From Candidatus Woesearchaeota archaeon (GTDB taxonomy: Archaea; Nanobdellota; Nanobdellia; Woesearchaeales; JACJVW01), in contig JACJVW010000002.1 in NCBI GenBank assembly GCA_020637435.1, positions 75,715 through 139,714 of the forward strand: a stretch of DNA of 64,000 nucleotides, read 5' to 3'. The notes under the pieces are model-generated. The model was not told where the DNA came from and made no database searches. It was given only the letters and a program-made list of their open reading frames with translations. Shown here one piece after another: positions 1 through 64,000 of the stretch (its first letter is position 1; the number at the start of each line of letters is the position of its first letter). The position numbers and the translations under genes were made by a program.

Positions 1-2
1 CC

Positions 3-95
3 AAAGGAACAGTGGTTGACACTGAGAAAGGCAAGGTGAAGATTACTTCAAGACCTGGCCAGGACCCGATACTTAACGGCGTTTTTGTCGCTTAA
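3..95 (+). CDS. rps8e: C-terminal fragment of 30S ribosomal protein S8e; the gene runs off the left edge
   Basis: Frame 3 reads KGTVVDTEKGKVKITSRPGQDPILNGVFVA*. The TSRPGQD...N.V tail matches my recollection of the archaeal S8e C-terminus. A T6 run follows at 97-102. Confidence 0.5.
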   Translation, partial: KGTVVDTEKGKVKITSRPGQDPILNGVFVA

Positions 96-100
96 ATTTT

Positions 101-319
101 TTATTTAGCTTCTGACCACTTAATGTGGCAACTTTCTAAGGTCATATTTTCCTGATAAAAATACTTTACACAATAGTTTGAATAGCTGCTTTGATTTATG
201 CAACTCTGACCATGCCGCTCATTATATGTTTCTATGCATTGCGAACAACAGCTTAACTGCTCCATCCCATGATTGAAGCATCCTACCAGGAATAAAAGAG
301 ACAGCAAAATGACCTTCAT
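101..319 (-). CDS. Small Cys-rich putative lipoprotein (hypothetical)
   Basis: 72 aa with a hydrophobic N-terminus ending in a lipobox-like LVGC. It has 7 Cys in total. Its start overlaps the stop of the upstream glucosidase gene by 4 nt. Confidence 0.35.
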   Translation of the reverse strand: MKVILLSLLFLVGCFNHGMEQLSCCSQCIETYNERHGQSCINQSSYSNYCVKYFYQENMTLESCHIKWSEAK

Positions 320-1998
320 TTGAAGATCTCATGCATGAGTTCAATGAAAAGGGCATTGCTCCACAACTGTGAGAGGCATCCGTCACTGCTTTGGACTGAT
401 GCACTGCTGACCTCAGCGTGACAACCGATAACACCGCTTTTTAGGATCTCCCTGGCACTGCCTTCAAGTATATCATAGATCTCCTTTTGAAATTCGCCAG
501 GAGAGATACGATGCATAGCGATTGCAGCCATATTGTTCACATAGTACCAGGAGTCACCGCGGTGATAGCTGCGATTATCCTCCCCTGTATATGTAGCACA
601 GAAAAGGTGATGTTTCTTATCGATAGTCGCAAGACCACCCCAGGAAAGCCACAATGCAGATAGAGCATTCCTGAAGACTTTTTTCCACTCCTCTTTTGAC
701 AAGAGCTCGGGATACACGTACGCTGCTATGAAAACATTCGGCCGTTGGGTGAAATCACCTTTTCCATCAGCGAGCCTTCCTCCATCGAAGAAATCAGCAC
801 GAACACGAGCCTTAAGCTCATCTTCCATACGTTTATATTTATGGTTCTTTGTGATGCCGAACATTACATGGAACATCTGCAGGAACAATGCCTGGATCTC
901 TATCCTGAACCCCTCCCGGTGATCATTACCAGCAGTGGTATCCATCCACGTTTCGTTCGAAGCGTTGTACGCGAGTCCCTCTCGCATATGATGTCGTGCA
1001 AGGTTATTGCACGCAATCTCCAGATTGTCAAGGAATTTCCCGTAGTCTGCTCCGGAAAGATGACGATCGACACGCGTGTACGCTTTGTGCATATAATCTC
1101 CATAGCGCTTAAAGAGCCAACCTATAGCATCAGCGCTCGCCAGGTCTGAATGAGGATACCTGTTAGGTAGCCTTCCATCCGACTGTATCAGATCAAGATA
1201 TCTGTCAAGCACGCCAAGCGCTTCATCAAACCTACCACTCTCCATAAGACCTATCACAGAGATAAGTTCATCGCGTGACCAGTACTGGAAAAACCATGGA
1301 AGCCCCGCGAACTGCTTCGCCCCATTCACGATAAGCTGGTCATACGCAAACAAAGCGCTCCGGTATGCATCAGTGTAATGTTTTGATACTTTTCTGCCGT
1401 GACAGACGCTTATCGTATACTGTACTGCCTTCTTCTCCAAGAGAGGAAGCTTGTTACAGACAAGATTATTTTCCCGTATAGCACGTTCAAGATCGTGTCC
1501 GAACGTCATGACCAGCTGCTTCGCCTTAGTTTTGAGTGCCCGATACACATAAAGATCCTCTTGATGAGGATTTCTCTTTTTATCAGCTGAGTATGCAGTC
1601 TGCTCCCAAAGGCCTATAGTCTCAAAAGCGAGGTCATCTTTCTTGATGACCAGATAGATAGGTTCTTTGCCGTTTTGTGCATAAGTAATGATGACATAAC
1701 CATTTGTTTCTTCTATAGCATAATCTCTGCCAAATTTTGGCAGGTCATAGCTTTCACGCATATCCAGTACAAGTTCAATGTCTGTAGCTTCAGAGACTTC
1801 GTAGATAAGGGCATTCGCCCCTATCGGCATATAGAACATCTCGCGCAGTTTGCCCCTTGTTCGAAAAGTGCGCCACAATTCATGATTGATAGAATTAACT
1901 TCAGGTGAGACCCTGATCTCATCGATGACCTTGAACATACGGTCATTCTCGTAGAAGAAAGCACCATTGTATCTGCTATCGGCTCGCGCGCCGAACAT
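316..1998 (-). CDS. Glycogen debranching enzyme-type amylo-alpha-1,6-glucosidase (GDE_C family)
   Basis: 560 aa. Motifs GLPWFFQYWSRDELIS, ETWMDT...REGFRIEIQALF and HRGDSWYYVNN resemble the conserved (alpha/alpha)6 barrel blocks of archaeal GDE_C proteins. Confidence 0.75.
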   Translation of the reverse strand: MFGARADSRYNGAFFYENDRMFKVIDEIRVSPEVNSINHELWRTFRTRGKLREMFYMPIGANALIYEVSEATDIELVLDMRESYDLPKFGRDYAIEETNGYVIITYAQNGKEPIYLVIKKDDLAFETIGLWEQTAYSADKKRNPHQEDLYVYRALKTKAKQLVMTFGHDLERAIRENNLVCNKLPLLEKKAVQYTISVCHGRKVSKHYTDAYRSALFAYDQLIVNGAKQFAGLPWFFQYWSRDELISVIGLMESGRFDEALGVLDRYLDLIQSDGRLPNRYPHSDLASADAIGWLFKRYGDYMHKAYTRVDRHLSGADYGKFLDNLEIACNNLARHHMREGLAYNASNETWMDTTAGNDHREGFRIEIQALFLQMFHVMFGITKNHKYKRMEDELKARVRADFFDGGRLADGKGDFTQRPNVFIAAYVYPELLSKEEWKKVFRNALSALWLSWGGLATIDKKHHLFCATYTGEDNRSYHRGDSWYYVNNMAAIAMHRISPGEFQKEIYDILEGSAREILKSGVIGCHAEVSSASVQSSDGCLSQLWSNALFIELMHEIFK

Positions 1999-2088
1999 GG
2001 CATATCCTCCAATCCTATTTGTCAGCAGAAACTTCTCAGCGACGATTTCCCAGCACCTCTTTTAAGGTAAAAATCCCTTTAAGAGTAT

Positions 2089-2628
2089 TTAAATGTTGTC
2101 TATCGCCGCTTCGTACAGCTGGAACATGACCTCTCCCTGCTGAGCGTATCTGTCGCGGACTATACGCATGGTATCCAGTGATTCCTCCATATCCTGCTTA
2201 TCACGGACAAGAATCTCCTCAAAAGCCACAAATCCTGCACCCTGCGTGCTGCCGAACATATACGTCCTTTGCGGTTGGACTGATACTTCATTGTCGAGCG
2301 CGATAGCCTCAAGGACAAAATACCCCCTGCGAGCATCATCATACATCAGTCCAAGATCAAGTGAACAAGCGGCAAGGCTGCTCTTAAGGTCATCCTGTTG
2401 ATACTCCTTGTACATCAGACCCATCCCTTTGCTTAATAGTGAAGAATTTATCAGGTATGATTTGAGAAGATTTAATGCCAGATAATCATGAAGAGCATGG
2501 AATATAGTTCTGCGTTCTTCATCAGTCGTCTCTACTGCCGCTTTGAACAGATATGGTTCCACTTTTGAATGGTTGCAGTTACCGCTATTTAAGTGTTTAC
2601 CATTCAATACCACGTCTGACAAATTCAT
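2089..2628 (-). CDS. Hypothetical protein, distant paralog of the upstream 160-aa ORF
   Basis: 179-aa ORF and last gene of the HIT operon. It overlaps the upstream stop by 32 nt. Its C-terminal half follows the same pattern as its neighbour (LMYDDARRGY..VSVQPQR..F.S..G....EEILVRD). Confidence 0.5.
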   Translation of the reverse strand: MNLSDVVLNGKHLNSGNCNHSKVEPYLFKAAVETTDEERRTIFHALHDYLALNLLKSYLINSSLLSKGMGLMYKEYQQDDLKSSLAACSLDLGLMYDDARRGYFVLEAIALDNEVSVQPQRTYMFGSTQGAGFVAFEEILVRDKQDMEESLDTMRIVRDRYAQQGEVMFQLYEAAIDNI

Positions 2629-3079
2629 CCAATAATCGGTCGCCAGCGATGCGATACGCTTTTTTCACTTGAGACAGATAGTAGTTCGCCGCCATGACAG
2701 AATCAGCGTCTCTGATGATAGAGCGTTCAATGACCGTCTTGACACCGCGGTCAAAAGAGATAAATTTGAATTGCCTTCTTGGTACCGCTCCTACTCGTGC
2801 GTCAAGTGACACCGATGCAGTAAGACAGTAAGACACAGAATTGTTGTATGCATCGTCAAATGTGAAAGCTAGTTCAAAATACGCGACAGCAAGCTCGTGA
2901 AGAGCCTTCTCCTGGTCAGCCCCATCATAAAGCTTATCATATCCTTGTGCAAGAAGGTGTATATTTGTAAGATATGATGCGTAAAGTCCTACTGTGCGGT
3001 TTGAGATAAAATCCTTTAGATATCTGTCCAGTCCGTGACCCTCATCAACAGTTGTCAGATGGACTTCCAGCGACTCCAT
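2597..3079 (-). CDS. Hypothetical protein, paralog of 2089-2628
   Basis: 160-aa ORF lying 1 nt downstream of the HIT-like gene. It has a FTFDDAYNNS..VGAVPRR..F.SFDRG....ERSIIRD pattern. Confidence 0.5.
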   Translation of the reverse strand: MESLEVHLTTVDEGHGLDRYLKDFISNRTVGLYASYLTNIHLLAQGYDKLYDGADQEKALHELAVAYFELAFTFDDAYNNSVSYCLTASVSLDARVGAVPRRQFKFISFDRGVKTVIERSIIRDADSVMAANYYLSQVKKAYRIAGDRLLDEFVRRGIEW

Positions 3080-3080
3080 C

Positions 3081-3554
3081 CTAGGGTAGTCTCCTCAGCT
3101 GCTTTATCAGATAATTATCATCAGTCTCAGTCATCTTTTTCATCTCGGGATGCGGTACTCTTGGTTGTTCCTTCTCCTTTCCTATGAAGAATGTCTGGTC
3201 CTTTATCTTAGACATGACCTCTTCAAGCTCTGCTGGTTGTGCCTGGCTAGGCTCCCACTTAAACGGCAGTCCATCATTCTCCCTTCTGGGTACAACATGG
3301 AGTTCAACTTCACCGCTCAGTGAATTTGTGTTCTCCCCCTCATGGAGGATTATATTTGTACCACCCGTACCCCCGAGAGCTTCAAAAACAGCTGTTGCCG
3401 CGTAACTAGCGACATAAAAGAGATGCACCAGATCGTCTTCTGGAACACTTGCAAGACTGATAGGATGAGCGCTATGTTTTACGATGATATGCCCCTCCGC
3501 CATCGGAGTGACCGCAAGCTCTGCGATCGCCTTCTCATCTTCATAGATCTTCAT
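3081..3554 (-). CDS. HIT-fold protein with a degenerate histidine triad
   Basis: 157 aa with a HIT-like layout (AEGHIIVK..., GGTNIILHEG). The triad position reads E-V-E-L-H-V-V-P-R, so only the third His is kept. Confidence 0.65.
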   Translation of the reverse strand: MKIYEDEKAIAELAVTPMAEGHIIVKHSAHPISLASVPEDDLVHLFYVASYAATAVFEALGGTGGTNIILHEGENTNSLSGEVELHVVPRRENDGLPFKWEPSQAQPAELEEVMSKIKDQTFFIGKEKEQPRVPHPEMKKMTETDDNYLIKQLRRLP

Positions 3555-4652
3555 CTATTTCACCAAATCACTTATATCTCCGGATAGTATTTTTTCTTTT
3601 TCCCGCTCCTGATACGCTTTTACCAGAGCATCAACATCTGTGTCCCTAAAGATCTCCTGCAACTGAGGTAACTCAGCTATCTTAGACTTGAGTTGGTCAG
3701 CTTCATGAAGGACCAGATGCTTCAATTTTGGATTCTCATCAATAGTTTTGAACATCTCCTTAAATGAAGGGGTTAAGTTCAACGAATCAGGATGGTCGGG
3801 AGTTGATGGTGCGGCATTTTCAGCAACCTCCGGCATCTCACGTGACTCTCCTTCCTTAATGTCGGGTCTGTAGTGCCGTATGACATCGAAAACATCCACC
3901 TTCTCGAAGATCTGCTTAAGTTGGGGATGCTGAGTCATCTGCCTCGCGAACTCCAGCGGATCCTTATCGATCATCGTCTTCAGGTCAGGATGCTGCTCGA
4001 CAAGCGCGATGACATCCTGTATGTTCATCATAGGTTCTTGCGTTGCAGGAGGCTTAGGAGTCTGTTGCGAAAGTGGTGCAGAGTGTACTTCCGCAGAAGG
4101 TGACGGCGAAAGGTGATGCTCAGACGATTGTCGTGCTTGTTTCGGATGAGCCCCATGCCAGTTTACCGAATGACGCTTAAAGTGTTGAGCCATCATAAGC
4201 GGCAGATTCTGCCGAACAGTCTGCACAAGCGGCGTCTCTGTCAATTGACCCTTTCCCTTCACTTGAAAATTTGAGATACCATCTCCCTGCTCCCTCGGGA
4301 TGATATGGTACATGAAATGCGATGCCATCTGACCCGCCACATACCCGTTCGCGACAAATGTGGTTGTTCCGGTCATCAAGAGCCCTTTCCTAAGCGACGC
4401 GCACAGTTCCTTTGCCTTTCCAAACACATGTGAGAATGTCTGAGGCGGAAGAAGGGGCATGATAGGATAGTGCTCCTTTGGCATCACCAGGATATGACCC
4501 TTGCGTACAGGGTTAATATCAAGGATCGCAACGCACAGGTCATCCTCATAGACCTTCTTCGAGGGGATCTCCCCCTTGACGATCTTGCAGAAGATACACT
4601 GAGCTTTCTGCTCTTCTATCGCTTTGCGCTGTTCTTCACTCAACTCAGGCAT
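3555..4652 (-). CDS. HIT-fold protein (degenerate triad) with a long C-terminal helical-repeat extension
   Basis: 365 aa. The N-terminus CIFCKIV.GEIPS.KVYEDD..VAILDINP...GHILVMPKEH is classic HIT. The triad reads H-F-M-Y-H-I-I-P-R, with the middle His replaced by Met. The C-terminal ~150 aa contains two ~50-aa repeats. A TTTTTATA box starts 30 nt upstream of the ATG. Confidence 0.75.
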   Translation of the reverse strand: MPELSEEQRKAIEEQKAQCIFCKIVKGEIPSKKVYEDDLCVAILDINPVRKGHILVMPKEHYPIMPLLPPQTFSHVFGKAKELCASLRKGLLMTGTTTFVANGYVAGQMASHFMYHIIPREQGDGISNFQVKGKGQLTETPLVQTVRQNLPLMMAQHFKRHSVNWHGAHPKQARQSSEHHLSPSPSAEVHSAPLSQQTPKPPATQEPMMNIQDVIALVEQHPDLKTMIDKDPLEFARQMTQHPQLKQIFEKVDVFDVIRHYRPDIKEGESREMPEVAENAAPSTPDHPDSLNLTPSFKEMFKTIDENPKLKHLVLHEADQLKSKIAELPQLQEIFRDTDVDALVKAYQEREKEKILSGDISDLVK

Positions 4653-4829
4653 ACGCCTGTGAAGGCAAATCGACTATAAAAAAGTGTGGATTGTTAAGAA
4701 GGATTATGCTGCTTATCGTGCCATTCATATGTGAACCGTCTAAATGGAATCATAAAACATTTTACCAAAACTACTCAGTCTATCTTCATCCTTCCATTCA
4801 AAAATAATTCAAAAAATTGAAAAATTGGT

Positions 4830-5519
4830 CTAATGCAGATTATAGCTTTCTCTAAACCTTGTGTCGTAGCTCTGATTTGCTACACCCTGAGCCAGTTTAT
4901 CGGCAAATTCTCTGTTGCCTATGACATCCAAACCTACATCGTAACCGAATCCTCGTTTGCCAAGTTTGTCCTTGACAAAGCTTGCAAGTTTCTGTCGTCC
5001 AGCTGCATCTTCGATCTCATAACCAAGTTTTCTGTTGGCTTCCTGAGCAACCGCTCCTTGCCTATCACTGGTCGCATAGTTGACCATTGTGCTTATCGCT
5101 TCGTATGCCCTGCCATCAAGTGTTAAATCAGTACGAAGCGACTGCAACAGACGTTCATTTAGCCCAAGAAGGGAACTCGCTTGCTGAAAGATCATATCCC
5201 TTTTTGTCGAGGCATCCATACCTTTCATAGCTGATTGCATGCCCTGGTAGAACTCTGGACTCACTTGCTCAAGAGCCGTCTGAAGAAAACCGACCATTAC
5301 TGAATCTGCAGCTTCTCTATCACCTTTCTTGATTGTTGTACTTCCAAGCTTACCCATGTACTTCATTGAAGCATTGTTCATCAATCCGACTAGACCACCG
5401 TCGTTTTCAGAACGGTACGAAGCGATATTTCGTTTTCTGATAGCATCCTCCTCAACCTCTTTGAGAAGACCTTCATACTTCTTGACATCTTTATCCGTTA
5501 TTGCGACTTCAAGTCCCAT
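4830..5519 (-). CDS. Hypothetical helical protein
   Basis: I chose the internal ATG at 5519 (MGLEVAITDK...). It sits 1 nt after the upstream stop and is preceded by AAGGAGG (reverse complement of 5529-5535). The longer ORF to 5621 would overlap the upstream gene by ~100 nt. Confidence 0.5.
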   Translation of the reverse strand: MGLEVAITDKDVKKYEGLLKEVEEDAIRKRNIASYRSENDGGLVGLMNNASMKYMGKLGSTTIKKGDREAADSVMVGFLQTALEQVSPEFYQGMQSAMKGMDASTKRDMIFQQASSLLGLNERLLQSLRTDLTLDGRAYEAISTMVNYATSDRQGAVAQEANRKLGYEIEDAAGRQKLASFVKDKLGKRGFGYDVGLDVIGNREFADKLAQGVANQSYDTRFRESYNLH

Positions 5520-5520
5520 T

Positions 5521-5796
5521 TTATTTTCCTCCTTTGCCAGAGTATGAACTCTTGGCAGATGTTCCATACGAGCCTCTACCACCGTAATTCTTTCCAAACA
5601 ATCCGGTATAACCCTTTCCATACGACTTCATACTTCCATGAGCTGTGCCGTAAGATGTTTTTGTCTTCTGGTATCCCGTCTGTTTGTGATAGTCTGTAGA
5701 CAATGTCTGATAATCTCCCAAGCTTAAAGACAAGTAACTGCCTTTCTGTTGCACATACATTCTGATGAGTTCCTCAAGAGTCTGTTCGTCAAGCAT
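5521..5796 (-). CDS. Small protein with a G/S/Y/K-rich low-complexity tail
   Basis: 91 aa. A structured N-terminal ~35 aa is followed by repeated SYG/GKGY/GGRGSYG-type motifs. It appears translationally coupled to 4830-5519. Confidence 0.45.
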   Translation of the reverse strand: MLDEQTLEELIRMYVQQKGSYLSLSLGDYQTLSTDYHKQTGYQKTKTSYGTAHGSMKSYGKGYTGLFGKNYGGRGSYGTSAKSSYSGKGGK

Positions 5797-5882
5797 ACAT
5801 ATCCACTAGTGAAGAATACGCAAGATTCAATTATAAACATGATTAGGGATAAGTTGTAAGGTTGCGGACAAAAATATCCAGA

Positions 5883-5890
5883 TTTATAAA
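5883..5890 (+). promoter_or_regulatory. TATA box, leaderless MscS promoter
   Basis: The first T of TTTATAAA is exactly 30 nt upstream of the ATG at 5913. Confidence 0.5.
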
Positions 5891-5912
5891 TTGGAAAGGA
5901 TTTTATACCCAA

Positions 5913-6719
5913 ATGAAGTTTATAAGAAGCATGTTCATGGCACTGATTGTCCTGGCTCTCATTTTCATCTACAACTTTTATGACCTGTTGATAGATGAGA
6001 TTCTCATCATCGATAAGCTGCTCATCGTCGCTATCGCCTACTGCGTCATCGACCTTGCCTTCCATATCATCAGACATACACTCATCGCCCTGTATAACAA
6101 GAATGAGGCACATCCTCATCCTAATATGACACTAGGTATCAAGAGCATCAGTTATTTCCTGCAGTATTTCATGTTCATTTTGTACCTGGTCAATACCCTC
6201 TTCATCAATATCAAAGACCTGCTTACCTCCATCAGTATAGTAGCTGTAGCCATCGTACTCATTTTCAGGGAACATATTGTCAATTTCATAAACGGCATCG
6301 TCCTTATGTTCACTACAGGCATCAGTATCGGTGACGTCATCCAGATAGGAGACCACAGAGGAAAAGTAAAGACTATCTCCTTCCAGTATGTCGAGCTTGC
6401 GGATGACACAGGAGAGACCGTATTTCTCCCCAACAACACCATCTTTACAAAGGAGTTTCGCAACTATTCCAAAGAGAGGACCAACACCATACAATTGACC
6501 GTCAGGCTCAAAAGAACGAAGAATGACCTTAAGAAGTTCAAAGTTAATCTTCGAAAACTCATCGATTCGGAATTCAAGGACCAGACTACAAGCTCCAAAG
6601 TCATAACCACCATGGTGGATAAAGACTTCATCGAGACCAAAGTCCTGGTCAACGTTAAGAAGTATAATATGACCCTTGAGGATCAGCTAAAAAACAGGAT
6701 AAAAGAGATAGCGATCTAA
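5913..6719 (+). CDS. Small-conductance mechanosensitive channel (MscS family)
   Basis: TM helices are followed by ISIGDVIQIGDHRGKVKTISFQYVELADDTGETVFLPNNTIF, the MscS beta-domain signature. I chose the ATG at 5913 because TTTATAAA (5883-5890) starts exactly 30 nt upstream. The track ORF starts at a TTG at 5862. Confidence 0.75.
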   Translation: MKFIRSMFMALIVLALIFIYNFYDLLIDEILIIDKLLIVAIAYCVIDLAFHIIRHTLIALYNKNEAHPHPNMTLGIKSISYFLQYFMFILYLVNTLFINIKDLLTSISIVAVAIVLIFREHIVNFINGIVLMFTTGISIGDVIQIGDHRGKVKTISFQYVELADDTGETVFLPNNTIFTKEFRNYSKERTNTIQLTVRLKRTKNDLKKFKVNLRKLIDSEFKDQTTSSKVITTMVDKDFIETKVLVNVKKYNMTLEDQLKNRIKEIAI

Positions 6720-7087
6720 TCCTTCTTCTCTTTCATCTTTTTAGTGATGTCGATGTTTGCTCCACAGTCAGTGCACTGGACTCGATAAGTAGGTACACCC
6801 TTAATCGTCTTCCTTTTGTACATGCCTGTAGTTTCGCCATCTTTACCGCAGGATGGACATGTGTACGCAACACACAATGTTAATGTTGGTTCATACTCCT
6901 CCTTATCGACAGAGTAACTGCACTCAGGACACACATATTCCTTGGCACGCATCTTCACCTTGCCCTTTTCAACAGGCTTACCCATGAGACCCTTTCCGCA
7001 TTTTGGGCACCTCTCTTTGAAGACCCATGCACGAGCATGTCCACCCTCGGCAAGATCCCTATTAGTAAAATAACAAACTTCATCCAT
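6716..7087 (-). CDS. Double zinc-ribbon protein (4 x CxxC)
   Basis: CPKC, CPEC, CPSC and CTDC are spaced ~22-25 aa apart, giving two ribbon units. I chose the ATG at 7087 (MDEVCYF...); the longer ORF begins at a TTG at 7105. Confidence 0.5.
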   Translation of the reverse strand: MDEVCYFTNRDLAEGGHARAWVFKERCPKCGKGLMGKPVEKGKVKMRAKEYVCPECSYSVDKEEYEPTLTLCVAYTCPSCGKDGETTGMYKRKTIKGVPTYRVQCTDCGANIDITKKMKEKKD

Positions 7088-7111
7088 ACTTTCTGGTTGA
7101 CGCAAAGCAAA

Positions 7112-7345
7112 TCACCTCGTCTTATTCACTGACTTCGTCTCATTGGTTTCTGGAAGCCATTCCTGATGTGTGACCAAGCCGGTCACTTCTTTAAGATTAC
7201 CGAACAACTGACCGACCCACTTAAAGAACTTTACGATAAAATTCTTTTGGTCATCCTTCTCTTCAAAATCAAAATCATATGCAGTCTTGATAGTGTATGC
7301 TCCAAACACAAGAAAAGCAACTACAATCCAGAATAGTTTACTCAT
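7112..7345 (-). CDS. Small single-pass membrane protein (hypothetical)
   Basis: 77 aa with an N-terminal TM helix (LFWIVVAFLVFGAYTI). It lies between the ParB-like gene and the Zn-ribbon gene on the same strand. Confidence 0.4.
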   Translation of the reverse strand: MSKLFWIVVAFLVFGAYTIKTAYDFDFEEKDDQKNFIVKFFKWVGQLFGNLKEVTGLVTHQEWLPETNETKSVNKTR

Positions 7346-7378
7346 AGTTTCACCTGGAGATGTAGAGACGCAGCCGGT

Positions 7379-9292
7379 TTATATGGATTGTGTATACCTA
7401 TATAAACGCTCTACACCCTTGGCGATAGCGCACAAGAGATGAAAATCCTCTTTCGTTCTCACCCGGTGCAAACGGTCATCCTGCAATACCTTCTCAAGAC
7501 CGGTAATATACTTTCGCAGTTCATACCCAAGCATGATATCTGAACCATCAGAAGTGAACAGTTCCGACTGATGTACCTTATCCCTTATCTTTCGTTCAAG
7601 CTGCTTGCTCGATATATCAAATATGACCGATTCCAGTGCAAGCAGATGACGTTGTGAAATGCACTCTACATCATGAAGCATCGTTGCAGATGCATACGAA
7701 ATCAGCCCCGTAGTATGCAGGTCCTTCGTCCATTGATCAAGATCCGCGTATCGCAATGCAGACCTGATTCCAGAAATCCCCACAGTACCCAATCTTTCAG
7801 AAAACTGCTCCAAAGACAATTCTGGGTTGCTCCTCTTCTCAATCAGATACTCGCCATGCAGACGCTCCGCCCGCTCGGCAAGATTGACTACTTCAAAGAG
7901 GTCTTCAGCGATCTGTATTCTCCTTGCCGTTCCGTCATCCATAGGACAACACAATACCTCAATATGAGTCAATCCCGCTTGCAGAGCTGAGCGGTATCTG
8001 GTCTCACCAACGACGATCTCATACTTGCCCTCTAAAGGCCGCACCATGATGGTCTGCATAATACCATACTTCTCAATTGAATCACTCATACTGGCAATAT
8101 TGGATCCATCAAATGTTTTCCTTGGTTGTTCGATGCACGGAACAATATCGCCTATAGGTATCCGCGGTAGATACATTACATTCACCAGGTCAACATGCTC
8201 ATAGTCCATACGCGATTGCAGTACAACATCTCCAGCACTGATTCTATCGACAAGATCACCTTTATTTCCGCTTGCAGCGCAAAATTTTCTGAATCGGGCA
8301 TCATTATTGTAGTCTGCCTTCAGTCCCGTCATGGCCGAATACAGATTCCTGATAGTCTCAAAAAAAGGAGTTCCGTAGCTGTCAAGATTACCCAGGATAG
8401 TGATATCAAAATCTGCCAATCGTTCAAGTTTACCCAGGAGTTTCTTCATGTCCCTAAGCATAGGTCTAAGAGGTGAAAACTCATCATAGTCTACACGCTG
8501 CTTAACCATGGTAAATCCAGGGTCATCAACGTACGTTTTCATAATATCCCTAACAGATTTTCTCGATAGCCCGTTCTCTCGAGCCTGAGCAATGATTGTC
8601 CGTTGCCTGTTCCTGTTTGGTTCATGGCCAAGTGCCGATGCAACTGAATAAGGTATCTTTCCAGCCTCAACTTGTTGCTTGATCTGTCCATGGAGATTTA
8701 CATAATCGAATGCATTTCGGATCATGTCAACTGACCTGCCCACATGGCGAGCGAAATCCGTCATGCTAAACCTTGTCTTCAATGCAGCATCAACATCATG
8801 ATAGGAATTGTTTGCTAAAGAGAGTATCTCATCTGCCTCAAGGTCATATTGGTCGCTAAGCATGAGCACATACATCTCCCACCAGCTCTGCGCATGTTCA
8901 TGTGCTGGGATAGCCCTCTTGGTAGAATTTTCGATAACCTGCATATGCACCCTATCTTCATCACTCACATTTGTATAGATTGCTGCACGGTAGTGAGGAA
9001 GCCCAAGTATGCCTGATACAAGTCTTCGTCTGCTTCCAGCGATAACCTGATACCGACCCTCATGCAACTGGATAACATCGCTTGGTTCTCCATCATACGC
9101 ATAAAGCAGATCATCAAGGCACAGATGCTCCAGGTCTGTTATCTCAACAATTGCAGGGGTGAGATTGATCTTGGAAGCCTGCATCGACTCTATCAGATCT
9201 ATCAGCTTAGACTTTCGCCAAGTTTTGCGTTCATTCCTATCAGGCAGTAAAACCCGGTCAGTCTCTATGTCAAAAACTCCTAGTCTCATCAA
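7379..9292 (-). CDS. Tandem-duplicated ParB/Srx-domain protein (two ParB-N + HTH modules)
   Basis: 637 aa. Module 1: YQVIAGSRRRLVSGILGL ... MQVIENSTKR ... FSMTDFARHVGRSVDMIRNAFDYVNL. Module 2: YEIVVGETRYRSALQAGL ... IQIAEDLFEVVNLAERAE ... LSLEQFSERLGTVGISGIRSALRYADL. Both resemble the ParB GERRxRA box followed by an HTH. Confidence 0.65.
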   Translation of the reverse strand: MMRLGVFDIETDRVLLPDRNERKTWRKSKLIDLIESMQASKINLTPAIVEITDLEHLCLDDLLYAYDGEPSDVIQLHEGRYQVIAGSRRRLVSGILGLPHYRAAIYTNVSDEDRVHMQVIENSTKRAIPAHEHAQSWWEMYVLMLSDQYDLEADEILSLANNSYHDVDAALKTRFSMTDFARHVGRSVDMIRNAFDYVNLHGQIKQQVEAGKIPYSVASALGHEPNRNRQRTIIAQARENGLSRKSVRDIMKTYVDDPGFTMVKQRVDYDEFSPLRPMLRDMKKLLGKLERLADFDITILGNLDSYGTPFFETIRNLYSAMTGLKADYNNDARFRKFCAASGNKGDLVDRISAGDVVLQSRMDYEHVDLVNVMYLPRIPIGDIVPCIEQPRKTFDGSNIASMSDSIEKYGIMQTIMVRPLEGKYEIVVGETRYRSALQAGLTHIEVLCCPMDDGTARRIQIAEDLFEVVNLAERAERLHGEYLIEKRSNPELSLEQFSERLGTVGISGIRSALRYADLDQWTKDLHTTGLISYASATMLHDVECISQRHLLALESVIFDISSKQLERKIRDKVHQSELFTSDGSDIMLGYELRKYITGLEKVLQDDRLHRVRTKEDFHLLCAIAKGVERLYRYTQSI

Positions 9293-9298
9293 TACACC

Positions 9299-10687
9299 TT
9301 ATTTTTTTACCCGGTCTACAAAACAAAGACCGCAGCTCTGCTCATCCTTTCCAACATGTGTTGAACAGAGACGGATATCTCCCTCTCTCTCATTGCGGTA
9401 TCTCAGGAAATCAGGATGCGTTTTTGAAGCGACGAAGAACTGGCCCTTCTTGCGCCAAGCGCTTCTGTTTCCAAAAAGGTCTTCATCAACACACTTCAGC
9501 TCATCCCATACCTGTCCGCTTATGGCAGGAGCAAGACTTTTCTTGTTACGTATCCTCATATCAAGGTATTGAAGACCTAGCTTGGGATGCGATAGTTGAA
9601 AGGCAACCGCATACTTTGCCTCATCCTGCATCTCAGACATCGGACGTGTGATGTCTGTCGCAACATAGATACCGCACTGCACATCAGCGTCGGCAAATCT
9701 CAGCAGTTCATCAAGTCTACGCCTCGTATCAAAACCATGCTTTAGGATGCCTTGTTCCAGAACTTCATAGCCGACGCTCGCGAGTAAAGAGACTCGGGCT
9801 TCACGCAGCAAATCTGCCGTCTCAACATCAAATTCTGGCATTTTCGTAGGCATCGTCACATCTATATCATACCTGCTGCGAAGCTCAATCACTGCGTCAA
9901 GCACAGCATGCAACTGGTTGGGAAGTCCATACTTCTCTCGAAATTCCCTCGGTATGAAAGTCTCTACATTCTGGCCGATACGAAGGAACACTCTTCCGTT
10001 GATCTCTCTTTGTGCTATCTTTTCCTCGATCAGATCAACAAGCTTGGAAGTCTCATACAGAGTATGGAGTGAAGGAAGAGCATTCCTGCCGTACGCATAG
10101 CAATAGTCGCATCTTCCTTCCGGGTCGTATGTTCCATCCGGCGTTATGGTCGCAGTACAGCCCATCATTCCATCGATTCCGATATCTATAGGACAGATAT
10201 CATGATAGATACCTTTGCCGCCTCTCACCATACCATGCGCACCCGAATTCACAACAACTATTTCCGGTTGTACCCGGACACGTTCGACGACTCGAGCTTC
10301 AAGGGTGGACTGACCTTCACCGCCTACATAAGCAGCGATATCACAAGTGATTGCCGTGATTACCCCATCAGTCAACTCCTCCAAAGCGACATGTGCAATC
10401 TTAGCAGAATACAATGCATCGTTCTGTTTGATCTGTTGCACAGGAGCGTTGCGAAGGCCATGCAGGTCAGCTGCGCCGCCTTGCAGAAGATAGGTACTCA
10501 CATACCCTGACCGTTTCAAAGAGTCATATGAAGTGAACGCAACAGGCTCATCGCAGACAAGTAATCCAGAAAACTGAGCGCCAGGCCTTCTGATTATCCT
10601 TGACTGAGTATAGAGGTTTAGAGCGTAGAATTGACTCCCTAGCGAGAAAAGCCTATGACTTATTCCATTTCTCGGTTTTGCCATCAT
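9299..10687 (-). CDS. Large radical-SAM-like protein with non-canonical Cys motifs (function unknown)
   Basis: The longest ORF is 478 aa (to 10735). I favour ATG 10687/10684 because a TATA box (TTTATATT on the minus strand, 10708-10715) lies 28-31 nt upstream. It carries GC-x15-C-D-Y-C-Y-A-Y-G and a C-terminal C-x10-C-x2-C. It lies 6 nt upstream of the ParB-like gene. Confidence 0.5.
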   Translation of the reverse strand: MMAKPRNGISHRLFSLGSQFYALNLYTQSRIIRRPGAQFSGLLVCDEPVAFTSYDSLKRSGYVSTYLLQGGAADLHGLRNAPVQQIKQNDALYSAKIAHVALEELTDGVITAITCDIAAYVGGEGQSTLEARVVERVRVQPEIVVVNSGAHGMVRGGKGIYHDICPIDIGIDGMMGCTATITPDGTYDPEGRCDYCYAYGRNALPSLHTLYETSKLVDLIEEKIAQREINGRVFLRIGQNVETFIPREFREKYGLPNQLHAVLDAVIELRSRYDIDVTMPTKMPEFDVETADLLREARVSLLASVGYEVLEQGILKHGFDTRRRLDELLRFADADVQCGIYVATDITRPMSEMQDEAKYAVAFQLSHPKLGLQYLDMRIRNKKSLAPAISGQVWDELKCVDEDLFGNRSAWRKKGQFFVASKTHPDFLRYRNEREGDIRLCSTHVGKDEQSCGLCFVDRVKK

Positions 10688-10746
10688 AGAATGGGACACC
10701 TGGGCCAAATATAAATCTATCAGACCGCCTGACATAAACTTTATTA

Positions 10747-11295
10747 ATGGCCCTCGTCTTTCAGCAAGCTACAATGGACATGCTACATGACATCAAACCT
10801 GGCGAAGTGAATAAGCTCAATGTTATCATCGAGGTACCCAAAGGTTCTCGCATCAAATATGAACTAGACAAAGAGACTGGTCTCATCAAAGTAGATAGAG
10901 TGCTCTACAGTCCTATGCACTATCCTGCAAACTACGGATTTGTTCCCCAGACTCTCTGGGAAGATGGAGATCCGCTCGACGTCCTGGTAATAGGCTATGA
11001 GGAGCTCATCCCAGGATGCCTCATCGAAGCTCGACCTGTCGCTATGCTTGAGATGAATGACGGTGGTGATGATGATGTCAAGATTCTCGCTGTCCCTACA
11101 GAGGATCCTCGATTTAAGGATATCGAGACGCTCAATGATGTGCATCCGCACCTTCTTGCTGAGATCAAGCATTTCTTCATGGTCTACAAACATCTTGAGA
11201 ACAAGAAAGTGGACGTAGGAGAATGGTGCGATGAGAAAGCGGCTGAAGCGGCCATTAAAAAATCCTTTGAACTCTACAAAGGAAAAAGGGCATAA
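10747..11295 (+). CDS. ppa: Inorganic pyrophosphatase, family I
   Basis: NVIIEVPKGSRIKYELDKETGLIKVDRVLYSPMHYPANYGFVPQT...DGDPLDVLV is the canonical family I PPase core. Confidence 0.9.
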   Translation: MALVFQQATMDMLHDIKPGEVNKLNVIIEVPKGSRIKYELDKETGLIKVDRVLYSPMHYPANYGFVPQTLWEDGDPLDVLVIGYEELIPGCLIEARPVAMLEMNDGGDDDVKILAVPTEDPRFKDIETLNDVHPHLLAEIKHFFMVYKHLENKKVDVGEWCDEKAAEAAIKKSFELYKGKRA

Positions 11296-11328
11296 GTATT
11301 ATATACACGCAGGACAGGAAAAAATCTT

Positions 11329-13317
11329 ATGTGGATCCTGTTACTGCTCATATTACTTCTTCCTGACGCGTTCGCGGGTGACGACTATGTGTATTCAACT
11401 TCTGAACTGACGCTTCGCACAGACGTAAGCGCCGCCTTTCAATTCATAGCCGAGTCACCCAGAGCAAGCGTGACAAGCGCTACTATAAACCTCTCCTATC
11501 TGCCTATTAAAAGCGACCATCAAAGCCTCATCAGTCTGCACTCCCTGATTCCCTCAACACGTTATGCTGATTTCCTGCTCTTCGAATTTGATGACCCCGC
11601 GATCTCCAGCTACACTGTAGGATATGACGCGACCATACAGACAACCAACGCATTCGTACCGATTAAGACTAAAGTCCCGTTCCCCGTGCAAAGCATAGCT
11701 TCAGACATTCAACAATTCACTCTAGCCGCAGAGAATATAGATTCAGATGATCCAGGCATCATCAAGCAGGCTCATGAGATAGTAAAAGGAGAAGACGATC
11801 TCTTTATCGCAGTCTACAAACTTGCTGACTGGGTGCAGGAACATGTAGACTACTCATTAAACAGCTATACAGTCAAAGCATCCAAGTCGGCTTCATGGGT
11901 CCTTGAGAACAGATACGGCGTCTGCGATGAACTTACCAGCCTTTTTGTCGCCCTGTGCAGAAGTGTCGGCATCCCAGCAAGATATGTCAGCGGTCTGGCT
12001 TATACTAACTATAACGGTATCAATGACTGGGGACCCCACGCATGGGCTGAAGTGTACTTCCCTGGCTATGGATGGATACCATATGATGTGACCTACGGAG
12101 AGTTTGCATTTGTCGACGCGAGCCACATAGCCCTCAAAGTATCGCATGACAGTGCTGAAGCCGTAATAGAATACGAATGGAAAGGTAAGGATGTAAGTCT
12201 TGACAATAGACCTATGGAATCAAAGACCGTAGTCGTCAGTCAGGGTGCTCCGCTCGCGGCACTTGTGAGCATGGAACTTGAACCTTTCCATGAAAGTGTG
12301 GGCATAAGTTCATACAATGGCCTTAAATTGTCTATAAAGAACAACAACCCATACTACATTATCACGACACTGCAGCACTCGCTTCTAAAGGAGTTTGAAC
12401 TTGATGGAAATATCTCACAGTTTATCCTTCTTGGTCCAAGTGAACAGCAGAACATCTATTTTGTGGGTCAAGTGGACAAATATCTGGACAAAAATTACAG
12501 ATATACTATGCCTATCATCTTCCAGACAACGAGGAACACAACCGTCGAGTCCAGATTTAGTGTTGACAGATACGCTGAGATCTATAGCAGAGCTGAGATT
12601 GAAAGTCTTATACCAAAAAACATCCAGGACACAACATCAGAACATCAGTCGCTCCAGATCGCTTGCGAGCCTGACAGTCCTTCCTTCTATCTAGATCAGA
12701 CACCCACAACAAGCTGCTCGCTCACTAACAATGGGAATACATATCTGGACAGACTATCGGTATGCATGCAATCATGCCAATCCATCGACCTAGGGATAGG
12801 AAAAAGTCAAACACTGCAGTTCATACTCAATATATCAGAGGCAGGCAAAACAGATGTAGTGCTCAAAGCTACAAGGTTTGGCAAAGAGATAGGCAGCGAT
12901 ATTGTGACAGTCTCCATCTTAGACAGACCGCAGATATTCATCTCTGAAAAGGACTACCCTAAAAAAGTCGGGTTCAATGACGAATTTTCTCTGAAGATAA
13001 AACTGGTCAAGAAGACAAGAGCTATCCCTCTGGAAGTCCATGTGTTCTTCCGCACAGAAGAAAGGGATCTAAGCGAACTACAGGCAACGCAACTTAAAGA
13101 AGACACCACCTTCCAGCTAAATATGAAAGGAAGAGATTTTCTAAGGGAGAATAATGAAGTCGAGATATTGGTAACCTATGAGGATGATGAGGGTAACTCT
13201 TACAAAGTCTCTGACAAAGTTGATATCAGCCTAAAAGACCTTACTTTCATCCAAAAGACTGTGCTCTTTATGAATCGGATAGAGAACAGGATACATAATT
13301 TTTTAAACAATTTTTAG
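11329..13317 (+). CDS. Secreted transglutaminase-like cysteine protease-fold protein
   Basis: 662 aa with an N-terminal signal-like segment. The Cys-His-Asp core is YGVCDELTSLF...GPHAWAEVYFPGYGWIPYDVT. The long C-terminal region is beta-rich. Confidence 0.7.
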   Translation: MWILLLLILLLPDAFAGDDYVYSTSELTLRTDVSAAFQFIAESPRASVTSATINLSYLPIKSDHQSLISLHSLIPSTRYADFLLFEFDDPAISSYTVGYDATIQTTNAFVPIKTKVPFPVQSIASDIQQFTLAAENIDSDDPGIIKQAHEIVKGEDDLFIAVYKLADWVQEHVDYSLNSYTVKASKSASWVLENRYGVCDELTSLFVALCRSVGIPARYVSGLAYTNYNGINDWGPHAWAEVYFPGYGWIPYDVTYGEFAFVDASHIALKVSHDSAEAVIEYEWKGKDVSLDNRPMESKTVVVSQGAPLAALVSMELEPFHESVGISSYNGLKLSIKNNNPYYIITTLQHSLLKEFELDGNISQFILLGPSEQQNIYFVGQVDKYLDKNYRYTMPIIFQTTRNTTVESRFSVDRYAEIYSRAEIESLIPKNIQDTTSEHQSLQIACEPDSPSFYLDQTPTTSCSLTNNGNTYLDRLSVCMQSCQSIDLGIGKSQTLQFILNISEAGKTDVVLKATRFGKEIGSDIVTVSILDRPQIFISEKDYPKKVGFNDEFSLKIKLVKKTRAIPLEVHVFFRTEERDLSELQATQLKEDTTFQLNMKGRDFLRENNEVEILVTYEDDEGNSYKVSDKVDISLKDLTFIQKTVLFMNRIENRIHNFLNNF

Positions 13318-13330
13318 GTACCGGGACTGC

Positions 13331-15895
13331 ATGGTAAAACTTTCTCCCGCAATGGAGCAATATGTGCAGATCAAGGAAGAGAATCCTCACTGCCTAGTCA
13401 TGTTCCGTATGGGAGATTTCTATGAGATGTTCTATGAGGATGCCAAGACAGCGGCTCGTGAACTCGATATTACCCTGACCGCACGTGGCAAAGGAGAGAG
13501 CAGAGCGCCTCTCGCAGGCATACCATACCACGCCATCGAACAGTACATCAAAAAACTAGTGCAAAAAGGCTACAAAATTGCAATGGTCGAGCAGCTAGAG
13601 GACCCAAAAAAAGCGAAAGGTCTGGTCAAACGGGGCCTTGTCAGGATAATCACGCCAGGCACCCTCATCGAGGACTCGATGCTAAGCAAAGAGAACAACA
13701 ACTACCTGGCAGCCGTCTCCCCCCATGACAGAGAATTCGGCATAGCTTTCTGTGACATAAGCACAGGAGAATTTATGACAACAATCTGCGACACTGAGAT
13801 CAAACTTTTCGCTGAGCTTGAGAAATACAGGCCTAGCGAACTCATACTCCCGCTCTCTTTCGAAAAGAGCCTGATAGCTAACGAGATTAGCAAAAGAGAT
13901 TATCATGCATCATTTGAAGACGACCGCCACTTCTGGAAAGTCAAAGCAGAATCAACTATAAAAAAACACTTCGGAACTGAGCATCTTGATGGTTTTGGTC
14001 TGCAAGACAAAGAAGTCGCTATCGAATCATCCGGAGCGCTCATTTCCTATCTTTATCAGAATCACATAAATCAGAGCCCGAATATCAAGACTATCCAGAC
14101 GTACTCCGTCGAATCGTACATGATACTTGACTCACCTACCCAGAGGAATCTTGAATTGCTCCGCAATATCAGAGACAATTCATCCCGAGGCACACTCTTC
14201 GAAGTCATCAATAAGACCAGAACTTCTATGGGTTCGCGAAGGCTCAAGTCCTGGCTGCTGCGGCCGCTAAGGGATATCTCTGCCATTACGTCGCGTCATC
14301 AGGCGATAGAAGAGCTGCATGAAAATGCCCTTCTTGTCGAAGACCTTAAAGATGCGCTACGAGACATCGCTGACCTGGAAAGGATAGTAGGACGAGTTGC
14401 CTACGGAACAGTCAATCCGCGGGACACCATAAGTCTTGCCACATCGCTTGAGAAGATACCCCGTTTGCAAAAGCTCCTCGCTGAAACATCGGATTCTTTT
14501 GACTTCGTCAAACGACTAAACCCGTTGGAAAATCTGTATGGTCTCATAGTACGGGCTATAAAAGATGAACCAGCTATTACGATAAGGGAAGGAAATATCA
14601 TCAGGCACGGCTTTAACAAAGAGCTTGATGAGCTTATCGCTATGAGCACAAAGGGCAAAGAGTGGATGCTTAGTTTTGAAGAGAAGGAGAAAGACGCGAC
14701 GGGCATAAAAAATCTTAGAGTCAGATACAATAAAGTATTCGGATACTTCATCGAGATATCAAAAAGCAATCTGAAATTTGTTCCTGACCACTACATCCGT
14801 AAACAGACTCAGGTCAATTGCGAACGCTTCATAACAGAAGACCTCAAGGAGAAAGAATCACAACTGCTCGGCGCTCAGGACAAGATATATGGTCTTGAGT
14901 ACGAGTTATTCATGGAGATTGTGACAGAGATTGCTGCGCATAAAGCACCTATTCTCGAAGTAGCTGATGCGATAAGCGATCTTGATTGCCTCCTCGCCCT
15001 AACAAGCACAGCAGTAGAGAATCATTACACCAGACCTCGCATGTCACTTGGCCAGGAACTGGAAATTGTCGACGGTCGACACCCGGTCGTGGAACAGCTT
15101 GAACGCGGTTCTTTCATAGCGAATGATACGACTATCGGGAGTTCCGATATCGTGCACATTATCACAGGTCCGAACATGGCAGGTAAATCTACCTATCTCA
15201 GGCAGGTAGCGCTTATCACACTGCTTGCGCAGATGGGCTCGTTCGTACCTGCAAAGAGCGCCACCATATCAATTGTCGATAGGATATTCTCTAGAGTAGG
15301 AGCGTATGACGATCTATCGATGGGACAATCCACATTTATGGTCGAGATGAGTGAAACTGCTAATATCCTCAACAACGCAACAGCCAAGTCCCTCATCATC
15401 ATGGATGAAGTTGGCAGGGGTACCTCCACATACGATGGTCTTAGTCTTGCGTGGGCGATTATAGAATATATCCTGCAACATATTAAAGGGAAGACGCTTT
15501 TCGCTACCCACTATCATCATCTCAATACACTTGAGCGCCAGTATGAGGGAGTTAAAAACTTCAACGTGCTCGTGGAGGAACACGATGAGGACGTTGTCTT
15601 CCTACATAAGATAATCGAAGGAGGCACTGACAGAAGCTATGGTATCCATGTAGCGATGATCGCTGGCATGCCAAAACAGGTCATCGACCGTTCAAGACTA
15701 ATCATGGGAAGAATCGAGGGTCAGGAACAGCTGACAAGGACTATCACAGATGGATCAAACGACTTAACTGATAAGAATATAACTGCTGAAGATCACATAA
15801 CTCCTGAAGCGAATATAACTACTGCGTCGAACAGCATAAAGACATCCTCACGAAGAGATACTAAGAAAAAACAGAAGAGCCTTTTCGAATACTAA
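13331..15895 (+). CDS. mutS: DNA mismatch repair protein MutS (bacterial MutS1 type)
   Basis: N-terminus PAMEQYVQIKEENPHCLVMFRMGDFYEMFYEDA, Walker A GPNMAGKSTYLRQ, and STFMVEM, DEVGRGTSTYDG. A TTTTAAAC box starts 30 nt upstream of the ATG. Confidence 0.95.
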   Translation: MVKLSPAMEQYVQIKEENPHCLVMFRMGDFYEMFYEDAKTAARELDITLTARGKGESRAPLAGIPYHAIEQYIKKLVQKGYKIAMVEQLEDPKKAKGLVKRGLVRIITPGTLIEDSMLSKENNNYLAAVSPHDREFGIAFCDISTGEFMTTICDTEIKLFAELEKYRPSELILPLSFEKSLIANEISKRDYHASFEDDRHFWKVKAESTIKKHFGTEHLDGFGLQDKEVAIESSGALISYLYQNHINQSPNIKTIQTYSVESYMILDSPTQRNLELLRNIRDNSSRGTLFEVINKTRTSMGSRRLKSWLLRPLRDISAITSRHQAIEELHENALLVEDLKDALRDIADLERIVGRVAYGTVNPRDTISLATSLEKIPRLQKLLAETSDSFDFVKRLNPLENLYGLIVRAIKDEPAITIREGNIIRHGFNKELDELIAMSTKGKEWMLSFEEKEKDATGIKNLRVRYNKVFGYFIEISKSNLKFVPDHYIRKQTQVNCERFITEDLKEKESQLLGAQDKIYGLEYELFMEIVTEIAAHKAPILEVADAISDLDCLLALTSTAVENHYTRPRMSLGQELEIVDGRHPVVEQLERGSFIANDTTIGSSDIVHIITGPNMAGKSTYLRQVALITLLAQMGSFVPAKSATISIVDRIFSRVGAYDDLSMGQSTFMVEMSETANILNNATAKSLIIMDEVGRGTSTYDGLSLAWAIIEYILQHIKGKTLFATHYHHLNTLERQYEGVKNFNVLVEEHDEDVVFLHKIIEGGTDRSYGIHVAMIAGMPKQVIDRSRLIMGRIEGQEQLTRTITDGSNDLTDKNITAEDHITPEANITTASNSIKTSSRRDTKKKQKSLFEY

Positions 15896-15897
15896 CA

Positions 15898-17766
15898 ATG
15901 GGAAAAATCCGAGAACTCGAACCTGATCTTATCAACAAGATTGCAGCTGGCGAAGTAGTGGAAAGGCCGGCATCCATCATCAAAGAGACAATAGAGAACG
16001 CTATTGACGCCGGAGCTGATACCATCACTATCGAAGTGCATCAGGCTGGTAAAGAACTTATCCGCATTATCGACAACGGGCAGGGGATGGACGAAGAAGA
16101 CGCAATGCTTTCCATCAAAAGCCATGCGACAAGTAAGATACATGATATTGACGACCTTTTTTCCGTTCGTACTCTCGGATTTAGGGGAGAAGCTCTCGCC
16201 AGTATCGCAGCCGTTTCTCATATGGTGCTTACCACAAAGACTGAAGATATGGAGAGCGGTATAGAAGTGGAGATTGAAGCTGGTCGCATCATAGGAACTA
16301 AACGCGTGCCTGCTCGAACAGGTACAAGTATCATCATCACAGACCTCTTCTTCAACACACCTGCACGAAAGAAGCACCTCAAGTCCGACCAGACAGAACT
16401 AGGTCACATCAGCGACATCGTAACCCGCTATGCACTTAGTGATACTAATCTATCCATACACCTCATCTGCGATGGTAAGGACAGCATCAACTGTCCGGGC
16501 TCTCCAAATCTGCTCAACAAAATTGTCTACCTCTACGGAAAAGACACTGCTCGCCAGATGATACCTATTGAACACACAACAGACTTCCTTACTCTTAAAG
16601 GCCTCACAGGTAAACCATATCTGACTAAGTCAGACAGAAGCTACCAATCATTGTTCGTCAACGGCAGGTATGTAAAGAATCAGACCATCAGCAATGCCAT
16701 CTATGACGCGTACCATACACTACTATTCCTTGACAGAAACCCTGTCTGCGTACTCTTCATAGAGATCGATTTCTCAAAAACAGATGTGAATGTGCATCCG
16801 CAAAAAGAGATTATCCGCATCGAGAATGAAGATAGGCTCTACAAAGATGTCTTCGAAGCGATGCGTGCCTGTTTTCGGGCAAGCAGCCTCATACCAGATG
16901 TTGAGCTCGGGGACATCCCGACAAACGCGAAAGCGACAAAGATCTACTCAATACCGAAACTTGAGCAGACCACGCTCCTTAAAGAGACGGCGACATCTTT
17001 TTCCGACCATCATACCGCTGATGTCGATCCTGAGGTTACCGACGCCCGGGCAAGATTAGCCAACCATATGGACGTACCTCTCATGCCACCTACTCAAGTT
17101 AAGCATGCATGGCATGCGACTCCCTCAGTGGAGATCGATGAGAAGAGCGAATACACCCAACCAACAAATAGGGTGCAAGATACACTTGGTCTTGGAACCC
17201 ACCGGGTACTTGGCCAGATGAACAAGCTCTACATCATTATCGAAAGCGAGAAAGGGCTTACCATCATCGACCAGCACGCTGCGGAGGAAAGAGTCTTCTT
17301 CGAAAAGTTCAAGTGCCAGCTTGAAGCAAAGAAAGTACCCAAACAATCCCTTCTCGTCCCCAAACTCATTGAACTCAGTTCGCAGGACGCATCATTCATC
17401 CGTGAGAACAACACACTGCTGCAGCAGATGGGCTATGAACTAGAGGAGATGGGACCCACCACATTTCGCATCGTCGAGATCCCAAAACTGATCGGCAGAT
17501 TCTACGACAACCTCATCCATGATGTCATAGCCGATATGCGAAAGGACCGCATCACCGCACTTGATGAATCCAATCACGACAAACTCGCGAGCATGGCATG
17601 CCGAAGAGCAATCAAAGCCGGTGATGAACTCACGCTTCCCCAGATGCAAGATCTCATCAAAGAGCTCAACAGATGCGAGAAGCCCTTCGGTTGCCCCCAC
17701 GGACGGCCAACGGTCATCAACATACCTTTCGCGGAGCTCGAGCGTAAATTCAAACGAGTGCATTAA
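15898..17766 (+). CDS. mutL: DNA mismatch repair endonuclease MutL
   Basis: GHKL ATPase N-terminus (IAAGEVVERPASIIKE..ENAIDAG). The endonuclease motif is DQHAAEERVFFE and the C-terminus carries CPHGRP. It starts 2 nt after the mutS stop. Confidence 0.95.
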   Translation: MGKIRELEPDLINKIAAGEVVERPASIIKETIENAIDAGADTITIEVHQAGKELIRIIDNGQGMDEEDAMLSIKSHATSKIHDIDDLFSVRTLGFRGEALASIAAVSHMVLTTKTEDMESGIEVEIEAGRIIGTKRVPARTGTSIIITDLFFNTPARKKHLKSDQTELGHISDIVTRYALSDTNLSIHLICDGKDSINCPGSPNLLNKIVYLYGKDTARQMIPIEHTTDFLTLKGLTGKPYLTKSDRSYQSLFVNGRYVKNQTISNAIYDAYHTLLFLDRNPVCVLFIEIDFSKTDVNVHPQKEIIRIENEDRLYKDVFEAMRACFRASSLIPDVELGDIPTNAKATKIYSIPKLEQTTLLKETATSFSDHHTADVDPEVTDARARLANHMDVPLMPPTQVKHAWHATPSVEIDEKSEYTQPTNRVQDTLGLGTHRVLGQMNKLYIIIESEKGLTIIDQHAAEERVFFEKFKCQLEAKKVPKQSLLVPKLIELSSQDASFIRENNTLLQQMGYELEEMGPTTFRIVEIPKLIGRFYDNLIHDVIADMRKDRITALDESNHDKLASMACRRAIKAGDELTLPQMQDLIKELNRCEKPFGCPHGRPTVINIPFAELERKFKRVH

Positions 17767-17815
17767 CTTTATTTCTTTGAATTGCTTTATAAACTGAAAT
17801 TCATTCCCCGTTCGT

Positions 17816-18385
17816 ATGTCTCTTGAGGATAAGTTTTACCCGGATGATGGAACCCTTCTTACAAAATTCGATAATATGATGATTAAGGGTGCCGCTCGGA
17901 TTGGAGACTGGTACCAGAGTCTGACCGGTAAATCTTACAAAGAGCTCACAAACAAGAGCTACAGGATTTCAAGTCGTATCCAGACATTCTGCATATACCT
18001 GGGTCATCCGGAGTCCTATGTATTGAGGAACATTACCAAAAGTTTCATCGACGCAAACGATTTTAAGACTCCGCTTGAGGAACAGATTGAGCTTGAGGCA
18101 AATGACTTGCCAAAAAATTCAAATCAGTTTGGAAGAACTGCTCTTACTGGTGTTTCAATAGGTCTTGGATTTACCATGGTCCCGGTATTCGCGGCTGCTT
18201 TTCGTGATCCTGATTTTTTGAATCTGTATTTCTCAACCTATTCTCCCGTAGCTTTGGCAATTGCGGTCCAGCAATTTGGACTGTACCTTTCAAGAGCACA
18301 TCTACCCCCTCCAAAAATAAAGACAGAAGTCAAAGTACCGATTCAGTTTGAATCTTATGACCCTATGAATCCTAGATGGTTTTGA
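17816..18385 (+). CDS. Hypothetical membrane protein
   Basis: 189-aa ORF with two hydrophobic segments (TALTGVSIGLGFTMVPVFAAAF; PVALAIAVQQFGLYL). I recognised no family. Confidence 0.4.
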   Translation: MSLEDKFYPDDGTLLTKFDNMMIKGAARIGDWYQSLTGKSYKELTNKSYRISSRIQTFCIYLGHPESYVLRNITKSFIDANDFKTPLEEQIELEANDLPKNSNQFGRTALTGVSIGLGFTMVPVFAAAFRDPDFLNLYFSTYSPVALAIAVQQFGLYLSRAHLPPPKIKTEVKVPIQFESYDPMNPRWF

Positions 18386-18430
18386 ACAGATTTATAAGTA
18401 CTATATGCATGCTTACACAAAGGTGGAACA

Positions 18431-18796
18431 ATGGAACAGCAACATCAAGATATCAAGATGCCCCCAGGCATCAAACCTATATATGCGGACGAGTGCAATG
18501 TCAATGCCAATATTAAGATAAACATCGAAAAGACGCCGGAGGGACACGAAAAGATCCGCAAAGCGGGCAAAGTGGATATGCTCTTCCTTGATCAGTTCAC
18601 AAGGTCTATTCTCGCAAGAGTCGTCATAGACCCTTACACTGCGAAGGTCTTTGGAAAGATCCTGCTTGAGAACGCTGACAGGCTTATCAATGAGATTGAA
18701 AATCCTCACATCCCCGAGGAAGTCCGACAGCAGATTAAGGACCGTGAGGAAGCGGCCACCCGATCAAATCAGCCCGTCAATACCTACATCGGCTGA
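18431..18796 (+). CDS. DUF3467-like small protein
   Basis: 121 aa. The IYADECNVNAN ... VDMLFLDQ ... ARVVIDPYTAKVFGKILLENADRL layout resembles DUF3467 as I recall it. I prefer it over the antisense ORF at 18413-18709. Confidence 0.45.
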   Translation: MEQQHQDIKMPPGIKPIYADECNVNANIKINIEKTPEGHEKIRKAGKVDMLFLDQFTRSILARVVIDPYTAKVFGKILLENADRLINEIENPHIPEEVRQQIKDREEAATRSNQPVNTYIG

Positions 18797-19059
18797 TAAG
18801 GGCCAAACGCCTTTTTCCCAGTAAGATAGTCACTCGCATATAACGTATCCTTACCGCAAGTAAGACTATTTGTATGGTGTACATTGTACTGATGCAAGGA
18901 CCCATTTTCTCTTTTGCATGTCACATGTATTCGCGTAGCATGGTAGGGTTGTACAGAAACGATGCTCTCAAGCGGACTTCTCATATATTCAGGCGGACCC
19001 CAATCAAAATTTGACGCAGCCGCAAGAGCGATTACAGACGCTGTCAACACTATCTTCAT
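18784..19059 (-). CDS. Small secreted protein (hypothetical)
   Basis: 91 aa with the signal peptide MKIVLTASVIALAAAS. Its 3' end overlaps the convergent 18431-18796 gene by 13 nt. Confidence 0.4.
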   Translation of the reverse strand: MKIVLTASVIALAAASNFDWGPPEYMRSPLESIVSVQPYHATRIHVTCKRENGSLHQYNVHHTNSLTCGKDTLYASDYLTGKKAFGPYQPM

Positions 19060-19107
19060 TATAAAGCTCCAAGGTGAGCTGCCTTTATAAGCCTGTGCCG
19101 TAAGCTA

Positions 19108-19425
19108 ATGTACGACAGCAGATTTAAATACTCCCTTCTCACCAGTGCATCTATGGTAAAAGAATATCTTGCTGAAGTGGAGATCGACGGGAAGACCAGA
19201 TTCTGGCAATTAAAGGTCGGATTCAGCGTCCTTGGTGGTATCGGACAATCCCAATTATTGGCAGATGGAGTAGTCACTGAGCTTTTCGGAGGTAGAACAC
19301 CTGATGATGCTCTAAACCACAAACCTGCCAGAGGGCAACAAATACATGATATACACTATGTCAACATAAACAAAAAAGTGGTCAAAATTCTCTCCCTGTA
19401 CGAAAAGAAGTGGAAATTCCACTGA
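19108..19425 (+). CDS. Hypothetical protein
   Basis: 105-aa ORF with no recognised motif. Confidence 0.3.
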   Translation: MYDSRFKYSLLTSASMVKEYLAEVEIDGKTRFWQLKVGFSVLGGIGQSQLLADGVVTELFGGRTPDDALNHKPARGQQIHDIHYVNINKKVVKILSLYEKKWKFH

Positions 19426-19496
19426 TTTACCTCTTCTTACCTTCATTGCACACAAAGATTTTTTAAACAAGATACTATTGCAGTTCTTTATAAACC

Positions 19497-22400
19497 ATGG
19501 TAGGCAATTACAATTTTAAAGAGATCGAGCCAGAGATGCTCAGATTCTGGGATGAAAACAAGATATACCAGAAAATAAAGGACCGAAACAAAGGAAAGAA
19601 AAAATTCAATTACCTTGACGGACCGCCGTATACCTCAGGAAGGATCCATCTCGGCCACGCATGGGGCAAAGCCCTTCGCGATGCAGCTATGCGCTACAAG
19701 CGCATGCAGGGCTTCGATGTATGGGACAGAGCTGGCTTTGATATGCACGGACTGCCTACCGAGAACAAGGTCTGCGCAAAATTCAATTTCACACATAAAG
19801 ATCAGATAGAAGAGTTTGGCGTTGAAAAGTTCAACGAAGAGTGCCGAAAATTCTGCATAGAAAATATGGAACTTATGATCAAGGACTTCCACCGCATAGG
19901 AGTGTGGATGGACTTCGATAACCCGTATAGACCAATCACCCCCGAGTTTATCGCGGGTGAATGGTTCCTTGTAAAACGGGCATTTGAACAAGACCGTCTG
20001 TATGAAGGCCATAAAGTCATGACTTGGTGCAGGGACTGCGCAACATCACTTTCAAAGCACGAACTTGAGTACAAAGAAGTTACGGACACCTCCATCTTCG
20101 TTAAATTCAAAGTCAAAGGAAAGGACAACGAGCATCTCGTCATCTGGACCACGACACCGTGGACTATTCCGTTCAATCTTGCCGTCATGGTCAACCCTGA
20201 CCTGGATTACGTCCGCATCAAGACCGAAGGCGAGACTTGGATTCTCGCAAAAGCGATCCTTGGCCCTTTCATGGGAAGCGTAGCTGGTAAAGATTTCGAG
20301 ATAGTCGAGGAGTTTAAGGGCGAAACTCTCGAAGGAATTCATTATGAGCATATCTTCCATAACGAATCCGATGTCTACGAAAAGATTGCGAAGAAATTCC
20401 CAAAAGCATTCTCTGTCCTTATGTCAACTGAATATGTAGACACAACAGCCGGTTCAGGTCTCGTACATTGCGCACCGGGATGCGGTCCTGAAGACTATGA
20501 AGTTGGCCGCCAAAATGGACTTGAAGCATTCAACGAGATAGATGAATACGGCGTCTTCAGTGACGTGATGAAAAAATTCGCTGGACTTACCGCAAAGAAA
20601 GATGACAAGCTCTTCATCCAACATATCGAGAACACCGGACAGCTTATCGCCAAAACTCCGGTTGAGCACGATTACGCACACTGCTGGAGATGCAAACAGC
20701 CGGTAGTGTTCAGGGCGACCGAACAATGGTTCTTCAAAGTAGAAGACCTCAAAGACAAGATGGTCGAGTTCAACAAGGACATAAAATGGGTGCCTGAAGC
20801 CGCATTCAACGCTTTCGAATCCTGGCTCAAGAACATTAAAGACAACGGTATCACGCGCCAGCGTTACTGGGGAACTCCAGCCCCTATCTGGCAGTGCACA
20901 TCGAAAAAATGTAAGCACATCGAAGTCATCGGTTCGATCGATGAGCTCAAATCAAAGACAGAATATGTCCCTGAAGATCTGCATAAACCCTTCATTGACC
21001 AAGTTATGTGGAAATGCGAGAAATGCAAGCATGAGATGAAACGTGTTCCTGATGTGCTGGACGTTTGGATTGACGCAGGATGCGCAAGCTGGCTCTGCTA
21101 CGACTATCCTCAACAAAAAGATCTCTTTGAGAAGTGGTTCCCCGCAGACCTCATCCTTGAAGGAAAAGACCAGATAAGAGGTTGGTTTAACCTGCTTATG
21201 GTTGCATCAGTGCTTGCTTTTGATAAACCCTCCTTCAAGAACGTCTACATGAACGGGTTCATCAATGACTATCGAGGCATGAAAATGTCCAAGTCTCTTG
21301 GCAATGTCACCAGTCCGTACGAAGTTATAGACGAATTCGGAGCCGATACACTCAGGTACTATTGCATAGGTGCAGCACGAGCAGGCCAGGATATGAACTA
21401 CAATCCTGAAGACACTAAAGTAAGACTTCGAAATCTACTCATTCTTTGGAATATGCACAACCTCCTTATCGATACCGTCGAGAACACAGGTATAAAACCG
21501 GGCATTCCGGACCAGAAGAAGATGGGCATCGAAGAGGCGTACATCATCTCAAGGCTGCAGACGACAATCAAAGACGTCACGCAGATGTTTGATGCCTTCA
21601 GACTTGATGAGATACCTGATGAGATAGAATCCTTCTATCTTGATCTCTCAAGAAATTACATCCAGTATGTTCGTGACAAGCTTGCCTTGGGTACCGATGA
21701 AGAAAAACAGATGGTCGTTGATATAATCTCCTATAGTATGATTCAGACGCTTACCATGTTCGCTCCTATTGCTCCATTTGTAACAGAGCAGATGTACCAA
21801 AATTTGAAAGGACCTCTTGGCATGAGCGATGAGAGCATCCATATGATGGGATGGCCTGACCTTGAAGCGTCCTACATCAACAAAGACCTTGAGTACCACA
21901 TGGACCTTGGTTCAAAGATTATCCAGACTGTCCTTCGGGCCCGTGAAAAAGCGCAGATAGGCGTACGTTGGCCGGTCAGCGAAATACTCATAGAATCGCT
22001 TGAATGGAAAGAAGTTATCGACGATATCGGCGACCTGATAAAGAATCAGGTGAACTGCAAGAAGATCAGCATCATTGAAAAATTCGACAAAGTTGAGTTT
22101 AGTGTAGGTCCAAATTTTAAGCTCCTTGGCAAGGATTTTGGACAGAATACAGCTAAAGTCGCAGAAGCGCTAAAAGAGATCGATGCGAACGAACTTGTTG
22201 ATACCTTAAACAAAGAAGGCAGTGCGGTCCTACAGATAGGTGATGAAGAGTTCACAATCAACAAGGACCATGTCGAGATAGGCAAGACAGTACCTAAAGG
22301 TTTTGAGGTCGAAGACTTAAAAGAGGTAAGCATCTACCTTAACACCGAACGCACAGAAGAACTTCTTGCAGAAGGTTTCGCCCGTGAGGTCATGCGACGT

Positions 22401-22619
22401 ATCCAAAGCGCAAGGAAAGATGCCGGCCTCAAGAGGTCCGATGCCATCGACCTTGAGCTCGTGACTGATGATGCTGAGTTGCACAGGTACATCGAAATGT
22501 GGAAAGGTGCCATCTCACAAAAAGTTGGAGCCAAATCCTGTAAGGTGCACAGGTCTTCTGAGCACAAAGCCAAAACAGCAGAGAAGATAAAAGGTAAAAA
22601 ACTCGGTATCTCTTTCTAG
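19497..22619 (+). CDS. ileS: Isoleucyl-tRNA synthetase
   Basis: 1040 aa. It has a HIGH-type motif (PPYTSGRIHLGHAWGK), KMSKS (GMKMSKSLGN) and a CP1 editing domain (WTTTPWTIP). A T-run terminator follows. Confidence 0.95.
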   Translation: MVGNYNFKEIEPEMLRFWDENKIYQKIKDRNKGKKKFNYLDGPPYTSGRIHLGHAWGKALRDAAMRYKRMQGFDVWDRAGFDMHGLPTENKVCAKFNFTHKDQIEEFGVEKFNEECRKFCIENMELMIKDFHRIGVWMDFDNPYRPITPEFIAGEWFLVKRAFEQDRLYEGHKVMTWCRDCATSLSKHELEYKEVTDTSIFVKFKVKGKDNEHLVIWTTTPWTIPFNLAVMVNPDLDYVRIKTEGETWILAKAILGPFMGSVAGKDFEIVEEFKGETLEGIHYEHIFHNESDVYEKIAKKFPKAFSVLMSTEYVDTTAGSGLVHCAPGCGPEDYEVGRQNGLEAFNEIDEYGVFSDVMKKFAGLTAKKDDKLFIQHIENTGQLIAKTPVEHDYAHCWRCKQPVVFRATEQWFFKVEDLKDKMVEFNKDIKWVPEAAFNAFESWLKNIKDNGITRQRYWGTPAPIWQCTSKKCKHIEVIGSIDELKSKTEYVPEDLHKPFIDQVMWKCEKCKHEMKRVPDVLDVWIDAGCASWLCYDYPQQKDLFEKWFPADLILEGKDQIRGWFNLLMVASVLAFDKPSFKNVYMNGFINDYRGMKMSKSLGNVTSPYEVIDEFGADTLRYYCIGAARAGQDMNYNPEDTKVRLRNLLILWNMHNLLIDTVENTGIKPGIPDQKKMGIEEAYIISRLQTTIKDVTQMFDAFRLDEIPDEIESFYLDLSRNYIQYVRDKLALGTDEEKQMVVDIISYSMIQTLTMFAPIAPFVTEQMYQNLKGPLGMSDESIHMMGWPDLEASYINKDLEYHMDLGSKIIQTVLRAREKAQIGVRWPVSEILIESLEWKEVIDDIGDLIKNQVNCKKISIIEKFDKVEFSVGPNFKLLGKDFGQNTAKVAEALKEIDANELVDTLNKEGSAVLQIGDEEFTINKDHVEIGKTVPKGFEVEDLKEVSIYLNTERTEELLAEGFAREVMRRIQSARKDAGLKRSDAIDLELVTDDAELHRYIEMWKGAISQKVGAKSCKVHRSSEHKAKTAEKIKGKKLGISF

Positions 22620-22621
22620 GC

Positions 22622-22633
22622 TCTTTTTTATTT
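22622..22633 (+). terminator. Oligo-T terminator candidate after ileS
   Basis: TCTTTTTTATTT lies immediately after the ileS stop codon. Archaeal RNA polymerase terminates at oligo-T tracts. Confidence 0.35.
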
Positions 22634-22669
22634 CATTCTGCTTTGAATGTTGTTTATTTTAAATCCAAA

Positions 22670-22683
22670 TTGTTTATAAACAA
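22670..22683 (+). promoter_or_regulatory. Palindromic TATA element
   Basis: TTGTTTATAAACAA is a perfect 14-nt palindrome. Its TTTATAAA starts 30 nt upstream of the ATG at 22703. Confidence 0.4.
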
Positions 22684-22702
22684 GCTCTTTCGAAAAATTC
22701 TG

Positions 22703-22921
22703 ATGGGACGACCACTAACAGCTATAGTATTGAGCCTTCCTTTAATGGGAAGCATAGGAAACGCAGTTGACATCACTTACGAAGCGCAAAGACATACGCA
22801 CACAGATCCTTACATGAATAATTACCGTAACGATTTCTTCGAACACGGACTTATCCCCTTCTACACCCTGGTGCAGAATCGCGTATATGACGCTTACAGA
22901 CCAGACTTTGACTGTCTTTAG
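22703..22921 (+). CDS. Small hypothetical protein
   Basis: I chose the ATG at 22703 (MGRPLTAIVLSL...) because the TTTATAAA within the palindrome TTGTTTATAAACAA (22670-22683) starts exactly 30 nt upstream. There is no homology support. Confidence 0.3.
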   Translation: MGRPLTAIVLSLPLMGSIGNAVDITYEAQRHTHTDPYMNNYRNDFFEHGLIPFYTLVQNRVYDAYRPDFDCL

Positions 22922-22960
22922 TCCAAAAATTAATATATACGCCGAGTTAAAAAGTTCGTC

Positions 22961-23284
22961 ATGGATACCATTACGCAAGAAAAGCTGGCAAAATATTTCG
23001 ACGTAACGGGAAGAGCTCTCGCTAAGATTAAGAACGGAAACGAACGTAAGCTGGATTGGCATAAAACAGCAGAAGACTTCAGGGACATGGCACAGCGTTA
23101 CTATGATGACGCCAAGTTCTTCGCATCCAAAGATGACAAGATAAACGCATTTGCGGCACTGAACTACGCTCATGGCTGGCTTGACGCCGGAGCCCGCATA
23201 GGTCTATTCGATGTTGGCTATGATTCTGTGCTATTTACAGTGGACAAAGAACATCTGGAGGGAAAAGATGCTGGATATAACTGA
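22961..23284 (+). CDS. DUF357 family archaeal protein
   Basis: DMAQRYYDDAKFFASKDDKINAFAALNYAHGWLDAGARIGLFDV matches the DUF357 core (YAHGWLDAG). Confidence 0.65.
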   Translation: MDTITQEKLAKYFDVTGRALAKIKNGNERKLDWHKTAEDFRDMAQRYYDDAKFFASKDDKINAFAALNYAHGWLDAGARIGLFDVGYDSVLFTVDKEHLEGKDAGYN

Positions 23285-24446
23285 TTATAGAGTAAAAGTA
23301 GACAAGGAGCTAAAAAATATCCCGATCCCTGCGTTCGAAGAACATGCGCCCGATATACCGCTCATGAAGCACATGGCTGAGCGGTTCGCTGATAAGAAGA
23401 ATATCATCGTCGTTGGTTACGGAGGATCCAACACAAGTTTTCTGACTCTTAATGAAGCGCTCTACGAAGGTGAGAAGCATGTCGAACTCCTCAATACCAC
23501 AGAGCCTGATGTGCTTCACAAGGTTCGAGAGACTTGCAGTCCACAAGACAGCGTTGTCATAGCAATCAGCAAATCCGGTACGACGATGGGTGTGCTTGAA
23601 ACCGTACTCTTCCTTAAAGACTATCCGACGATAGTCGTCACTGAACCCAATGGCAAAGCGCTCCATGAGTACGCAAAGCGTCTTAGTCTACCTATCGTTG
23701 AGCACCCCCCTGTAGGAGGAAGGTTCTCTGCAAGGACAGCTACCAGTTATCTGCCGGCCGCATTGCTCGGAATTGATATAGAAAAGGTGGAACGGGGATT
23801 CATTAAGGCTTATGAGCACTACGGACCCGATATCCTTGACATCACGAATCCTGCATATACAATGGCACAAAGACTCTATGAACTTGAGCTTCAGGGTAAG
23901 ACTGAACTCTACATACCTATCTATGTTCGCCGTCTCTACGGCCTCTCCACCCTTATCATCCAGCTCATGCATGAATCCGTCTGCAAAGCAGGTACAGGGC
24001 AGACCATCTATACGGCGCTTGCACCTGAAGCTCAGCATCATACCAACCAACGTCTCTTTGGAGGAAGGCAGAATCTTGCTACCTTGTTCCTTACTTTGCA
24101 GAAAACCAGGACCGATGAGACTCTGAACGTTCCGGAAGAGTTGAAGTCCATCATCCTCAAAGATGTCCACCTAAATGTCTTCCAGGGACTTCCCCTCTCG
24201 ACAGCCACCCATTTTGAGTTTCAGGGCACATGGGAAAACTCCTTGATGAAGAATATACCTTCAGCGCACATAGCGCTCCCTAAGCTGGACGAGGAGCATA
24301 TAGGAGAACTGATAGGATTCTTCCAGTACCTCGCGGTATACTCATCCTATCTGAGGGATGTTGATCCATTTGACCAACCCCATGTAGAAGATAGTAAAAA
24401 TATAACCTATGACCTTATCAAGGATTACTCTGATCCTTCAAAGTGA
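23268..24446 (+). CDS. pgi: Glucose-6-phosphate isomerase (short PGI/SIS type)
   Basis: VVGYGGSNTSF and AISKSGTTMGVLE are SIS-domain motifs. I chose the ATG at 23268, preceded by GGAGGG; it overlaps the DUF357 stop by 17 nt. Confidence 0.75.
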   Translation: MLDITDYRVKVDKELKNIPIPAFEEHAPDIPLMKHMAERFADKKNIIVVGYGGSNTSFLTLNEALYEGEKHVELLNTTEPDVLHKVRETCSPQDSVVIAISKSGTTMGVLETVLFLKDYPTIVVTEPNGKALHEYAKRLSLPIVEHPPVGGRFSARTATSYLPAALLGIDIEKVERGFIKAYEHYGPDILDITNPAYTMAQRLYELELQGKTELYIPIYVRRLYGLSTLIIQLMHESVCKAGTGQTIYTALAPEAQHHTNQRLFGGRQNLATLFLTLQKTRTDETLNVPEELKSIILKDVHLNVFQGLPLSTATHFEFQGTWENSLMKNIPSAHIALPKLDEEHIGELIGFFQYLAVYSSYLRDVDPFDQPHVEDSKNITYDLIKDYSDPSK

Positions 24447-24515
24447 ACAAGGCCTTTTTCATTCCTTTTAGAACTGAAAGCTCCGGTCATGTCGACCCAG
24501 CCTTCTTTTTTGTCT

Positions 24516-25061
24516 CTATTTAGCCACTGCTTTAGTTTTGAGATCATCTGCCAATTCCCCCTCTAGTTTCTCAATAAGCCCCTGTATATTCTCGATCGTC
24601 TTTGAATTGTCTTGTTGTGCAAGCAGGTTACCGCACTCAGGACATCTGAAATCTAGCGTGCTCGCCCTATCAAAATCAGCCCGGATGCACATGTTCGGAC
24701 AAAGAAAGAACAGATTCTCGTTCGCTGCCTCTTTGGTCAGTTTGTCCTTTAGCTGTTCGATCTTCTTTCGTTTAAGTTCTGTCACCAGCTGTTTGATCCT
24801 GTTGAGATTGAGCGTCCAATAAGAAATATACCATCCTTTTATCCTGTCCTTCTTTCGATGGTATGTAACGATATTGTGAGTGTACATACGATAAAGAATA
24901 TTTCTTGTACGGTTAACTTCCAGATCCAGAGCTTCTGCTATCTTAAATTCAGAGATGTTCTCTTTATCAAGGAGATACTCCATGACTGGCAGTACATCCT
25001 CCCCCACGACTTCTCTGACGACGTTATTTCGAACCTCTTTGGTCAATCTCATCGTACACAT
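24516..25061 (-). CDS. tfe: Transcription factor E (TFIIE-alpha homolog)
   Basis: N-terminal winged helix (ISEFKIAEALDLEVNRTRNILYRMY), then a zinc ribbon C-x3-C...C-x2-C (CPNMC...CPECG). Confidence 0.8.
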   Translation of the reverse strand: MCTMRLTKEVRNNVVREVVGEDVLPVMEYLLDKENISEFKIAEALDLEVNRTRNILYRMYTHNIVTYHRKKDRIKGWYISYWTLNLNRIKQLVTELKRKKIEQLKDKLTKEAANENLFFLCPNMCIRADFDRASTLDFRCPECGNLLAQQDNSKTIENIQGLIEKLEGELADDLKTKAVAK

Positions 25062-25100
25062 AGGCGAAACTCCGGATTCATTTATTAATCTTTGCTAAAA

Positions 25101-25120
25101 TCATCACTCATTAGTGATGA
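25101..25120. promoter_or_regulatory. Perfect 8-bp palindrome upstream of the tfe promoter
   Basis: TCATCACT-CATT-AGTGATGA, 40-59 nt upstream of the tfe ATG and just distal to the TTAATAAA TATA-like box (reverse complement of 25081-25088). Confidence 0.4.
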
Positions 25121-25431
25121 ACTTCAAATCCGATGTTTCGAGGCTATTGAATCATGCAAAGCTCATTAAAATACTTTTCCTATTCTACTTACCTAATCTA
25201 TAGTTTCTGAACTCCAATACACCCCTTTATTTTGCCTTTTAAAAGACTTTTGGATGTTCACCACGTAGGAGGCTACCAGTATACATATTTGTAAACCGGC
25301 TGCTGGAATGTACTGGTTATTTATAAAGAACCAAGGTAATCACATCTGTTTCCATACCAGCTCAACAATGCAGCATATCGGCTTGAGCGCTCCCGTAAAG
25401 TAATTTCGTAGGCCAAATACAAAAGAAAAGA

Positions 25432-25439
25432 TTTATATA
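25432..25439 (+). promoter_or_regulatory. TATA box candidate for the che operon
   Basis: TTTATATA preceded by a purine-rich AAAAGAAAAGA, about 70 nt upstream of the cheY TTG. AGGAGGTG Shine-Dalgarno at 25492-25499. Confidence 0.45.
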
Positions 25440-25505
25440 CCCCTCGAACTCCAACCAATCCATGTTGCAAAAGAGGACTCTGGCATTGACCAGGAGGTGG
25501 TATGA

Positions 25506-25871
25506 TTGACTAAAGTACTTATTGTTGATGACTCTTCTTTCATGAGAACCCTTATCAAAAATATCGTTAAGGAAAGGAATTGTGAGGTAATAGAAGCCAG
25601 TAATGCAGATGAAGCTATTGAACTCTACAAGGCTGAGAAACCGGATATCACATTCATGGACATCATCATGGAAGGGAAGACGGGTCTTGACGCGTTAAAA
25701 GAGATCCGTGCATTTGACGGTAACGCTATTGTCGTCATGTGTACCTCCATCGGTGGCCAGGAGCACGTGATCAAAGAAGCCGTCGACTATGGCGCAGCAG
25801 ATTTCATGACAAAACCATTCAAACAACAGGAGATCTTCAACGTCATAGACAAATACGGCAAAACACAATGA
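25506..25871 (+). CDS. cheY: Chemotaxis response regulator CheY
   Basis: 121-aa receiver domain (VLIVDDSSFMR...DITFMDIIMEG..G...MCTS...K). The TTG start lies 6 nt after AGGAGGTG (25492-25499). Confidence 0.9.
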   Translation: MTKVLIVDDSSFMRTLIKNIVKERNCEVIEASNADEAIELYKAEKPDITFMDIIMEGKTGLDALKEIRAFDGNAIVVMCTSIGGQEHVIKEAVDYGAADFMTKPFKQQEIFNVIDKYGKTQ

Positions 25872-26887
25872 TCAGGGTCATCGTGACCGACGACTCTGCA
25901 TTTATGCGAAAACTTCTTTCTGATGTCATCAACTCCGACCCTGAATTAGATGTCGTCACCACAGCAAGAGACGGACAGGACCTCCTTAACAAGATAGAAG
26001 AGTTTTCGCCCGACCTTATCACACTTGATATCAGTATGCCCGTCATGGACGGCATCACCGCGCTTAAGAAGATCATGGCTGAAAAACCTTTGCCGGTCAT
26101 CATGATAAGCGCTCTCTCTGATGAAGAGAATACATTTAACTGCCTCGAACTTGGAGCAGTCGATTTTATCCCTAAGACCTCCGGAATCATATCGATAGAT
26201 ATGAACAAGAAAAGGGACATCATCATCGAGAAGATAAAGACCGCAATGAAGGCAAAGCTTGAGCAGGGCATCACAGAACAGAATACGAAAGAATTCGCCA
26301 CAGGCAGCAAGCATAGTGATAAAGTTGTGCTTATTGGAGGTTCCACAGGCGGCCCTAAGGCGATAGAATCGATACTTCAGGCATTGCCCAAGGATTTCCC
26401 AGCTCCCATCCTCATCGTTCAGCACATCCCGGAGGAGTTTACCCTGGCCTTTGCGGCAAGACTTAACAGGACCGCCGAGATACAGGTCAAAGAAGCAGTG
26501 AACGGAGAATTAATCCGTCCCGGAGTTGCGTATATCGCCCCCGGAAATTTTCATATGCTCATCGATAAGATAGGCCATGAGCGTTGCATCAAACTTACAA
26601 AAGATGATAAGATACACGGCTTTAGGCCAAGCATCGACGCCTTATTCAGTTCAGCCGCAGAGAGCTATCAGAAAGATAGTGTTGGCATAATCCTTACCGG
26701 TCTTGGTGAAGACGGTAAGAAGGGCATGATGGACATCAAAGCGAAAAAAGGCATGACTATCGTGCAGGACCCAAAGACCTGCATTGTACGAGGTATGGCC
26801 GACAACATCATTCACGCCGAAGCAGCAGAGCGTATCATACCTTTAAATGAGATAGCACAGACGATAATCAAGATACTGAGGGAATAG
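25868..26887 (+). CDS. cheB: Protein-glutamate methylesterase CheB
   Basis: MIRVIVTDDSAFMRKLL receiver domain plus a CheB catalytic domain (VLIGGSTGGPKA, ILIVQHIP). The ATG overlaps the cheY stop (ATGA). Confidence 0.9.
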   Translation: MIRVIVTDDSAFMRKLLSDVINSDPELDVVTTARDGQDLLNKIEEFSPDLITLDISMPVMDGITALKKIMAEKPLPVIMISALSDEENTFNCLELGAVDFIPKTSGIISIDMNKKRDIIIEKIKTAMKAKLEQGITEQNTKEFATGSKHSDKVVLIGGSTGGPKAIESILQALPKDFPAPILIVQHIPEEFTLAFAARLNRTAEIQVKEAVNGELIRPGVAYIAPGNFHMLIDKIGHERCIKLTKDDKIHGFRPSIDALFSSAAESYQKDSVGIILTGLGEDGKKGMMDIKAKKGMTIVQDPKTCIVRGMADNIIHAEAAERIIPLNEIAQTIIKILRE

Positions 26888-26890
26888 ATT

Positions 26891-27262
26891 ATGAATGAAG
26901 AATACCTTGAACCATTCCTCGAAGAGGCGGAATCACAGATTTCCTGTCTTAAGGAAAATATTGAGAAAGTGAAGACAGAGCAGAATAATGAAACTTTTCA
27001 GACTATTCGAAGATGCGCCCACACACTCAAGGGTTCATCCGCGATCATGGAACTGACCAAACTGTCCGAATTATGTAAGATGGTCGAATATACGGGGAGG
27101 GATCTTGCAGAAGGGAAACTGGGATATGATGAGTCTGTACAGGCAAGCCTGGATAAAGTCGTTCCCACTCTTGTCTTAGAGGTAGAGAACATCAAAACTA
27201 ACAAAGCTGATGGACTGCCTGAGACAGGTACCCTTACGACTGAACTGCAAGCAAGACTATAA
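26891..27262 (+). CDS. Stand-alone HPt (histidine phosphotransfer) domain protein
   Basis: 123 aa. RRCAHTLKGSSAIMELTKLSELCKMVE is a CheA-P1-like HPt motif with the phosphorylatable His. Confidence 0.7.
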   Translation: MNEEYLEPFLEEAESQISCLKENIEKVKTEQNNETFQTIRRCAHTLKGSSAIMELTKLSELCKMVEYTGRDLAEGKLGYDESVQASLDKVVPTLVLEVENIKTNKADGLPETGTLTTELQARL

Positions 27263-29205
27263 TGTCAGATTACAAGGATGCTTTCATCAACGAGGCGCGT
27301 GAGCAGCTTGACAACCTTAGTGACGGGCTGCTGCTCCTGGAGAAGGAGCCGGACAATACAGACTATATCAATCAGGTGTTCCGTGCTTGCCATACCTTGA
27401 AAGGAAATGCAGCTATGATGGGCTATAACACCTTTTCTAAATTGAGCCACAGCATGGAGAATGTCCTCGCGAAGATGCGTGACGGTTCTCTGAAAGCCAA
27501 TGAGGACATTATCAACAGTCTTTTTGATGGCGCCGATATGCTTGAGCATGGCCTTGAGACCATCGATGCGCACGAAGCGGATCTTTCTGATACTGATGAT
27601 CTGATCCATAAATTCGATGTCATATCAGAGAAAAAACAGGAACTCACCCATGAGAATACCAACCTTCCAATGCAACTTGGACTTGATGACGGCCAGAAAC
27701 ATCAGATATGGCAGGCCAAAGAAGAAGGCTACCATGTCTTTCGGGTGACGATCATATTCAAGCCCACCTGTCTGCTCAAGGGCCCAAAGGCCATGGTGCT
27801 CCTAAGAGATAACAAGGACATTATGGAGCGCATCATATATGCGCATCCAAGCATTGATGACATCCGCAACGGAAAAGTTACATCCGGTGTTGACCTGGTC
27901 ATAGGAACAAAGATCAGCAAGGATGAACTCATTGAGAGGATGAATAAAGTCTCAGAAGTTGAATCAAGAGTTCTTGACCCCGAAGAGAACTACAGCATCC
28001 CCACACACATAGACCCGGCTAAAAGCCAGATAAAAAAAGATATCGTCAGGACCTTCTCCAAACCCATCCAGAGCATCCGCGTCGATGTCAAGAAATTGGA
28101 CAATCTCGTCAATATGGTAGGAGAACTGTTGATCGCAAATATGCAGCTCAAGCAGATAAGCAAAGAATCCAATCAGGCGAATCTGAGCAGCGTCACGAAC
28201 AGCATAGAGATACTTACGACTAACATCCAGGAAGAGGTCATGCAGGAGAGGATGGTACCTGTAGGACAAATCTTCAATCGCTTCCCAAGATTGGTAAGGG
28301 ACCTCTCCATGAAAGAGAACAAAAAACTGATCATCGAGATCAAAGGAGAAGAGATTGAACTTGATCGTAATGTACTCGATGAAATAAGTGAACCCCTTAT
28401 CCATATCATCCGAAACGCGGTCGACCACGGCATTGAGAAATCTGATGAGCGTATCAGAAGCGGTAAGAACATTGAAGGAAAAATTAGGCTTACAGCGACA
28501 AGAGAAAAGAATTCTGCTATGATTGTCATCGAAGACGATGGAGGCGGAATCAACACGGCCAAAGTAGTCCAGAAAGCGATCAACTCCGGACTAGTCACAG
28601 AAAGCGAGGCCAGAAGTATGTCCAGGCAGAAGATGCTTTCACTCATATTCACCCCAGGTCTAAGCACAAAAGACCAGATTACGGACATCTCTGGAAGAGG
28701 TGTTGGTATGGATGTTGTGCTCACAAAGATAAAGCGCCTCGGAGGCAATGTTAAAATCCACTCAAAAGAAGGTCTCGGAACAAGGATCGAATTATCCCTA
28801 CCACTTACATTGGCTATCATCTCATCCCTCATCGTACGAGTTGAAGGAGACAAGTATGCCCTTCCTCTAAGCAGTATCATAGAGACCATTGACCTGCAGC
28901 ATAAAAACATAAAGACCATCCAGGGAAATGAAATAATCCTGCTCAGAGGCCAGGAAGTTCCTCTTGTCCGCCTCAGTTCATTCTTCTATGCAAAAAGGAA
29001 GGACCTAAAAGAATACGCTGTCGTCATTACTGAAGAAGGTGATCGTAAAGTAGGTTTCATCGTCGATGAGATAGTCGACCAGCAACCTATTCTAATCAAG
29101 AACCTGCACAAACTGATACGGGGAGTAAAGGGCATAGCGGGAGCGACCATCCTTGGTGATGGCAAGGTATGTCTCATAGCAGACGTAAGTTCTATTGGAG
29201 TTTGA
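27262..29205 (+). CDS. cheA: Chemotaxis histidine kinase CheA
   Basis: P1 domain (RACHTLKGNAAMMG), P3 (IRVDVKKLDNLVNMVGELLI), P4 HATPase (HIIRNAVDHGIE; DDGGGI; GRGVGMDVV) and a P5 CheW-like domain. Confidence 0.9.
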   Translation: MSDYKDAFINEAREQLDNLSDGLLLLEKEPDNTDYINQVFRACHTLKGNAAMMGYNTFSKLSHSMENVLAKMRDGSLKANEDIINSLFDGADMLEHGLETIDAHEADLSDTDDLIHKFDVISEKKQELTHENTNLPMQLGLDDGQKHQIWQAKEEGYHVFRVTIIFKPTCLLKGPKAMVLLRDNKDIMERIIYAHPSIDDIRNGKVTSGVDLVIGTKISKDELIERMNKVSEVESRVLDPEENYSIPTHIDPAKSQIKKDIVRTFSKPIQSIRVDVKKLDNLVNMVGELLIANMQLKQISKESNQANLSSVTNSIEILTTNIQEEVMQERMVPVGQIFNRFPRLVRDLSMKENKKLIIEIKGEEIELDRNVLDEISEPLIHIIRNAVDHGIEKSDERIRSGKNIEGKIRLTATREKNSAMIVIEDDGGGINTAKVVQKAINSGLVTESEARSMSRQKMLSLIFTPGLSTKDQITDISGRGVGMDVVLTKIKRLGGNVKIHSKEGLGTRIELSLPLTLAIISSLIVRVEGDKYALPLSSIIETIDLQHKNIKTIQGNEIILLRGQEVPLVRLSSFFYAKRKDLKEYAVVITEEGDRKVGFIVDEIVDQQPILIKNLHKLIRGVKGIAGATILGDGKVCLIADVSSIGV

Positions 29206-29827
29206 TACTATGGATGATCTGAATTATTCCAGCAAACAATTGGATGTATTGAATGAGATGGCAAGTATCGGTTCGGGTAATGCCGCTACAGCGCTTTCAA
29301 AACTGCTCGGCAAAAGAGTAGTGATCAGCCCGATATCTTCAAGGTTAACACCTATTGAGAAGATCCCGGAAGAGATGGGTGGTGCAGACACTTTGGTGAT
29401 GTCTGTGTACCTAGGCATCAGCGGAGACCTTTCCGGAGATGCGGTATTCCTTAATCCAAAAGAACAGGCAATGCAGCTCATCGACTACCTTACAAACTGC
29501 AATAAGGAGAAAAGGACTGAACCCTGTGAATTAGACCTCTCCGCGTACAAAGAGATGTCCAATATCTTTACAGGCTCTTACATGAATGCGATCTCCACCA
29601 TGCTCAAGGTGAAGATAATCCCTTCAGTCCCTCACTACGCGAGCGATATGATAGGAAGCCTTATTGATTTCATCCTCAGCGACATAGGCCAAAGCGTCGA
29701 TTCGGCGCTTCTAATTAAGACAGACATAAATATAGATTACCAGGATATCGGGGGAGGATATATCATATTGTTCGACTTGGAGTCCCTTCAGAAGATGCTT
29801 AGGCTAAGTGAAGAATACAATGGATAA
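29195..29827 (+). CDS. cheC: CheC-family CheY-P phosphatase
   Basis: LDVLNEMASIGSGNAATALSKLLGK and SAYKEMSNIFTGSYMNAIS are the two CheC repeats. The first E-x2-N site reads E-M-A-S, so it is degenerate. Confidence 0.8.
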   Translation: MEFDTMDDLNYSSKQLDVLNEMASIGSGNAATALSKLLGKRVVISPISSRLTPIEKIPEEMGGADTLVMSVYLGISGDLSGDAVFLNPKEQAMQLIDYLTNCNKEKRTEPCELDLSAYKEMSNIFTGSYMNAISTMLKVKIIPSVPHYASDMIGSLIDFILSDIGQSVDSALLIKTDINIDYQDIGGGYIILFDLESLQKMLRLSEEYNG

Positions 29828-30308
29828 TAGGTCTATAATCGTTGGCATGGGAAACTATGCTGTCCGTAGGCATGGAGCTACATTGACATGTCTAGGTATA
29901 GGTTCATGCATAGCGGTTATGCTCTTAGACAGCGTCAACAAAGTGTATGGCATGGCGCACATCATGCTCCCCTACAAAAAACCATCATTCAAGACGGTCA
30001 ATCCCAATAAGTTCGCGGATGTGTGCATCCCAAAGACGCTTGACGCGATGCTAGAACTTGGTGCGGATAAAGGATTCATCAAAGCAAAGATCGCAGGCGG
30101 CGCCCACATGTTCCCATCGCTGGTCAACGACAAGATTGCTATCAACCAGCGGAACACCACCGCGGTAAAGACCGTGCTTCACAATCTCAATATACCCATC
30201 ATCGCAGAGGATCTTGGTGGTAACCACGGCCGGACCGTCTTCCTTGACACAGATACAGAACGAGTCACCATACAGATCAAATCTCTTGGCGTACTACGTG
30301 AACTCTGA
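29820..30308 (+). CDS. cheD: Chemoreceptor glutamine deamidase CheD
   Basis: LGIGSCIAVMLLD...GMAHIMLP...AKIAGGAHMF is the CheD core. The ATG at 29820 overlaps the cheC stop. The track ORF begins at a GTG at 29808. Confidence 0.85.
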   Translation: MDNRSIIVGMGNYAVRRHGATLTCLGIGSCIAVMLLDSVNKVYGMAHIMLPYKKPSFKTVNPNKFADVCIPKTLDAMLELGADKGFIKAKIAGGAHMFPSLVNDKIAINQRNTTAVKTVLHNLNIPIIAEDLGGNHGRTVFLDTDTERVTIQIKSLGVLREL

Positions 30309-31217
30309 TCATTCCCGCTTCTGATAGATCTTCTCATCACTATTGACAAAATGAAATTTGTTACGCGCAGTGCCGGTAAGTAGTTCGCTCTTGCCCATGA
30401 TGAAGTATCCGTAATTATTCAGACATGAATAGAAACCCTCATAGAGATTCTCTTTTGCTTCCTGGTTGAAATAGATGACTACGTTGCGACAGACTATGAT
30501 ATCCATGCCTGCCAGCAGAGAATCATTGAACAAGTCGTGATTAACAAAAGTGACGCTGTCCCGTATGCCGTCCTTCAAGATGTACACATCACCATCGGGG
30601 ATAAAATACTTATCTACCAGGTAGGGTTCGGTCTCGCTCAATTGGGATTGCGTATACTCACCGATCATCGCCTTATTGATAGCTTCCTGGTCGATATCTG
30701 TGCCAAAGATCTTGATATGTTCCGGCAGTTTCTTTTGATGAAGAATCTCGCACAGGATAATAGCGATAGTGTAGGGTTCTTCTCCGCTAGAACAGCCCGC
30801 ACACCAGATCTTTATCCCTTTGCCTTCCTTTTTTGAACGGAAAAGCTCTGGAAGAACAACATCCCGAATCTCTTTGAATACAAGCGCATTCCTAAAGAAA
30901 CGTGTCACGTTTACCGTCAGGTTCTTCAGAAGCTGATGCTGCTCTTCTTCATTGCCTTCTATGTATTGAAGATATCCGTCATACGTAGGTATCCTGGTGA
31001 TGAACATGCGTGAATGGACACGACGTTTGAGATAGCTAAGATGATACTTGTGCGAATCGAACCGAAGATTATCAGCAACATACTTCATAAGAGCGACAAA
31101 ATGGACTTCATCATCCGTGATGTGAAAGTCTGAGAATCCATAACGCACCTTATTGGCGGCCTCAACCATATATGCATACTGGTAGCCGGCGTTTATAAAT
31201 CTTATTGAGCTGATCAA
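30309..31217 (-). CDS. cheR: Chemotaxis methyltransferase CheR
   Basis: VTRFFRN and IWCAGCSSGEEPYTIAI are CheR SAM-methyltransferase motifs. It is convergent with cheD with zero intergenic bases. Confidence 0.85.
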   Translation of the reverse strand: MISSIRFINAGYQYAYMVEAANKVRYGFSDFHITDDEVHFVALMKYVADNLRFDSHKYHLSYLKRRVHSRMFITRIPTYDGYLQYIEGNEEEQHQLLKNLTVNVTRFFRNALVFKEIRDVVLPELFRSKKEGKGIKIWCAGCSSGEEPYTIAIILCEILHQKKLPEHIKIFGTDIDQEAINKAMIGEYTQSQLSETEPYLVDKYFIPDGDVYILKDGIRDSVTFVNHDLFNDSLLAGMDIIVCRNVVIYFNQEAKENLYEGFYSCLNNYGYFIMGKSELLTGTARNKFHFVNSDEKIYQKRE

Positions 31218-31280
31218 AGAAGATTCTCAACATAGTCCTTGATAGAAGCATTTATGTATTCCTATTGACTAGTCAGGGTT

Positions 31281-31535
31281 ATGTACAGATATCTCATTTC
31301 GGGAAAGGTACAGGGCGTAGGATTCAGATATTATGTACAAAAAAATGCGCAACGTCTTGGCATCAAGGGCTACGTCAGGAACTACGGTCCAGATGTTGAA
31401 TTGGTCACCACTATCAAAGACTTCTTTGAGAAAGCGGATGAACCGCCATTGCACTCAAGTATCAGCAAGATAGGAGTATCATTTGTTGAAGAGAAGGTAC
31501 CTGACGAATTTAAGATTAGGCAGTCTGTACTATGA
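31281..31535 (+). CDS. acyP: Acylphosphatase
   Basis: 84 aa carrying the signature ISGKVQGVGFRYYV...GIKGYVRN. Confidence 0.85.
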   Translation: MYRYLISGKVQGVGFRYYVQKNAQRLGIKGYVRNYGPDVELVTTIKDFFEKADEPPLHSSISKIGVSFVEEKVPDEFKIRQSVL

Positions 31536-32683
31536 TACTTAATTACCAACACCTGCACCTCGCTACTGGACAAAGGGCATTAGAGACCTCCAGAAAACTG
31601 CTGGCCAGCGGCAAGACACTCAGCCTGAAGACCCCGAAAAGGAATTTTATCCTGGCCTTGCCTGAACATGCGATGCATATACGGTACCATACCAAGTCAC
31701 CGGACCGCCCCATGGAATTGATGCTTCCCTCACCTGAAGCACTCCCCATGGTTGAACAAGAAAGAACAGCCCTACAAAAATACAAAATCAATATTGAGAA
31801 AGAAGAGGGAATCTTCACCGCAGTAAGCTCAAACCCAAGGTTAACCGTACTCCTTCCTTTCGACAGCATCACAGCAGAACTATGTGATCAACCCCTCTGT
31901 ATCATTGAGCATGAAGAACCTACCGAATATGTGCTGCACACAGACGAAGAACTCCAGATAAAAGATACAGTCCGTATAGTGGATGGTGATGAGTATATTA
32001 TCGAGCCCGCAGTCATCAAAGAAAAAGGTAATATTCCCACAGGTACAAATATAATGGGCACGTACCTAAAAGCACAGGTCACAGACAAAGGAATAGTTGA
32101 TATAGGGCCCTGCCCGAATATACATCATAACATCTCACCGCCATGCATCACTACCGCTTACTATCCTGCGTGCAAGCACAAATCAAGGATCCAAGCGATC
32201 ATCGATGGTGTAGATGCACCGCACATCCTTATCATTGATGAGGAGATAGCGATCTACAAGAAACAGCGTAAACTTGCTCAAGTCAGACGTTATCCCTGCA
32301 CAGACCTCACATATCCATGGCTAAGCAGGCTTGGATTCCTACCGAAGAGATACAAAGGACCGCAAGGTAAAGAGGAATTGGAGTTTCGTCGAGAACAGCT
32401 TAAGACCGCGCCATTGACAAATTCCACAAGATTCTACTTTAACCTCTCGAGTAGAATAGACATCAACACATATCCGGACAGGTCGATAGATATTCAGGAC
32501 TATGCGACCGAAGCTAACGGTCTTTGGCACCGACTAATTGAAGAGCTGCTCTCAAAAAGCGAAGAACCTCCTCTAGCAGTGGGTAGGTATGTTCTGCACA
32601 AACAGATTCATCCTGTGCTTAGAAAGAATAATGTAAGAATCAATAAGATAATTGATCCAGAATTGCTAGGACTTACTTACTGA
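31532..32683 (+). CDS. Hypothetical protein (383 aa)
   Basis: Its start overlaps the acyP stop (ATGA). I recognised no motif. It has several Cys/His in the middle (GPCPNIHHNISPPC...PACKHK). Confidence 0.5.
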   Translation: MILNYQHLHLATGQRALETSRKLLASGKTLSLKTPKRNFILALPEHAMHIRYHTKSPDRPMELMLPSPEALPMVEQERTALQKYKINIEKEEGIFTAVSSNPRLTVLLPFDSITAELCDQPLCIIEHEEPTEYVLHTDEELQIKDTVRIVDGDEYIIEPAVIKEKGNIPTGTNIMGTYLKAQVTDKGIVDIGPCPNIHHNISPPCITTAYYPACKHKSRIQAIIDGVDAPHILIIDEEIAIYKKQRKLAQVRRYPCTDLTYPWLSRLGFLPKRYKGPQGKEELEFRREQLKTAPLTNSTRFYFNLSSRIDINTYPDRSIDIQDYATEANGLWHRLIEELLSKSEEPPLAVGRYVLHKQIHPVLRKNNVRINKIIDPELLGLTY

Positions 32684-32972
32684 CCTGCTCTTCCAGTTTG
32701 CTCAACACATCATCAAGCGCGAAGAAAAGATTCCTGTTCGTAATCTCTGAAGTGAATGGACCACCCTTCGCGACAACCTTTGAATGCACTTCAAAATTAT
32801 CTGAACCATGCACCTTCTTCATACTGACTGAAAGACCGTCAAATCCTTCCGCATGCTCTGTCAACCTCTTGGCATAATTGCCGACAATCTTCTTTACCAC
32901 GACAAGTTTACCGGGTTCAAGCGCAGAGAATCCATTGAGTCTTATGTTGCCTCCTAGTTCCACTTCATCCAT
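32673..32972 (-). CDS. Small protein with an HPF/RaiA (S30AE)-like pattern
   Basis: 99 aa. NIRLNGF.ALEPG....KKIVGNYAKRL......GLSVSMKKV.....FEVHSKVVAKGG.F.SE....NLFFALDDVLSKLEEQV resembles the beta-alpha-beta3-alpha hibernation-factor layout. This is a recollection only. Confidence 0.35.
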   Translation of the reverse strand: MDEVELGGNIRLNGFSALEPGKLVVVKKIVGNYAKRLTEHAEGFDGLSVSMKKVHGSDNFEVHSKVVAKGGPFTSEITNRNLFFALDDVLSKLEEQVSK

Positions 32973-33070
32973 TCTATTTCCTCCACTGCTACAAGATATA
33001 AAAGAGGCTTGCGCCTCTTGAATACATAAAGTGTCTAGAATATATATAGTTTACTGGTTTTGTTAATAAA

Positions 33071-34558
33071 CTATTTTTTAGGTCGCCAGACCCTGCTGAC
33101 CTGTTCTTCTTTGTTAAATCCAGTAAGGTATTTGCGAAGAAATGAGGGCATTGTATCGGTGATGGCACTGAGATTCGACATTCTTGCGATGTACAGGCCC
33201 ATCTGCTTGGTCACCTTGTCATACATATTCTCATCGAGATAGATGACACCCTTGTGAATGCGGTCGAAAGCCTCGCTTCCGTAGGGAGCTAAGACAATAT
33301 AGCCCCGTTTTCCCTGGATAAGCTCAGAATGGGTATCCATACCGATCAGTATGTCTCTATAATCTGAAAAATAAACGCCTCCGGACTGCTGGCTTGGATC
33401 GACAATAAGCAGTTCATCACCCCTCACACCTGCCACTAATGAGTAATGAGCATACTTGGCATCAGGGAAAAGATACTTCTTCTTGTAATCGACAATGCAA
33501 AGCCCACCCTGACGCATCCATATATTGATCTCCTTCATAAGACTGCTAATCTTGTCAAAGCTGATCCATGCACCGACGACCTGACCCTCAGTGATACGGG
33601 TAACCGTTTCAATAAGGGATTTGGGATGCGTTCCAGCTGCACCTGTCGCCTTTTTGCGCTTGATGGTTCCCATAAGTTTGCCAAGCTCTTCTTGGGTGTA
33701 ATGATATCCGAAGATACCAAGAGCCATAGAAGCGGAGGCTGGTCCACAATGACTTTTGCTCTGAGCGACATAATTGTCCTTGAGCTTCTGTAGCGTATCC
33801 ATCTCCTTGACCGGCTTGACTATGCCGATAGTGGAACTTGCGATGACACGGTTTGGCATGATGACTAATCCATTTGTCTTCTCGTGAAGCTCAGTATACA
33901 TGCCCCGTACATTCTTAATCACATACTCCTTCTCATCGATCTTGATAAGCGTACCAGGCCTAAACTCCATGATGTTAAGCAGATAGACCCGGGCAAAAAA
34001 GTCTCTCATCGGGTTGATAAGTCCTGCGGCAAGCAGGAAAAACAGGAGTATGATAACAGGATAGAGAATAAATCCAAGGATTGTCTGCAATACAGGGATC
34101 TCGACAAGCGAGAAGATAATATGGGCCAGAGATAAGTACAAAATAAGTTGTATCACAAAAATCATCACCGGAAGCACAAACTGCCGCGATTCTCTGGAAA
34201 AGTATTCCTCTGTCCTGATATATTCAAGAAATCTCTTCACAAACCACATGAATAGATTGATGATGACTGAACCCATGATAAACATTAGTACAATCATGAC
34301 CACAGTAGGAACTAGGTCAAAAAATGACAGGAACATCCCGTCCTTCGAATTCACTCCGAAGAAAAGGATGGCGATGCTGAATGTGATGACCAGTATTACC
34401 TTCTCAGCGATAGTCTGGATCGTCTCCTTTCGTTCCACCGGTTCCACATATCTTCCGGTGCGTACCAGTTTTATGATGATGCGTGAGATGATTTTCGAAA
34501 GGATGTAACCTATCACCAGGATTCCGAATACATAGATCAGCGTAAACTCAAGCTCCAT
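33071..34558 (-). CDS. Fusion protein: MscS-like membrane/beta domain plus a C39-like papain-fold cysteine peptidase domain
   Basis: 495 aa. About 5 TM helices are followed by FRPGTLIKIDEKEYVIKNVRGMYTELHEKTNGLVIMPNRVIASSTI (MscS core). Then SHCGPASASMALGIFGY (catalytic Cys) ... AHYSLVAGVRGDELLIVDPS (His/Asp). Confidence 0.6.
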   Translation of the reverse strand: MELEFTLIYVFGILVIGYILSKIISRIIIKLVRTGRYVEPVERKETIQTIAEKVILVITFSIAILFFGVNSKDGMFLSFFDLVPTVVMIVLMFIMGSVIINLFMWFVKRFLEYIRTEEYFSRESRQFVLPVMIFVIQLILYLSLAHIIFSLVEIPVLQTILGFILYPVIILLFFLLAAGLINPMRDFFARVYLLNIMEFRPGTLIKIDEKEYVIKNVRGMYTELHEKTNGLVIMPNRVIASSTIGIVKPVKEMDTLQKLKDNYVAQSKSHCGPASASMALGIFGYHYTQEELGKLMGTIKRKKATGAAGTHPKSLIETVTRITEGQVVGAWISFDKISSLMKEINIWMRQGGLCIVDYKKKYLFPDAKYAHYSLVAGVRGDELLIVDPSQQSGGVYFSDYRDILIGMDTHSELIQGKRGYIVLAPYGSEAFDRIHKGVIYLDENMYDKVTKQMGLYIARMSNLSAITDTMPSFLRKYLTGFNKEEQVSRVWRPKK

Positions 34559-34590
34559 TGTTATTGCTGAAGAATTTCAAGTTTTTAATC

Positions 34591-34662
34591 CTTTGTGTCT
34601 GCACAAATGAAATTGGTTCCAGAATACATGATTCATTTGCATTAAAGTACGAACACACAAAG
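34591..34662 (+). repeat. Nested inverted repeat containing the same GCACAAATG core
   Basis: CTTTGTGT (34591-34598) pairs with ACACAAAG (34655-34662). GCACAAATGAA (34601-34611) pairs with TTCATTTGC (34632-34640) with one bulged C. Confidence 0.55.
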
Positions 34663-34747
34663 AGGTAACACTCAGTATTCTAAAGAAGGATATCAAAAAA
34701 ATATAGAATAGACTGTAAGAGAATCACACCATAAAAAGAAAACGATT

Positions 34748-35101
34748 CTATCCAATATACAGATATCTGTACACTACCCTGTGCTTTCCTTCACCGCTGA
34801 TATAAGCACGGACCATGTATTCACCGGGTTCAACTTTTCCGTAAGTGAAATCTGCCACATAAGAAGCCACCTCATCATCAATATCATTGAGGACAACTTT
34901 TGGCAATCTGATATCCAGCTCAGGGATAGTGATACGCACAGTGACCCTGTCAATCTCTGTCTCACTTTCAATAGACATATACACAAGTCCGTTCTCTTCA
35001 TAATCTGAGTAGACTCGGTAGTGCTTTACACTGATGTCATCAAAAGCAGATGTGACCGGTATGACCAAAGCCGCAATAAGTAGTGCAAATAGTATTCTCA
35101 T
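34748..35101 (-). CDS. Secreted beta-sandwich-like protein (hypothetical)
   Basis: 117 aa with the signal peptide MRILFALLIAALVIPVTSA. Its C-terminal EPGEYMVRAYISGEGKHRVVYRYLYI is shared with the C-terminus of 35293-36021. Confidence 0.45.
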   Translation of the reverse strand: MRILFALLIAALVIPVTSAFDDISVKHYRVYSDYEENGLVYMSIESETEIDRVTVRITIPELDIRLPKVVLNDIDDEVASYVADFTYGKVEPGEYMVRAYISGEGKHRVVYRYLYIG

Positions 35102-35292
35102 GTAATCACCCCTATACTTAGTTGCACAAAGATGTTTTTACTATATAATAGTTATGTTTTTCAGTCTTTTCCATAAGGGCCCTACACTCGATTATCAGAC
35201 CCCACAGGCTCTGGGCAAGAAGGAATAGAGGCCGAAGTATTTTTAAAGGGTCTTGTATTACCTCCAGAATAGTAACATTTAGGGGGTAAAGT

Positions 35293-36021
35293 ATGAGAAC
35301 AATCATTTTCACATTCTTACTATTGATTATAACTGCCGCTTCAGCAAGTGCGCAGATACAAGCTGAGATTGAAACAAATACACTTTCTGGCTATGAATGG
35401 ACAACTCAGTTCATCTTCAAACCTATCATCAGTGGCGCTGTTTGGCCTATTAGCTATTTCTGGGACTTCGGAGACGGCAAGACCTGCTACGATGGATGCC
35501 CATCCCATTGGTATGAAGAACCAGGAGATTACACGGTAATGCTTGAAGCATGGGATGCTAACGCAGATTCAGCTACCGCATCCGTCGATATTCTCGTACA
35601 GGAGTGGGAAGAGCATGATGAAGACCAGTATCCTCTAGACACCTGTGACGAACCTAAACCGATCCCTCCAGAAGAAGAAAAGGAATACATCCCGACAGGC
35701 GACATTCACGTCGATAAACTATTCGTCGAGAACTATGACACTGGTATCGAAGCTGGTTCAGAACCGAGGATGGTCATAGGTTTCACCAACGGCGGTGATG
35801 AGGATCTTGGCAGGACAAGATTGAAGATCCATTGTTATGACCTTGAAATCTTCAGGCATATCGGTCCATTTGAGGGTCCTGACAAAGGAGATTACATGGA
35901 AAAGATGACCACTCTTCCGATTCCAGAGTACGCAGAACCGGGTATGCACACATGCAGAGTAACCATCACACCGGAATCAGGCGACAAAAGGACTTTTCAC
36001 AGAGAAATCCTTATTATTTAA
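35293..36021 (+). CDS. Secreted PKD-domain protein
   Basis: Signal peptide, then the PKD signature WDFGDGKT...EEPGDYTVMLEAWD. The C-terminal domain is paralogous to 34748-35101. Confidence 0.6.
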   Translation: MRTIIFTFLLLIITAASASAQIQAEIETNTLSGYEWTTQFIFKPIISGAVWPISYFWDFGDGKTCYDGCPSHWYEEPGDYTVMLEAWDANADSATASVDILVQEWEEHDEDQYPLDTCDEPKPIPPEEEKEYIPTGDIHVDKLFVENYDTGIEAGSEPRMVIGFTNGGDEDLGRTRLKIHCYDLEIFRHIGPFEGPDKGDYMEKMTTLPIPEYAEPGMHTCRVTITPESGDKRTFHREILII

Positions 36022-36094
36022 TTTCTAATTTAATTTCAGACGTACTGATAACTCAGCAGCAACTTTTTAATACCCGCAATCTAATAAGTCGCGT

Positions 36095-37306
36095 ATGGTT
36101 GGAAAGATTCGGATCGCACTGCTCGCACCAGAATTCCTTACACCTTGGGGAGGAGTAGGAACATACACAGTCAATCTGGCAGAAGGACTCTCCAAATACA
36201 AAGATATTGAACTGCATATCATAACACCTATGGTCCCAGGAGCAAAGAAACCAAAGCACCTAAATATCCATACCCTATCCACAGCCAACGATCAGTTCTT
36301 CTATAATCTCAAATTTCAGTTAGCCATCGGCAGGAAGTTCAAAGAGCTCCATGAACGCTACCATTTTGACCTCATCCATGCAGCCAATCTAGTCCACATG
36401 CCCGACATATTCCTAAGACTGAGGTCTTTGGATATTCCATCAGTAGTTACCATACACACGACCATCGAAGGACAGATAGGGGGTTTTATCACAAGCAACA
36501 AAAACCCTCTCAAGATGGCACCAAGCGAACTTTTCAGTATCATAGGCTATCCGTACATAGGCCTGATGCAGTACCTCTACCTCAAGAAGACCAGATTTGC
36601 TATAACCGTCTCTGAGAAGTTCAAGATAATGCTTGAACATGACCGGCGCTGCACCGCACGGATAACCGCTATACCTAACGGTCTTGATACCAGACTCTAT
36701 GGTGAGAAGATTAGCAGGGCTCAGGCGCTGAAACATTTCCCTCAGTTCAGACTCGTCAAATCACCCGTCGTACTCTATGCAGGAAGACTCATCACTCAAA
36801 AAGGCATAGACCTCTACGTCAAAAGCGTTGCTCAGATGCACAAGAAAGGCATCGACTGTTTCGCGGTCATAGCTGGAAGAGGAAATGAGGGTTATGTTCT
36901 GGATCTACTCAAAGAACACAATATACCTGAAGAGAAATACATGCTTACAGGTCACATTGAACAAAGGATGCTGCCCTACCTATACCGGCTGGCAGACATC
37001 TTCATGCTTCCCTCTTACTATGAAAACTTCCCGTATAGTCTTCTGGAAGCTATGTCCATGGGATGTAGCTGCATAGCCACTGATGTGGGGGCTGTAGATG
37101 AGATCATCAACAACAAAAATGGGTTGATAGCTCCAAAAGGAGATGCTTCGAAGTTAGCTGCTCACCTACGCGCACTCCTGACAGACCCCGCGTTGATGCA
37201 ACGCCTCTCAGAACAGGGCTCTAAAGACATACGTAAAAGATTCACAAAAGACGTGATGGTAGAGCAGACCTACCAGTATTACAAAGAGGTGCTCAACTCA
37301 TGGTAA
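36095..37306 (+). CDS. Glycosyltransferase, GT4 family
   Basis: GT-B fold. It has an N-terminal GG.G motif (TPWGGVGTY) and a C-terminal E-x7-E region (PSYYENFPYSLLEAMSMG). Confidence 0.8.
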   Translation: MVGKIRIALLAPEFLTPWGGVGTYTVNLAEGLSKYKDIELHIITPMVPGAKKPKHLNIHTLSTANDQFFYNLKFQLAIGRKFKELHERYHFDLIHAANLVHMPDIFLRLRSLDIPSVVTIHTTIEGQIGGFITSNKNPLKMAPSELFSIIGYPYIGLMQYLYLKKTRFAITVSEKFKIMLEHDRRCTARITAIPNGLDTRLYGEKISRAQALKHFPQFRLVKSPVVLYAGRLITQKGIDLYVKSVAQMHKKGIDCFAVIAGRGNEGYVLDLLKEHNIPEEKYMLTGHIEQRMLPYLYRLADIFMLPSYYENFPYSLLEAMSMGCSCIATDVGAVDEIINNKNGLIAPKGDASKLAAHLRALLTDPALMQRLSEQGSKDIRKRFTKDVMVEQTYQYYKEVLNSW

Positions 37307-38454
37307 ACATCCTTATGGTCACCTCATTCTACCCGCCCTACCATGTTGGTGGAGCATGCACGCACGTCTATTATCTCGCCAACGCGCTTGCACGCAAAGG
37401 CCATCGTGTTCATGTTCTTGCTTCCCGTGACGCGCATGCGCTTATCCGTGACCGTAAAAGATCAAGCGGTGTGTATCCCAATAGTCGCAATGTCACCGTA
37501 CATTGGATTGACTCGCCTTGGGGAAGGCTAGCTCCGCTGACTGCTTACACCACAACTGCCTTACTAGATCTACCACGTATCAAAAAGGTCCTCTCACAGA
37601 GATGGGATCTGATCCATTACCATAACTTATCACTCTTCGGACCACGCGTGATGAGATTGGGGAACGCCAAAAAAATTATGACCGCCCACGACCATTGGCT
37701 CATCTGTCCAATGAACAATTATCTAAGGAAAGGAAAAGTCTGCAGCACAGGCCCAGGCATCAGGCATTGTACAGGATGCCTTCTGGAGTATCATAGACCT
37801 CCTCAATTTTGGAGGGCGACTTCTATGCTGAAGGATGCGCTTGAGCACATCGACCGCATCATCACCCCTTCTGCATATCTCAAGGATTTTCTCCGTTCCC
37901 AAGGAATAGACCGACCTATGTCCACCATACCTAACACTGTCCCAGCGAATGTTACTAACAAAGCCGTGCAAAAAGAGGAATTCTTCTTGTTTGTAGGCAT
38001 GCTTGAAAGACCAAAAGGCATCGAGATGCTCATAGAGACTTTCAAAGCCCTGCCTCAGAAACGGCTGATCATACTTGGAGATGGATCACTGAAGCATCTG
38101 ATGCAGAACTTGCCAGAGAATATTGTCTATAAAGGGTATTTATCCGGTCAGGAGCTTAGCAATCACTATGCGAAGGCTCAAGCGCTCATTCTTCCGTCTA
38201 TCTGCCCGGAGAATTGTCCGCTGACTGTGCTCGAAGCGATGAGTCAAGGCACTCCTTCTATCGTAAGTGACCTTGGTGGCAGTAAAGAATTGGTAACCAA
38301 AGAACAGGTATTCAGAGCTGGAGATACAGCTTCTCTCACCAAAAAAATAATGGAATACAGATCACCCGGCAGAAAAAAGACCATAGATACATTCAAGCGA
38401 TTCAATGAAGAAAACTACATTCGTTTATACGAAAAACTGCTTAAGGACCTCTGA
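37300..38454 (+). CDS. Glycosyltransferase, GT4 family
   Basis: YPPYHVGGACTHVYYLA and PSICPENCPLTVLEAMSQGTP. It overlaps the previous GT by 7 nt. Confidence 0.8.
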   Translation: MVNILMVTSFYPPYHVGGACTHVYYLANALARKGHRVHVLASRDAHALIRDRKRSSGVYPNSRNVTVHWIDSPWGRLAPLTAYTTTALLDLPRIKKVLSQRWDLIHYHNLSLFGPRVMRLGNAKKIMTAHDHWLICPMNNYLRKGKVCSTGPGIRHCTGCLLEYHRPPQFWRATSMLKDALEHIDRIITPSAYLKDFLRSQGIDRPMSTIPNTVPANVTNKAVQKEEFFLFVGMLERPKGIEMLIETFKALPQKRLIILGDGSLKHLMQNLPENIVYKGYLSGQELSNHYAKAQALILPSICPENCPLTVLEAMSQGTPSIVSDLGGSKELVTKEQVFRAGDTASLTKKIMEYRSPGRKKTIDTFKRFNEENYIRLYEKLLKDL

Positions 38455-39530
38455 ATAGAGTCAAACAGGCTCATGCTTGCTTTGTGCAATAAAGGCACGT
38501 TAAGAAGGATTTCTCTTAAACGAAAATAGACAAGACCTGACATGTACAATAGCGGATGATTGTAGATTCGCAATCCTATGTTCCTGGTGACTGTATTGGA
38601 CAACTGTTTTTTATAAGACTCAGCCCCCCGGCTAAAATCTATCAAAGCAACTTTGTCCTGATAGTGATAGATAATCTGCTTCAGCAACAGTCTACCAGGA
38701 TGATACTTTGTCCATCTTTCATCATATGCATGGGAGTAGATGATAAATCTGCCTTTAAACTGGAAACCGAGCAGCACCGCTATAGGTTTATCATCGATGT
38801 CAAGACTGAAGAGAGCAAGCTGTTTTGAAGCCAGCGCATGTTGGCATGCAATCCGAAGAAAATTTGAATTCCTGGAATCAGAGAACATGCTTCCATCATC
38901 CGCACCCCATCTCTTATTAAGAAACCTTACGAGATAGGAAATCTTATCATTGATACTCGCTGCATTCCCTGCAAAACTGATGGAGATTCGTCCTTGATTG
39001 CGCAGACGCTTCATCGTAGTGAATGTGTTTCGGATGTCATAAGCTTCATCATTCGCAGCACCGATCTCCATATGGTAGCAGGAGAACATCTTGTACGTAC
39101 TAAACGGCATCCTCAGGTTACGCAAAGCGGACGGCAAAGTCAAGAATGTCTCGGAGGAACTATTGATCTCTCGCAGGTCACAGACATCCCACTTCCCTCT
39201 ATGATGATGAATGTGCGTAAGGAATGCTTCATACACATCATCGCCTGTCGCGAGAATGTCACCGTAATCACTTAGTCCAGTACCTATGAACTGAAGCAAT
39301 CGATACGAGAATCCCGGCAGACCCTGTTTACATATCATAAGTGGCGCAACACCTACAAGACGGTCATCTTCAAACGCTCCCAGAATATAAGGTTCTCCAA
39401 GGTCATCATGATCTTCCAACCAGGAGAGGATCCAATCACTGGTGCAGAAGAAATTTTCCTGCTCAAGCGCCAAGTCATCCCACTCCTCAAAGTAAGGAGT
39501 GATATCTGCAAGTTCACGGATCTCAATCAT
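38415..39530 (-). CDS. CelD/BcsL-like GNAT-fold acyltransferase (Acetyltransf_6-like)
   Basis: 371 aa. It has the W..L........S..W...W......P.I......LVGVAPL...R.LQFIG....DY.DIL pattern and is a paralog of 49280-50284. Confidence 0.55.
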   Translation of the reverse strand: MIEIRELADITPYFEEWDDLALEQENFFCTSDWILSWLEDHDDLGEPYILGAFEDDRLVGVAPLMICKQGLPGFSYRLLQFIGTGLSDYGDILATGDDVYEAFLTHIHHHRGKWDVCDLREINSSSETFLTLPSALRNLRMPFSTYKMFSCYHMEIGAANDEAYDIRNTFTTMKRLRNQGRISISFAGNAASINDKISYLVRFLNKRWGADDGSMFSDSRNSNFLRIACQHALASKQLALFSLDIDDKPIAVLLGFQFKGRFIIYSHAYDERWTKYHPGRLLLKQIIYHYQDKVALIDFSRGAESYKKQLSNTVTRNIGLRIYNHPLLYMSGLVYFRLREILLNVPLLHKASMSLFDSIQRSLSSFSYKRM

Positions 39531-40550
39531 CTACAAAAACCTCTTTATATAACCCTGTAGAAACGTATCGACACCAAGAGCCTGTAGTCTGAACATGCTT
39601 AGATTATGTTGTATGTTGACGCCTTTCCTGTTGATGATAAACGGTGCAGATATGCGATAGTCATTTTCTCTGTAGAGCGTCGTAAGTATGAACCTTATAC
39701 CTTTGTGGTGCAAATAAGCATCCAAATCTGAGGACATGTCTGCCTTCTTCCCGTTTGGATATGTAAAGATCGTCACTCTATTGCCAGTCTCACGTTCGAT
39801 CTTTCGAACCGAATCCATAGCTTCTTTTTTAGCTTCAGCAAGAGGGATCTTAGTCATGATAGGATGATTTACAGTGTGAGCAGACAAGGTGATACCATGT
39901 AAGTTTCGCACCTCATCCCAGGTCATGCTGACGCGCTCCTCCGGCAATACCACACCAAGCTCGTTTGAGAGCGATTCAAGAAAAGGGCGTTTCTTTTTCT
40001 CAGTGAGCGTCTTCATATACTTGGTTATCTTTCGAAGCGCTCGCTTATGATCCTTTAGTTCGATCTCCGTAGCTTCAACCTTAATCGAATCCTTCGTAGT
40101 CTTACCAAGCACATAGCTTAATTGGTCCCACCACATAAGCCTCTTGTGTCCTACAAAACCAGTGGAAAGGGCGAATGTGCAGGGAATTTTGTACTTCTTA
40201 AGTATGGGATAAGCCACATCATGATTATCCTTATACCCATCATCAAATGTGACAAGCACAGCATGTTTGGGAGCACTTTTTTTTCCGCTTAGTATATCAT
40301 CCAATTCATCAAAAGATATCAGATTGCAGTGTTCTGCAAGAAAGCGCATCTGCGCATCGAATGTTTTGCTGGTTCCCCCATAGACATCCGGAAAGTATTC
40401 GATACTCTCTTTATCCTTGGCGATACGATGATACATAAGCACAGTGAAGCGTGGAGACATGTTATTATGAAGCAGTCTACCTAAGCCTGAATACCAGATG
40501 AGTGAGGCTGCAAGATTCTGTGCTGTCCGGACCAGTCCCATATCGAACAA
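39531..40550 (-). CDS. Polysaccharide deacetylase (CE4)
   Basis: VLVTFDDGYKDNHDVAYPILKKYKIPCTFAL and LSAHTVNHP are CE4 NodB motifs. Confidence 0.8.
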   Translation of the reverse strand: MFDMGLVRTAQNLAASLIWYSGLGRLLHNNMSPRFTVLMYHRIAKDKESIEYFPDVYGGTSKTFDAQMRFLAEHCNLISFDELDDILSGKKSAPKHAVLVTFDDGYKDNHDVAYPILKKYKIPCTFALSTGFVGHKRLMWWDQLSYVLGKTTKDSIKVEATEIELKDHKRALRKITKYMKTLTEKKKRPFLESLSNELGVVLPEERVSMTWDEVRNLHGITLSAHTVNHPIMTKIPLAEAKKEAMDSVRKIERETGNRVTIFTYPNGKKADMSSDLDAYLHHKGIRFILTTLYRENDYRISAPFIINRKGVNIQHNLSMFRLQALGVDTFLQGYIKRFL

Positions 40551-40652
40551 TCAATCAGGGACCATTTATAAATATTTCGTCATTAAAGAGTGGTAAAAGT
40601 AAGTTAGTCAATAAACAGATATTTAATAAAGCGATTTTGCTTAAAAAGCCCC

Positions 40653-41672
40653 ATGAAAAAGAAGCTGTTGATCGTATCGACCCTTATTCCACCGGTCGTA
40701 GGTGGCGCTGAGAAGATCGCTGCATCGCATGCAGCACTTCTCGCCAGGAGATTCGATGTGCATCTGCTTACTCTTTCACCCCATCCTGATCCGATACCGG
40801 GTGTCAAGATACACTCACTACCACAAAAACCTTTACCGACCCTCTATTATTCATTCCAAGGAAAATCTGTAATTGATAGTCTTTTGGAGAGGGAGCATTT
40901 TGATTACATCCATTCACACATGGCACTGCCATGGGGATACGTTCTGCGAAACGCAAAAGCCAAAAAAGTCATTACTCTGCATGGTTGCGAATACATCCAT
41001 AAGGACTTGCTCCACTATGTATTTGTCAAGCAGGCATTCAAGCACGCTGATGCAGTCATTTCGCCAAGCAGTTGGCTAGCAGAATACGTAGAAAATAGGT
41101 ATGGTCAGAACTGTATAGTCATCCCAAACGGCATCGACACAAAAATATTCAGAAGACTAAGCACGTACAGATCTGCACATACCGTATTTTATGCAGGTAG
41201 ATTGCTGCGCGAGAAAGGGATCCTTGAACTGTTAGAATGTGCTAAAAGGTTTCCAGAAATAAACTTCAGGTTTGCAGGTATGGGCCCCCTTGAGCCGTCC
41301 ATCGACCTGGATAATACCGAACTGCTCGGCACACTTAGCCCAGAAGGACTAGTAAAAGAATATAACAAAGCCACGGTGTGCATCTTCCCATCCTATAGGG
41401 AGAATTATCCTACAGTCGCTTTGGAGGCGCTCTCATGCGGTGCGCCCGTTATCGCCTCCAGGACCGGGTTCTCTGAGATAGTTGAACATGAACGCACTGG
41501 ACTCATCCTTGATACTGTGGCGCCTGATGAGATAGAGCGTGCACTGGATAGGTTGCTTACGGACAAAAAGCTCCAGCGTCGTTTCGCCAAAGACATACCA
41601 AAAAAAGCTCAACGCTTCAGTGCGAAAGCCATGGCCGATGATTACGCCAAAGTGTATGCTTCGTTGCGATAG
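40653..41672 (+). CDS. Glycosyltransferase, GT4 family
   Basis: PPVVGGAEK at the N-terminus and FPSYRENYPTVALEALSCGAPVIAS at the C-terminus. Confidence 0.8.
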   Translation: MKKKLLIVSTLIPPVVGGAEKIAASHAALLARRFDVHLLTLSPHPDPIPGVKIHSLPQKPLPTLYYSFQGKSVIDSLLEREHFDYIHSHMALPWGYVLRNAKAKKVITLHGCEYIHKDLLHYVFVKQAFKHADAVISPSSWLAEYVENRYGQNCIVIPNGIDTKIFRRLSTYRSAHTVFYAGRLLREKGILELLECAKRFPEINFRFAGMGPLEPSIDLDNTELLGTLSPEGLVKEYNKATVCIFPSYRENYPTVALEALSCGAPVIASRTGFSEIVEHERTGLILDTVAPDEIERALDRLLTDKKLQRRFAKDIPKKAQRFSAKAMADDYAKVYASLR

Positions 41673-43360
41673 ATCTGTACTTCCCCGTTATCATACACAA
41701 GTTCTACACTGCTCTCCTCAAGAGTACTTCTGTATTGATCTGAAAGTGGTTGACCGAGCAGAAAGCTCTCAAGTCGGTACATATCATCATATACGACAAT
41801 ATACTCGATCTTGTCAGTCTTTTCAGTATGTTGATAATAGCCGAATGTATATGCTTCGCTCAGGAAATTATTGATGCTTTTAGGATCACTCAGTGAGAAG
41901 AAATCTCGCGCAAACCCTTCTGTAAGAACATGGTATCTGAAATGTCCCCCGTAAATATCGAACACAGTGATATCACCAAGTATGAAAGCATCCGTCCTGT
42001 CATGCTCAGCAAGCCAAACCGCAGAAGCATACAACGCCTCATCCTTAACATCTCTAAATTCAAGTACGACAGGCGCATCCCTGCTCGCCAGAGCGGCACC
42101 ATAACCAAGAGTTACGCTTCCTGCAACATAGATGATGAACAGACCCGCCAGTACATAGCGAAGGTAAGTATCATCTTTTAGCAACATGACAGTCTGAGTC
42201 GCATGGAGGATGATAGGCAAGCTGACCAGCCAAAAGACAATGTGAGCAATGACCACCCAACTGGTACTCAGCAGTACGATGCTGATGCAGTATCCTCCAA
42301 GACCTATCAAGGTAAGATAACCAAGGAAAGAATGCGCTCTGGTACGAAGAATATGATAGATGCTGTATAAGCTCAAAAGGAGTAGACCTATCTGTGAACT
42401 GATGACAAGCGCGGTCTCAAACCAGGTATTGATATGGACCGTCTCGCCGATGACCTCTGAACTCCCGGTAAGGAATGAAGCAAGGACACCAACAAGATAC
42501 GCAAGATCTTTCTCTACAAGGACATGTGCAAATCCGTAGTTCCAGAGCATGATGAGTGACATATAGTATGCCAGATAGATCAGCTGATGACCCTTGTCCC
42601 TGACAAATAGGATAGAGCCACCTATGAAAATCGCGTAAAGATATGAAACGCTGTGATCAGCAAGTACGATGAGCGGTGATATGATGTACAGCATCATTAG
42701 AAGACGTCTCTTATGTTCACGAAAATACCGGATCATGATGATAAGGGCGAAGATTACGATGATGGCTGCGATAAACCTTCGAGATATGCTCATGAAGAAT
42801 AGACGTGGCGAAAAAAGGAAGATGACCATTGAGATGAACGCATGCTCAGGATCCTTCACAAGATTTTTTATGATTGCATAGACACCAAGAACAAACACTA
42901 CACGCAGCATGAAGATAAAAATGTATTTTGATAGGAAGAATGGTGACAACCCTGTAGCTTCGCTTAGGAAAGCGAGCGTCAGATGCATGACAGGATTATA
43001 CCCGTAGTAGTTCTCAGCGAATCCAGCCCCAAGAGTGGGATCCCACAATCCTTCTTCAGCGAAGATCTCAGCAAGCTGAGACTCAAAGATTTCATCCCTC
43101 TCAAGATTCCATATATCTGCATAGGTAAACACTGATACAAACGTTAGACCTATTTCAGCAAGGACGATCGCATAAATTTTCCATTCCTTTTTCGCAAAAC
43201 TAAGCGTATGCAAAGCAAGTCCGATGATAAGGAACCAAAAGAGGAATACCGGAGCACCTTCTGTGCGCGAGATGGAGAACACGAGCAGTGTAAGGACTAG
43301 GAGAAATTGTGTGATAACCGGCCCCATTACGGACCATCCAGGAATCTTCACACTGCTCAT
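41642..43360 (-). CDS. Polytopic membrane protein, O-antigen-polymerase or GT-C-like, with a soluble C-terminal domain
   Basis: About 12 TM helices plus a ~150-aa C-terminal domain. I chose the ATG at 43360, which overlaps the flippase stop (ATGA). The longer ORF to 43543 would overlap the flippase gene by ~190 nt. Confidence 0.45.
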   Translation of the reverse strand: MSSVKIPGWSVMGPVITQFLLVLTLLVFSISRTEGAPVFLFWFLIIGLALHTLSFAKKEWKIYAIVLAEIGLTFVSVFTYADIWNLERDEIFESQLAEIFAEEGLWDPTLGAGFAENYYGYNPVMHLTLAFLSEATGLSPFFLSKYIFIFMLRVVFVLGVYAIIKNLVKDPEHAFISMVIFLFSPRLFFMSISRRFIAAIIVIFALIIMIRYFREHKRRLLMMLYIISPLIVLADHSVSYLYAIFIGGSILFVRDKGHQLIYLAYYMSLIMLWNYGFAHVLVEKDLAYLVGVLASFLTGSSEVIGETVHINTWFETALVISSQIGLLLLSLYSIYHILRTRAHSFLGYLTLIGLGGYCISIVLLSTSWVVIAHIVFWLVSLPIILHATQTVMLLKDDTYLRYVLAGLFIIYVAGSVTLGYGAALASRDAPVVLEFRDVKDEALYASAVWLAEHDRTDAFILGDITVFDIYGGHFRYHVLTEGFARDFFSLSDPKSINNFLSEAYTFGYYQHTEKTDKIEYIVVYDDMYRLESFLLGQPLSDQYRSTLEESSVELVYDNGEVQIYRNEAYTLA

Positions 43361-44580
43361 GATCTCACCATGATGATCGTTCTGTATAGTGTCACAACTG
43401 CTACAAGCCCGTGTCCTAAAAGCCAGGCGTAGCCGACATAGATAAGGCCATACGGAAGCCACAAGACACACAGGATTAGTATGATAGAACTGATGGCAAA
43501 CTGAGTGATAGCTACTTGCACTACTTTCTTCTTGATATTGCACATTGTCATATAGATAGCATTCACACTTTCAGGTAGCATGGCCAAAGCGAAGAGAAAG
43601 AGCAAAGTCGCCGCATCATCTGCATAATTCTTTCCAAAAATATGCAGCAGCAATTCCCCAAAGAAGTAGAGGAATACTACTCCACTGATGAGCAATGGAT
43701 ACAAAACCAGTACAGCTCTCCCCAGGCTTCTCTTCATAGTCGAGACCCTGGCCTGAGATAGCATAGGGATAGTGATAGCGTTAGTCGCAAATCCAAGCAA
43801 ACCTGCGATCATCCAGGTGATATAGTAGTACGCTGATTGCTCTGCATCAAGTATTACTGCTATGATAAAAGGTAGCAGTAGTCGCGGAAGCATCTCAAAG
43901 AATTGAGCCAGATAATTGGCAAAGCCGTAAGGCATGATATGTGTGAGCACATCGATATGCAAAGTCAATCTAAAACGGGGGAGCATCGCAAGACCTATGA
44001 GCAAAGCGAATGCAGCACTGATCGTCCATGCGAGGTAGATGCCAAAACCGCTCCAGGATATGAGCAGGAACAGCAGACAGATCTTAAGCACACTGAAGAC
44101 CAGATTCTTTAATGCAAGTCTGGAAGATTCGTTGCGTGCGATAAATATTGAGTCTATCAATAAGAACAATGAATAGACGACGCTAAGCACGACGAACATT
44201 GACTGCGTCAAGATGGTATGGAATAGGAATGCCTGACCGCTAAGTAGCATATAGACAGTAAATATCGTCGCAATGACAAATGACATGATTGCCGTCATGC
44301 TTAAGGTCGTACCGATGATCCGGCTTTTAAGCTTCACACGTGGCAGAAAATAGATCATCGCAACATTAAGTCCAAGAAATGAAGCTATAGCGATAAGCTC
44401 CATGGCTGAGATGATGATAGTCGCATGACCTACATCATCAGCAGACAATGAACGGGCAGCCAATGTCCAGAAGATGAATCCTAAACCAGCGGTAAGCACA
44501 GAGTTGGACATAAGCCAGAACGATTCCCGATAGTGTTCATGGCGCTCTAATCTTGACCTGATCCATGCTAAGTAGTCCAT
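43357..44580 (-). CDS. Polysaccharide flippase (Wzx/MOP superfamily)
   Basis: 407 aa with about 12 TM helices. The N-terminal NSVLTAGLGFIFWTLAAR pattern is typical of polysaccharide biosynthesis (Polysacc_synt) proteins. Confidence 0.65.
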   Translation of the reverse strand: MDYLAWIRSRLERHEHYRESFWLMSNSVLTAGLGFIFWTLAARSLSADDVGHATIIISAMELIAIASFLGLNVAMIYFLPRVKLKSRIIGTTLSMTAIMSFVIATIFTVYMLLSGQAFLFHTILTQSMFVVLSVVYSLFLLIDSIFIARNESSRLALKNLVFSVLKICLLFLLISWSGFGIYLAWTISAAFALLIGLAMLPRFRLTLHIDVLTHIMPYGFANYLAQFFEMLPRLLLPFIIAVILDAEQSAYYYITWMIAGLLGFATNAITIPMLSQARVSTMKRSLGRAVLVLYPLLISGVVFLYFFGELLLHIFGKNYADDAATLLFLFALAMLPESVNAIYMTMCNIKKKVVQVAITQFAISSIILILCVLWLPYGLIYVGYAWLLGHGLVAVVTLYRTIIMVRS

Positions 44581-44629
44581 ATAGCTAACTCCTGGCTGCC
44601 AATAGGCAAATTGTCATCACACAATAGGG

Positions 44630-45967
44630 GTGAAAACTTGCTCATATTTAAAAGCCTTTTTATATTCAATAGGAATACCGCTTTCGATGAGAGCAGATTT
44701 GCCAGTAAGAGGACCTATACTTACCATATTGCTTGTTTTTACTATCATTAGCCTCCTCTTTTTTCACATCTCTATGCGAACGGAAAATGAGAACTTTGCA
44801 ACAGACGATGAGCTGATATTACGATATGGCGCCAATGAAAATGACAACTGGCACGGTTTCACCTACGATACCCTGCCTTCAATCTATCATCAAGATGCTG
44901 GAAGCAAATATATACGCGTCTGGATAAGTAGCCCCTCGTGGAGACCAAGTACCATACCAATAGATGAGAAAGGATACAACTTCAGATCATTGGACGACTA
45001 CATCGCAAAAGTGATCGACACTGGAGCCACCCCCTTCATCGTATTCGCGCATCAGCCAGGCATCATAGGCAATGCGCATGGGGAACTCCCTCCAAAGGAT
45101 CAATCATCGTTCATAGCTTACATAGATGCGGTAGCTGCACATTATGAAGAATGGTGTGTCCTTAAGGGTTGCGATCCGAACACCTGGTATTTTGAGATAT
45201 GGAACGAGCCGTTCACCGATAATTGGTGGGAGACGCAACCTTCTGCATACAGTCTTCTCTTCAATGCAGCTTCGCAAGCGTTGCACCAAAGGTTTCCAGA
45301 CGCTAAAGTTGGCGGTTACACTCTTGATTTCTGCGCTTCCTGCGATGATACGCCTTTATTGGCCTTCCTTGAACACAGCCAGCCTGACTTTATCTCTATT
45401 CATCAGTACGGCAACACAGCAGGCGCTGACAGTGAGCGGCAGAAGATGAGCGATACAAAGGACCTCTACTACACGCAACCACAGCGTTTACGAAGCATCA
45501 TGGACAGCTTTGACTCAAGCATGGAACTAATCATCTCCGAACTGAATTCAGATTTCCGAGCTGAGTACATGCCAACACTTGATGAGCAATTCACAGCTGC
45601 ATGGTACGCTTCGTCACTCATCTGGATGGTCAAAAGTCAGGCAGTCGACATTGAACTTTTCTACAGTGGAACATCGCTTCAGGATGATGGAGGATTCGGT
45701 ATGTGGTCAAACACCTACCAGACCTATCCCATATTTGACAGCAAGAAAGATTTTGTAGCCGCACACCAGCCGGGTCAGAGCATCATGAGCATGACGCACG
45801 ACAGCAGCATAGATGTCCTTGTCACAACCGAAGGTAGCACAGCGTTCATCACGGTCGTCAATAAGAAAAACACGCCAGTCGAAGCGACGCTCATCTTACA
45901 GGATCGTTCATCAACGATTGTTCTATCTGCTTATGAAGTACGTACTTGGTCAGAGACAATAGACTGA
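44630..45967 (+). CDS. Membrane-anchored clan GH-A (TIM-barrel) glycoside hydrolase-like protein
   Basis: N-terminal TM anchor. YFEIWNEPF is a candidate acid/base NEP motif and LIISELNSD a candidate nucleophile strand. The track start is a GTG at 44630; an alternative ATG lies at 44687. Confidence 0.5.
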   Translation: MKTCSYLKAFLYSIGIPLSMRADLPVRGPILTILLVFTIISLLFFHISMRTENENFATDDELILRYGANENDNWHGFTYDTLPSIYHQDAGSKYIRVWISSPSWRPSTIPIDEKGYNFRSLDDYIAKVIDTGATPFIVFAHQPGIIGNAHGELPPKDQSSFIAYIDAVAAHYEEWCVLKGCDPNTWYFEIWNEPFTDNWWETQPSAYSLLFNAASQALHQRFPDAKVGGYTLDFCASCDDTPLLAFLEHSQPDFISIHQYGNTAGADSERQKMSDTKDLYYTQPQRLRSIMDSFDSSMELIISELNSDFRAEYMPTLDEQFTAAWYASSLIWMVKSQAVDIELFYSGTSLQDDGGFGMWSNTYQTYPIFDSKKDFVAAHQPGQSIMSMTHDSSIDVLVTTEGSTAFITVVNKKNTPVEATLILQDRSSTIVLSAYEVRTWSETID

Positions 45968-46064
45968 CTTGCACAAAAGTAATATGTAAGAGACAAAGCT
46001 CTTCAGAGATAAACCTTTATAAATCTCGGTTTGTTCTCACTAAGTAGTTACAGGAGGCATCACT

Positions 46065-46709
46065 ATGAATAGACTCGAAAAAATCGCAATTATAGGAAGC
46101 GTCGCGGCTCTAGCCGCATGCAGTTCCACTCCCCAAAGAGATACAACCAACGCTGTTTCTGGTCCAATGCCAAAAGTGTTCGACCTACAGCTGGAAACCG
46201 GCAAAGGTGCTGTCTACAACGGCGTAAAAGTCGGTGCGCAAGACGCAGGCAATGTACTCGTTCTTGATCTGGGAGTCCACTATAATGAACCTAAAGAAGA
46301 AGACCCAGAATACGGAAGAATTGACAAAGTCACTATCAAAGGCCCTGACGGCTATATAACAGACACATCCAGACTTGGAGCTCTTAACAGCACAGTTGGA
46401 AAACAGGTAACACCCCTAAGTAGCCTGCAGGAAGCTATGGCCTTCAAACCAGGTACAACCTCGGTCTATACGCTTGCACTAGGCGAAAACGGACCAGGAT
46501 TCAAAGGATACGGCTGCGACTCATTTAGAGTTGAGTGGGCACCTTCAACCGGTCTTGCTGGCAAAGCTACCATTTTTGGTGAAGATGAAACCATCACACA
46601 GACCTACGGAGCAGACGGAAACCTTCTTGACAGCAAAGTTTCTGGCGCTGTTGAAGACAGGCCTATCTGTGAAAAAGCATATAAGCAGCAGCTAGGTATC
46701 AGGTGGTAG
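46065..46709 (+). CDS. Putative lipoprotein, founding member of a local paralog pair
   Basis: Signal plus lipobox (AALAACSS). TTTATAAA lies at 46016-46023 and AGGAGG at 46052-46057. The C-terminal ~130 aa are homologous to the C-terminus of 46712-47770. Confidence 0.5.
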   Translation: MNRLEKIAIIGSVAALAACSSTPQRDTTNAVSGPMPKVFDLQLETGKGAVYNGVKVGAQDAGNVLVLDLGVHYNEPKEEDPEYGRIDKVTIKGPDGYITDTSRLGALNSTVGKQVTPLSSLQEAMAFKPGTTSVYTLALGENGPGFKGYGCDSFRVEWAPSTGLAGKATIFGEDETITQTYGADGNLLDSKVSGAVEDRPICEKAYKQQLGIRW

Positions 46710-46711
46710 AC

Positions 46712-47770
46712 ATGGAACGACTAGAACAGATAGCTCTTGCAGCCTCTATTGCTCTTGCATCCGCAACAGCAATGGCTGGTGCGCCAAACAATTGTGATGA
46801 CCCTTTTTATCAGAATAGAATCAAACAGAATTCAACCTGGGTTACGCCAAATGGAAATCCTACCGGTATCAGGAAAGGTCCCGTTGCTGACGAAACCAAA
46901 TACTTTCTTGAGGATGTTGCAACCTGTGAATTGGATGCAAAAGACCCTGTAGCACTCATCGCTAGAATGATGTCAGGAAACGCCAACGGCACTGCAAAAC
47001 TTGCAGACGGTAAATTCACAACCGACCTTGGCTACGACCTTGATGCATCAAGTTTCGGTATGAGCTCAGGCAAGGGTACAAGCACAACCTACGCAGTCTC
47101 CACAAAAAGACCAGCAGGTGCACAAGGTGAATTTACTGCAGACATCTTCGTTTTCCAAAAGAATGATGGTTCAGATGGCTATGCGGCACTATGGGAAATC
47201 TGTGGAAACATGGGAGCAGTAACTCCTCTAAAGAAAGAGACTGGGGACTTTGACTTTGTAACAGAACCAGGTTACCGTTCAAGCAGAGTGCAGTTCTCCG
47301 AACACATGGGTTGCAAAGGCGCAGGACCAACTGTAGCCGTAATTCCTGTTGCAGCAAAATACAATACCAGACTTGGTGAAGGACCGCAATACGCAACCAT
47401 CGACAATGTTGGCGTACTCACTCCCGAAGGAAAAATTACTGATGAAGGCGCCTTGTCAGCTCTTGAAACTATTCAGGGCAGCAAAGTCGAACCGTTCATG
47501 AGCCTGCCTCGAACCATGGCATTCCAGCCAGGCTACACAGAAGTGCACACCAGCGTTACAGGCAAAAATGGTCAGGGAGACGAACTGGAAAAATGCGATG
47601 CGTTCTCAGTGAACTTCACTCCTGGCAAATACCGAAGCGGGGAAGTAGTCATCAAGACAAGAGATGCTACCACCACGCAGAAATTCAGTGAACTCGGTGT
47701 CCTGCAGAGCGCTACAACCACCGGTCCCAGCGCAGACGCACCAGACTGCAATAAGTTCTATAATTTTTAG
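46712..47770 (+). CDS. Secreted protein, paralog of 46065-46709
   Basis: The ATG at 46712 lies 2 nt after the upstream stop and 5 nt after AGGTGG. Signal peptide LAASIALASATAMAGA. The C-terminal domain aligns with its neighbour (MAFQPGYTEVHT / MAFKPGTTSVYT). Confidence 0.5.
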   Translation: MERLEQIALAASIALASATAMAGAPNNCDDPFYQNRIKQNSTWVTPNGNPTGIRKGPVADETKYFLEDVATCELDAKDPVALIARMMSGNANGTAKLADGKFTTDLGYDLDASSFGMSSGKGTSTTYAVSTKRPAGAQGEFTADIFVFQKNDGSDGYAALWEICGNMGAVTPLKKETGDFDFVTEPGYRSSRVQFSEHMGCKGAGPTVAVIPVAAKYNTRLGEGPQYATIDNVGVLTPEGKITDEGALSALETIQGSKVEPFMSLPRTMAFQPGYTEVHTSVTGKNGQGDELEKCDAFSVNFTPGKYRSGEVVIKTRDATTTQKFSELGVLQSATTTGPSADAPDCNKFYNF

Positions 47771-47835
47771 ATTTCGTTCATTATTTTTTCTTCGATACAG
47801 AATCAAAAAGTACACTGTCAGGCAAAATTGATACC

Positions 47836-48579
47836 TTATACAGACTCGTGCAGATGTAATTCATGAGTCCTTGATACTTTGTGCGGTACCCAGAACAAGT
47901 ACCTAGCCCAGGCACGTAAGATGCGCAGACCATCTTTCAACGGATGCAGACTAGAGTGTCCTTCACGCGGATGGTAAGAGATGGGCACAGAATAGCATGA
48001 GAATCCGATGCGAGCCATCTTGGCGATCATCTCCATCTCCAGGGTAAATCCTTTTGATTCGATGTAATCTGCAATCGTATGCACCACTTCTGCTTTCCAC
48101 GCAAAATAGCCGCTGCAGACATCCGTCACATTCGTTTGGTAACCAACACGAGTGATAAAAGTAAAAAGCCAGTTTCCCACTCTGTTAAGCGCCGGCAACG
48201 CGTTCTCATTTATTCTACCCTGAAGACGGGTACCGACGATGACATCAGCAAAATCACTGTCGAGCGGCTCAAGCATTCTTGGAAGTTCAGTGATATCGTA
48301 TGAACCATCACCATCGAGCATCACTACGTAATCAGTACTCTTTGAAACACTGCGAAAACCGCTCACCATGGCAAATCCCTTGCCTTGACGACGTTCATCA
48401 ATAACTTTGACACCTTTTTCCCTTGCTATGGCACGGGTGGCATCTGTAGAATTGTTATCAATCACTGTAATCGTCACATAATACATACCTTTGGCAGCGA
48501 ATTCTCTGATATGATCGATAAGCTGGCCTATACTATCTGCTTCATTGAAGCAGGGTAGCAGGATATGTACCTTCTTCAT
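47836..48579 (-). CDS. Glycosyltransferase family 2 (dolichyl/polyprenyl-phosphate sugar synthase-like)
   Basis: ILLPCFNEADSI, VIDNNSTDAT and VMLDGDGSYD (DxD). A TTTTAATA box starts 30 nt upstream of the ATG. Confidence 0.8.
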   Translation of the reverse strand: MKKVHILLPCFNEADSIGQLIDHIREFAAKGMYYVTITVIDNNSTDATRAIAREKGVKVIDERRQGKGFAMVSGFRSVSKSTDYVVMLDGDGSYDITELPRMLEPLDSDFADVIVGTRLQGRINENALPALNRVGNWLFTFITRVGYQTNVTDVCSGYFAWKAEVVHTIADYIESKGFTLEMEMIAKMARIGFSCYSVPISYHPREGHSSLHPLKDGLRILRAWARYLFWVPHKVSRTHELHLHESV

Positions 48580-48664
48580 AAGAGTGCGTGAAACTGGAGG
48601 GTATTAAAAGGATTATTATACTGCAGGCAATAGTTACTATTACAAAGAGACAACAAAAGAAACC

Positions 48665-48672
48665 TTTATAAA
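48665..48672 (+). promoter_or_regulatory. TATA box, leaderless promoter of 48695-49024
   Basis: The first T of TTTATAAA is exactly 30 nt upstream of the ATG at 48695. Confidence 0.5.
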
Positions 48673-48694
48673 GCAAGTCCTAACCACCAAACAT

Positions 48695-49024
48695 ATGTTC
48701 CGTGCAATAATGATTGGGGTGGTCCTATTGGTCAACCTTATGTTATTGCCATACCTTTTCTCTGGCTCAGACAAAGAGATTATCGAACTAAGCTTTGAGC
48801 ATGTACCAAATGTTTCAGGAGCCAATGCAGAATTCACATTCACCGTAGATGCAAGGCATCCGCAGGATTATGTCGTCGAACTTGACGGGGTTCCCATCGC
48901 TATAGGTACAACTGCAACCGATGTGCTGGTTGGTACGGAGATACAAAGCCCTGGGACGCACCGGATAGACATCTATCTGCCTGATTCAGGCCATCACATA
49001 TATGCCGAGGTGATCGTCATATGA
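48695..49024 (+). CDS. Membrane-anchored small beta-rich protein (hypothetical)
   Basis: 109 aa with an N-terminal TM helix. TTTATAAA (48665-48672) starts exactly 30 nt upstream of the ATG. Confidence 0.4.
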   Translation: MFRAIMIGVVLLVNLMLLPYLFSGSDKEIIELSFEHVPNVSGANAEFTFTVDARHPQDYVVELDGVPIAIGTTATDVLVGTEIQSPGTHRIDIYLPDSGHHIYAEVIVI

Positions 49025-49308
49025 TCCTCGGACTATTGCTGTTAATAGTGTTGTTTTCGATCATCTGTCTCCCCGGTTATTTAGTTATCCGTCTCATCAC
49101 CGATGTATTCTCAAAACTTGAGTTGGTCATCGCCGTATTTGTGATAGGCATCATAAACATGGTCATAGGTACATTCTTATTGACACTTCTCCACGAAATG
49201 ACCGGTGGCATCAATGCTCTCAACCTGTGGATATATGCAATTATTGTAGCAGTCATTATGGAATTGATTTATCTGAAAAATGAACACAAAGATACTCCAA
49301 ACGCTTAA
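49021..49308 (+). CDS. Small 3-TM membrane protein (hypothetical)
   Basis: 95 aa. Its start overlaps the upstream stop (ATGA). Confidence 0.4.
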   Translation: MILGLLLLIVLFSIICLPGYLVIRLITDVFSKLELVIAVFVIGIINMVIGTFLLTLLHEMTGGINALNLWIYAIIVAVIMELIYLKNEHKDTPNA

Positions 49309-50284
49309 AGAGATCAAGACCCTACAAGTGGAATGGGATAGACTTAAGCAGTTCTCATACTTTCAATCCTTCGAATTTAATTACACCCTCTTAAGCGCTA
49401 CTAAAAGGAACCCTTACGTAATTGCCGTCATAGAACATGAACACATAATCGCCATAGCGCCGTTCTTCAAAGATCGCAACAGACTTAGGTTTATAGGAGA
49501 ACCTTTCGCTGACAGCAATGATATACTGATGCTTAATGAGGATGCGCGGGTGCTTAAAGCCATTGCGCAAATATGCACACGGCATAATCTTAAGCTGGAA
49601 GAAGTTCCAAAAAACAGTTTCGCGTATGGTTTGCTGCAGCATCTTCCACAGTGGAAAAGCCACAAATATTTCTGCAATGAAGTAGTCTATGCTCCTCAGA
49701 AAGAAGTAGACACAGATAAGCGGGATATGGTAAGACGCATAAAAGCTATCGAGAAAGAAGGCAGACTTTTAACGGATCGTGTACAAAGCGGCAAGAAAAA
49801 AGCCATGAACCTGATCATAAAATGGCATCGCAAAAGATGGCACAAAGATTACATGCCAAGCATGTTTGACGATGATCGCATCGCTGAAACGTTTAGAAAA
49901 CTCTGTGAGGATGACCGCATGGGTCTCTGGCTAGTCTACCAGAACGAAAATCCGGTCGCAGGCATGTTCGGGTTCTACCACGGCAAGGCATTCTTTAATT
50001 TCTGTCACGCATATGATCTGAGCATCAATGGAATAGGAAATATTTCCCAGAAATTATTGCTTGATAATATAGGCGAAGTTGCATATGTTGACATGGGTCG
50101 CGGTGTAGAGGGTTATAAGTTACGCTTCATGCAAGGAATCAGGCACAATTACGGCATAGCGTACTACACTAATCCTATCAGCAACCTCTTGGGAAGTATA
50201 ATCCATAAGATCAAAGGAAGCATCATCAAAAACAGGAGACTGCATAAACAGATAACTGAGACGAAAAGGAGACTAAGATGGTGA
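49280..50284 (+). CDS. CelD/BcsL-like GNAT-fold acyltransferase (second copy)
   Basis: 334 aa. EWDRL.....FQSFEFNY...........PYVIAVIEHEHIIAIAPFF..RNRLRFIGEPFADSNDIL follows the same pattern as 38415-39530. Confidence 0.55.
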   Translation: MNTKILQTLKEIKTLQVEWDRLKQFSYFQSFEFNYTLLSATKRNPYVIAVIEHEHIIAIAPFFKDRNRLRFIGEPFADSNDILMLNEDARVLKAIAQICTRHNLKLEEVPKNSFAYGLLQHLPQWKSHKYFCNEVVYAPQKEVDTDKRDMVRRIKAIEKEGRLLTDRVQSGKKKAMNLIIKWHRKRWHKDYMPSMFDDDRIAETFRKLCEDDRMGLWLVYQNENPVAGMFGFYHGKAFFNFCHAYDLSINGIGNISQKLLLDNIGEVAYVDMGRGVEGYKLRFMQGIRHNYGIAYYTNPISNLLGSIIHKIKGSIIKNRRLHKQITETKRRLRW

Positions 50285-51963
50285 ACCTCTATCTGCTTAA
50301 GCCTATTGTGGTCTCTGGTCTTGGACTCATGTTGTGGGTATTGCTTCTCATAACCACACCGGTAGTTACGCTAGGCACACTTGTAGCCCTAATAGCAATG
50401 ATAGAACTGGTGACGCAGCTTTCCTTGATCTGCAAAGAGCAAAAATCCCAATACATTGCAGCTGCTCTTATGGGAACAGTTATCTATGTCTTCATCAATC
50501 CAGCTATGGTGATCCTGCAGCTCTTGCATCTCAACTTCAGAAGAGGCGATTCCGTTGAGCTTGCCAGCAAGAAAGAGCAGCAGTATTTCACAAAGAATAC
50601 ACTCAATGGCATCATAAGGATCCTGCTTGTATGCATCATCTTGATAAGCGGAGAAGCATCAGTCGCATCGCTGCTTATAGCGTATATTCTGCCCATGAGC
50701 ATACAGTTCGTCGCACACCCGATGAAGAGATCCAGTCTTGCCTTCGCCGGATTAGAACATGCAAAAGAACAATTGACGTACATCGCTCCTCATATATTCA
50801 CCCTCTCGGTCTATCTGTCTGCAGGACCTTCTCATGCTCTTAGCTGGTATCTCACCTGGCTAGCCATGACTCTTTTGTATTTCTATGTCGACAGCAATAT
50901 AGACACGAAGCACCCACTTACAAAAGGGTTCGAGCAGATACTGACTTCAGCGTTAGCGGTGGTCATAGCGATTCCTGCAGGCATCTCTATCCTCAACTTC
51001 ATTGGACTTGACACCTATTTTGTACTTCCGCTTTTACTCTCAGCAATACCCTATGCTTTGGTACGTCCATACATGGCATTGACAAAAACACCTTTGCCCA
51101 CTCATGCTCTCCTAATCACTATTACAGTGGCAAGCGCATCTCTGCTGCAGCCTTCCATCATCGGTTGGACATGGCTCTTACTAATGTGCATGGTGAGTGC
51201 CATATCCTTTGCGTTGCTGCGAAAGACTGAGCGGTTAAATACTGCATCATATGATGAAGAGGCTGAGGCCTGGAAAGAGGACCTCACCACTCCAGCCAAG
51301 AGATATTATTATCAGACCCTCTACGAAAATCTGCTCCCAAGTTCTCTGAAGGGAAAGAAAGCGGCAGATATCGGGTGTGGTGCAGGCGCATACACATTTG
51401 AACTTCACCGCAGGGGTGCGAAAGAAGTGCACGCGGTCGACATGTCGCAAGGCATGCTTAGTGTGCTAAGAAAAAGAGCACGTGCAAATGCTTTGAAAGT
51501 CTTGGAAAAACAGGCATCTATCGAGAAGCTTCCTTACAGGAAAGCCACATTCGATCACGTCATCAGTGTGGGAGTACTTGAATGTCTCCAGGATGACGCG
51601 AAAGCGCTTGCTGAACTTCACCGTGTCCTAAAGGAAAACGGAACTCTTGGTCTTCGCGTCATAAACAGGCGCGGAATATGGGGTGCACTTGAACAATGCA
51701 GAGAAACCCTGGGCATTCCCTCTGGAATTAAAGCCCCGACATACTACACATATGAAGAGATCCTGGAAAGATTGACCAGGGCGGGTTTCATCATTGAGGA
51801 AACGAAAGGAAGCATCATATTCCCCGCGTTCTTACTACCCTTCGCAAGATTGCTTGAAATGTTCTTCATTCCTATCGCGAAAAGAATTGAGAAAAAATAT
51901 CAGAATAACAGATGGTGCATTGACCATCTCTACTATGCGATATGCATCAAAGCGAAAAAATAA
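50278..51963 (+). CDS. Fusion of a polytopic membrane domain with a class I SAM-dependent methyltransferase
   Basis: The N-terminal ~320 aa have about 9-10 TM helices. The C-terminus carries motif I (AADIGCGAGAYTFEL) and motif II (DHVISVGVLECL). Confidence 0.65.
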   Translation: MVNLYLLKPIVVSGLGLMLWVLLLITTPVVTLGTLVALIAMIELVTQLSLICKEQKSQYIAAALMGTVIYVFINPAMVILQLLHLNFRRGDSVELASKKEQQYFTKNTLNGIIRILLVCIILISGEASVASLLIAYILPMSIQFVAHPMKRSSLAFAGLEHAKEQLTYIAPHIFTLSVYLSAGPSHALSWYLTWLAMTLLYFYVDSNIDTKHPLTKGFEQILTSALAVVIAIPAGISILNFIGLDTYFVLPLLLSAIPYALVRPYMALTKTPLPTHALLITITVASASLLQPSIIGWTWLLLMCMVSAISFALLRKTERLNTASYDEEAEAWKEDLTTPAKRYYYQTLYENLLPSSLKGKKAADIGCGAGAYTFELHRRGAKEVHAVDMSQGMLSVLRKRARANALKVLEKQASIEKLPYRKATFDHVISVGVLECLQDDAKALAELHRVLKENGTLGLRVINRRGIWGALEQCRETLGIPSGIKAPTYYTYEEILERLTRAGFIIEETKGSIIFPAFLLPFARLLEMFFIPIAKRIEKKYQNNRWCIDHLYYAICIKAKK

Positions 51964-52740
51964 TTATCTGGTAAGATTTTTCCAGTAACCGATTCTGCCG
52001 GATACAAATTTGCCTTCAGGTCCGTCATTAAAAGAATGACGTTCACCTGCTTCAATCTCTCCAGTTAGACCTCCGCAGGAAGCTCGTACACCAAGCTTGG
52101 TATCAGCGTAGTTATTCCATGGCTGGTCTTTGGTGTCACCTTTGAGCTCAAGGGCAGCGTACGGACCAATCTCTAAGCAGCCGTTCTCATAAACTTTAAG
52201 CCATAGTTGACCAGCTACTCGTCCCTGAAGGTTTTCAGAAATGGTATTGTAGTCAAAATCACCATCAACAATAAACACTGGTTGAAGCGGGAAGTTCTGG
52301 TCATCGCCATATTGTTTGCCTGACCATGCTTTCCAGACATTACCATAGAGTTCTGCAAATTCTTCACTCTGGAGCCATTCCTTCTCGTCTGCATACTGAA
52401 TATACCCAACTTCTGCACCAACCCTGAATGGACCGTGCACATATGCGGTACCTACACCAATCTTGATGTAATTACCCCAGACATTGTCCTTCTCAAATTC
52501 ATGGGCAATCTTTCCCCTAACCACAGGGAGAAGCAGAGTACCATCCTTAGGATCCTTTCCAAGTGCGTTGTAACCAAGATAAGCTTCCGCGTAAGCAGGT
52601 TTCTCATCCTGCCAATCTGCGTCCTCTACCATGGCTTCCAGATATGCTGAACCGACAAGCTCAGGGGCTTTCTCAGCCTGAGCATTTGGAGCAAGAAGGG
52701 CTCCAGCAAGTAAACTTGATGCAAGTAGTTTCTTATTCAT
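51964..52740 (-). CDS. Secreted beta-strand-rich protein with outer-membrane beta-barrel-like periodicity
   Basis: Signal peptide MNKKLLASSLLAGALLAPNAQA|E. It has repeated amphipathic strands (YIKIGVGTAYV, FRVGAEVGYIQY, VAGQLWLKVY, LEIGPYAALELK, KLGVRASCG, KFVSGRIGYW). A GAGG Shine-Dalgarno precedes the ATG. Confidence 0.45.
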   Translation of the reverse strand: MNKKLLASSLLAGALLAPNAQAEKAPELVGSAYLEAMVEDADWQDEKPAYAEAYLGYNALGKDPKDGTLLLPVVRGKIAHEFEKDNVWGNYIKIGVGTAYVHGPFRVGAEVGYIQYADEKEWLQSEEFAELYGNVWKAWSGKQYGDDQNFPLQPVFIVDGDFDYNTISENLQGRVAGQLWLKVYENGCLEIGPYAALELKGDTKDQPWNNYADTKLGVRASCGGLTGEIEAGERHSFNDGPEGKFVSGRIGYWKNLTR

Positions 52741-52869
52741 AGGATTAACCTCACTGATAAGTAGTGAGAACCCCTCTGCATTTATAAAGCTTATGAGTAG
52801 TCCCTATACAATAGTAACTTATTTAAATACCTTCAAGTTCACAAGTTCAGAAGAAAGAGGGATAATAGT

Positions 52870-53898
52870 ATGAACAAAGCAGCCCGAACAGGTACCATCT
52901 TGCTTTCCTTGCTAGCGGCAGCTTGTGCTCCTACCAGATATGATATACGTCCAACGGAGCAAATAACTTCTATAGACCAGATAATCATGCCCTTTGTTAC
53001 AGAACAGAGTTATGACCACCTGCTAAAACCAACCAATAACAGGATTAACGAACGCACTATCAAGAAGCTTCAGGCCTTCTCAACCCTCTATCCTGCATCC
53101 CATATACCCGCCACTAGGGTGCAAGCTCAGGCTCTTGCCTCATCCTACGACCTGACAGGACCAACGACAATGCACAATCTTGATACCGCTATTGAACTCA
53201 ATGAACAACTCCTAACGCAATCCCTCGACGAAAAGTCCAGGAAAGCTCTTCAGCTGGACAACAAAGCTTATGCAGCAAGTTTAGACTACGTAACTCAAAG
53301 TCTTGCAGGCAAAGTTTCTCCTAACGTCGCAACCACATTTCAAACATCAATGAAAGATGAAAGAACGCGATGCACAGACGACAAAGGATATCACAATCAC
53401 TGCTTTGCTGACGAAATGCAGGCTATGGATGCTGAACTTAATGTCCTAAGAGCAAACCGATTGCTCGAGCTGGGCAATGACCCCATCCTCGCATACAGAA
53501 TGGCCACTTTTTCCATGGAACAGCATCCCCGTTCATACACGGTAGCAGATGCATTGCTCACTCGTGCTGAGGCAGCAGCAAAACTAATTGCACAAGTAGA
53601 ACTCGAACCTAGAATCATGGAACGAACCTACCGAGCCTCAACAGATCCAAGAACAGGCCAACCGACCTCATTTAAAGACGAACTCATCGCTCAGATGCAA
53701 GAGCTCACAAACCCGTACAATCAAGCAAGAGTCAAGCAGTATACAGCAATGCTGAGCTCAAAACAGATGGCTACCGCACACAAGGGTTTGGTTCAAGCAT
53801 TAACATTCATCAGAGGAAATGACTTAAGCACCATTACAGACTTCTACGGCTCTTCAGACGCAGCGAAACACGCACGAGCAGAATTGGGGCGATACTAA
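52870..53898 (+). CDS. Putative lipoprotein, mostly helical (hypothetical)
   Basis: Lipobox LLSLLAAACAP. A TATA-like TTATTTAAATA lies at 52819-52829 and a GAGGG Shine-Dalgarno at 52857-52861. Confidence 0.45.
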   Translation: MNKAARTGTILLSLLAAACAPTRYDIRPTEQITSIDQIIMPFVTEQSYDHLLKPTNNRINERTIKKLQAFSTLYPASHIPATRVQAQALASSYDLTGPTTMHNLDTAIELNEQLLTQSLDEKSRKALQLDNKAYAASLDYVTQSLAGKVSPNVATTFQTSMKDERTRCTDDKGYHNHCFADEMQAMDAELNVLRANRLLELGNDPILAYRMATFSMEQHPRSYTVADALLTRAEAAAKLIAQVELEPRIMERTYRASTDPRTGQPTSFKDELIAQMQELTNPYNQARVKQYTAMLSSKQMATAHKGLVQALTFIRGNDLSTITDFYGSSDAAKHARAELGRY

Positions 53899-54566
53899 TG
53901 CATTTTAAGCACATTGCACTGGCACTAAGCCTGCTTGCAGAGACTGCCTACACTTGCCCTGACATGATAGCAAGAGTTCCAAAGCAAGCAATTCAACAGA
54001 ATCCTCAGATTACAGAGTATGCTCAAATCCCCTCTCACCTCCTAAACAAAAAAACGGAAGATGATGAGATGCTGCCCGCAGGATTCAGTTACGGAACAAA
54101 TTGCATTAAGATATATCGGTACAGCGACGCCCAACCTCTTGAAATAATCATAGGAGAAGATGCTGCGAAGAAACTGCACGCATACGTACAACTTCACGAT
54201 ATAGCACCAGCATACGCATCAACGAGGAGAAGACTTGGAGGAGACGTAGGCTATTCATCATTTGGACCGGTAACTCGAATAGGCATACAAAGTGAACACC
54301 GCGACAGCAATGGCAATACTTCTTATGACGATTTCTACATAGGTCATCTTCGTGGACCTTACGCACAAGCATCAAAAAAAGTGAATGGAGGTACAGCTTC
54401 CTTTGGATTCAATGATGAAATGCATGGGGGAGCTTTTGCAGGTTACATACTGAATAACGAAGGTAAAATGCCTGATCTGGGAATAAGTGTTTCACCTGAA
54501 CGTATCCTTCCCGATGTAAGATTTAAGCCACTCAGTTTGGAGGATAGAACCAATGAGTTCCAATAA
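53898..54566 (+). CDS. Secreted Gly-rich beta protein (hypothetical)
   Basis: 222 aa with the signal-like N-terminus HIALALSLLAETAYT. Its start overlaps the upstream stop by 1 nt. Confidence 0.45.
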   Translation: MHFKHIALALSLLAETAYTCPDMIARVPKQAIQQNPQITEYAQIPSHLLNKKTEDDEMLPAGFSYGTNCIKIYRYSDAQPLEIIIGEDAAKKLHAYVQLHDIAPAYASTRRRLGGDVGYSSFGPVTRIGIQSEHRDSNGNTSYDDFYIGHLRGPYAQASKKVNGGTASFGFNDEMHGGAFAGYILNNEGKMPDLGISVSPERILPDVRFKPLSLEDRTNEFQ

Positions 54567-56508
54567 TCCCCTTGACTGGGAAGATAGGCTGCACAGTGAA
54601 ATTGACAGCATAGTCAGAAATCACTATTGGGAAATTGACCAGCCAAGCATCAACTTCCGTAATATCGGAAAATACATTCGCCCTTTCCTTTTAGCCATTC
54701 CCCTAAGCCTTGCCTATGTGAAGGACTTAGATCAAGAACCAATCACACCTATCCAGCTACCACAACAGATTGAGCAAATAGTTAGCAGTATTCGAACCCA
54801 CAGTAATTCAATGCCTATTCTTAAAGGAACCACATACACCTCAGTAGCTCAGAAACTGAAGGGAATGGGTTTTAGCAAAGAAGCATCAATCTGCGATATC
54901 GTTCAACAACTTACGGATGACAACTCCTATGATCCCAGCAATCTCCCCCCCCATAAGTACATTAATGTAAGTTCTGTTGTTCGGGACAAAGTAGAAAAGC
55001 ATCAATCATGTCAATCAGTACCAGCAGCAGTACAACCACATCCGTCATCAAGCGGTATAACAGATGATATACTCACCGCGCTTCTAAATCATGATACGCA
55101 AGCCATCCAGTCACAGTATGAGCTGCTACTTCATGCTCCGCAAAGAACTGAACAAGACACAACTGTACTAAAATATGCATTGTTACATCTCCATTCGCCA
55201 AAGCGTGACGAACTCATTACTGCAAAAAATATTGATGAGGTACAATCAATTGCAGACAACCATCTCTATACACTCATTAACCAAGCTGGAGATACCGCAG
55301 CATACAACAAAGCTGTAGATTTTCTTAATAATCTTAAAACCATTACCATCGCAAGTACCATTGGCAACGGAATTTCACTGCCAGTGGTTGGTGCCTGGTC
55401 AGTCATAGAATACATGGCATACCAGGAAGCGGATAAATACCTTACAAAAGATGAACAGATTCAGATGTCCTATGCTCAAACCTATCTCAGGTTTTACCCT
55501 CAAGGGATACATAGTGATGAAGTACGAACAATAACGCACAGACTTTCAGATAAGCACATGAACGGTATCATCAAAGATGCTCACAGCACAATCGAAAGCC
55601 TATTACAGGAAGACAACCATACCAAGGCAGCAGAAGTTAGGGATACTACCTTGCATCGACTTGGAAAACTAAGCAGCCTCTATCAATCAAACACGCAAAG
55701 CATAGATGATTTTGCGAAAATATCAGGCACAGCTATTGAATTGGTGGAGCAGGGTAACTTTGAGATTGCCTCTGACATAGACCACACCAAACCTACCTTG
55801 ACTACAGTTGAAAACGGAAACCTGAAAGCTCAATATGAGAACGCAAAATCAACTCTTGAAGACATTACTCTAAAGCGTGAACTCTCCTACATGACCAAAG
55901 GCTTCGACACATTTGACTTCGCCAGATTCATGGCATTCGCAGCAGCAAATGACGCAAACATGATATTGGACGCGGCGACAATTGCAGGTTCAAACTATGC
56001 TCTGAACCGTTTCTCAGGAAACGGACCACTAACAGTTGAAGAAAGAGAATACCTCAATGCAGGTCACCTCCTTGTACGTTACCACCAGGACACCATGTCT
56101 GCAGAAGAAAGGGACAAGGTTAGAGTCGAGATGGGCGAAGTGCTGCGTGAAAGAGGAAGGTTCCACAGTGCATACAAAGTGCATGATCAAATCGAGAGTC
56201 AAGATCTTAAAAATCAGCAAGTAGAATTAACTCAAAATAGTGTCCACGATGCAATGTACCAGAGAACTATGGATCTTGCTGAATCACAACCAGACGCGGC
56301 AATACCTGTTATCCGCAACCTTATTGACATCGATGAACGAAGAGATACTCAAATAGATGCAAGGATAAAACTTGCAGAACTCTACAGGGACCTTGGGTTC
56401 TATCACGAGCAGAAACAGGTAGTCGCTGAGCTAAAGCAGTACGATATGGGCTTCAATATCTTTCGCAGGTTGAGAATGTCCAACCTCACTCCATCCCAAG
56501 ACCTTTAA
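54553..56508 (+). CDS. Large helical hypothetical protein (651 aa)
   Basis: It overlaps the upstream gene by 14 nt. It has one hydrophobic segment near the N-terminus (YIRPFLLAIPLSLAYV) and a helical-repeat-like remainder. Confidence 0.5.
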   Translation: MSSNNPLDWEDRLHSEIDSIVRNHYWEIDQPSINFRNIGKYIRPFLLAIPLSLAYVKDLDQEPITPIQLPQQIEQIVSSIRTHSNSMPILKGTTYTSVAQKLKGMGFSKEASICDIVQQLTDDNSYDPSNLPPHKYINVSSVVRDKVEKHQSCQSVPAAVQPHPSSSGITDDILTALLNHDTQAIQSQYELLLHAPQRTEQDTTVLKYALLHLHSPKRDELITAKNIDEVQSIADNHLYTLINQAGDTAAYNKAVDFLNNLKTITIASTIGNGISLPVVGAWSVIEYMAYQEADKYLTKDEQIQMSYAQTYLRFYPQGIHSDEVRTITHRLSDKHMNGIIKDAHSTIESLLQEDNHTKAAEVRDTTLHRLGKLSSLYQSNTQSIDDFAKISGTAIELVEQGNFEIASDIDHTKPTLTTVENGNLKAQYENAKSTLEDITLKRELSYMTKGFDTFDFARFMAFAAANDANMILDAATIAGSNYALNRFSGNGPLTVEEREYLNAGHLLVRYHQDTMSAEERDKVRVEMGEVLRERGRFHSAYKVHDQIESQDLKNQQVELTQNSVHDAMYQRTMDLAESQPDAAIPVIRNLIDIDERRDTQIDARIKLAELYRDLGFYHEQKQVVAELKQYDMGFNIFRRLRMSNLTPSQDL

Positions 56509-58507
56509 GGATAGTATTCTTATCGAAGGGTTCAAGATCGTCATACTCCTGACCTGTACCTATGTAGATTATCGGTTTCTTGGTTACATAAGAAACAGAC
56601 ACTGCAGCACCACCCTTTTCATCTATATCAGTTTTCGATAGAATGATCGCATCAATACCGACAGCTTCATTGAATTCTTTAGCCTGTTCCACACAATCAT
56701 TCCCGGTAATTGACTCTCCTACAAATATTTTCATATCAGGTTTTGCTACACGTATGAGCTTCTGTAATTCTGCAAGCAAATTTTTGTTGCTATGCAGTCG
56801 CCCTGCAGTATCGATAAGAACCACGTCCTTACCTTTTGCCTCCGCATGCTTGATCGCATCGAATGCAACAGCGGCTGCATCCGTACCGTAGTCCTGTTTG
56901 ATTATTTTCACACCAAGTTTATTTGCATGAAGCTCCAGCTGATCGATCGCAGCTGCTCTGAATGTATCAGCTGCTGCTAGCACAACAGATTTACCCTGCT
57001 TCTGCAGCATGTGAGCAAATTTCGCAATACTTGTTGTCTTCCCACTTCCATTTATACCAATAAAGCATATTATAAACGGTTTCTTTGTACCTATTTTAGC
57101 CATGACATCTTCGTCAGGTTCAAGCAAGACTTCCCTGATGCTTCGCTCAAGAGTCTCCATGATCGTGCTTTCAATCTTGTTCCTTGGCAGAGGCTTATCA
57201 ACAAGCTCAAGAGCAAGGTCATCTTTGATCTTATCTATTACTTCAACAGCGATATTATTCTCAAGCAAAGTCATCTCAAGCTCCCAGAAAAGGTCATCGA
57301 ATTTCTGTCGTGATATTTTCTTAGAGACGATGCTCTGAGCAACTTTTTCAAAGAAACCTTTGGGCTCTTGCTCCTTTTGAACAATAGGTGTAGCTCCTTC
57401 TGCACGTGTAATAGCTTCCTTCTCAACTTCATGAACAACAGTTGCTTGAGGCTGGAGAGATGGTTGTGAGGTGGCAGTTGATTGAGTTGTTACCGATGAC
57501 GTGATAGATTCCTTTTCTTCCTCGTGCACCGGTTTTGGTTCTTCAGGTTCTTTGGATGCCTTTTCTGTATCTTCATCAGATAAAGATGGTTCTTCCTTCG
57601 TTATAGGAGGAGGCGGAATCTCTTGTGGAACTTCTTCCTTCTTTCCCGTAAAGACTTCAGCAAGCTTGGACATGAAACTCTTTTTCTTCACTACAGGTGC
57701 TTCGATCTCTTCTTCAAATTCATCAGGAGACTCTGCTGAGGCTTTACGTTCAGGCTCAGCTGCTTCCACCTTTTGGACCGGTGCTTTATGTTCTTCATAT
57801 ACAGGTTCTTCCTGAGCTTCTGTTGATTGCTTCGATTCAGGAACCACATCAACTTGTGAGTCTTTCTTATCAGGAGAACTTTCTTTGGCAATAGTGCGGA
57901 TCTCCTCCTTTGGTTTTTCAGCCGATGTTTTACCCCCAGCATCTGCCTGCTTCGTCTCATCTGACGGAGGAGTTCTCTTTGCAGGAGTAGCTCCATCCTT
58001 CTTTGTAACACTCTGCTTAGGTTTCTTCTTTAGTGAAGGAGGCAAAACTTTCTCTTGCTTGCTAAGCTCAGGTTCTGATACATCAGTTGAAAACTTTGAT
58101 ATATTCTCTACTGCCTTTTCTGGAACTTCAACAGGAGTCAATCCAGGAACTTCATTTGATACTTCTTCCTTCAAAACCTCTTTATCTTTACCAGAAAAGT
58201 CCTCTGATTCTGCCAGAACTGCTTTGGGTTCCTCAAAAACTGCTTTAGGTCTTTCTAAAACATCCTTGATTTCAGATTTTTCAGTAGTATCATCTTCCTT
58301 AGAGACTTCCTCAGCGTCTTTAGAGGTCTCCTCTTCATCCTTAAGTAGTTCCTCTGCTTCTGTGGATATTTGGGCTTCCAAAGACTCCTTCTCTTCTGTT
58401 TTAGATGTCTTTGGCTCTTGAGGAGGAAGCTCTTCAGCCTCTTCATCAACCTTCTTTGAGAATATAGAGAGTGATTGCTTGAGTTTATCTTTTAGGAATT
58501 TGAACAT
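56486..58507 (-). CDS. ftsY: Signal recognition particle receptor FtsY with a ~360-aa acidic N-terminal extension
   Basis: C-terminal NG domain: GINGSGKTTSIAK (G1), DTAGRLH (G3), LSKTDID (G4). The N-terminal 380 aa are E/K/P/S-rich. Confidence 0.9.
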   Translation of the reverse strand: MFKFLKDKLKQSLSIFSKKVDEEAEELPPQEPKTSKTEEKESLEAQISTEAEELLKDEEETSKDAEEVSKEDDTTEKSEIKDVLERPKAVFEEPKAVLAESEDFSGKDKEVLKEEVSNEVPGLTPVEVPEKAVENISKFSTDVSEPELSKQEKVLPPSLKKKPKQSVTKKDGATPAKRTPPSDETKQADAGGKTSAEKPKEEIRTIAKESSPDKKDSQVDVVPESKQSTEAQEEPVYEEHKAPVQKVEAAEPERKASAESPDEFEEEIEAPVVKKKSFMSKLAEVFTGKKEEVPQEIPPPPITKEEPSLSDEDTEKASKEPEEPKPVHEEEKESITSSVTTQSTATSQPSLQPQATVVHEVEKEAITRAEGATPIVQKEQEPKGFFEKVAQSIVSKKISRQKFDDLFWELEMTLLENNIAVEVIDKIKDDLALELVDKPLPRNKIESTIMETLERSIREVLLEPDEDVMAKIGTKKPFIICFIGINGSGKTTSIAKFAHMLQKQGKSVVLAAADTFRAAAIDQLELHANKLGVKIIKQDYGTDAAAVAFDAIKHAEAKGKDVVLIDTAGRLHSNKNLLAELQKLIRVAKPDMKIFVGESITGNDCVEQAKEFNEAVGIDAIILSKTDIDEKGGAAVSVSYVTKKPIIYIGTGQEYDDLEPFDKNTILKGLGME

Positions 58508-58929
58508 TACGACACCTCTTTATCGTGCGCTTTGAGAATCTTCGAAGCGCTCTTCTGCGTATGAAAAAGACGATTTTCAGTCTCATCATGAAGCGCCTGC
58601 AGCTGTTGCTGATAGCCTGCAAGCTCTTTGGACTGATGTTCCAGGAGTCGCTGCATATCTTCATACGACTTTTCAGACGCGGATGACGCACCAATGTTGA
58701 CGATGAATCTGCTGCTGTCCTCAACTTTTGCCTTGATAAAGATACCGTTCGATACCGGAACGAGAATCTCATCTCCTGTATGAAGACTTTTTGTCTCATC
58801 CAATATGTTGACCACCTTGTGAAGCTCAATGATCTGGTCCTCAACCTTTAGCACTTCTTCCTTGATCTGCTTCAACTGCTTCTCAAGATTCTGCAACTCA
58901 AAGAATTTTTGCTTGAAAACATCTTCCAT
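58507..58929 (-). CDS. pfdA: Prefoldin alpha subunit
   Basis: 140 aa with a coiled coil, two beta hairpins (ILVPVSNGIFIKAKV...FIVNIGAS) and a second coiled coil. The pfdA-ftsY adjacency is a conserved archaeal arrangement. A TTTTAAAG box starts 30 nt upstream of the ATG. Confidence 0.75.
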   Translation of the reverse strand: MEDVFKQKFFELQNLEKQLKQIKEEVLKVEDQIIELHKVVNILDETKSLHTGDEILVPVSNGIFIKAKVEDSSRFIVNIGASSASEKSYEDMQRLLEHQSKELAGYQQQLQALHDETENRLFHTQKSASKILKAHDKEVS

Positions 58930-59043
58930 AACGCTTAGAACATAATTATTGCTTTAAAATATTAACTGAATTGAAGGAAGAAAATTTTATATATTATAGA
59001 ATATATATGTTAATCATCTGAATAGATGTAGGTATGGGGGGCT

Positions 59044-59952
59044 ATGAAAAGAAAGATTGTACTGCATGGGAAAACTTCTTTGACCATCTCATTGCCGATC
59101 AAATGGTGCAACAAATTTCATCTGGACAGAGGGGATGAGGTCGATGTCACAGAGAATGGGAATACACTGATAGTGACGACAGAGAAAGATATGGAGGCCT
59201 CATCGACAGTTATCGATATCTCAAACTGCGACTCAACACTGCACAAAATTATCGGCTCTGCGTATAAATGTGGTTACGACGAGATAAAAGTGAAGTTTAG
59301 TTCTCCACAACAGCTAGAAAGGATCAAAGAGATGATTGGCAAGCAGTGCATAGGTTTCGAAGTCATTGAGGAAAAAGCCCATATTCTCATTGCCAGGAAC
59401 ATCTCCATCATAGAGCATGATCAGTTTGCATCAATGCTAAAAAGACTCTTCCAGATGGTTCTTACGATAGGCGAAGATGCATGCGATGCGATAGAAAGGA
59501 AAGACCGTATGCAACTCAAACAGATAATCCAAAGGGACAAAAGCATCAATAAGATGACTGACTTCTGCCGCAGGTCTCTAAATAAGAGAGATGAAATCGG
59601 CTTTGAACGTTCAAAATCGGTCTATTACATCATCGAGCAGCTTGAGAAGATAGCTGATGTGTATAAAGAGATTTGTGAATACATCTATAAGAAAAACCTC
59701 AGTGCCAGACCAGAGTGCATCAGTACCTTAAGATCGATAAATGGGCTGATGCGGGACTTCTATAATATGTTCTACAAATTCAAGCTCGAGGACATAGGAG
59801 CGTTTGACAAACGCAGAAAAGAGCTCGTTGAACAGACAATCATGCTTCTGGAGTCAGCCAACAAAGACCAGCTGCGCATCGCTCTTTACTTCAACAATCT
59901 CATCTATCACATCTATGGTATGAACGGTTCGCTGCTTATAATAAATGTATAG
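59044..59952 (+). CDS. AbrB/SpoVT-domain plus PhoU-domain regulator (archaeal PhoU-like)
   Basis: The N-terminal KIVLHGKTSLTISLPIKWCNKFHLDRGDEVDV is a swapped-hairpin AbrB motif. The C-terminal ~200 aa are helical and PhoU-like. Confidence 0.65.
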   Translation: MKRKIVLHGKTSLTISLPIKWCNKFHLDRGDEVDVTENGNTLIVTTEKDMEASSTVIDISNCDSTLHKIIGSAYKCGYDEIKVKFSSPQQLERIKEMIGKQCIGFEVIEEKAHILIARNISIIEHDQFASMLKRLFQMVLTIGEDACDAIERKDRMQLKQIIQRDKSINKMTDFCRRSLNKRDEIGFERSKSVYYIIEQLEKIADVYKEICEYIYKKNLSARPECISTLRSINGLMRDFYNMFYKFKLEDIGAFDKRRKELVEQTIMLLESANKDQLRIALYFNNLIYHIYGMNGSLLIINV

Positions 59953-59967
59953 ACCAAAAGTAACAGT

Positions 59968-60576
59968 CTAGCTTATCATCACCAGCATGAACTGAAGCAG
60001 ATTTGCCAATAAATGCGCGACCATCGGATACACCAAAGAAGCCTTTTCCTTATTTCTCATCAAGTGACCCACAAGGTAGCCGAATACAAGATAACCTATG
60101 AAGAATCTGATGTCAAGCCTGAAATGAACGATAGCGAATACCAGCGCCTGGATACCGTTCGCAAGATGGAAGGGCATCATAGTCCTGCCAAACGATAGCA
60201 GCATCCCACGAAATACATATTCTTCAAGAAGACTTGCGACAATAAGCAGGATTGTGAAGATGATGAGAGGACCTTTATCCAATTCCCCCAAAAAGTAGAA
60301 ACCAGAGACAAAACCAAGCAAAAGCGCTATACTGAAGAGATTAAGGCTGAATGGATGTTCAAAAAAAGGCACTTCCAGATTATATGTCTTTACGACCACA
60401 TAACCAAAGATGAACAGAAATGCCATGGAGAAGATATTTAGCGTCATCTGGGACACTGGAGCTCCGAGCCATACAGCGTAATAGTGACCGATGATGGGCA
60501 TGATGATGATGAATATCGTACCAAGGATCGCCATCGCGTACCCAAATCCAATATGTGACTTTAAAGATGCAGCCAT
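59968..60576 (-). CDS. CPBP family intramembrane glutamic endopeptidase (CAAX/Abi)
   Basis: Motifs EEYVFRG, FAIVHF and HLLANL sit in TM helices. Confidence 0.75.
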   Translation of the reverse strand: MAASLKSHIGFGYAMAILGTIFIIIMPIIGHYYAVWLGAPVSQMTLNIFSMAFLFIFGYVVVKTYNLEVPFFEHPFSLNLFSIALLLGFVSGFYFLGELDKGPLIIFTILLIVASLLEEYVFRGMLLSFGRTMMPFHLANGIQALVFAIVHFRLDIRFFIGYLVFGYLVGHLMRNKEKASLVYPMVAHLLANLLQFMLVMIS

Positions 60577-61022
60577 GTATCGATCTCCTTCGCTATAGTC
60601 TTCATATCCTCTGTAGTCCTCTTTATATCTTTCTCTATCTCCTCGATGAGATACCTAAGACTCTCAGCCCGAAGCGCATATCCCCTTCCTTTATGCACAA
60701 CGATGCCTGACTGCAGAAGTTTAAGCAGATGATGGTTCACCGTACCTCTTGAAAGCTTAAGTTGTGCAGCAAGCTCGTCTGAAGTCAGAGACTCCCTGTT
60801 CTTCGCTGCCTTGAGCAGAAGGATGAATAGACGAAAGTTAGAGCGTTCCTTGTCCCGCTTTGAAAAAAGACCAAGCGAGATAGCTATCCACTGCAACTGG
60901 TCATTAATATTACCCGACCTTGGTCGGGGCTCGTGCACAATGGTTGCCCGGTAATCCATAATGCCCTCATGGGAAAAGAGGTATTTAATCATTTCGACGT
61001 TTTCAACTAAATTAAAAAGCAT
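60561..61022 (-). CDS. Winged-helix (ArsR-like) transcriptional regulator
   Basis: LTSDELAAQLKLSRGTVNHHLLKLLQSGIVVHKGRGY is an HTH plus wing. It overlaps the CPBP gene by 16 nt and is divergent from groES. Confidence 0.65.
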   Translation of the reverse strand: MLFNLVENVEMIKYLFSHEGIMDYRATIVHEPRPRSGNINDQLQWIAISLGLFSKRDKERSNFRLFILLLKAAKNRESLTSDELAAQLKLSRGTVNHHLLKLLQSGIVVHKGRGYALRAESLRYLIEEIEKDIKRTTEDMKTIAKEIDTWLHL

Positions 61023-61026
61023 CTAG

Positions 61027-61074
61027 TCTCGCCATAGGCGACTTTAGCTCGCCAGTTACATAAAGCTTATAAAG
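61027..61074 (+). promoter_or_regulatory. groES promoter region with a repeated CTCGCCA motif and a TATA box
   Basis: CTCGCCA occurs at 61029-61035 and 61049-61055, a 20-nt phase. The palindrome TCGCC-ATA-GGCGA lies at 61028-61040. TTATAAAG at 61067-61074 and GGGAGG Shine-Dalgarno at 61106-61111. Confidence 0.45.
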
Positions 61075-61118
61075 AAAGAATTTTTTCAGCAATAACACCT
61101 TATTAGGGAGGTTAGATC

Positions 61119-63025
<1,907 letters not shown>

Positions 63026-63036
63026 AACACTTCGTA

Positions 63037-63141
63037 GCACAAATGTACGAAAAATGATTTTGACCAAACCATGGGATGGAGGAAATTTAAGCAATCAGCT
63101 TGAAGAGAAACTTCCGGTTTGGTCAAAACAAGCATTTGTGC
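63037..63141 (+). repeat. Structured repeat unit 1 (long imperfect hairpin)
   Basis: GCACAAATG (63037-63045) pairs with CATTTGTGC (63133-63141). TTTTGACCAAACC (63058-63070) pairs with GGTTTGGTCAAAA (63116-63128). Confidence 0.7.
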
Positions 63142-63170
63142 GCAGAAGTGTTTCAAAGAAGTACTCAAGG

Positions 63171-63266
63171 CCCCAATGTACGAAATAAAATTTTGACCAC
63201 CAAGGGTTGTGCTGTAACCCATCAAAAAGGTGAAGCAACACTCGGTGGTCAAAAGGGGCATTGGGG
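63171..63266 (+). repeat. Structured repeat unit 2 (homolog of unit 1 with compensatory stem changes)
   Basis: CCCCAATG (63171-63178) pairs with CATTGGGG (63259-63266). TTTTGACCACC (63191-63201) pairs with GGTGGTCAAAA (63244-63254). The internal ATGTACGAAA..TTTTGACCA is shared with unit 1. Confidence 0.7.
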
Positions 63267-63296
63267 TCGAAAAGTACTTCCCAACGACATTTCGTA

Positions 63297-63323
63297 GCAC
63301 AAATGTAATTTAAGCATTTGTGC
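63297..63323 (+). repeat. Mini repeat unit 3: perfect 9-N9-9 palindrome
   Basis: GCACAAATG-TAATTTAAG-CATTTGTGC. Its flanks repeat the unit 1 flanks (TTCGTAGCACAAATGTA is exact at 63031 and 63291; GCATTTGTGCG.AGAAGTGTT occurs at 63132 and 63314). Confidence 0.75.
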
Positions 63324-63459
63324 GAAGAAGTGTTGTACAAAGATGAGCAATACATTTTAACGAATGAACGATAAGGAATCTTGACCTAACGTAATCCCTT
63401 ATCTTTCTTTTTTTATATTGTTTTGAATGTCATTCGTAAAAGTGTTTCAAGGTGATACA

Positions 63460-63969
63460 ATGACACATGCGCACAAAATGCACGGCAAGCACCCAGAGCA
63501 GGATCAGTCCGTAAAAGAAGAAATAGAAGAAAAAGTCGAAGAACTACCAGTTGAGAAGACAAAGGAAGAAGAGCTCACGGAATCACTGCAAAGGCTTCAA
63601 GCAGAATTTGAGAACTACAGGAGGCGAGTGCAGCAGGAGATGAATGACAGTGTCAAGTTCGCTTCAGTACAGCTCATAAAAAAATTGCTGCCCATAGTGG
63701 ATTCGATAGAGCATGCAAAAGTCTCAGAAAAAGATGACAAAGAATACGCAAAAGGCGCGCGTCACATCTTTCAACAGCTCAATGATGTACTAAAGAAAGA
63801 AGGGCTGCAGAAGATAAACGAGACAGGTGTCAAATTCAATCCGTACATCCACCAGGCGCTTATCACTGAAGAAGCAGATGAGAAAGATATCATCCTGCAG
63901 ATACTGCAGCCAGGATACAAAGTGCATGATAAAGTCATTGAGCACGCTAAGGTGAAAGTATCGAAATGA
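63460..63969 (+). CDS. grpE: Nucleotide exchange factor GrpE
   Basis: LQRLQAEFENYRRRVQQE...LLPIVDSIEHA...PGYKVHDKVIEHAKVKV. I prefer the ATG at 63460 (AGGTGA Shine-Dalgarno at 63449-63454, TTTATATT at 63412-63419). The track ORF starts at 63427. Confidence 0.85.
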   Translation: MTHAHKMHGKHPEQDQSVKEEIEEKVEELPVEKTKEEELTESLQRLQAEFENYRRRVQQEMNDSVKFASVQLIKKLLPIVDSIEHAKVSEKDDKEYAKGARHIFQQLNDVLKKEGLQKINETGVKFNPYIHQALITEEADEKDIILQILQPGYKVHDKVIEHAKVKVSK

Positions 63970-64000
63970 AGAAACATGGTATGTATCTGACAGCTGAGAC

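What the first reader, a model, noticed from the sequence alone, without database searches (positions are those of the whole stretch)
6716..10735. Operon pairing an internally duplicated double-ParB/Srx protein with a large radical-SAM-like protein of unusual Cys spacing
Four minus-strand genes are packed with gaps of 6, 33 and roughly 6-24 nt (the last depending on the Zn-ribbon start codon): a ~462-478-aa protein, a 637-aa protein, a 77-aa TM protein and a 4xCxxC double zinc-ribbon protein.

The 637-aa protein contains two complete ParB-N plus HTH modules. These are YQVIAGSRRRLVSGILGL...FSMTDFARHVGRSVDMIRNAFDYVNL and YEIVVGETRYRSALQAGL...LSLEQFSERLGTVGISGIRSALRYADL. It is therefore a covalent pseudo-dimer. 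Each module keeps only part of the GERRxR arginine patch (SRRR versus ETRYR). No ParA/Walker partner is nearby, so a plain segregation role is not obvious.

The upstream protein has a TIM-barrel-like central region. Its motif is G-C-x15-C-D-Y-C-Y-A-Y-G (478-aa ORF numbering C193, C209, C212), plus a C-terminal C-x10-C-x2-C. The C-x-Y-C-Y-A string resembles what I recall from SplB/COG1533 and DUF5131 (phage Gp37/Gp68) radical-SAM-like proteins. A long first spacer has a precedent in QueE (CX14CX2C). The ~190-aa N-terminal domain is unrecognised.

ParB/Srx-fold proteins recur as partners in DNA-modification and conflict systems, to my knowledge DndB in phosphorothioation and DpdB in 7-deazaguanine DNA modification. 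A DNA- or nucleotide-modifying module is therefore a reasonable but unproven hypothesis. I do not recognise this combination as a described system.
Basis: partly seen in the sequence, partly recalled or inferred. Interest (0 to 1): 0.7.

Follow-up and report, generated by a model that had tools for sequence, protein, structure and literature searches.

The report
Archaeal photoproduct-lyase-like enzyme with double ParB
A Woesearchaeota chromosome encodes a previously undescribed iron-sulfur "radical SAM" enzyme, distantly related to the bacterial enzyme that repairs UV-damaged spore DNA, next to an internally duplicated DNA-clamp protein (ParB); related genomes add DNA glycosylases, which points to an uncharacterised DNA repair or DNA modification pathway in these tiny archaea.

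Summary
Four tightly packed minus-strand genes sit at 6716-10735, and the 637-aa protein has two full ParB N-domain plus HTH modules.

The 478-aa ORF is more likely 461-462 aa. It is the founder of an unannotated family of about 280 clusters at 50% identity. All named members are Woesearchaeota.

Seven cysteines are essentially invariant in 132 members: C181, C193, C209, C212, C457, C468 and C471.

Pfam, NCBIfam and PDB sequence searches find no curated family. Two other tests do place it:
- A high-confidence AlphaFold model (pLDDT 91.5) hits spore photoproduct lyase (SPL) first, then other radical SAM enzymes.
- A profile-profile alignment to SPL gives E about 2e-6, and shuffled controls fail. 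It matches C193/C209/C212 to the CX3CX2C triad across a 12-residue insert. It also matches the family's invariant residues to SPL's SAM contacts.

One family member has the canonical CX3CX2C spacing.

Across 15 distinct loci, the same double-ParB family follows the gene in 5 and an HhH-GPD glycosylase (Ogg or AGOG-like) in 6. The TM and zinc-ribbon genes are not conserved partners. Nothing suggests a defence island, virus, plasmid or ParA/parS partition system.

The best reading is a DNA-directed radical SAM enzyme assisted by a pseudo-dimeric ParB. Repair is somewhat more likely than modification. This is a new variant of a known kind.

The parts
9299..10687 (-). Gene for the SPL-related radical-SAM-like enzyme. 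It is 462 aa from ATG 10687; the longest ORF runs to 10735 (478 aa). Residue numbers in this report use the 478-aa ORF.
   Evidence: ORF. It is 100% identical to NCBI H6504_04335 (461 aa, Ca. Woesearchaeota). The family has 279 representatives. The AF2 model has pLDDT 91.5. Foldseek's top hit is SPL 4fhc. hhalign to SPL gives E 1.9e-6.
10708..10715 (-). TATA-box-like TTTATATT about 24 nt upstream of ATG 10687. It lies in the 59-nt divergent intergenic region shared with the pyrophosphatase gene, which starts at 10747 on the + strand.
   Evidence: Read from the sequence. Homologue N-termini and the low pLDDT of residues 1-24 support the shorter start. Promoter function is inferred.
10226..10687 (-). 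N-terminal domain of about 150 aa (residues ~18-170). It is beta-rich with one long helix and matches no known family. Y42 and D132 are nearly invariant.
   Evidence: No Pfam or NCBIfam hit. Secondary structure. Conservation.
10094..10195 (-). Cluster-binding segment C181-x11-C193-x15-C209-x2-C212-Y213-A214. It is a radical SAM CX3CX2C motif with a 12-residue insert in the first spacer, plus an invariant upstream Cys.
   Evidence: hhalign equates C193/C209/C212 with SPL C90/C94/C97 and Y211/Y213 with Y96/Y98. The spacer varies across the family (3, 14, 15, 23, 27-31, 37, 105) while the cysteines stay invariant. P0145 has the canonical CLGGCDYCYA.
9542..10189 (-). Radical SAM partial (beta/alpha)6 barrel core, residues 183-398. 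Invariant R252, G254, E258, T297-K298, S320, E327, G329, R340 and R394 lie here.
   Evidence: hhalign matches K298=K174, S320=S195, A359=A234 and R394=R273 of SPL. These are SPL's SAM contacts according to PMC3467042. Several members give sub-threshold Pfam Radical_SAM hits.
9323..9367 (-). C-terminal Cys motif C457-x10-C468-x2-C471, a candidate second metal or Fe-S site. H460 is not conserved across the family.
   Evidence: C457 is present in 131 of 132 members, C468 in 129 and C471 in 128. The exceptions are truncated sequences. The metal-binding role is inferred.
7379..9292 (-). Gene for the internally duplicated ParB (637 aa).
   Evidence: Orthologues with the same two-module layout follow the radical-SAM-like gene in L002, L004, L014 and L015.
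8528..9292 (-). ParB module 1 (residues ~1-255): N-domain with AGSRRR and IENSTKR, followed by an HTH.
   Evidence: Pfam ParB_N second stretch and HTH_ParB at 174-253. NCBIfam RepB matches 77-126. G86, R89, E112, N122 and K125 are invariant in 5 orthologues.
7568..8185 (-). ParB module 2 (residues ~370-575): N-domain with QPRKTF, GETRYR and EDLFE, followed by an HTH. This is the more canonical, Spo0J/Noc-like module.
   Evidence: It aligns to 1vz0, 6sdk and 7ng0 over N-domain plus HTH. G429, R432, E463, D464, L465, E467 and E473-R474-A475 are invariant in 5 orthologues.
7112..7345 (-). 77-aa protein with one N-terminal hydrophobic helix. It lies in the operon but is not a conserved partner.
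   Evidence: ORF. No family hit. No tblastn match in any related locus.
6716..7105 (-). 129-aa protein with four CxxC pairs (two zinc ribbons). It is probably an unrelated conserved small protein.
   Evidence: Many zinc-ribbon Pfam hits, with DUF7560 just above its cut-off. A homologue at 48% identity lies about 1 kb upstream of a distant family member in L017. It is absent from the ParB-bearing loci.

Best explanation
The 462-aa protein is a radical SAM enzyme of the spore-photoproduct-lyase (SplB/COG1533) lineage that acts on DNA.

Proposed mechanism:
- C193, C209 and C212 hold the [4Fe-4S] cluster. This is a CX3CX2C motif interrupted by a variable loop.
- SAM sits on the SPL-equivalent residues Y211, Y213, K298, S320 and R394.
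- A 5'-deoxyadenosyl radical abstracts hydrogen from a flipped-out damaged or target base.
- C181 serves either as an H-atom donor, like the clostridial SPL Cys77, or as the fourth ligand, together with C457/C468/C471, of a second metal or Fe-S site.

The co-transcribed double ParB is a single-chain pseudo-dimer. Its two N-domains could close on each other around DNA. It would then bring the enzyme to duplex DNA or activate it there, as a phage ParB does for a thymine dioxygenase.

In sister genomes an Ogg-type or AGOG-like HhH-GPD glycosylase lies in the same cluster. I therefore favour lesion repair: direct reversal of a cross-linked or reduced pyrimidine-type lesion, backed by base excision. 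Programmed base modification is the second choice.

What is shown and what is inferred:
- Shown: fold, homology to SPL, conserved residues and gene linkage.
- Inferred: DNA as the substrate, the roles of C181 and the C-terminal cysteines, ParB clamp closure, and the partnership itself.

The 0.5 confidence applies to the full statement. Sub-claims: radical SAM enzyme of the SPL lineage about 0.85; acts on DNA about 0.7; repair rather than modification about 0.6 given DNA.
For: Family and conservation:
- 279 relatives have E<=1e-3, and 226 of them E<=1e-10.
- Seven cysteines plus K174, R252, K298, S320, R340 and R394 are invariant or nearly so in 132 members.

Fold:
- The AF2 model has pLDDT 91.5 and pTM 0.91.
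- Foldseek against PDB puts SPL 4fhc first (E 4.6e-6, probability 1.0, TM 0.51 on the target). anSME, LipA, SuiB, MiaB and Elp3 follow (the same order with the shallow model).
- Viral-library hits are all radical SAM proteins.

Homology to SPL:
- hhalign of the family profile against SPL gives probability 89.6%, E 1.9e-6 over 179 columns.
- Reversed and shuffled SPL controls score 10-21 against 50 for the real sequence, with probability <=1.1%.
- Aligned pairs are C193=C90, C209=C94, C212=C97, Y211=Y96, Y213=Y98, K298=K174, S320=S195, A359=A234 and R394=R273.
- Apart from the three cluster cysteines, these are the residues that PMC3467042 reports as SAM contacts or as surrounding the cluster (Y96).
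- P0145 has the canonical CX3CX2C, while other members have spacers of 14-105.
- Several members give sub-threshold Pfam Radical_SAM hits that start at the CxxC.
- IMG names three members 'DNA repair photolyase'.

Link to DNA:
- The same double-ParB family lies directly downstream or one gene away in the window, L002, L004, L014 and L015.
- Ogg-HhH glycosylases are present in L001, L014 and L009. An AGOG-like family of about 310 aa is present in L002, L015 and L043. L043 carries a distant member at about 22% identity, so this linkage is old.

Precedents:
- SplB-like radical SAM genes are linked to uracil-DNA glycosylases and DUF4130 (PMC3765255).
- COG1533 is SOS-regulated, and a COG1573-COG4277 operon exists (PMC8565304).
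- A ParB homologue is required by a phage T-dioxygenase only on dsDNA (PMC13229309).

Operon: a 6-nt gap separates the two genes, and a TATA-like box lies upstream.
Against: - No biochemical data exist.
- No curated family threshold is met. Pfam Radical_SAM reaches 14.5 bits against a cut-off of 29.5, and NCBIfam gives nothing.
- PDB sequence-profile searches find nothing.
- The fit to SPL is only moderate (TM 0.38 on the query, 0.51 on the target; rmsd about 10 A). Other radical SAM enzymes follow closely.
- SPL's H-donor Cys140 aligns with V257 (Thr in most members). SPL's DNA-flipping hairpin R304/Y305 is not confidently aligned.
- ParB is adjacent in only 5 of 15 distinct loci and a glycosylase in 6. 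Seven loci show neither, although many of those contigs are short.
- The window has no glycosylase of either type.
- I could not read model coordinates, so the geometry of the cysteines is untested.
- The ParB arginine patch and ENLQR box are degenerate in both modules, so nucleotide-driven clamping is uncertain.
Confidence: 0.5

Rival explanations
1. This is a programmed DNA base-modification system. The radical SAM enzyme writes a modification on DNA, such as C-H methylation, methylthiolation or another adduct; a second Fe-S site would fit sulfur or electron supply. The double ParB targets or spreads the enzyme along the chromosome. The HhH-GPD glycosylase in sister loci erases or polices the mark.
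For: - ParB-fold partners of DNA-modifying enzymes are known. A ParB homologue activates a phage thymine dioxygenase (PMC13229309). DndB and DpdB are further examples, from general knowledge.
- Aravind and co-workers suggested that SplB-like radical SAM/UDG/DUF4130 clusters 'might modify thymines' (PMC3765255).
- There are seven invariant cysteines, more than one cluster needs.
- Thymidylate synthase or thymidylate kinase genes lie near the family gene in four loci.
Against: - No methyltransferase, sulfur-donor or restriction-type partner is consistently linked.
- There are no PADLOC hits.
- The flanks are housekeeping genes and base composition is uniform.
- The family is absent from viral contigs, phages and plasmids, where hypermodification systems are common.
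- The closest characterised relative is a repair enzyme.
Confidence: 0.25
2. The genes are neighbours without a shared function. The double ParB organises or segregates the small archaeal chromosome on its own. The radical SAM enzyme modifies RNA, a protein or a metabolite. The adjacency reflects compact genomes and conserved synteny.
For: - Seven of 15 distinct loci have neither ParB nor a glycosylase next to the family gene. Neighbours there are translation and tRNA genes.
- ParB module 2 looks like an ordinary Spo0J/Noc-type ParB.
- The other two genes of the operon are clearly not conserved partners.
Against: - The same unusual two-module ParB follows the gene in five independently sampled loci, at only 19-34% ParB identity. 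The gene order varies (RS-ParB, RS-glycosylase-ParB, RS-ParB-glycosylase), which argues for selection rather than inherited synteny.
- Two different HhH-GPD glycosylase families are recruited to the same position.
- There is no ParA or parS in the window.
- The nearest homologue of the enzyme acts on DNA.
Confidence: 0.17
3. This is a mobile-element or anti-virus defence module. ParB/Srx plus a radical enzyme act as a conflict system, and a plasmid or virus brought them in.
For: ParB/Srx domains recur in conflict systems and mobile elements (general knowledge). Generic ParB hits occur in many viral contigs.
Against: - There are no PADLOC hits.
- The viral ParB hits have a single module only, and no viral locus encodes the radical SAM family.
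- tblastn finds nothing in 72,556 plasmids or 50,697 phages.
- The flanks are pyrophosphatase, MutS/MutL, HIT and MscS here, and ribosomal, RNA polymerase and tRNA synthetase genes elsewhere.
- GC content is even, 0.44-0.47.
- No flanking repeats are present.
Confidence: 0.05

Closest known systems
Spore photoproduct lyase (SplB/SPL; PDB 4FHC; TIGR00620)
   Same: - It has the same partial (beta/alpha)6 radical SAM barrel and is the top Foldseek hit.
- Profile-profile homology covers about 180-200 residues.
- It shares the C..CxYCY cluster motif with both tyrosines.
- It has aligned equivalents of the SAM-contacting K174, S195, A234 and R273 and of the conserved R135/E206/G208/R215 positions.
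- Both have an extra N-terminal domain.
   Different: - A 12-residue insert (14-105 residues across the family) sits between the first two cluster cysteines.
- There is no Cys at the Bacillus H-donor position C140, where the family has V or T.
- The N-terminal domain is different and larger.
- SPL's C-terminal hairpin region is replaced by a CX8-10CX2C motif.
- Four additional invariant cysteines are present.
- It is archaeal rather than from Firmicutes spores.
- It fails TIGR00620 and every other NCBIfam model.
SplB-like COG1533 genes and radical SAM/UDG/DUF4130 cassettes (COG4277-COG1573, TIGR03916-type) of non-sporulating bacteria
   Same: A radical SAM enzyme of the SPL kind is genetically linked to a DNA glycosylase and has a suspected repair or thymine-modifying role. 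Its function is still unproven (PMC3765255; PMC8565304).
   Different: - The glycosylase belongs to a different superfamily: HhH-GPD Ogg or AGOG-like here, UDG there.
- There is no DUF4130 and no LexA/SOS context.
- A ParB partner is new.
- The window protein matches no NCBIfam model for those families.
ParB-dependent phage thymine dioxygenases (5mYOX176/ParB176)
   Same: A ParB homologue is encoded next to a DNA-base-directed enzyme and is needed for its action on double-stranded DNA (PMC13229309). This is the best functional analogy for the ParB here.
   Different: - The enzyme there is an Fe(II)/2-oxoglutarate dioxygenase, not a radical SAM enzyme.
- The phage ParB has one nucleotide-binding domain and a dimerisation domain, and lacks an obvious DNA-binding domain.
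- The ParB here has two N-domains, each with an HTH, in one chain. It is chromosomal and archaeal.
Chromosomal ParB/Spo0J/Noc CTP-dependent DNA clamps
   Same: Module 2 aligns over N-domain plus HTH to Spo0J and Noc structures and passes the TIGR00180 domain cut-off. QPRK and G-E-x-R-x-R are kept.
   Different: - Two modules are fused in one polypeptide.
- GERRxR and ENLQR are degenerate: GETRYR/EDLFE in module 2 and GSRRR/ENSTKR in module 1.
- No recognisable C-terminal dimerisation domain was detected.
- No ParA and no parS consensus occur in the window.
DndB (phosphorothioation) and DpdB (7-deazaguanine DNA modification) ParB-like partners; QueE with CX14CX2C
   Same: From general knowledge, these are ParB-fold proteins that accompany DNA-modification enzymes. 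QueE sets a precedent for a long first spacer in the radical SAM motif.
   Different: No Dnd or Dpd components are in the window or the related loci. There are no PADLOC hits. The enzyme is not QueE-like in size, domains or Foldseek ranking.

Membership tests
Radical SAM superfamily | Three-cysteine motif (CX3CX2C or a variant) that binds the [4Fe-4S] cluster on the loop after beta1 | tested here: met
   C193, C209 and C212 are invariant or nearly so in 132 members. They align with SPL C90/C94/C97. One member has the canonical CX3CX2C; the others have inserts of 14-105 residues.
Radical SAM superfamily | Partial or full (beta/alpha) TIM-barrel core | tested here: met
   AF2 model with pLDDT 91.5. 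The leading Foldseek PDB and viral hits are radical SAM enzymes; a few other TIM-barrel proteins appear lower in the PDB list.
Radical SAM superfamily | Conserved SAM-binding residues on beta2-beta6 | tested here: met
   Invariant K298, S320 and R394 and the aromatic Y211/Y213 align with SPL's SAM contacts K174, S195, R273 and Y96/Y98. This rests on alignment only, not on coordinates.
Radical SAM superfamily | Score above the Pfam PF04055 gathering threshold | tested here: not met
   The window protein scores 14.5 bits against 29.5. The best family member sampled scores 25 bits.
Radical SAM superfamily | Reductive cleavage of SAM to the 5'-deoxyadenosyl radical | not testable with these tools
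   This needs anaerobic reconstitution and a 5'-dA assay.
Spore photoproduct lyase (TIGR00620) | Match to the curated SPL model | tested here: not met
   The NCBIfam scan returned no family at E<=1. phmmer and hmmsearch against PDB do not reach SPL.
Spore photoproduct lyase (TIGR00620) | H-atom donor cysteine (Cys140/141 in Bacillus type, Cys77 in Clostridium type) | tested here: inconclusive
   The C140 position aligns with V257, which is Thr in 87 of 132 members. Invariant C181 falls two positions from G. thermodenitrificans S76 (clostridial C77), but in a low-confidence extension of the alignment.
Spore photoproduct lyase (TIGR00620) | Tyr after the last cluster Cys (Tyr98/99) in the radical relay | tested here: met
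   Y213 is present in 131 of 132 members and aligns with Y98.
Spore photoproduct lyase (TIGR00620) | C-terminal beta-hairpin with Arg304/Tyr305 that flips the lesion | tested here: inconclusive
   The confident alignment ends at SPL residue 277. The C-terminus here carries a Cys motif instead.
ParB/Spo0J partition proteins (TIGR00180, PF02195 + PF17762) | ParB N-terminal (Srx-like) domain followed by an HTH DNA-binding domain | tested here: met
   Met twice in one chain.
ParB/Spo0J partition proteins (TIGR00180, PF02195 + PF17762) | Intact CTP-binding boxes (QPR, GERRxR, ENLQR) | tested here: inconclusive
   Module 2 has QPRK, GETRYR and EDLFE. Module 1 has NERK, GSRRR and ENSTKR. Only G..R is invariant in both modules across 5 orthologues. 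Binding itself is not testable here.
ParB/Spo0J partition proteins (TIGR00180, PF02195 + PF17762) | Cognate ParA ATPase and parS centromere | tested here: not met
   No deviant Walker A motif occurs in any ORF of the window. No ParA is among the flanking genes. The bacterial parS consensus is at chance level. The rest of the genome was not available.
DUF5131 (phage Gp37/Gp68) family | Match to PF07505 | tested here: not met
   There is no hit at E<=1 in the Pfam scan of the window protein, and none in 10 further members at E<=0.1.
Known anti-phage defence systems (PADLOC-DB) | Any component model matched | tested here: not met
   All four proteins give 0 families.

The most novel reading that the evidence does not exclude
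DPANN archaea possess a radical-SAM-based DNA repair or editing pathway. An SPL-descended enzyme with an interrupted cluster motif and a second Cys4 site is loaded onto duplex DNA by a single-chain, self-closing ParB clamp and hands over to HhH-GPD glycosylases. This would be the first radical SAM DNA repair route outside bacterial spores and the first coupling of a ParB clamp to radical chemistry.
Probability: 0.35. Interest if true: 0.8.

Novelty: new variant of a known kind. Interest (0 to 1): 0.62.

Why it matters
Radical SAM chemistry on DNA is so far established for one enzyme, spore photoproduct lyase. The wider SplB-like families remain functionally obscure.

This finding offers a well-defined, testable archaeal family with three useful properties:
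- It has clear SPL-type SAM-binding residues.
- Its cluster motif is unusual and tolerates insertions.
- It has three recurrent DNA-handling partners.

If the ParB partnership is real, the emerging idea that ParB-fold proteins act as DNA-access factors for base-directed enzymes would extend from phages to cellular chromosomes and to radical enzymes. It would also give a natural single-chain ParB for studying N-domain engagement.

The finding also bears on how genome-reduced, anaerobic DPANN archaea maintain their DNA. In practical terms, it gives annotation pipelines three new families, which are currently labelled 'hypothetical protein', generic 'ParB N-terminal domain-containing protein' or, at best, 'DNA repair photolyase'.

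Tried and rejected
Searches that found nothing:
- Single-sequence and profile HMM searches of PDB sequences for the enzyme found nothing usable. Only structure comparison and hhalign reached SPL.
- NCBIfam and PADLOC gave no hits for the enzyme. The DUF5131 idea had no support.
- PHROGs added only generic ParB labels.
- There was no match in viral contigs, phage records or plasmid records for the enzyme. Viral ParB hits were single-module only.
- Searches for a parS consensus, flanking repeats and bacterial-type promoters or terminators gave nothing above chance. A regex for ParA Walker A motifs found none.
- A search of the window for either glycosylase family was negative.

Searches that were limited or uninformative:
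- Two homologue searches with the double ParB (single sequence and 5-sequence profile) returned only the protein itself. Ordinary ParBs saturated the word-based candidate list. The reverse question, whether double ParB is always next to the enzyme, therefore remains open.
- The genome and metagenome scans used narrow peptide patterns and returned only 3 loci each. Genome-wide co-occurrence could not be measured.

Limits of the analysis:
- I could not get model coordinates, so Cys-Cys distances were not measured.
- I considered that C181 rather than C193 might be the first cluster ligand. I rejected this as the first choice because hhalign pairs G192-C193 with SPL G89-C90, and because P0145 has the canonical CX3CX2C at C193/C209/C212.

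Full report
**1. What is in the sequence**

Four ORFs lie head to tail on the minus strand:

| Coordinates | Length | Start codon |
|---|---|---|
| 9299-10735 | 478 aa | ATG |
| 7379-9292 | 637 aa | TTG, then ATG one codon later |
| 7112-7345 | 77 aa | ATG |
| 6716-7105 | 129 aa | TTG, with an ATG at 7087 |

The window comes from a Candidatus Woesearchaeota chromosome. Both large proteins are 100% identical to NCBI entries from a 171-kb contig.

The flanking genes are housekeeping genes. They include a divergent inorganic pyrophosphatase, a transglutaminase-like protein, MutS and MutL, two HIT proteins and an MscS channel. GC content is even at 0.44-0.47.

The first gene more likely starts at ATG 10687 or 10684:
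- Homologues begin there, and NCBI aa.
- Residues 1-24 of the long ORF have pLDDT below 50.
- A TTTATATT box at 10708-10715 sits about 24 nt upstream of ATG 10687, inside the long ORF.

**2. The double ParB**

- Pfam finds ParB_N twice (E 4.9e-25) and HTH_ParB at residues 174-253.
- NCBIfam parB_part passes its cut-off, 103 bits against 58.
- Residues 377-570 align across N-domain and HTH to the Spo0J, ParB and Noc structures.
- The two halves align with each other at 23% identity over 163 residues, E 0.001.

So this is a covalent two-module ParB.

The nucleotide-binding boxes are degenerate in complementary ways. Module 1 has NERK, GSRRR and ENSTKR. Module 2 has QPRK, GETRYR and EDLFE. In five orthologues only G..R is invariant in both modules.

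There is no ParA-type Walker motif anywhere in the window. The bacterial parS consensus does not occur above chance.

**3. The large upstream protein is a new family**

A word-indexed search found only six relatives. An exhaustive profile search found 279 representatives at E<=1e-3, of which 226 have E<=1e-10. Nearly all are 450-570 aa long. Every named member is Woesearchaeota, and IMG labels three of them 'DNA repair photolyase'.

In 132 near-full-length members the following are invariant or nearly so:
- the cysteines C181, C193, C209, C212, C457, C468 and C471;
- K174, R252, G254, E/D258, T297-K298, S320, E327, G329, R340 and R394.

H460 is not conserved.

Cysteine spacing across the family:
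- C181-C193 is fixed at 11 residues.
- CxxC is fixed.
- C193-C209 varies: 15 residues in 64 sequences, 27-31 in about 50, and also 14, 23, 37 and 105.
- One member, P0145, reads CLGGCDYCYA, which is the canonical CX3CX2C.

**4. What the family is**

Curated libraries do not recognise it:
- Pfam Radical_SAM is sub-threshold, at E 0.041 here and 2.4e-5 to 2.6e-3 in three other members. The match always begins at the CxxC.
- NCBIfam and PADLOC give nothing.
- PDB sequence searches fail even with a 132-sequence profile.

Structure prediction does place it. With the deep alignment, AF2 gave a confident model with pLDDT 91.5 and pTM 0.91. It shows an N-terminal beta-rich domain, a (beta/alpha) barrel from about residue 185 to 395, and a small C-terminal unit.

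Foldseek against PDB ranks spore photoproduct lyase first (4fhc, E 4.6e-6, probability 1.0, TM 0.51 on the target). anSME, LipA, SuiB, MiaB and Elp3 follow. An earlier shallow model also put SPL first, followed by other radical SAM enzymes. Viral-library hits are all radical SAM proteins.

I then tested the relationship to SPL at residue level. I recovered the 4FHC sequence from a PDB alignment and ran a profile-profile comparison. The result was probability 89.6%, E 1.9e-6, over 179 columns, with window residues 183-398 against SPL residues 81-277. Reversed and shuffled SPL controls scored 10-21 against 50 for the real sequence, with probability <=1.1%.

The alignment pairs these residues:

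| This family | SPL | Note |
|---|---|---|
| G192-C193 | G89-C90 | a 12-residue gap follows in SPL |
| C209 | C94 | |
| Y211 | Y96 | |
| C212 | C97 | |
| Y213 | Y98 | |
| R252 | R135 | |
| T297-K298 | T173-K174 | |
| S320 | S195 | |
| E327 | E206 | |
| G329 | G208 | |
| R340 | R215 | |
| A359 | A234 | |
| R394 | R273 | |

The SPL structure paper reports that K174 and S195 hold the SAM carboxylate. It also reports that Y96, Y98, A234 and R273 contact the adenine and ribose (PMC3467042). The family's most conserved residues therefore fall on SPL's cofactor site.

I conclude with high confidence that this is a radical SAM enzyme of the SPL lineage. Its CX3CX2C motif carries a variable insertion.

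Differences from SPL:
- The Bacillus-type H-donor C140 aligns with V257, which is Thr in most members.
- The DNA-flipping hairpin R304/Y305 is not confidently aligned.
- The N-terminal domain differs.
- There is a C-terminal CX8-10CX2C motif.

In a low-confidence extension of the alignment, invariant C181 lies two positions from the site where clostridial SPLs carry their H-donor Cys77. C181 could therefore be an H-atom donor. Alternatively it could be the fourth ligand of a site formed with C457/C468/C471. I could not read model coordinates to decide between these.

**5. Gene neighbourhoods**

I obtained 15 distinct loci with DNA. I scanned them with HMMs for each partner family.

- The same two-module ParB family lies directly downstream of the enzyme gene, or one gene away, in five loci: the window, L002, L004, L014 and L015. 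ParB identity to the window protein is 19-34%.
- An HhH-GPD glycosylase is present in six loci. Ogg-HhH occurs in L001, L014 and L009.
- A family of about 310 aa occurs directly downstream in L002, L015 and L043. It has GIGxGK and IDRH motifs and a C-terminal CX7-8CX3CX3C motif. Its only database matches are weak ones to archaeal AGOG (Pfam E 0.0037; PDB 1xqo E 0.21).
- L043 carries a distant enzyme at about 22% identity, so the link to a glycosylase is old.
- Gene order varies between loci: enzyme-ParB, enzyme-glycosylase-ParB and enzyme-ParB-glycosylase.
- Eight of the 15 loci have at least one partner. The other seven, many on short contigs, have neither.
- The window itself has no glycosylase of either type.
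- The TM gene has no counterpart elsewhere. The zinc-ribbon protein has one homologue at 48% identity, about 1 kb from a distant enzyme gene in L017. It is absent from the ParB-bearing loci.
- Thymidylate synthase or kinase genes lie near the enzyme gene in four loci. I did not test whether this exceeds chance.

**6. Not a mobile or defence element**

- There are no PADLOC hits.
- No relatives of the enzyme occur in IMG/VR contigs, phage records or plasmid records.
- Viral ParB matches have a single module only and have no enzyme gene nearby.
- Neighbours in other loci are RNA polymerase, ribosomal protein, tRNA synthetase, histone and FttA genes.

**7. Mechanism proposed**

Shown:
- a radical SAM fold, homology to SPL, and a conserved cluster triad and SAM pocket;
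- recurrent linkage to a double ParB and to two glycosylase families;
- an operon arrangement.

Inferred:
- The enzyme acts on a flipped-out DNA base by 5'-deoxyadenosyl radical chemistry.
- The double ParB acts as a single-chain pseudo-dimer. It binds DNA through its two HTH domains, possibly closes its two N-domains on each other, and recruits or activates the enzyme on duplex DNA. A phage ParB does this for a thymine dioxygenase on dsDNA (PMC13229309).
- Glycosylases in sister genomes deal with related or residual lesions.

Bacterial precedents exist for SplB-like radical SAM genes linked to DNA glycosylases, and their function is still unknown (PMC3765255; PMC8565304).

I favour repair over programmed modification for three reasons: the context is chromosomal and housekeeping, the closest relative is a repair enzyme, and the partners are repair glycosylases. 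The extra cysteines and the ParB precedents keep modification a serious rival.

Candidate lesions are speculative. They include methylene-bridged or reduced pyrimidine lesions and other damage typical of anoxic conditions.

**8. Comparison and novelty**

The protein is not a member of TIGR00620, of any NCBIfam radical SAM family, or of DUF5131. It works like SPL at the cofactor site but lacks SPL's Cys140 and hairpin, and it adds two domains and four cysteines.

The ParB passes the generic ParB domain model but has no ParA or parS. It is also duplicated, which I did not find in any viral ParB that was retrieved. I found no paper describing this combination.

I rate it a new variant of a known kind. 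It is an undescribed archaeal branch of SPL-like radical SAM enzymes with a new partner set.

**9. Limits**

- There is no biochemistry.
- No coordinates were available.
- No multimer prediction was run.
- Genome-level co-occurrence was not measured, because the collection scans were limited by narrow patterns and the ParB homologue searches were saturated by ordinary ParBs.

Noticed in passing
window 13331-17766 (+): Bacterial-type MutS (854 aa) and MutL (622 aa; Pfam MutL_C, DNA_mis_repair, HATPase_c_3) lie 2.6 kb from the enzyme gene on the opposite strand, in a Woesearchaeota genome. This is a second DNA-repair unit in the neighbourhood. The adjacency may be coincidental.
   Followed up: partly
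window 10685-10746: The annotated 478-aa ORF probably over-extends. A TATA-like TTTATATT (10708-10715) and the homologue N-termini point to ATG 10687/10684. That leaves a 59-nt divergent promoter region shared with the pyrophosphatase gene (start 10747) and suggests a nearly leaderless transcript.
   Followed up: partly
L002 1576-2538, L015 2128-3042, L043 8547-9515: An unannotated protein family of about 310 aa lies directly downstream of the radical SAM gene. It has an HhH-like GIGxGK, an IDRH motif and a C-terminal CX7-8CX3CX3C motif. Its only matches are weak ones to archaeal 8-oxoguanine glycosylase AGOG. It is possibly a new Fe-S-bearing HhH-GPD glycosylase family.
   Followed up: partly
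L003 943-2319; L007 2457-3392; L016 725-2244; P0047 locus: Thymidylate synthase and/or thymidylate kinase genes lie within 0-6 kb of the radical SAM family gene in four loci. In L003 the thymidylate synthase is a 458-aa fusion that also hits a pterin-binding domain. This is suggestive for a thymine-related substrate, but it was not tested against chance.
   Followed up: no
L017 5658-6047 (-): A homologue of the window's 129-aa double zinc-ribbon protein, at 48% identity, lies about 1 kb upstream of a distant member of the radical SAM family, next to an MJ1341_C-domain gene. The small protein seems widely conserved in these archaea. Its function is unknown.
   Followed up: partly
window 3081-4652 (-): Two adjacent HIT-domain genes are present. 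The second (365 aa) carries a long C-terminal extension of about 240 aa with no Pfam match beyond the HIT and DcpS_C hits.
   Followed up: no
P0047 locus and P0020 locus: An archaeal Hel308/Ski2-type helicase (Helicase_C plus Helicase_dom4_arc) sits divergently next to the family gene in the P0047 locus and about 6 kb away in the P0020 locus. In the P0020 locus a 291-aa gene with no Pfam hit overlaps the 3' end of the family gene. No DNA was available to test whether that gene is AGOG-like.
   Followed up: no
P0148, P0153: Two family members carry an insertion of about 105 residues between the first and second cluster cysteines. That is far longer than any spacer I know of in a radical SAM motif. 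It was not examined further.
   Followed up: no

Follow-up and report, generated by a model that had tools for sequence, protein, structure and literature searches.

The 64 kb stretch analysed here (64,000 nucleotides, referred to as the window) comes from a metagenome-assembled genome of a Woesearchaeota archaeon (DPANN) and carries, towards its end, a set of chaperone genes on the + strand. groES (61119–61382, Pfam Cpn10) is followed by groEL (61385–63025, Pfam Cpn60) and grpE (63460–63969); beyond the end of the window, 3' of grpE, lie a 97-residue ORF and then dnaK. GroEL has a 100% identical counterpart among the Woesearchaeota proteins of NCBI, and GrpE gives a 100% match to a 169-residue NCBI GrpE. 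Divergent from groES is the gene of an ArsR-type winged-helix protein (60561–61022, - strand; 153 residues; Pfam HTH_5 at 30.7 bits, above the cut-off), a candidate heat-shock regulator of the chaperone operon that shares 58 and 47% identity with its syntenic counterparts at two related loci (L021 and L024, respectively). The promoters in the window are of the TATA type. The groEL–grpE spacer spans 434 nt (63026–63459), counted with the grpE start at ATG 63460, which is preceded by the ribosome-binding site GGTGAT (63451–56, +) and agrees with the 169-residue NCBI protein. An earlier first-pass annotation was right in calling this spacer unusually long and gave its length as 400 nt.

Architecture and folding of the spacer

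The spacer is occupied along its whole length by four head-to-tail hairpin units, U1–U4, which are 53–133 nt in length, abut within 1–15 nt and all have the same orientation (+). An asymmetric loop, TACGAAA, on the 5' side of the units marks this orientation, and all four are collinear. The first-pass annotation had described three related units; their relatedness is upheld, but the count becomes four with the addition of U4 and the arms are longer than had been stated. U1 (63023–63155, +; -56.1 kcal/mol) is a full-length unit that forms a three-tier hairpin of stems a (63023–33/63145–55), b (63037–46/63132–41) and c (63058–70/63116–28), with a 3 × 3 internal loop (GTA/GCA) separating stems a and b. 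Its outer arms (TGAAACACTTCGTAGCACAAATG/CATTTGTGCGCAGAAGTGTTTCA, 23 nt, 87% complementary) begin at the groEL stop codon, and the TGA at 63023–63025 provides the first three nucleotides of the outer stem. U2 (63157–63282, +; -55.3 kcal/mol) is a full-length diverged unit with stems a (63158–65/63273–80), b (63169–79/63258–68) and c (63191–201/63244–54, extending inward) and an extra outer stem, GAAGTACT/AGTACTTC. U3 (63284–63336, +; -26.5 kcal/mol) is of the U1 type with two internal deletions and retains stems a (63284–93/63327–36) and b (63297–306/63314–23) around the loop TAATTTAAG; its arms are 22 nt long and 82% complementary. U4 (approximately 63349–63449, +) is the most diverged unit, with 16 nt outer arms (63352–67/63430–45, 88% complementary) and an inner hairpin (63370–76/63397–403). 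The four stems described earlier were recovered at their reported coordinates: GCACAAATG/CATTTGTGC at 63037–45/63133–41 and again at 63297–305/63315–23, TTTTGACCAAACC/GGTTTGGTCAAAA at 63058–70/63116–28, CCCCAATG/CATTGGGG at 63171–78/63259–66 and TTTTGACCACC/GGTGGTCAAAA at 63191–201/63244–54. The whole spacer is bracketed by a perfect 10 bp inverted repeat, TGAAACACTT...AAGTGTTTCA, which begins at the groEL stop codon and stops 2 nt short of the grpE ribosome-binding site. None of the small ORFs in the spacer matches a Pfam family.

The structure of the spacer is far beyond chance. Its minimum free energy is -159.5 kcal/mol, with z = -10.9 for the + strand and -9.4 for the - strand, and in a survey of the intergenic regions it reached z = -12.2 compared with |z| ≤ 2.1 for 13 others in the window; the first reading of the locus is borne out, and the structure, at z of about -11 to -12, is stronger than it had indicated. 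The strongest inverted repeats of the 64 kb window are those in this spacer, and the other long spacers of this compact, short-spacer genome are unstructured. An Rfam search of the whole window returned no match at the gathering score. With the threshold relaxed to E ≤ 10, the spacer gave noise-level matches only, to snoRNA and miRNA models of eukaryotes and to a single unrelated sRNA model. Several known structured elements were considered and rejected. An RNA thermometer of the ROSE or fourU type does not fit, as GGTGAT (63451–56) and ATG 63460 lie outside every predicted stem. Judged by sequence alone, the locus lacks the motifs or gene neighbours expected of a bulge-helix-bulge splicing motif, a kink-turn, a C/D-box sRNA, a retron ncRNA, a CRISPR array and an archaeal replication origin.

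Kinship of the units and conservation of base pairing

U1 and U2 can be aligned over their full length with about 56% identity. Of the 33 base pairs of U1, 22 are unchanged in U2, one shows a one-sided change, seven show double changes and three are lost. The 30 of 33 pairs kept compare with 19.6 ± 2.1 under random substitution (P < 1e-5), in a hand-made stem alignment that favours pairing somewhat. Further double changes are found in U3 (two) and U4 (four or five). Compensatory changes kept the stems paired as the loops and apical parts drifted, and the seven double compensatory pairs between U1 and U2 confirm the earlier observation that both arms changed together.

The arms of U3 are 95–96% identical to those of U1, and the proposal that U3 is U1 with its interior deleted is supported, with two internal deletions. 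The internal sequence AATTTAAGCA is, as had been noted, common to 63084–93 and 63307–16, and the N9 loop of U3 is the remainder of two deletions in a U1-like copy. A covariance model scored U3, which was outside the training set, at 34.4 bits (E = 1.4e-6), and U1, which was among the training sequences, at 154 bits. U4 gave a weak but collinear match (10.5 bits, E = 3.2). Its 3' terminus, CGTAAAAGTGTTTCAA, is 88% identical to the 3' end of U1, both units end in AAGTGTTTCA, and the repeat comparisons of U4 gave 67% for D1 and 88% for D2. At the 3' ends of the units the similarity extends beyond the stems (TTTCAA).

No evidence singles out the sense strand as the selected RNA. G·T and A·C oppositions in the stems number five and six, respectively, which gives no strand signal; the minimum free energy of the + strand is 18 kcal/mol below that of the - strand, a difference that is not decisive for strand; and the spacer folded as single-stranded DNA gives z = -8.8. 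Since there is no strand bias, and since folding is almost as good for the antisense strand and for single-stranded DNA, the symmetry of the arms may have a DNA-level cause, for which template switching between the arms and one protein recognising both ends are candidates. One such reading would make the array a neutral, functionless cluster of DNA palindromes, with arm symmetry kept by intrastrand template switching or gene conversion at replication, that persists because it is harmless. The lack of strand bias, the equally significant folding of single-stranded DNA and the presence of the array in one lineage only are in line with such a cluster. We nevertheless regard it as improbable, since it would require a compact genome to put up with 400 nt of cruciform-prone DNA within one of its key operons, and since two related loci (L024 and L031) have parallel structured spacers, of unrelated sequences, at the same operon positions.

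Distribution of the units and origin of the array

Relatives with the same gene order lack the units. The groEL–grpE spacers of four archaeal relatives with groES–groEL–grpE measure 27, 84, 219 and 83 nt, and in a fifth hsp20 lies between groEL and grpE and is followed by a 169 nt spacer; no homologues of U1–U4 were found in the spacers of these five relatives. The array is therefore lineage-specific, as all five keep grpE downstream of groEL without the units. A GroEL-based search for the locus in GTDB genomes yielded mostly bacterial loci, the archaeal ones being L031 and L039 only.

Searches with blastn-short and an unfiltered covariance model found no other copy in the 64 kb window, nor in the 9 kb that complete the 73 kb contig. 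The 20 nt arm pattern CAYTTCGTAGCACAAATGTA had no matches in GTDB genomes or JGI metagenomes, collections that do not include the source genome. The internal motif AATGTACGAAA-N3–8-TTTTGACCA gave 12 metagenome matches, all at chance level and without an inverted partner, and a 17-mer gave two chance matches to viral contigs in IMG/VR. The spacer had no BLAST match among plasmids and phages. An antisense ORF over U1–U2, translated and compared with 1.84 billion protein representatives, had no matches, an uninformative negative. The first reading had also likened the spacer to an element at 34591–34662; the two share only a 9-mer at chance frequency, the intergenic region of that element shows no unusual structure (z = 0.5–0.6), and the covariance model does not match it.

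U1 and U3 are far closer to each other than either is to the intervening U2. Simple tandem duplication does not predict this likeness, which needs block duplication, gene conversion or independent mobile insertions. The main rival to local amplification is a small, non-autonomous mobile palindromic element (MITE-like, REP-like or an IS200/IS605-derived PATE-like element) that was inserted repeatedly, with U1 and U3 as young copies of one subfamily and U2 and U4 as older ones; the covariation of the arms would then have been inherited from master copies selected for mobility, and any hairpin effect on the mRNA would be incidental. Independent insertions are the simplest account of arms that are 95–96% identical yet split by a 56%-identical unit. 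The terminal inverted repeats of 22–23 nt, unit lengths of 53–133 nt and lack of coding capacity are also as expected of such an element, terminal inverted repeats around a short non-coding core being a MITE trait that U1 and U3 display, and the lack of the array from all relatives examined fits insertion. In REPs, the tetranucleotide GTAG precedes the stem; here GTAG stands before the main stem (stem b) of just two units, U1 and U3. The array also resembles bcr1 (Bacillus cereus group, ~155 bp), Correia/NEMIS, ERIC and RUP, which are 100–160 nt non-coding units with terminal inverted repeats that form long RNA-level hairpins and often lie just 3' of genes. Copies of bcr1, a MITE-like repeat with RNA-level hairpins, differ by base-pair compensatory changes (PMC3184786). 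The array differs from repeats of the bcr1 type in occupying one locus with four tandem, co-oriented copies, in having no target-site duplications and no copies elsewhere in 73 kb, and in its DPANN host.

Other observations weigh against mobility. It had been suggested that scattered copies with target-site duplications would mark the units as a plain MITE; neither was seen within the 73 kb of genome, outside which a modest number of dispersed copies may exist, nor was a further copy found in any collection searched. U1 (flanks TGA/TCA) and U3 (ACG/TGT) have no target-site duplications, and their flanks instead extend the inverted repeat. All four copies are co-oriented and abut within 1–15 nt, an arrangement with a chance of 1 in 8 if orientation were random. 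Among the called genes, whose Pfam tables take in nearly all of the 73 kb contig, none shows a transposase, RAYT or TnpA/TnpB domain. k-mer assemblies tend to break at near-identical repeats, and two independent ones cross the spacer unbroken, which argues against many near-identical copies. We regard repeated insertion of a mobile element as somewhat less likely than local amplification, and as the likeliest of the alternatives. As a separate lead, the ORF at 6716–7087 (123 residues), with a faint 'Cas12f1-like' signal, was considered for TnpB/IS605 and rejected, the match being to a zinc ribbon only.

The REP/BIME elements of enterobacteria are likewise extragenic palindromes clustered between operon genes, but REPs are 20–40 nt long, G+C-rich, present in hundreds of copies, tied to RAYT and of alternating orientation in BIMEs, and the array has none of these features. 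Membership was rejected on the basis of units of 53–133 nt, three stem tiers, the collinearity of all units and the lack of other copies in 73 kb.

The array most probably grew in place from a single intercistronic hairpin, the 10 bp inverted repeat still framing the whole spacer; it would have done so by tandem duplication, subsequent divergence (U1 versus U2 versus U4) and finally internal deletion (U3).

Comparison with CIRCE and other operators

U3 shares with the CIRCE/HrcA system a 9-N9-9 inverted repeat near chaperone genes and the string TAGCAC, and on this basis the first-pass annotation had drawn an analogy with CIRCE. The analogy does not stand. The CIRCE consensus, TTAGCACTC-N9-GAGTGCTAA, has no match in the window at up to three mismatches. 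When U3 is aligned with it by the 9-N9-9 geometry, only three of nine positions agree per half-site, and with TAGCAC as the anchor the half-sites are wrongly spaced. Bacterial CIRCE is found between the first gene of its operon and the sigma-70/sigma-A promoter, whereas U3, 137 nt upstream of grpE, precedes the only TATA-like box. U3 thus differs from CIRCE in half-site register, in its archaeal host with TATA-type promoters, in its 3' UTR-like position and in its derivation by deletion from a 133 nt unit, and the relatives have no array. Because sequence, geometry, host domain and position all disagree, the CIRCE reading fails, and the array is not a CIRCE/HrcA operator. The earlier remark that no hrcA is visible holds: the called genes with Pfam tables span about 62 of the 64 kb, and none of them shows an HrcA domain (the interval at about 50921–52868, with one complete 258-residue ORF and the tail of a 561-residue ORF, lies outside them).

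The palindromes might still act as double-stranded DNA operators that are functionally CIRCE-like, bound by the ArsR-type winged-helix protein or another dimeric factor controlling grpE–dnaK. They lie within a chaperone locus, a conserved regulator gene adjoins the operon, and the arms of U4 flank the predicted TATA box, with the right arm covering the expected transcription start. Beyond the missing consensus and the lack of an HrcA domain in those 62 kb, however, relatives with the orthologous regulator and the same operon have no array, and a candidate operator before groES, AGTCTCGCC-ATA-GGCGACT (61025–43), has no counterpart in the spacer. We found no motif shared by the spacer and the promoter region of groES, or by the promoter regions of the relatives. 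With at least 30 paired bases per arm, arms 9–90 nt apart and differing sequences in U1, U2 and U4, the units are unlike sites for one dimeric protein, and compensatory changes that alter the sequence and keep the pairing are the opposite of what sequence-specific binding predicts. Operators of this kind are therefore very improbable. Rather than a CIRCE heat-shock operator of the bacterial kind, the array is most likely a small palindromic repeat element or an operon spacer that works at the RNA level.

Transcription signals and possible role in the operon

Transcription through the array, its 3' end and the downstream promoter are inferred from motifs. Archaeal transcription termination occurs at oligo-T tracts, and the only run of at least five T on the + strand of the spacer is a T7 run at 63408–63414, directly 3' of the inner hairpin of U4, which is the putative end of the groESL transcript. 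RNA polymerase leaving groEL would meet no oligo-T signal before this run, and U1–U3 and the inner hairpin of U4 would consequently be transcribed as a groESL 3' UTR of ~385 nt. A TATA-like box, TTTTATATT (63411–63419, +), lies inside U4 with its centre ~45 nt upstream of the grpE ATG. Recurrent CTTTATAA(A) boxes in the window stand ~20–55 nt before start codons, the centre of the groES box being ~50 nt upstream; as the box in U4 is spaced from its start codon like the other promoters of the genome, it probably marks the grpE–dnaK promoter, at which transcription would restart.

We tentatively favour the view that the array is a lineage-specific, locally amplified intercistronic hairpin, with a palindromic unit of ~130 nt, that would be transcribed as the groESL 3' UTR, with a putative grpE promoter inside U4. 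The stacked hairpins could act as barriers to 3'-to-5' decay of the groESL mRNA and as an insulator separating groESL from grpE–dnaK. Intercistronic stem-loops set segmental mRNA stability in the puf operon of Rhodobacter capsulatus and in malE–malF, where very stable hairpins directly follow a highly expressed cistron and a less expressed cistron comes next; this is the mechanism proposed for the array. The placement here is the same, in that U1 begins at the groEL stop and the hairpins precede the sole oligo-T tract (63408–14). The puf and malE–malF hairpins are single or of the REP type, whereas the array comprises four homologous units of 50–130 nt, and we know of no demonstration of intercistronic stabiliser hairpins in archaea. 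REPs can stabilise the upstream mRNA segment, according to the passage of PMC3184786 that cites Stern et al. (1988).

If the hairpins act on RNA, they would show how a DPANN archaeon with a reduced genome controls chaperone operons acquired laterally from bacteria in the absence of the bacterial repressor system, and would offer a clean natural case of compensatory evolution in tandem hairpin paralogues. Should they derive instead from a mobile palindromic element, they would represent an uncharacterised repeat family in Woesearchaeota. Palindromic intergenic repeats that form mRNA hairpins are already well known, and the finding concerns one genome, so its immediate impact is modest. A broader reading, which we consider doubtful, is that Woesearchaeota took over bacterial groESL and grpE–dnaK without HrcA/CIRCE and tune the relative output of the cistrons post-transcriptionally by intercistronic hairpin arrays that evolve in place. 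These archaea would then have, throughout the lineage, a recurrent equivalent of REP-type segmental mRNA stabilisation that may respond to temperature. This reading is suggested by the four covarying units described here together with an independent, unrelated unit after both groES and groEL in L024.

L024 belongs to another Woesearchaeote. Its spacers after groES and groEL are both strongly structured (z = -8 and -6, respectively) and share a hairpin unit of their own, which starts at each stop codon and is unrelated to U1–U4. The promoter and divergent spacers of the relatives' loci show no structure on folding. In L031, structure is likewise seen in the spacer that precedes grpE (z = -4.7 to -5.8). 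A role for hairpins at this operon position is plausible. The 84 nt spacer of L022 is unstructured (z = 0.3) and the 83 nt spacer of L039 is mildly structured (z = -2.6).

Chaperone locus and hairpin array

The final 3.5 kb of the window hold an ArsR-type winged-helix regulator (60561–61022, minus strand), groES (61119–61382), groEL (61385–63025), a gap of 434 nt and grpE (63460–63969), which has a GGTGAT ribosome-binding site in front. A 97-residue ORF without a Pfam match (L001:12597–12890) and then dnaK lie directly past the 3′ end of the window. The GroEL and GrpE proteins are identical to those of an NCBI 'Candidatus Woesearchaeota archaeon' MAG, and bacterial-type GroEL/ES and DnaK–DnaJ–GrpE have been described before as common among Woesearchaeota (PMC8204110). 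In most relatives (loci L016, L021, L022 and L024) a CxxCxxCC-domain protein directly follows grpE, accompanied in L021, L022 and L024 by one or two more genes; in L019 grpE is followed by dnaK with nothing between. The regulator is divergent from the chaperone operon (region 60561–61118), with synteny kept in two relatives. An imperfect palindrome, AGTCTCGCC-ATA-GGCGACT, at 61025–61043, upstream of the groES TATA box, makes the two a candidate archaeal heat-shock regulator/operator pair.

The groEL–grpE gap is filled by four abutting hairpins joined by linkers of 1–15 nt. U1 (63023–63155) has arms of 23 nt (63023–63045 and 63133–63155) that open with the groEL stop codon, U2 (63157–63282) carries a further outer stem, GAAGTACT/AGTACTTC, and U3 (63284–63336) has arms of 22 nt. 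U4 (arms 63352–63367 and 63430–63445) is more diverged, occupies the remainder of the gap and ends at its 3′ side in CG-AAAGTGTTTCAA, as does U1. A perfect 10-bp inverted repeat, TGAAACACTT/AAGTGTTTCA, encloses the entire spacer. The first-pass annotation had described a hairpin family of three units; all of its stems were located and the family stands, with U4 raising the number. The folding of the spacer is highly significant on the sense (z = −10.9) and antisense (z = −9.4) strands, compared with |z| ≤ 2.1 in the same test for 13 other intergenic regions of the window, and its inverted repeats are the strongest local ones in the 64 kb. The spacer is identical base for base in assemblies from two independent sequencing runs and is thus no assembly artefact. 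Neither the window nor the spacer matched Rfam. The array is real and striking, a tandem, locus-restricted hairpin family with covarying stems, set within a DPANN archaeon's chaperone operon. The only long local inverted repeat beyond this spacer, third in rank in the window, lies at 43275–43366 within a minus-strand ORF (41642–43543); its 22-nt arms are 82% complementary and 48 nt apart.

Kinship and covariation of the units

U1 and U2 are ∼56% identical end to end, apical parts included. U3 is a U1-type copy with two internal deletions, one bounded by the direct repeat AAGCA; as had been proposed, it corresponds to U1 with the interior removed, its arms being 95–96% identical to those of U1 and AATTTAAGCA from the U1 interior being retained. 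The 9-N9-9 geometry of U3 is therefore a by-product of deletion. A covariance model trained on U1 and U2 and run without filters over the whole window recovered U3 (34 bits, E about 1e-6) and, weakly but collinearly, U4 (10.5 bits), and nothing else beyond the training units. An element at 34591–34662 that had been considered related shares a 9-mer at chance frequency only and is not matched by the model, and the intergenic region around it folds with z of about 0.5; we regard it as unrelated to U1–U4.

The two arms of the stems have changed together, a claim that is correct and statistically solid, with the caveat that the U1/U2 structural alignment was made by hand and picked by eye. Of 33 base pairs in U1, 22 are unchanged in U2, one is kept through a one-sided change, seven are kept through two-sided changes and three are lost. 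Random placing of the same 20 substitutions keeps 19.6 ± 2.1 pairs, compared with the 30 observed, a value reached in none of 100 000 trials; further double changes occur in U3 and U4. Wobble-type and A·C-type oppositions in the stems are balanced (5 versus 6) and single-stranded DNA folding of the spacer is just as significant, so that RNA and DNA are indistinguishable as the selected molecule; that the units are neutral DNA palindromes is, in our estimate, improbable.

The covariation also bears on the likening of U3 to CIRCE, the bacterial HrcA operator, which does not hold. Nothing in the window matches the CIRCE consensus when as many as three mismatches are allowed, the host is an archaeon and U3 aligned by geometry agrees at only 3/9 positions per half-site. 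The adjoining regulator is a small ArsR-type protein whose orthologues also occur in L021 (58% identical) and L024 (47% identical), relatives that lack the array, and the earlier remark that no hrcA is visible in the window agrees with Pfam tables covering about 62 of the 64 kb, which contain no HrcA domain. The compensatory changes alter the sequence while retaining pairing, unlike the evolution of a sequence-specific operator, and we hold a DNA operator to be very improbable. An RNA-thermometer reading fails because the ribosome-binding site is not sequestered in the predicted folds.

Relatives and dispersal

The closest GroEL relatives are archaeal (64–77% identical) and grpE lies downstream of groEL in all five. 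The intervening spacers measure 27 nt in L021, 84 nt in L022, 83 nt in L039 and 219 nt in L024, while L031 has hsp20 and a 169-nt spacer. The units of the window are absent from all five loci, which makes the array an expansion specific to one lineage in a chaperone operon that is itself conserved. Strong structure is also seen in the longer spacers of the relatives, in sequences unrelated to these units: z is −5.4 to −6.4 for groEL–grpE and −8.0 to −8.7 for groES–groEL in L024, and −4.7 to −5.8 in L031; the short spacers of ∼84 nt (L039, z = −2.6; L022, z = 0.3) are not comparable. Promoter-side and divergent spacers at the same loci showed no structure by folding z. In L024 (Woesearchaeota, GCA_016935095.1) the spacers after groES (L024:4836–5000) and groEL (L024:6645–6863) have a related hairpin unit in common (78% over 46 nt and 73% over 37 nt), which opens immediately behind the stop codon of either gene (AACCTTTTAAATCGGCGGAC... 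versus AAGCCTTTAAATCGTTCGAC...). This unit has no sequence relationship with U1–U4 and forms a small-scale parallel to them. The hsp20–grpE spacer of L031 (L031:8430–8598) contains an 80% near-copy of the hsp20 ribosome-binding-site/start region (GGGGGTGATTGATATGACAG), followed by an apparent 15-codon ORF, read by eye.

A MITE/REP-like palindromic element is the main alternative origin of the array, somewhat less probable than the reading proposed below; the sole fact for mobility is that the arms of U1 and U3 are near-identical with the diverged U2 between them. Neither blastn-short nor the covariance model found further copies of U1–U4 in the 73-kb contig, U1 and U3 have no target-site duplications and all units face one way. 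The Pfam tables of called genes, whose coverage takes in nearly the whole contig, list no transposase domain. Together these observations argue against a classical MITE, although a low-copy mobile repeat is still compatible with them. The arm sequence has no match in GTDB representative genomes or JGI metagenomes, both of which lack the source genome; exact-motif matches in metagenomes and viral contigs all lack an inverted partner and are attributed to chance, plasmid and phage collections gave no match to the spacer, and a translated search gave none either.

Transcription signals and proposed role

On the sense strand of the spacer the first run of at least five T residues is a T7 at 63408–63414, directly after the inner hairpin of U4. 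A TATA-like TTTTATATT at 63411–63419 is centred ∼45 nt before the grpE ATG, a spacing of the same kind as that of the recurrent CTTTATAA(A) boxes of the window, the groES box included. The T7 position and this spacing suggest readthrough, a 3′ UTR and a separate promoter: groESL transcripts would pass through U1–U3 and end within U4, the three or four very stable hairpins would form a long 3′ UTR shielding the message from 3′ exonucleases, and the array would insulate groESL from grpE–dnaK, which would have its own promoter. Other intercistronic stem-loops protect messages by the same mechanism. On sequence grounds we tentatively propose that the array is a locally amplified intercistronic or 3′ UTR hairpin array acting on RNA. 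REP/BIME elements are intercistronic stem-loops with the mechanism put forward here (PMC3184786). The array is of an already known kind, palindromic intergenic repeats forming mRNA hairpins, and is a new variant in a single genome.

The promoter-like CTTTATAA(A) box lies ∼20–55 nt before many start codons (for example at 46065, 48695, 17816, 19108 and 52740 on the minus strand) and could be a genome-specific TATA/BRE consensus. Elsewhere in this DPANN/Woesearchaeota genome, a complete chemotaxis cluster (25542–31169) encodes CheY-like, CheB, Hpt, CheA, CheC and CheD proteins, with CheR on the opposite strand, and is preceded by an unstructured 480-nt divergent intergenic region (25062–25541). 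A 123-residue multi-zinc-ribbon protein (6716–7087, minus strand) with a faint Cas12f1/TnpB 'TNB' match is hit by zinc-ribbon models only and is no TnpB remnant. Bacterial-type MutS and MutL (13331–17766), with UvrC and UvrA just upstream of the window (L110:14655–19794), amount to a rather complete DNA-repair set, given that the archaeal genome is small.
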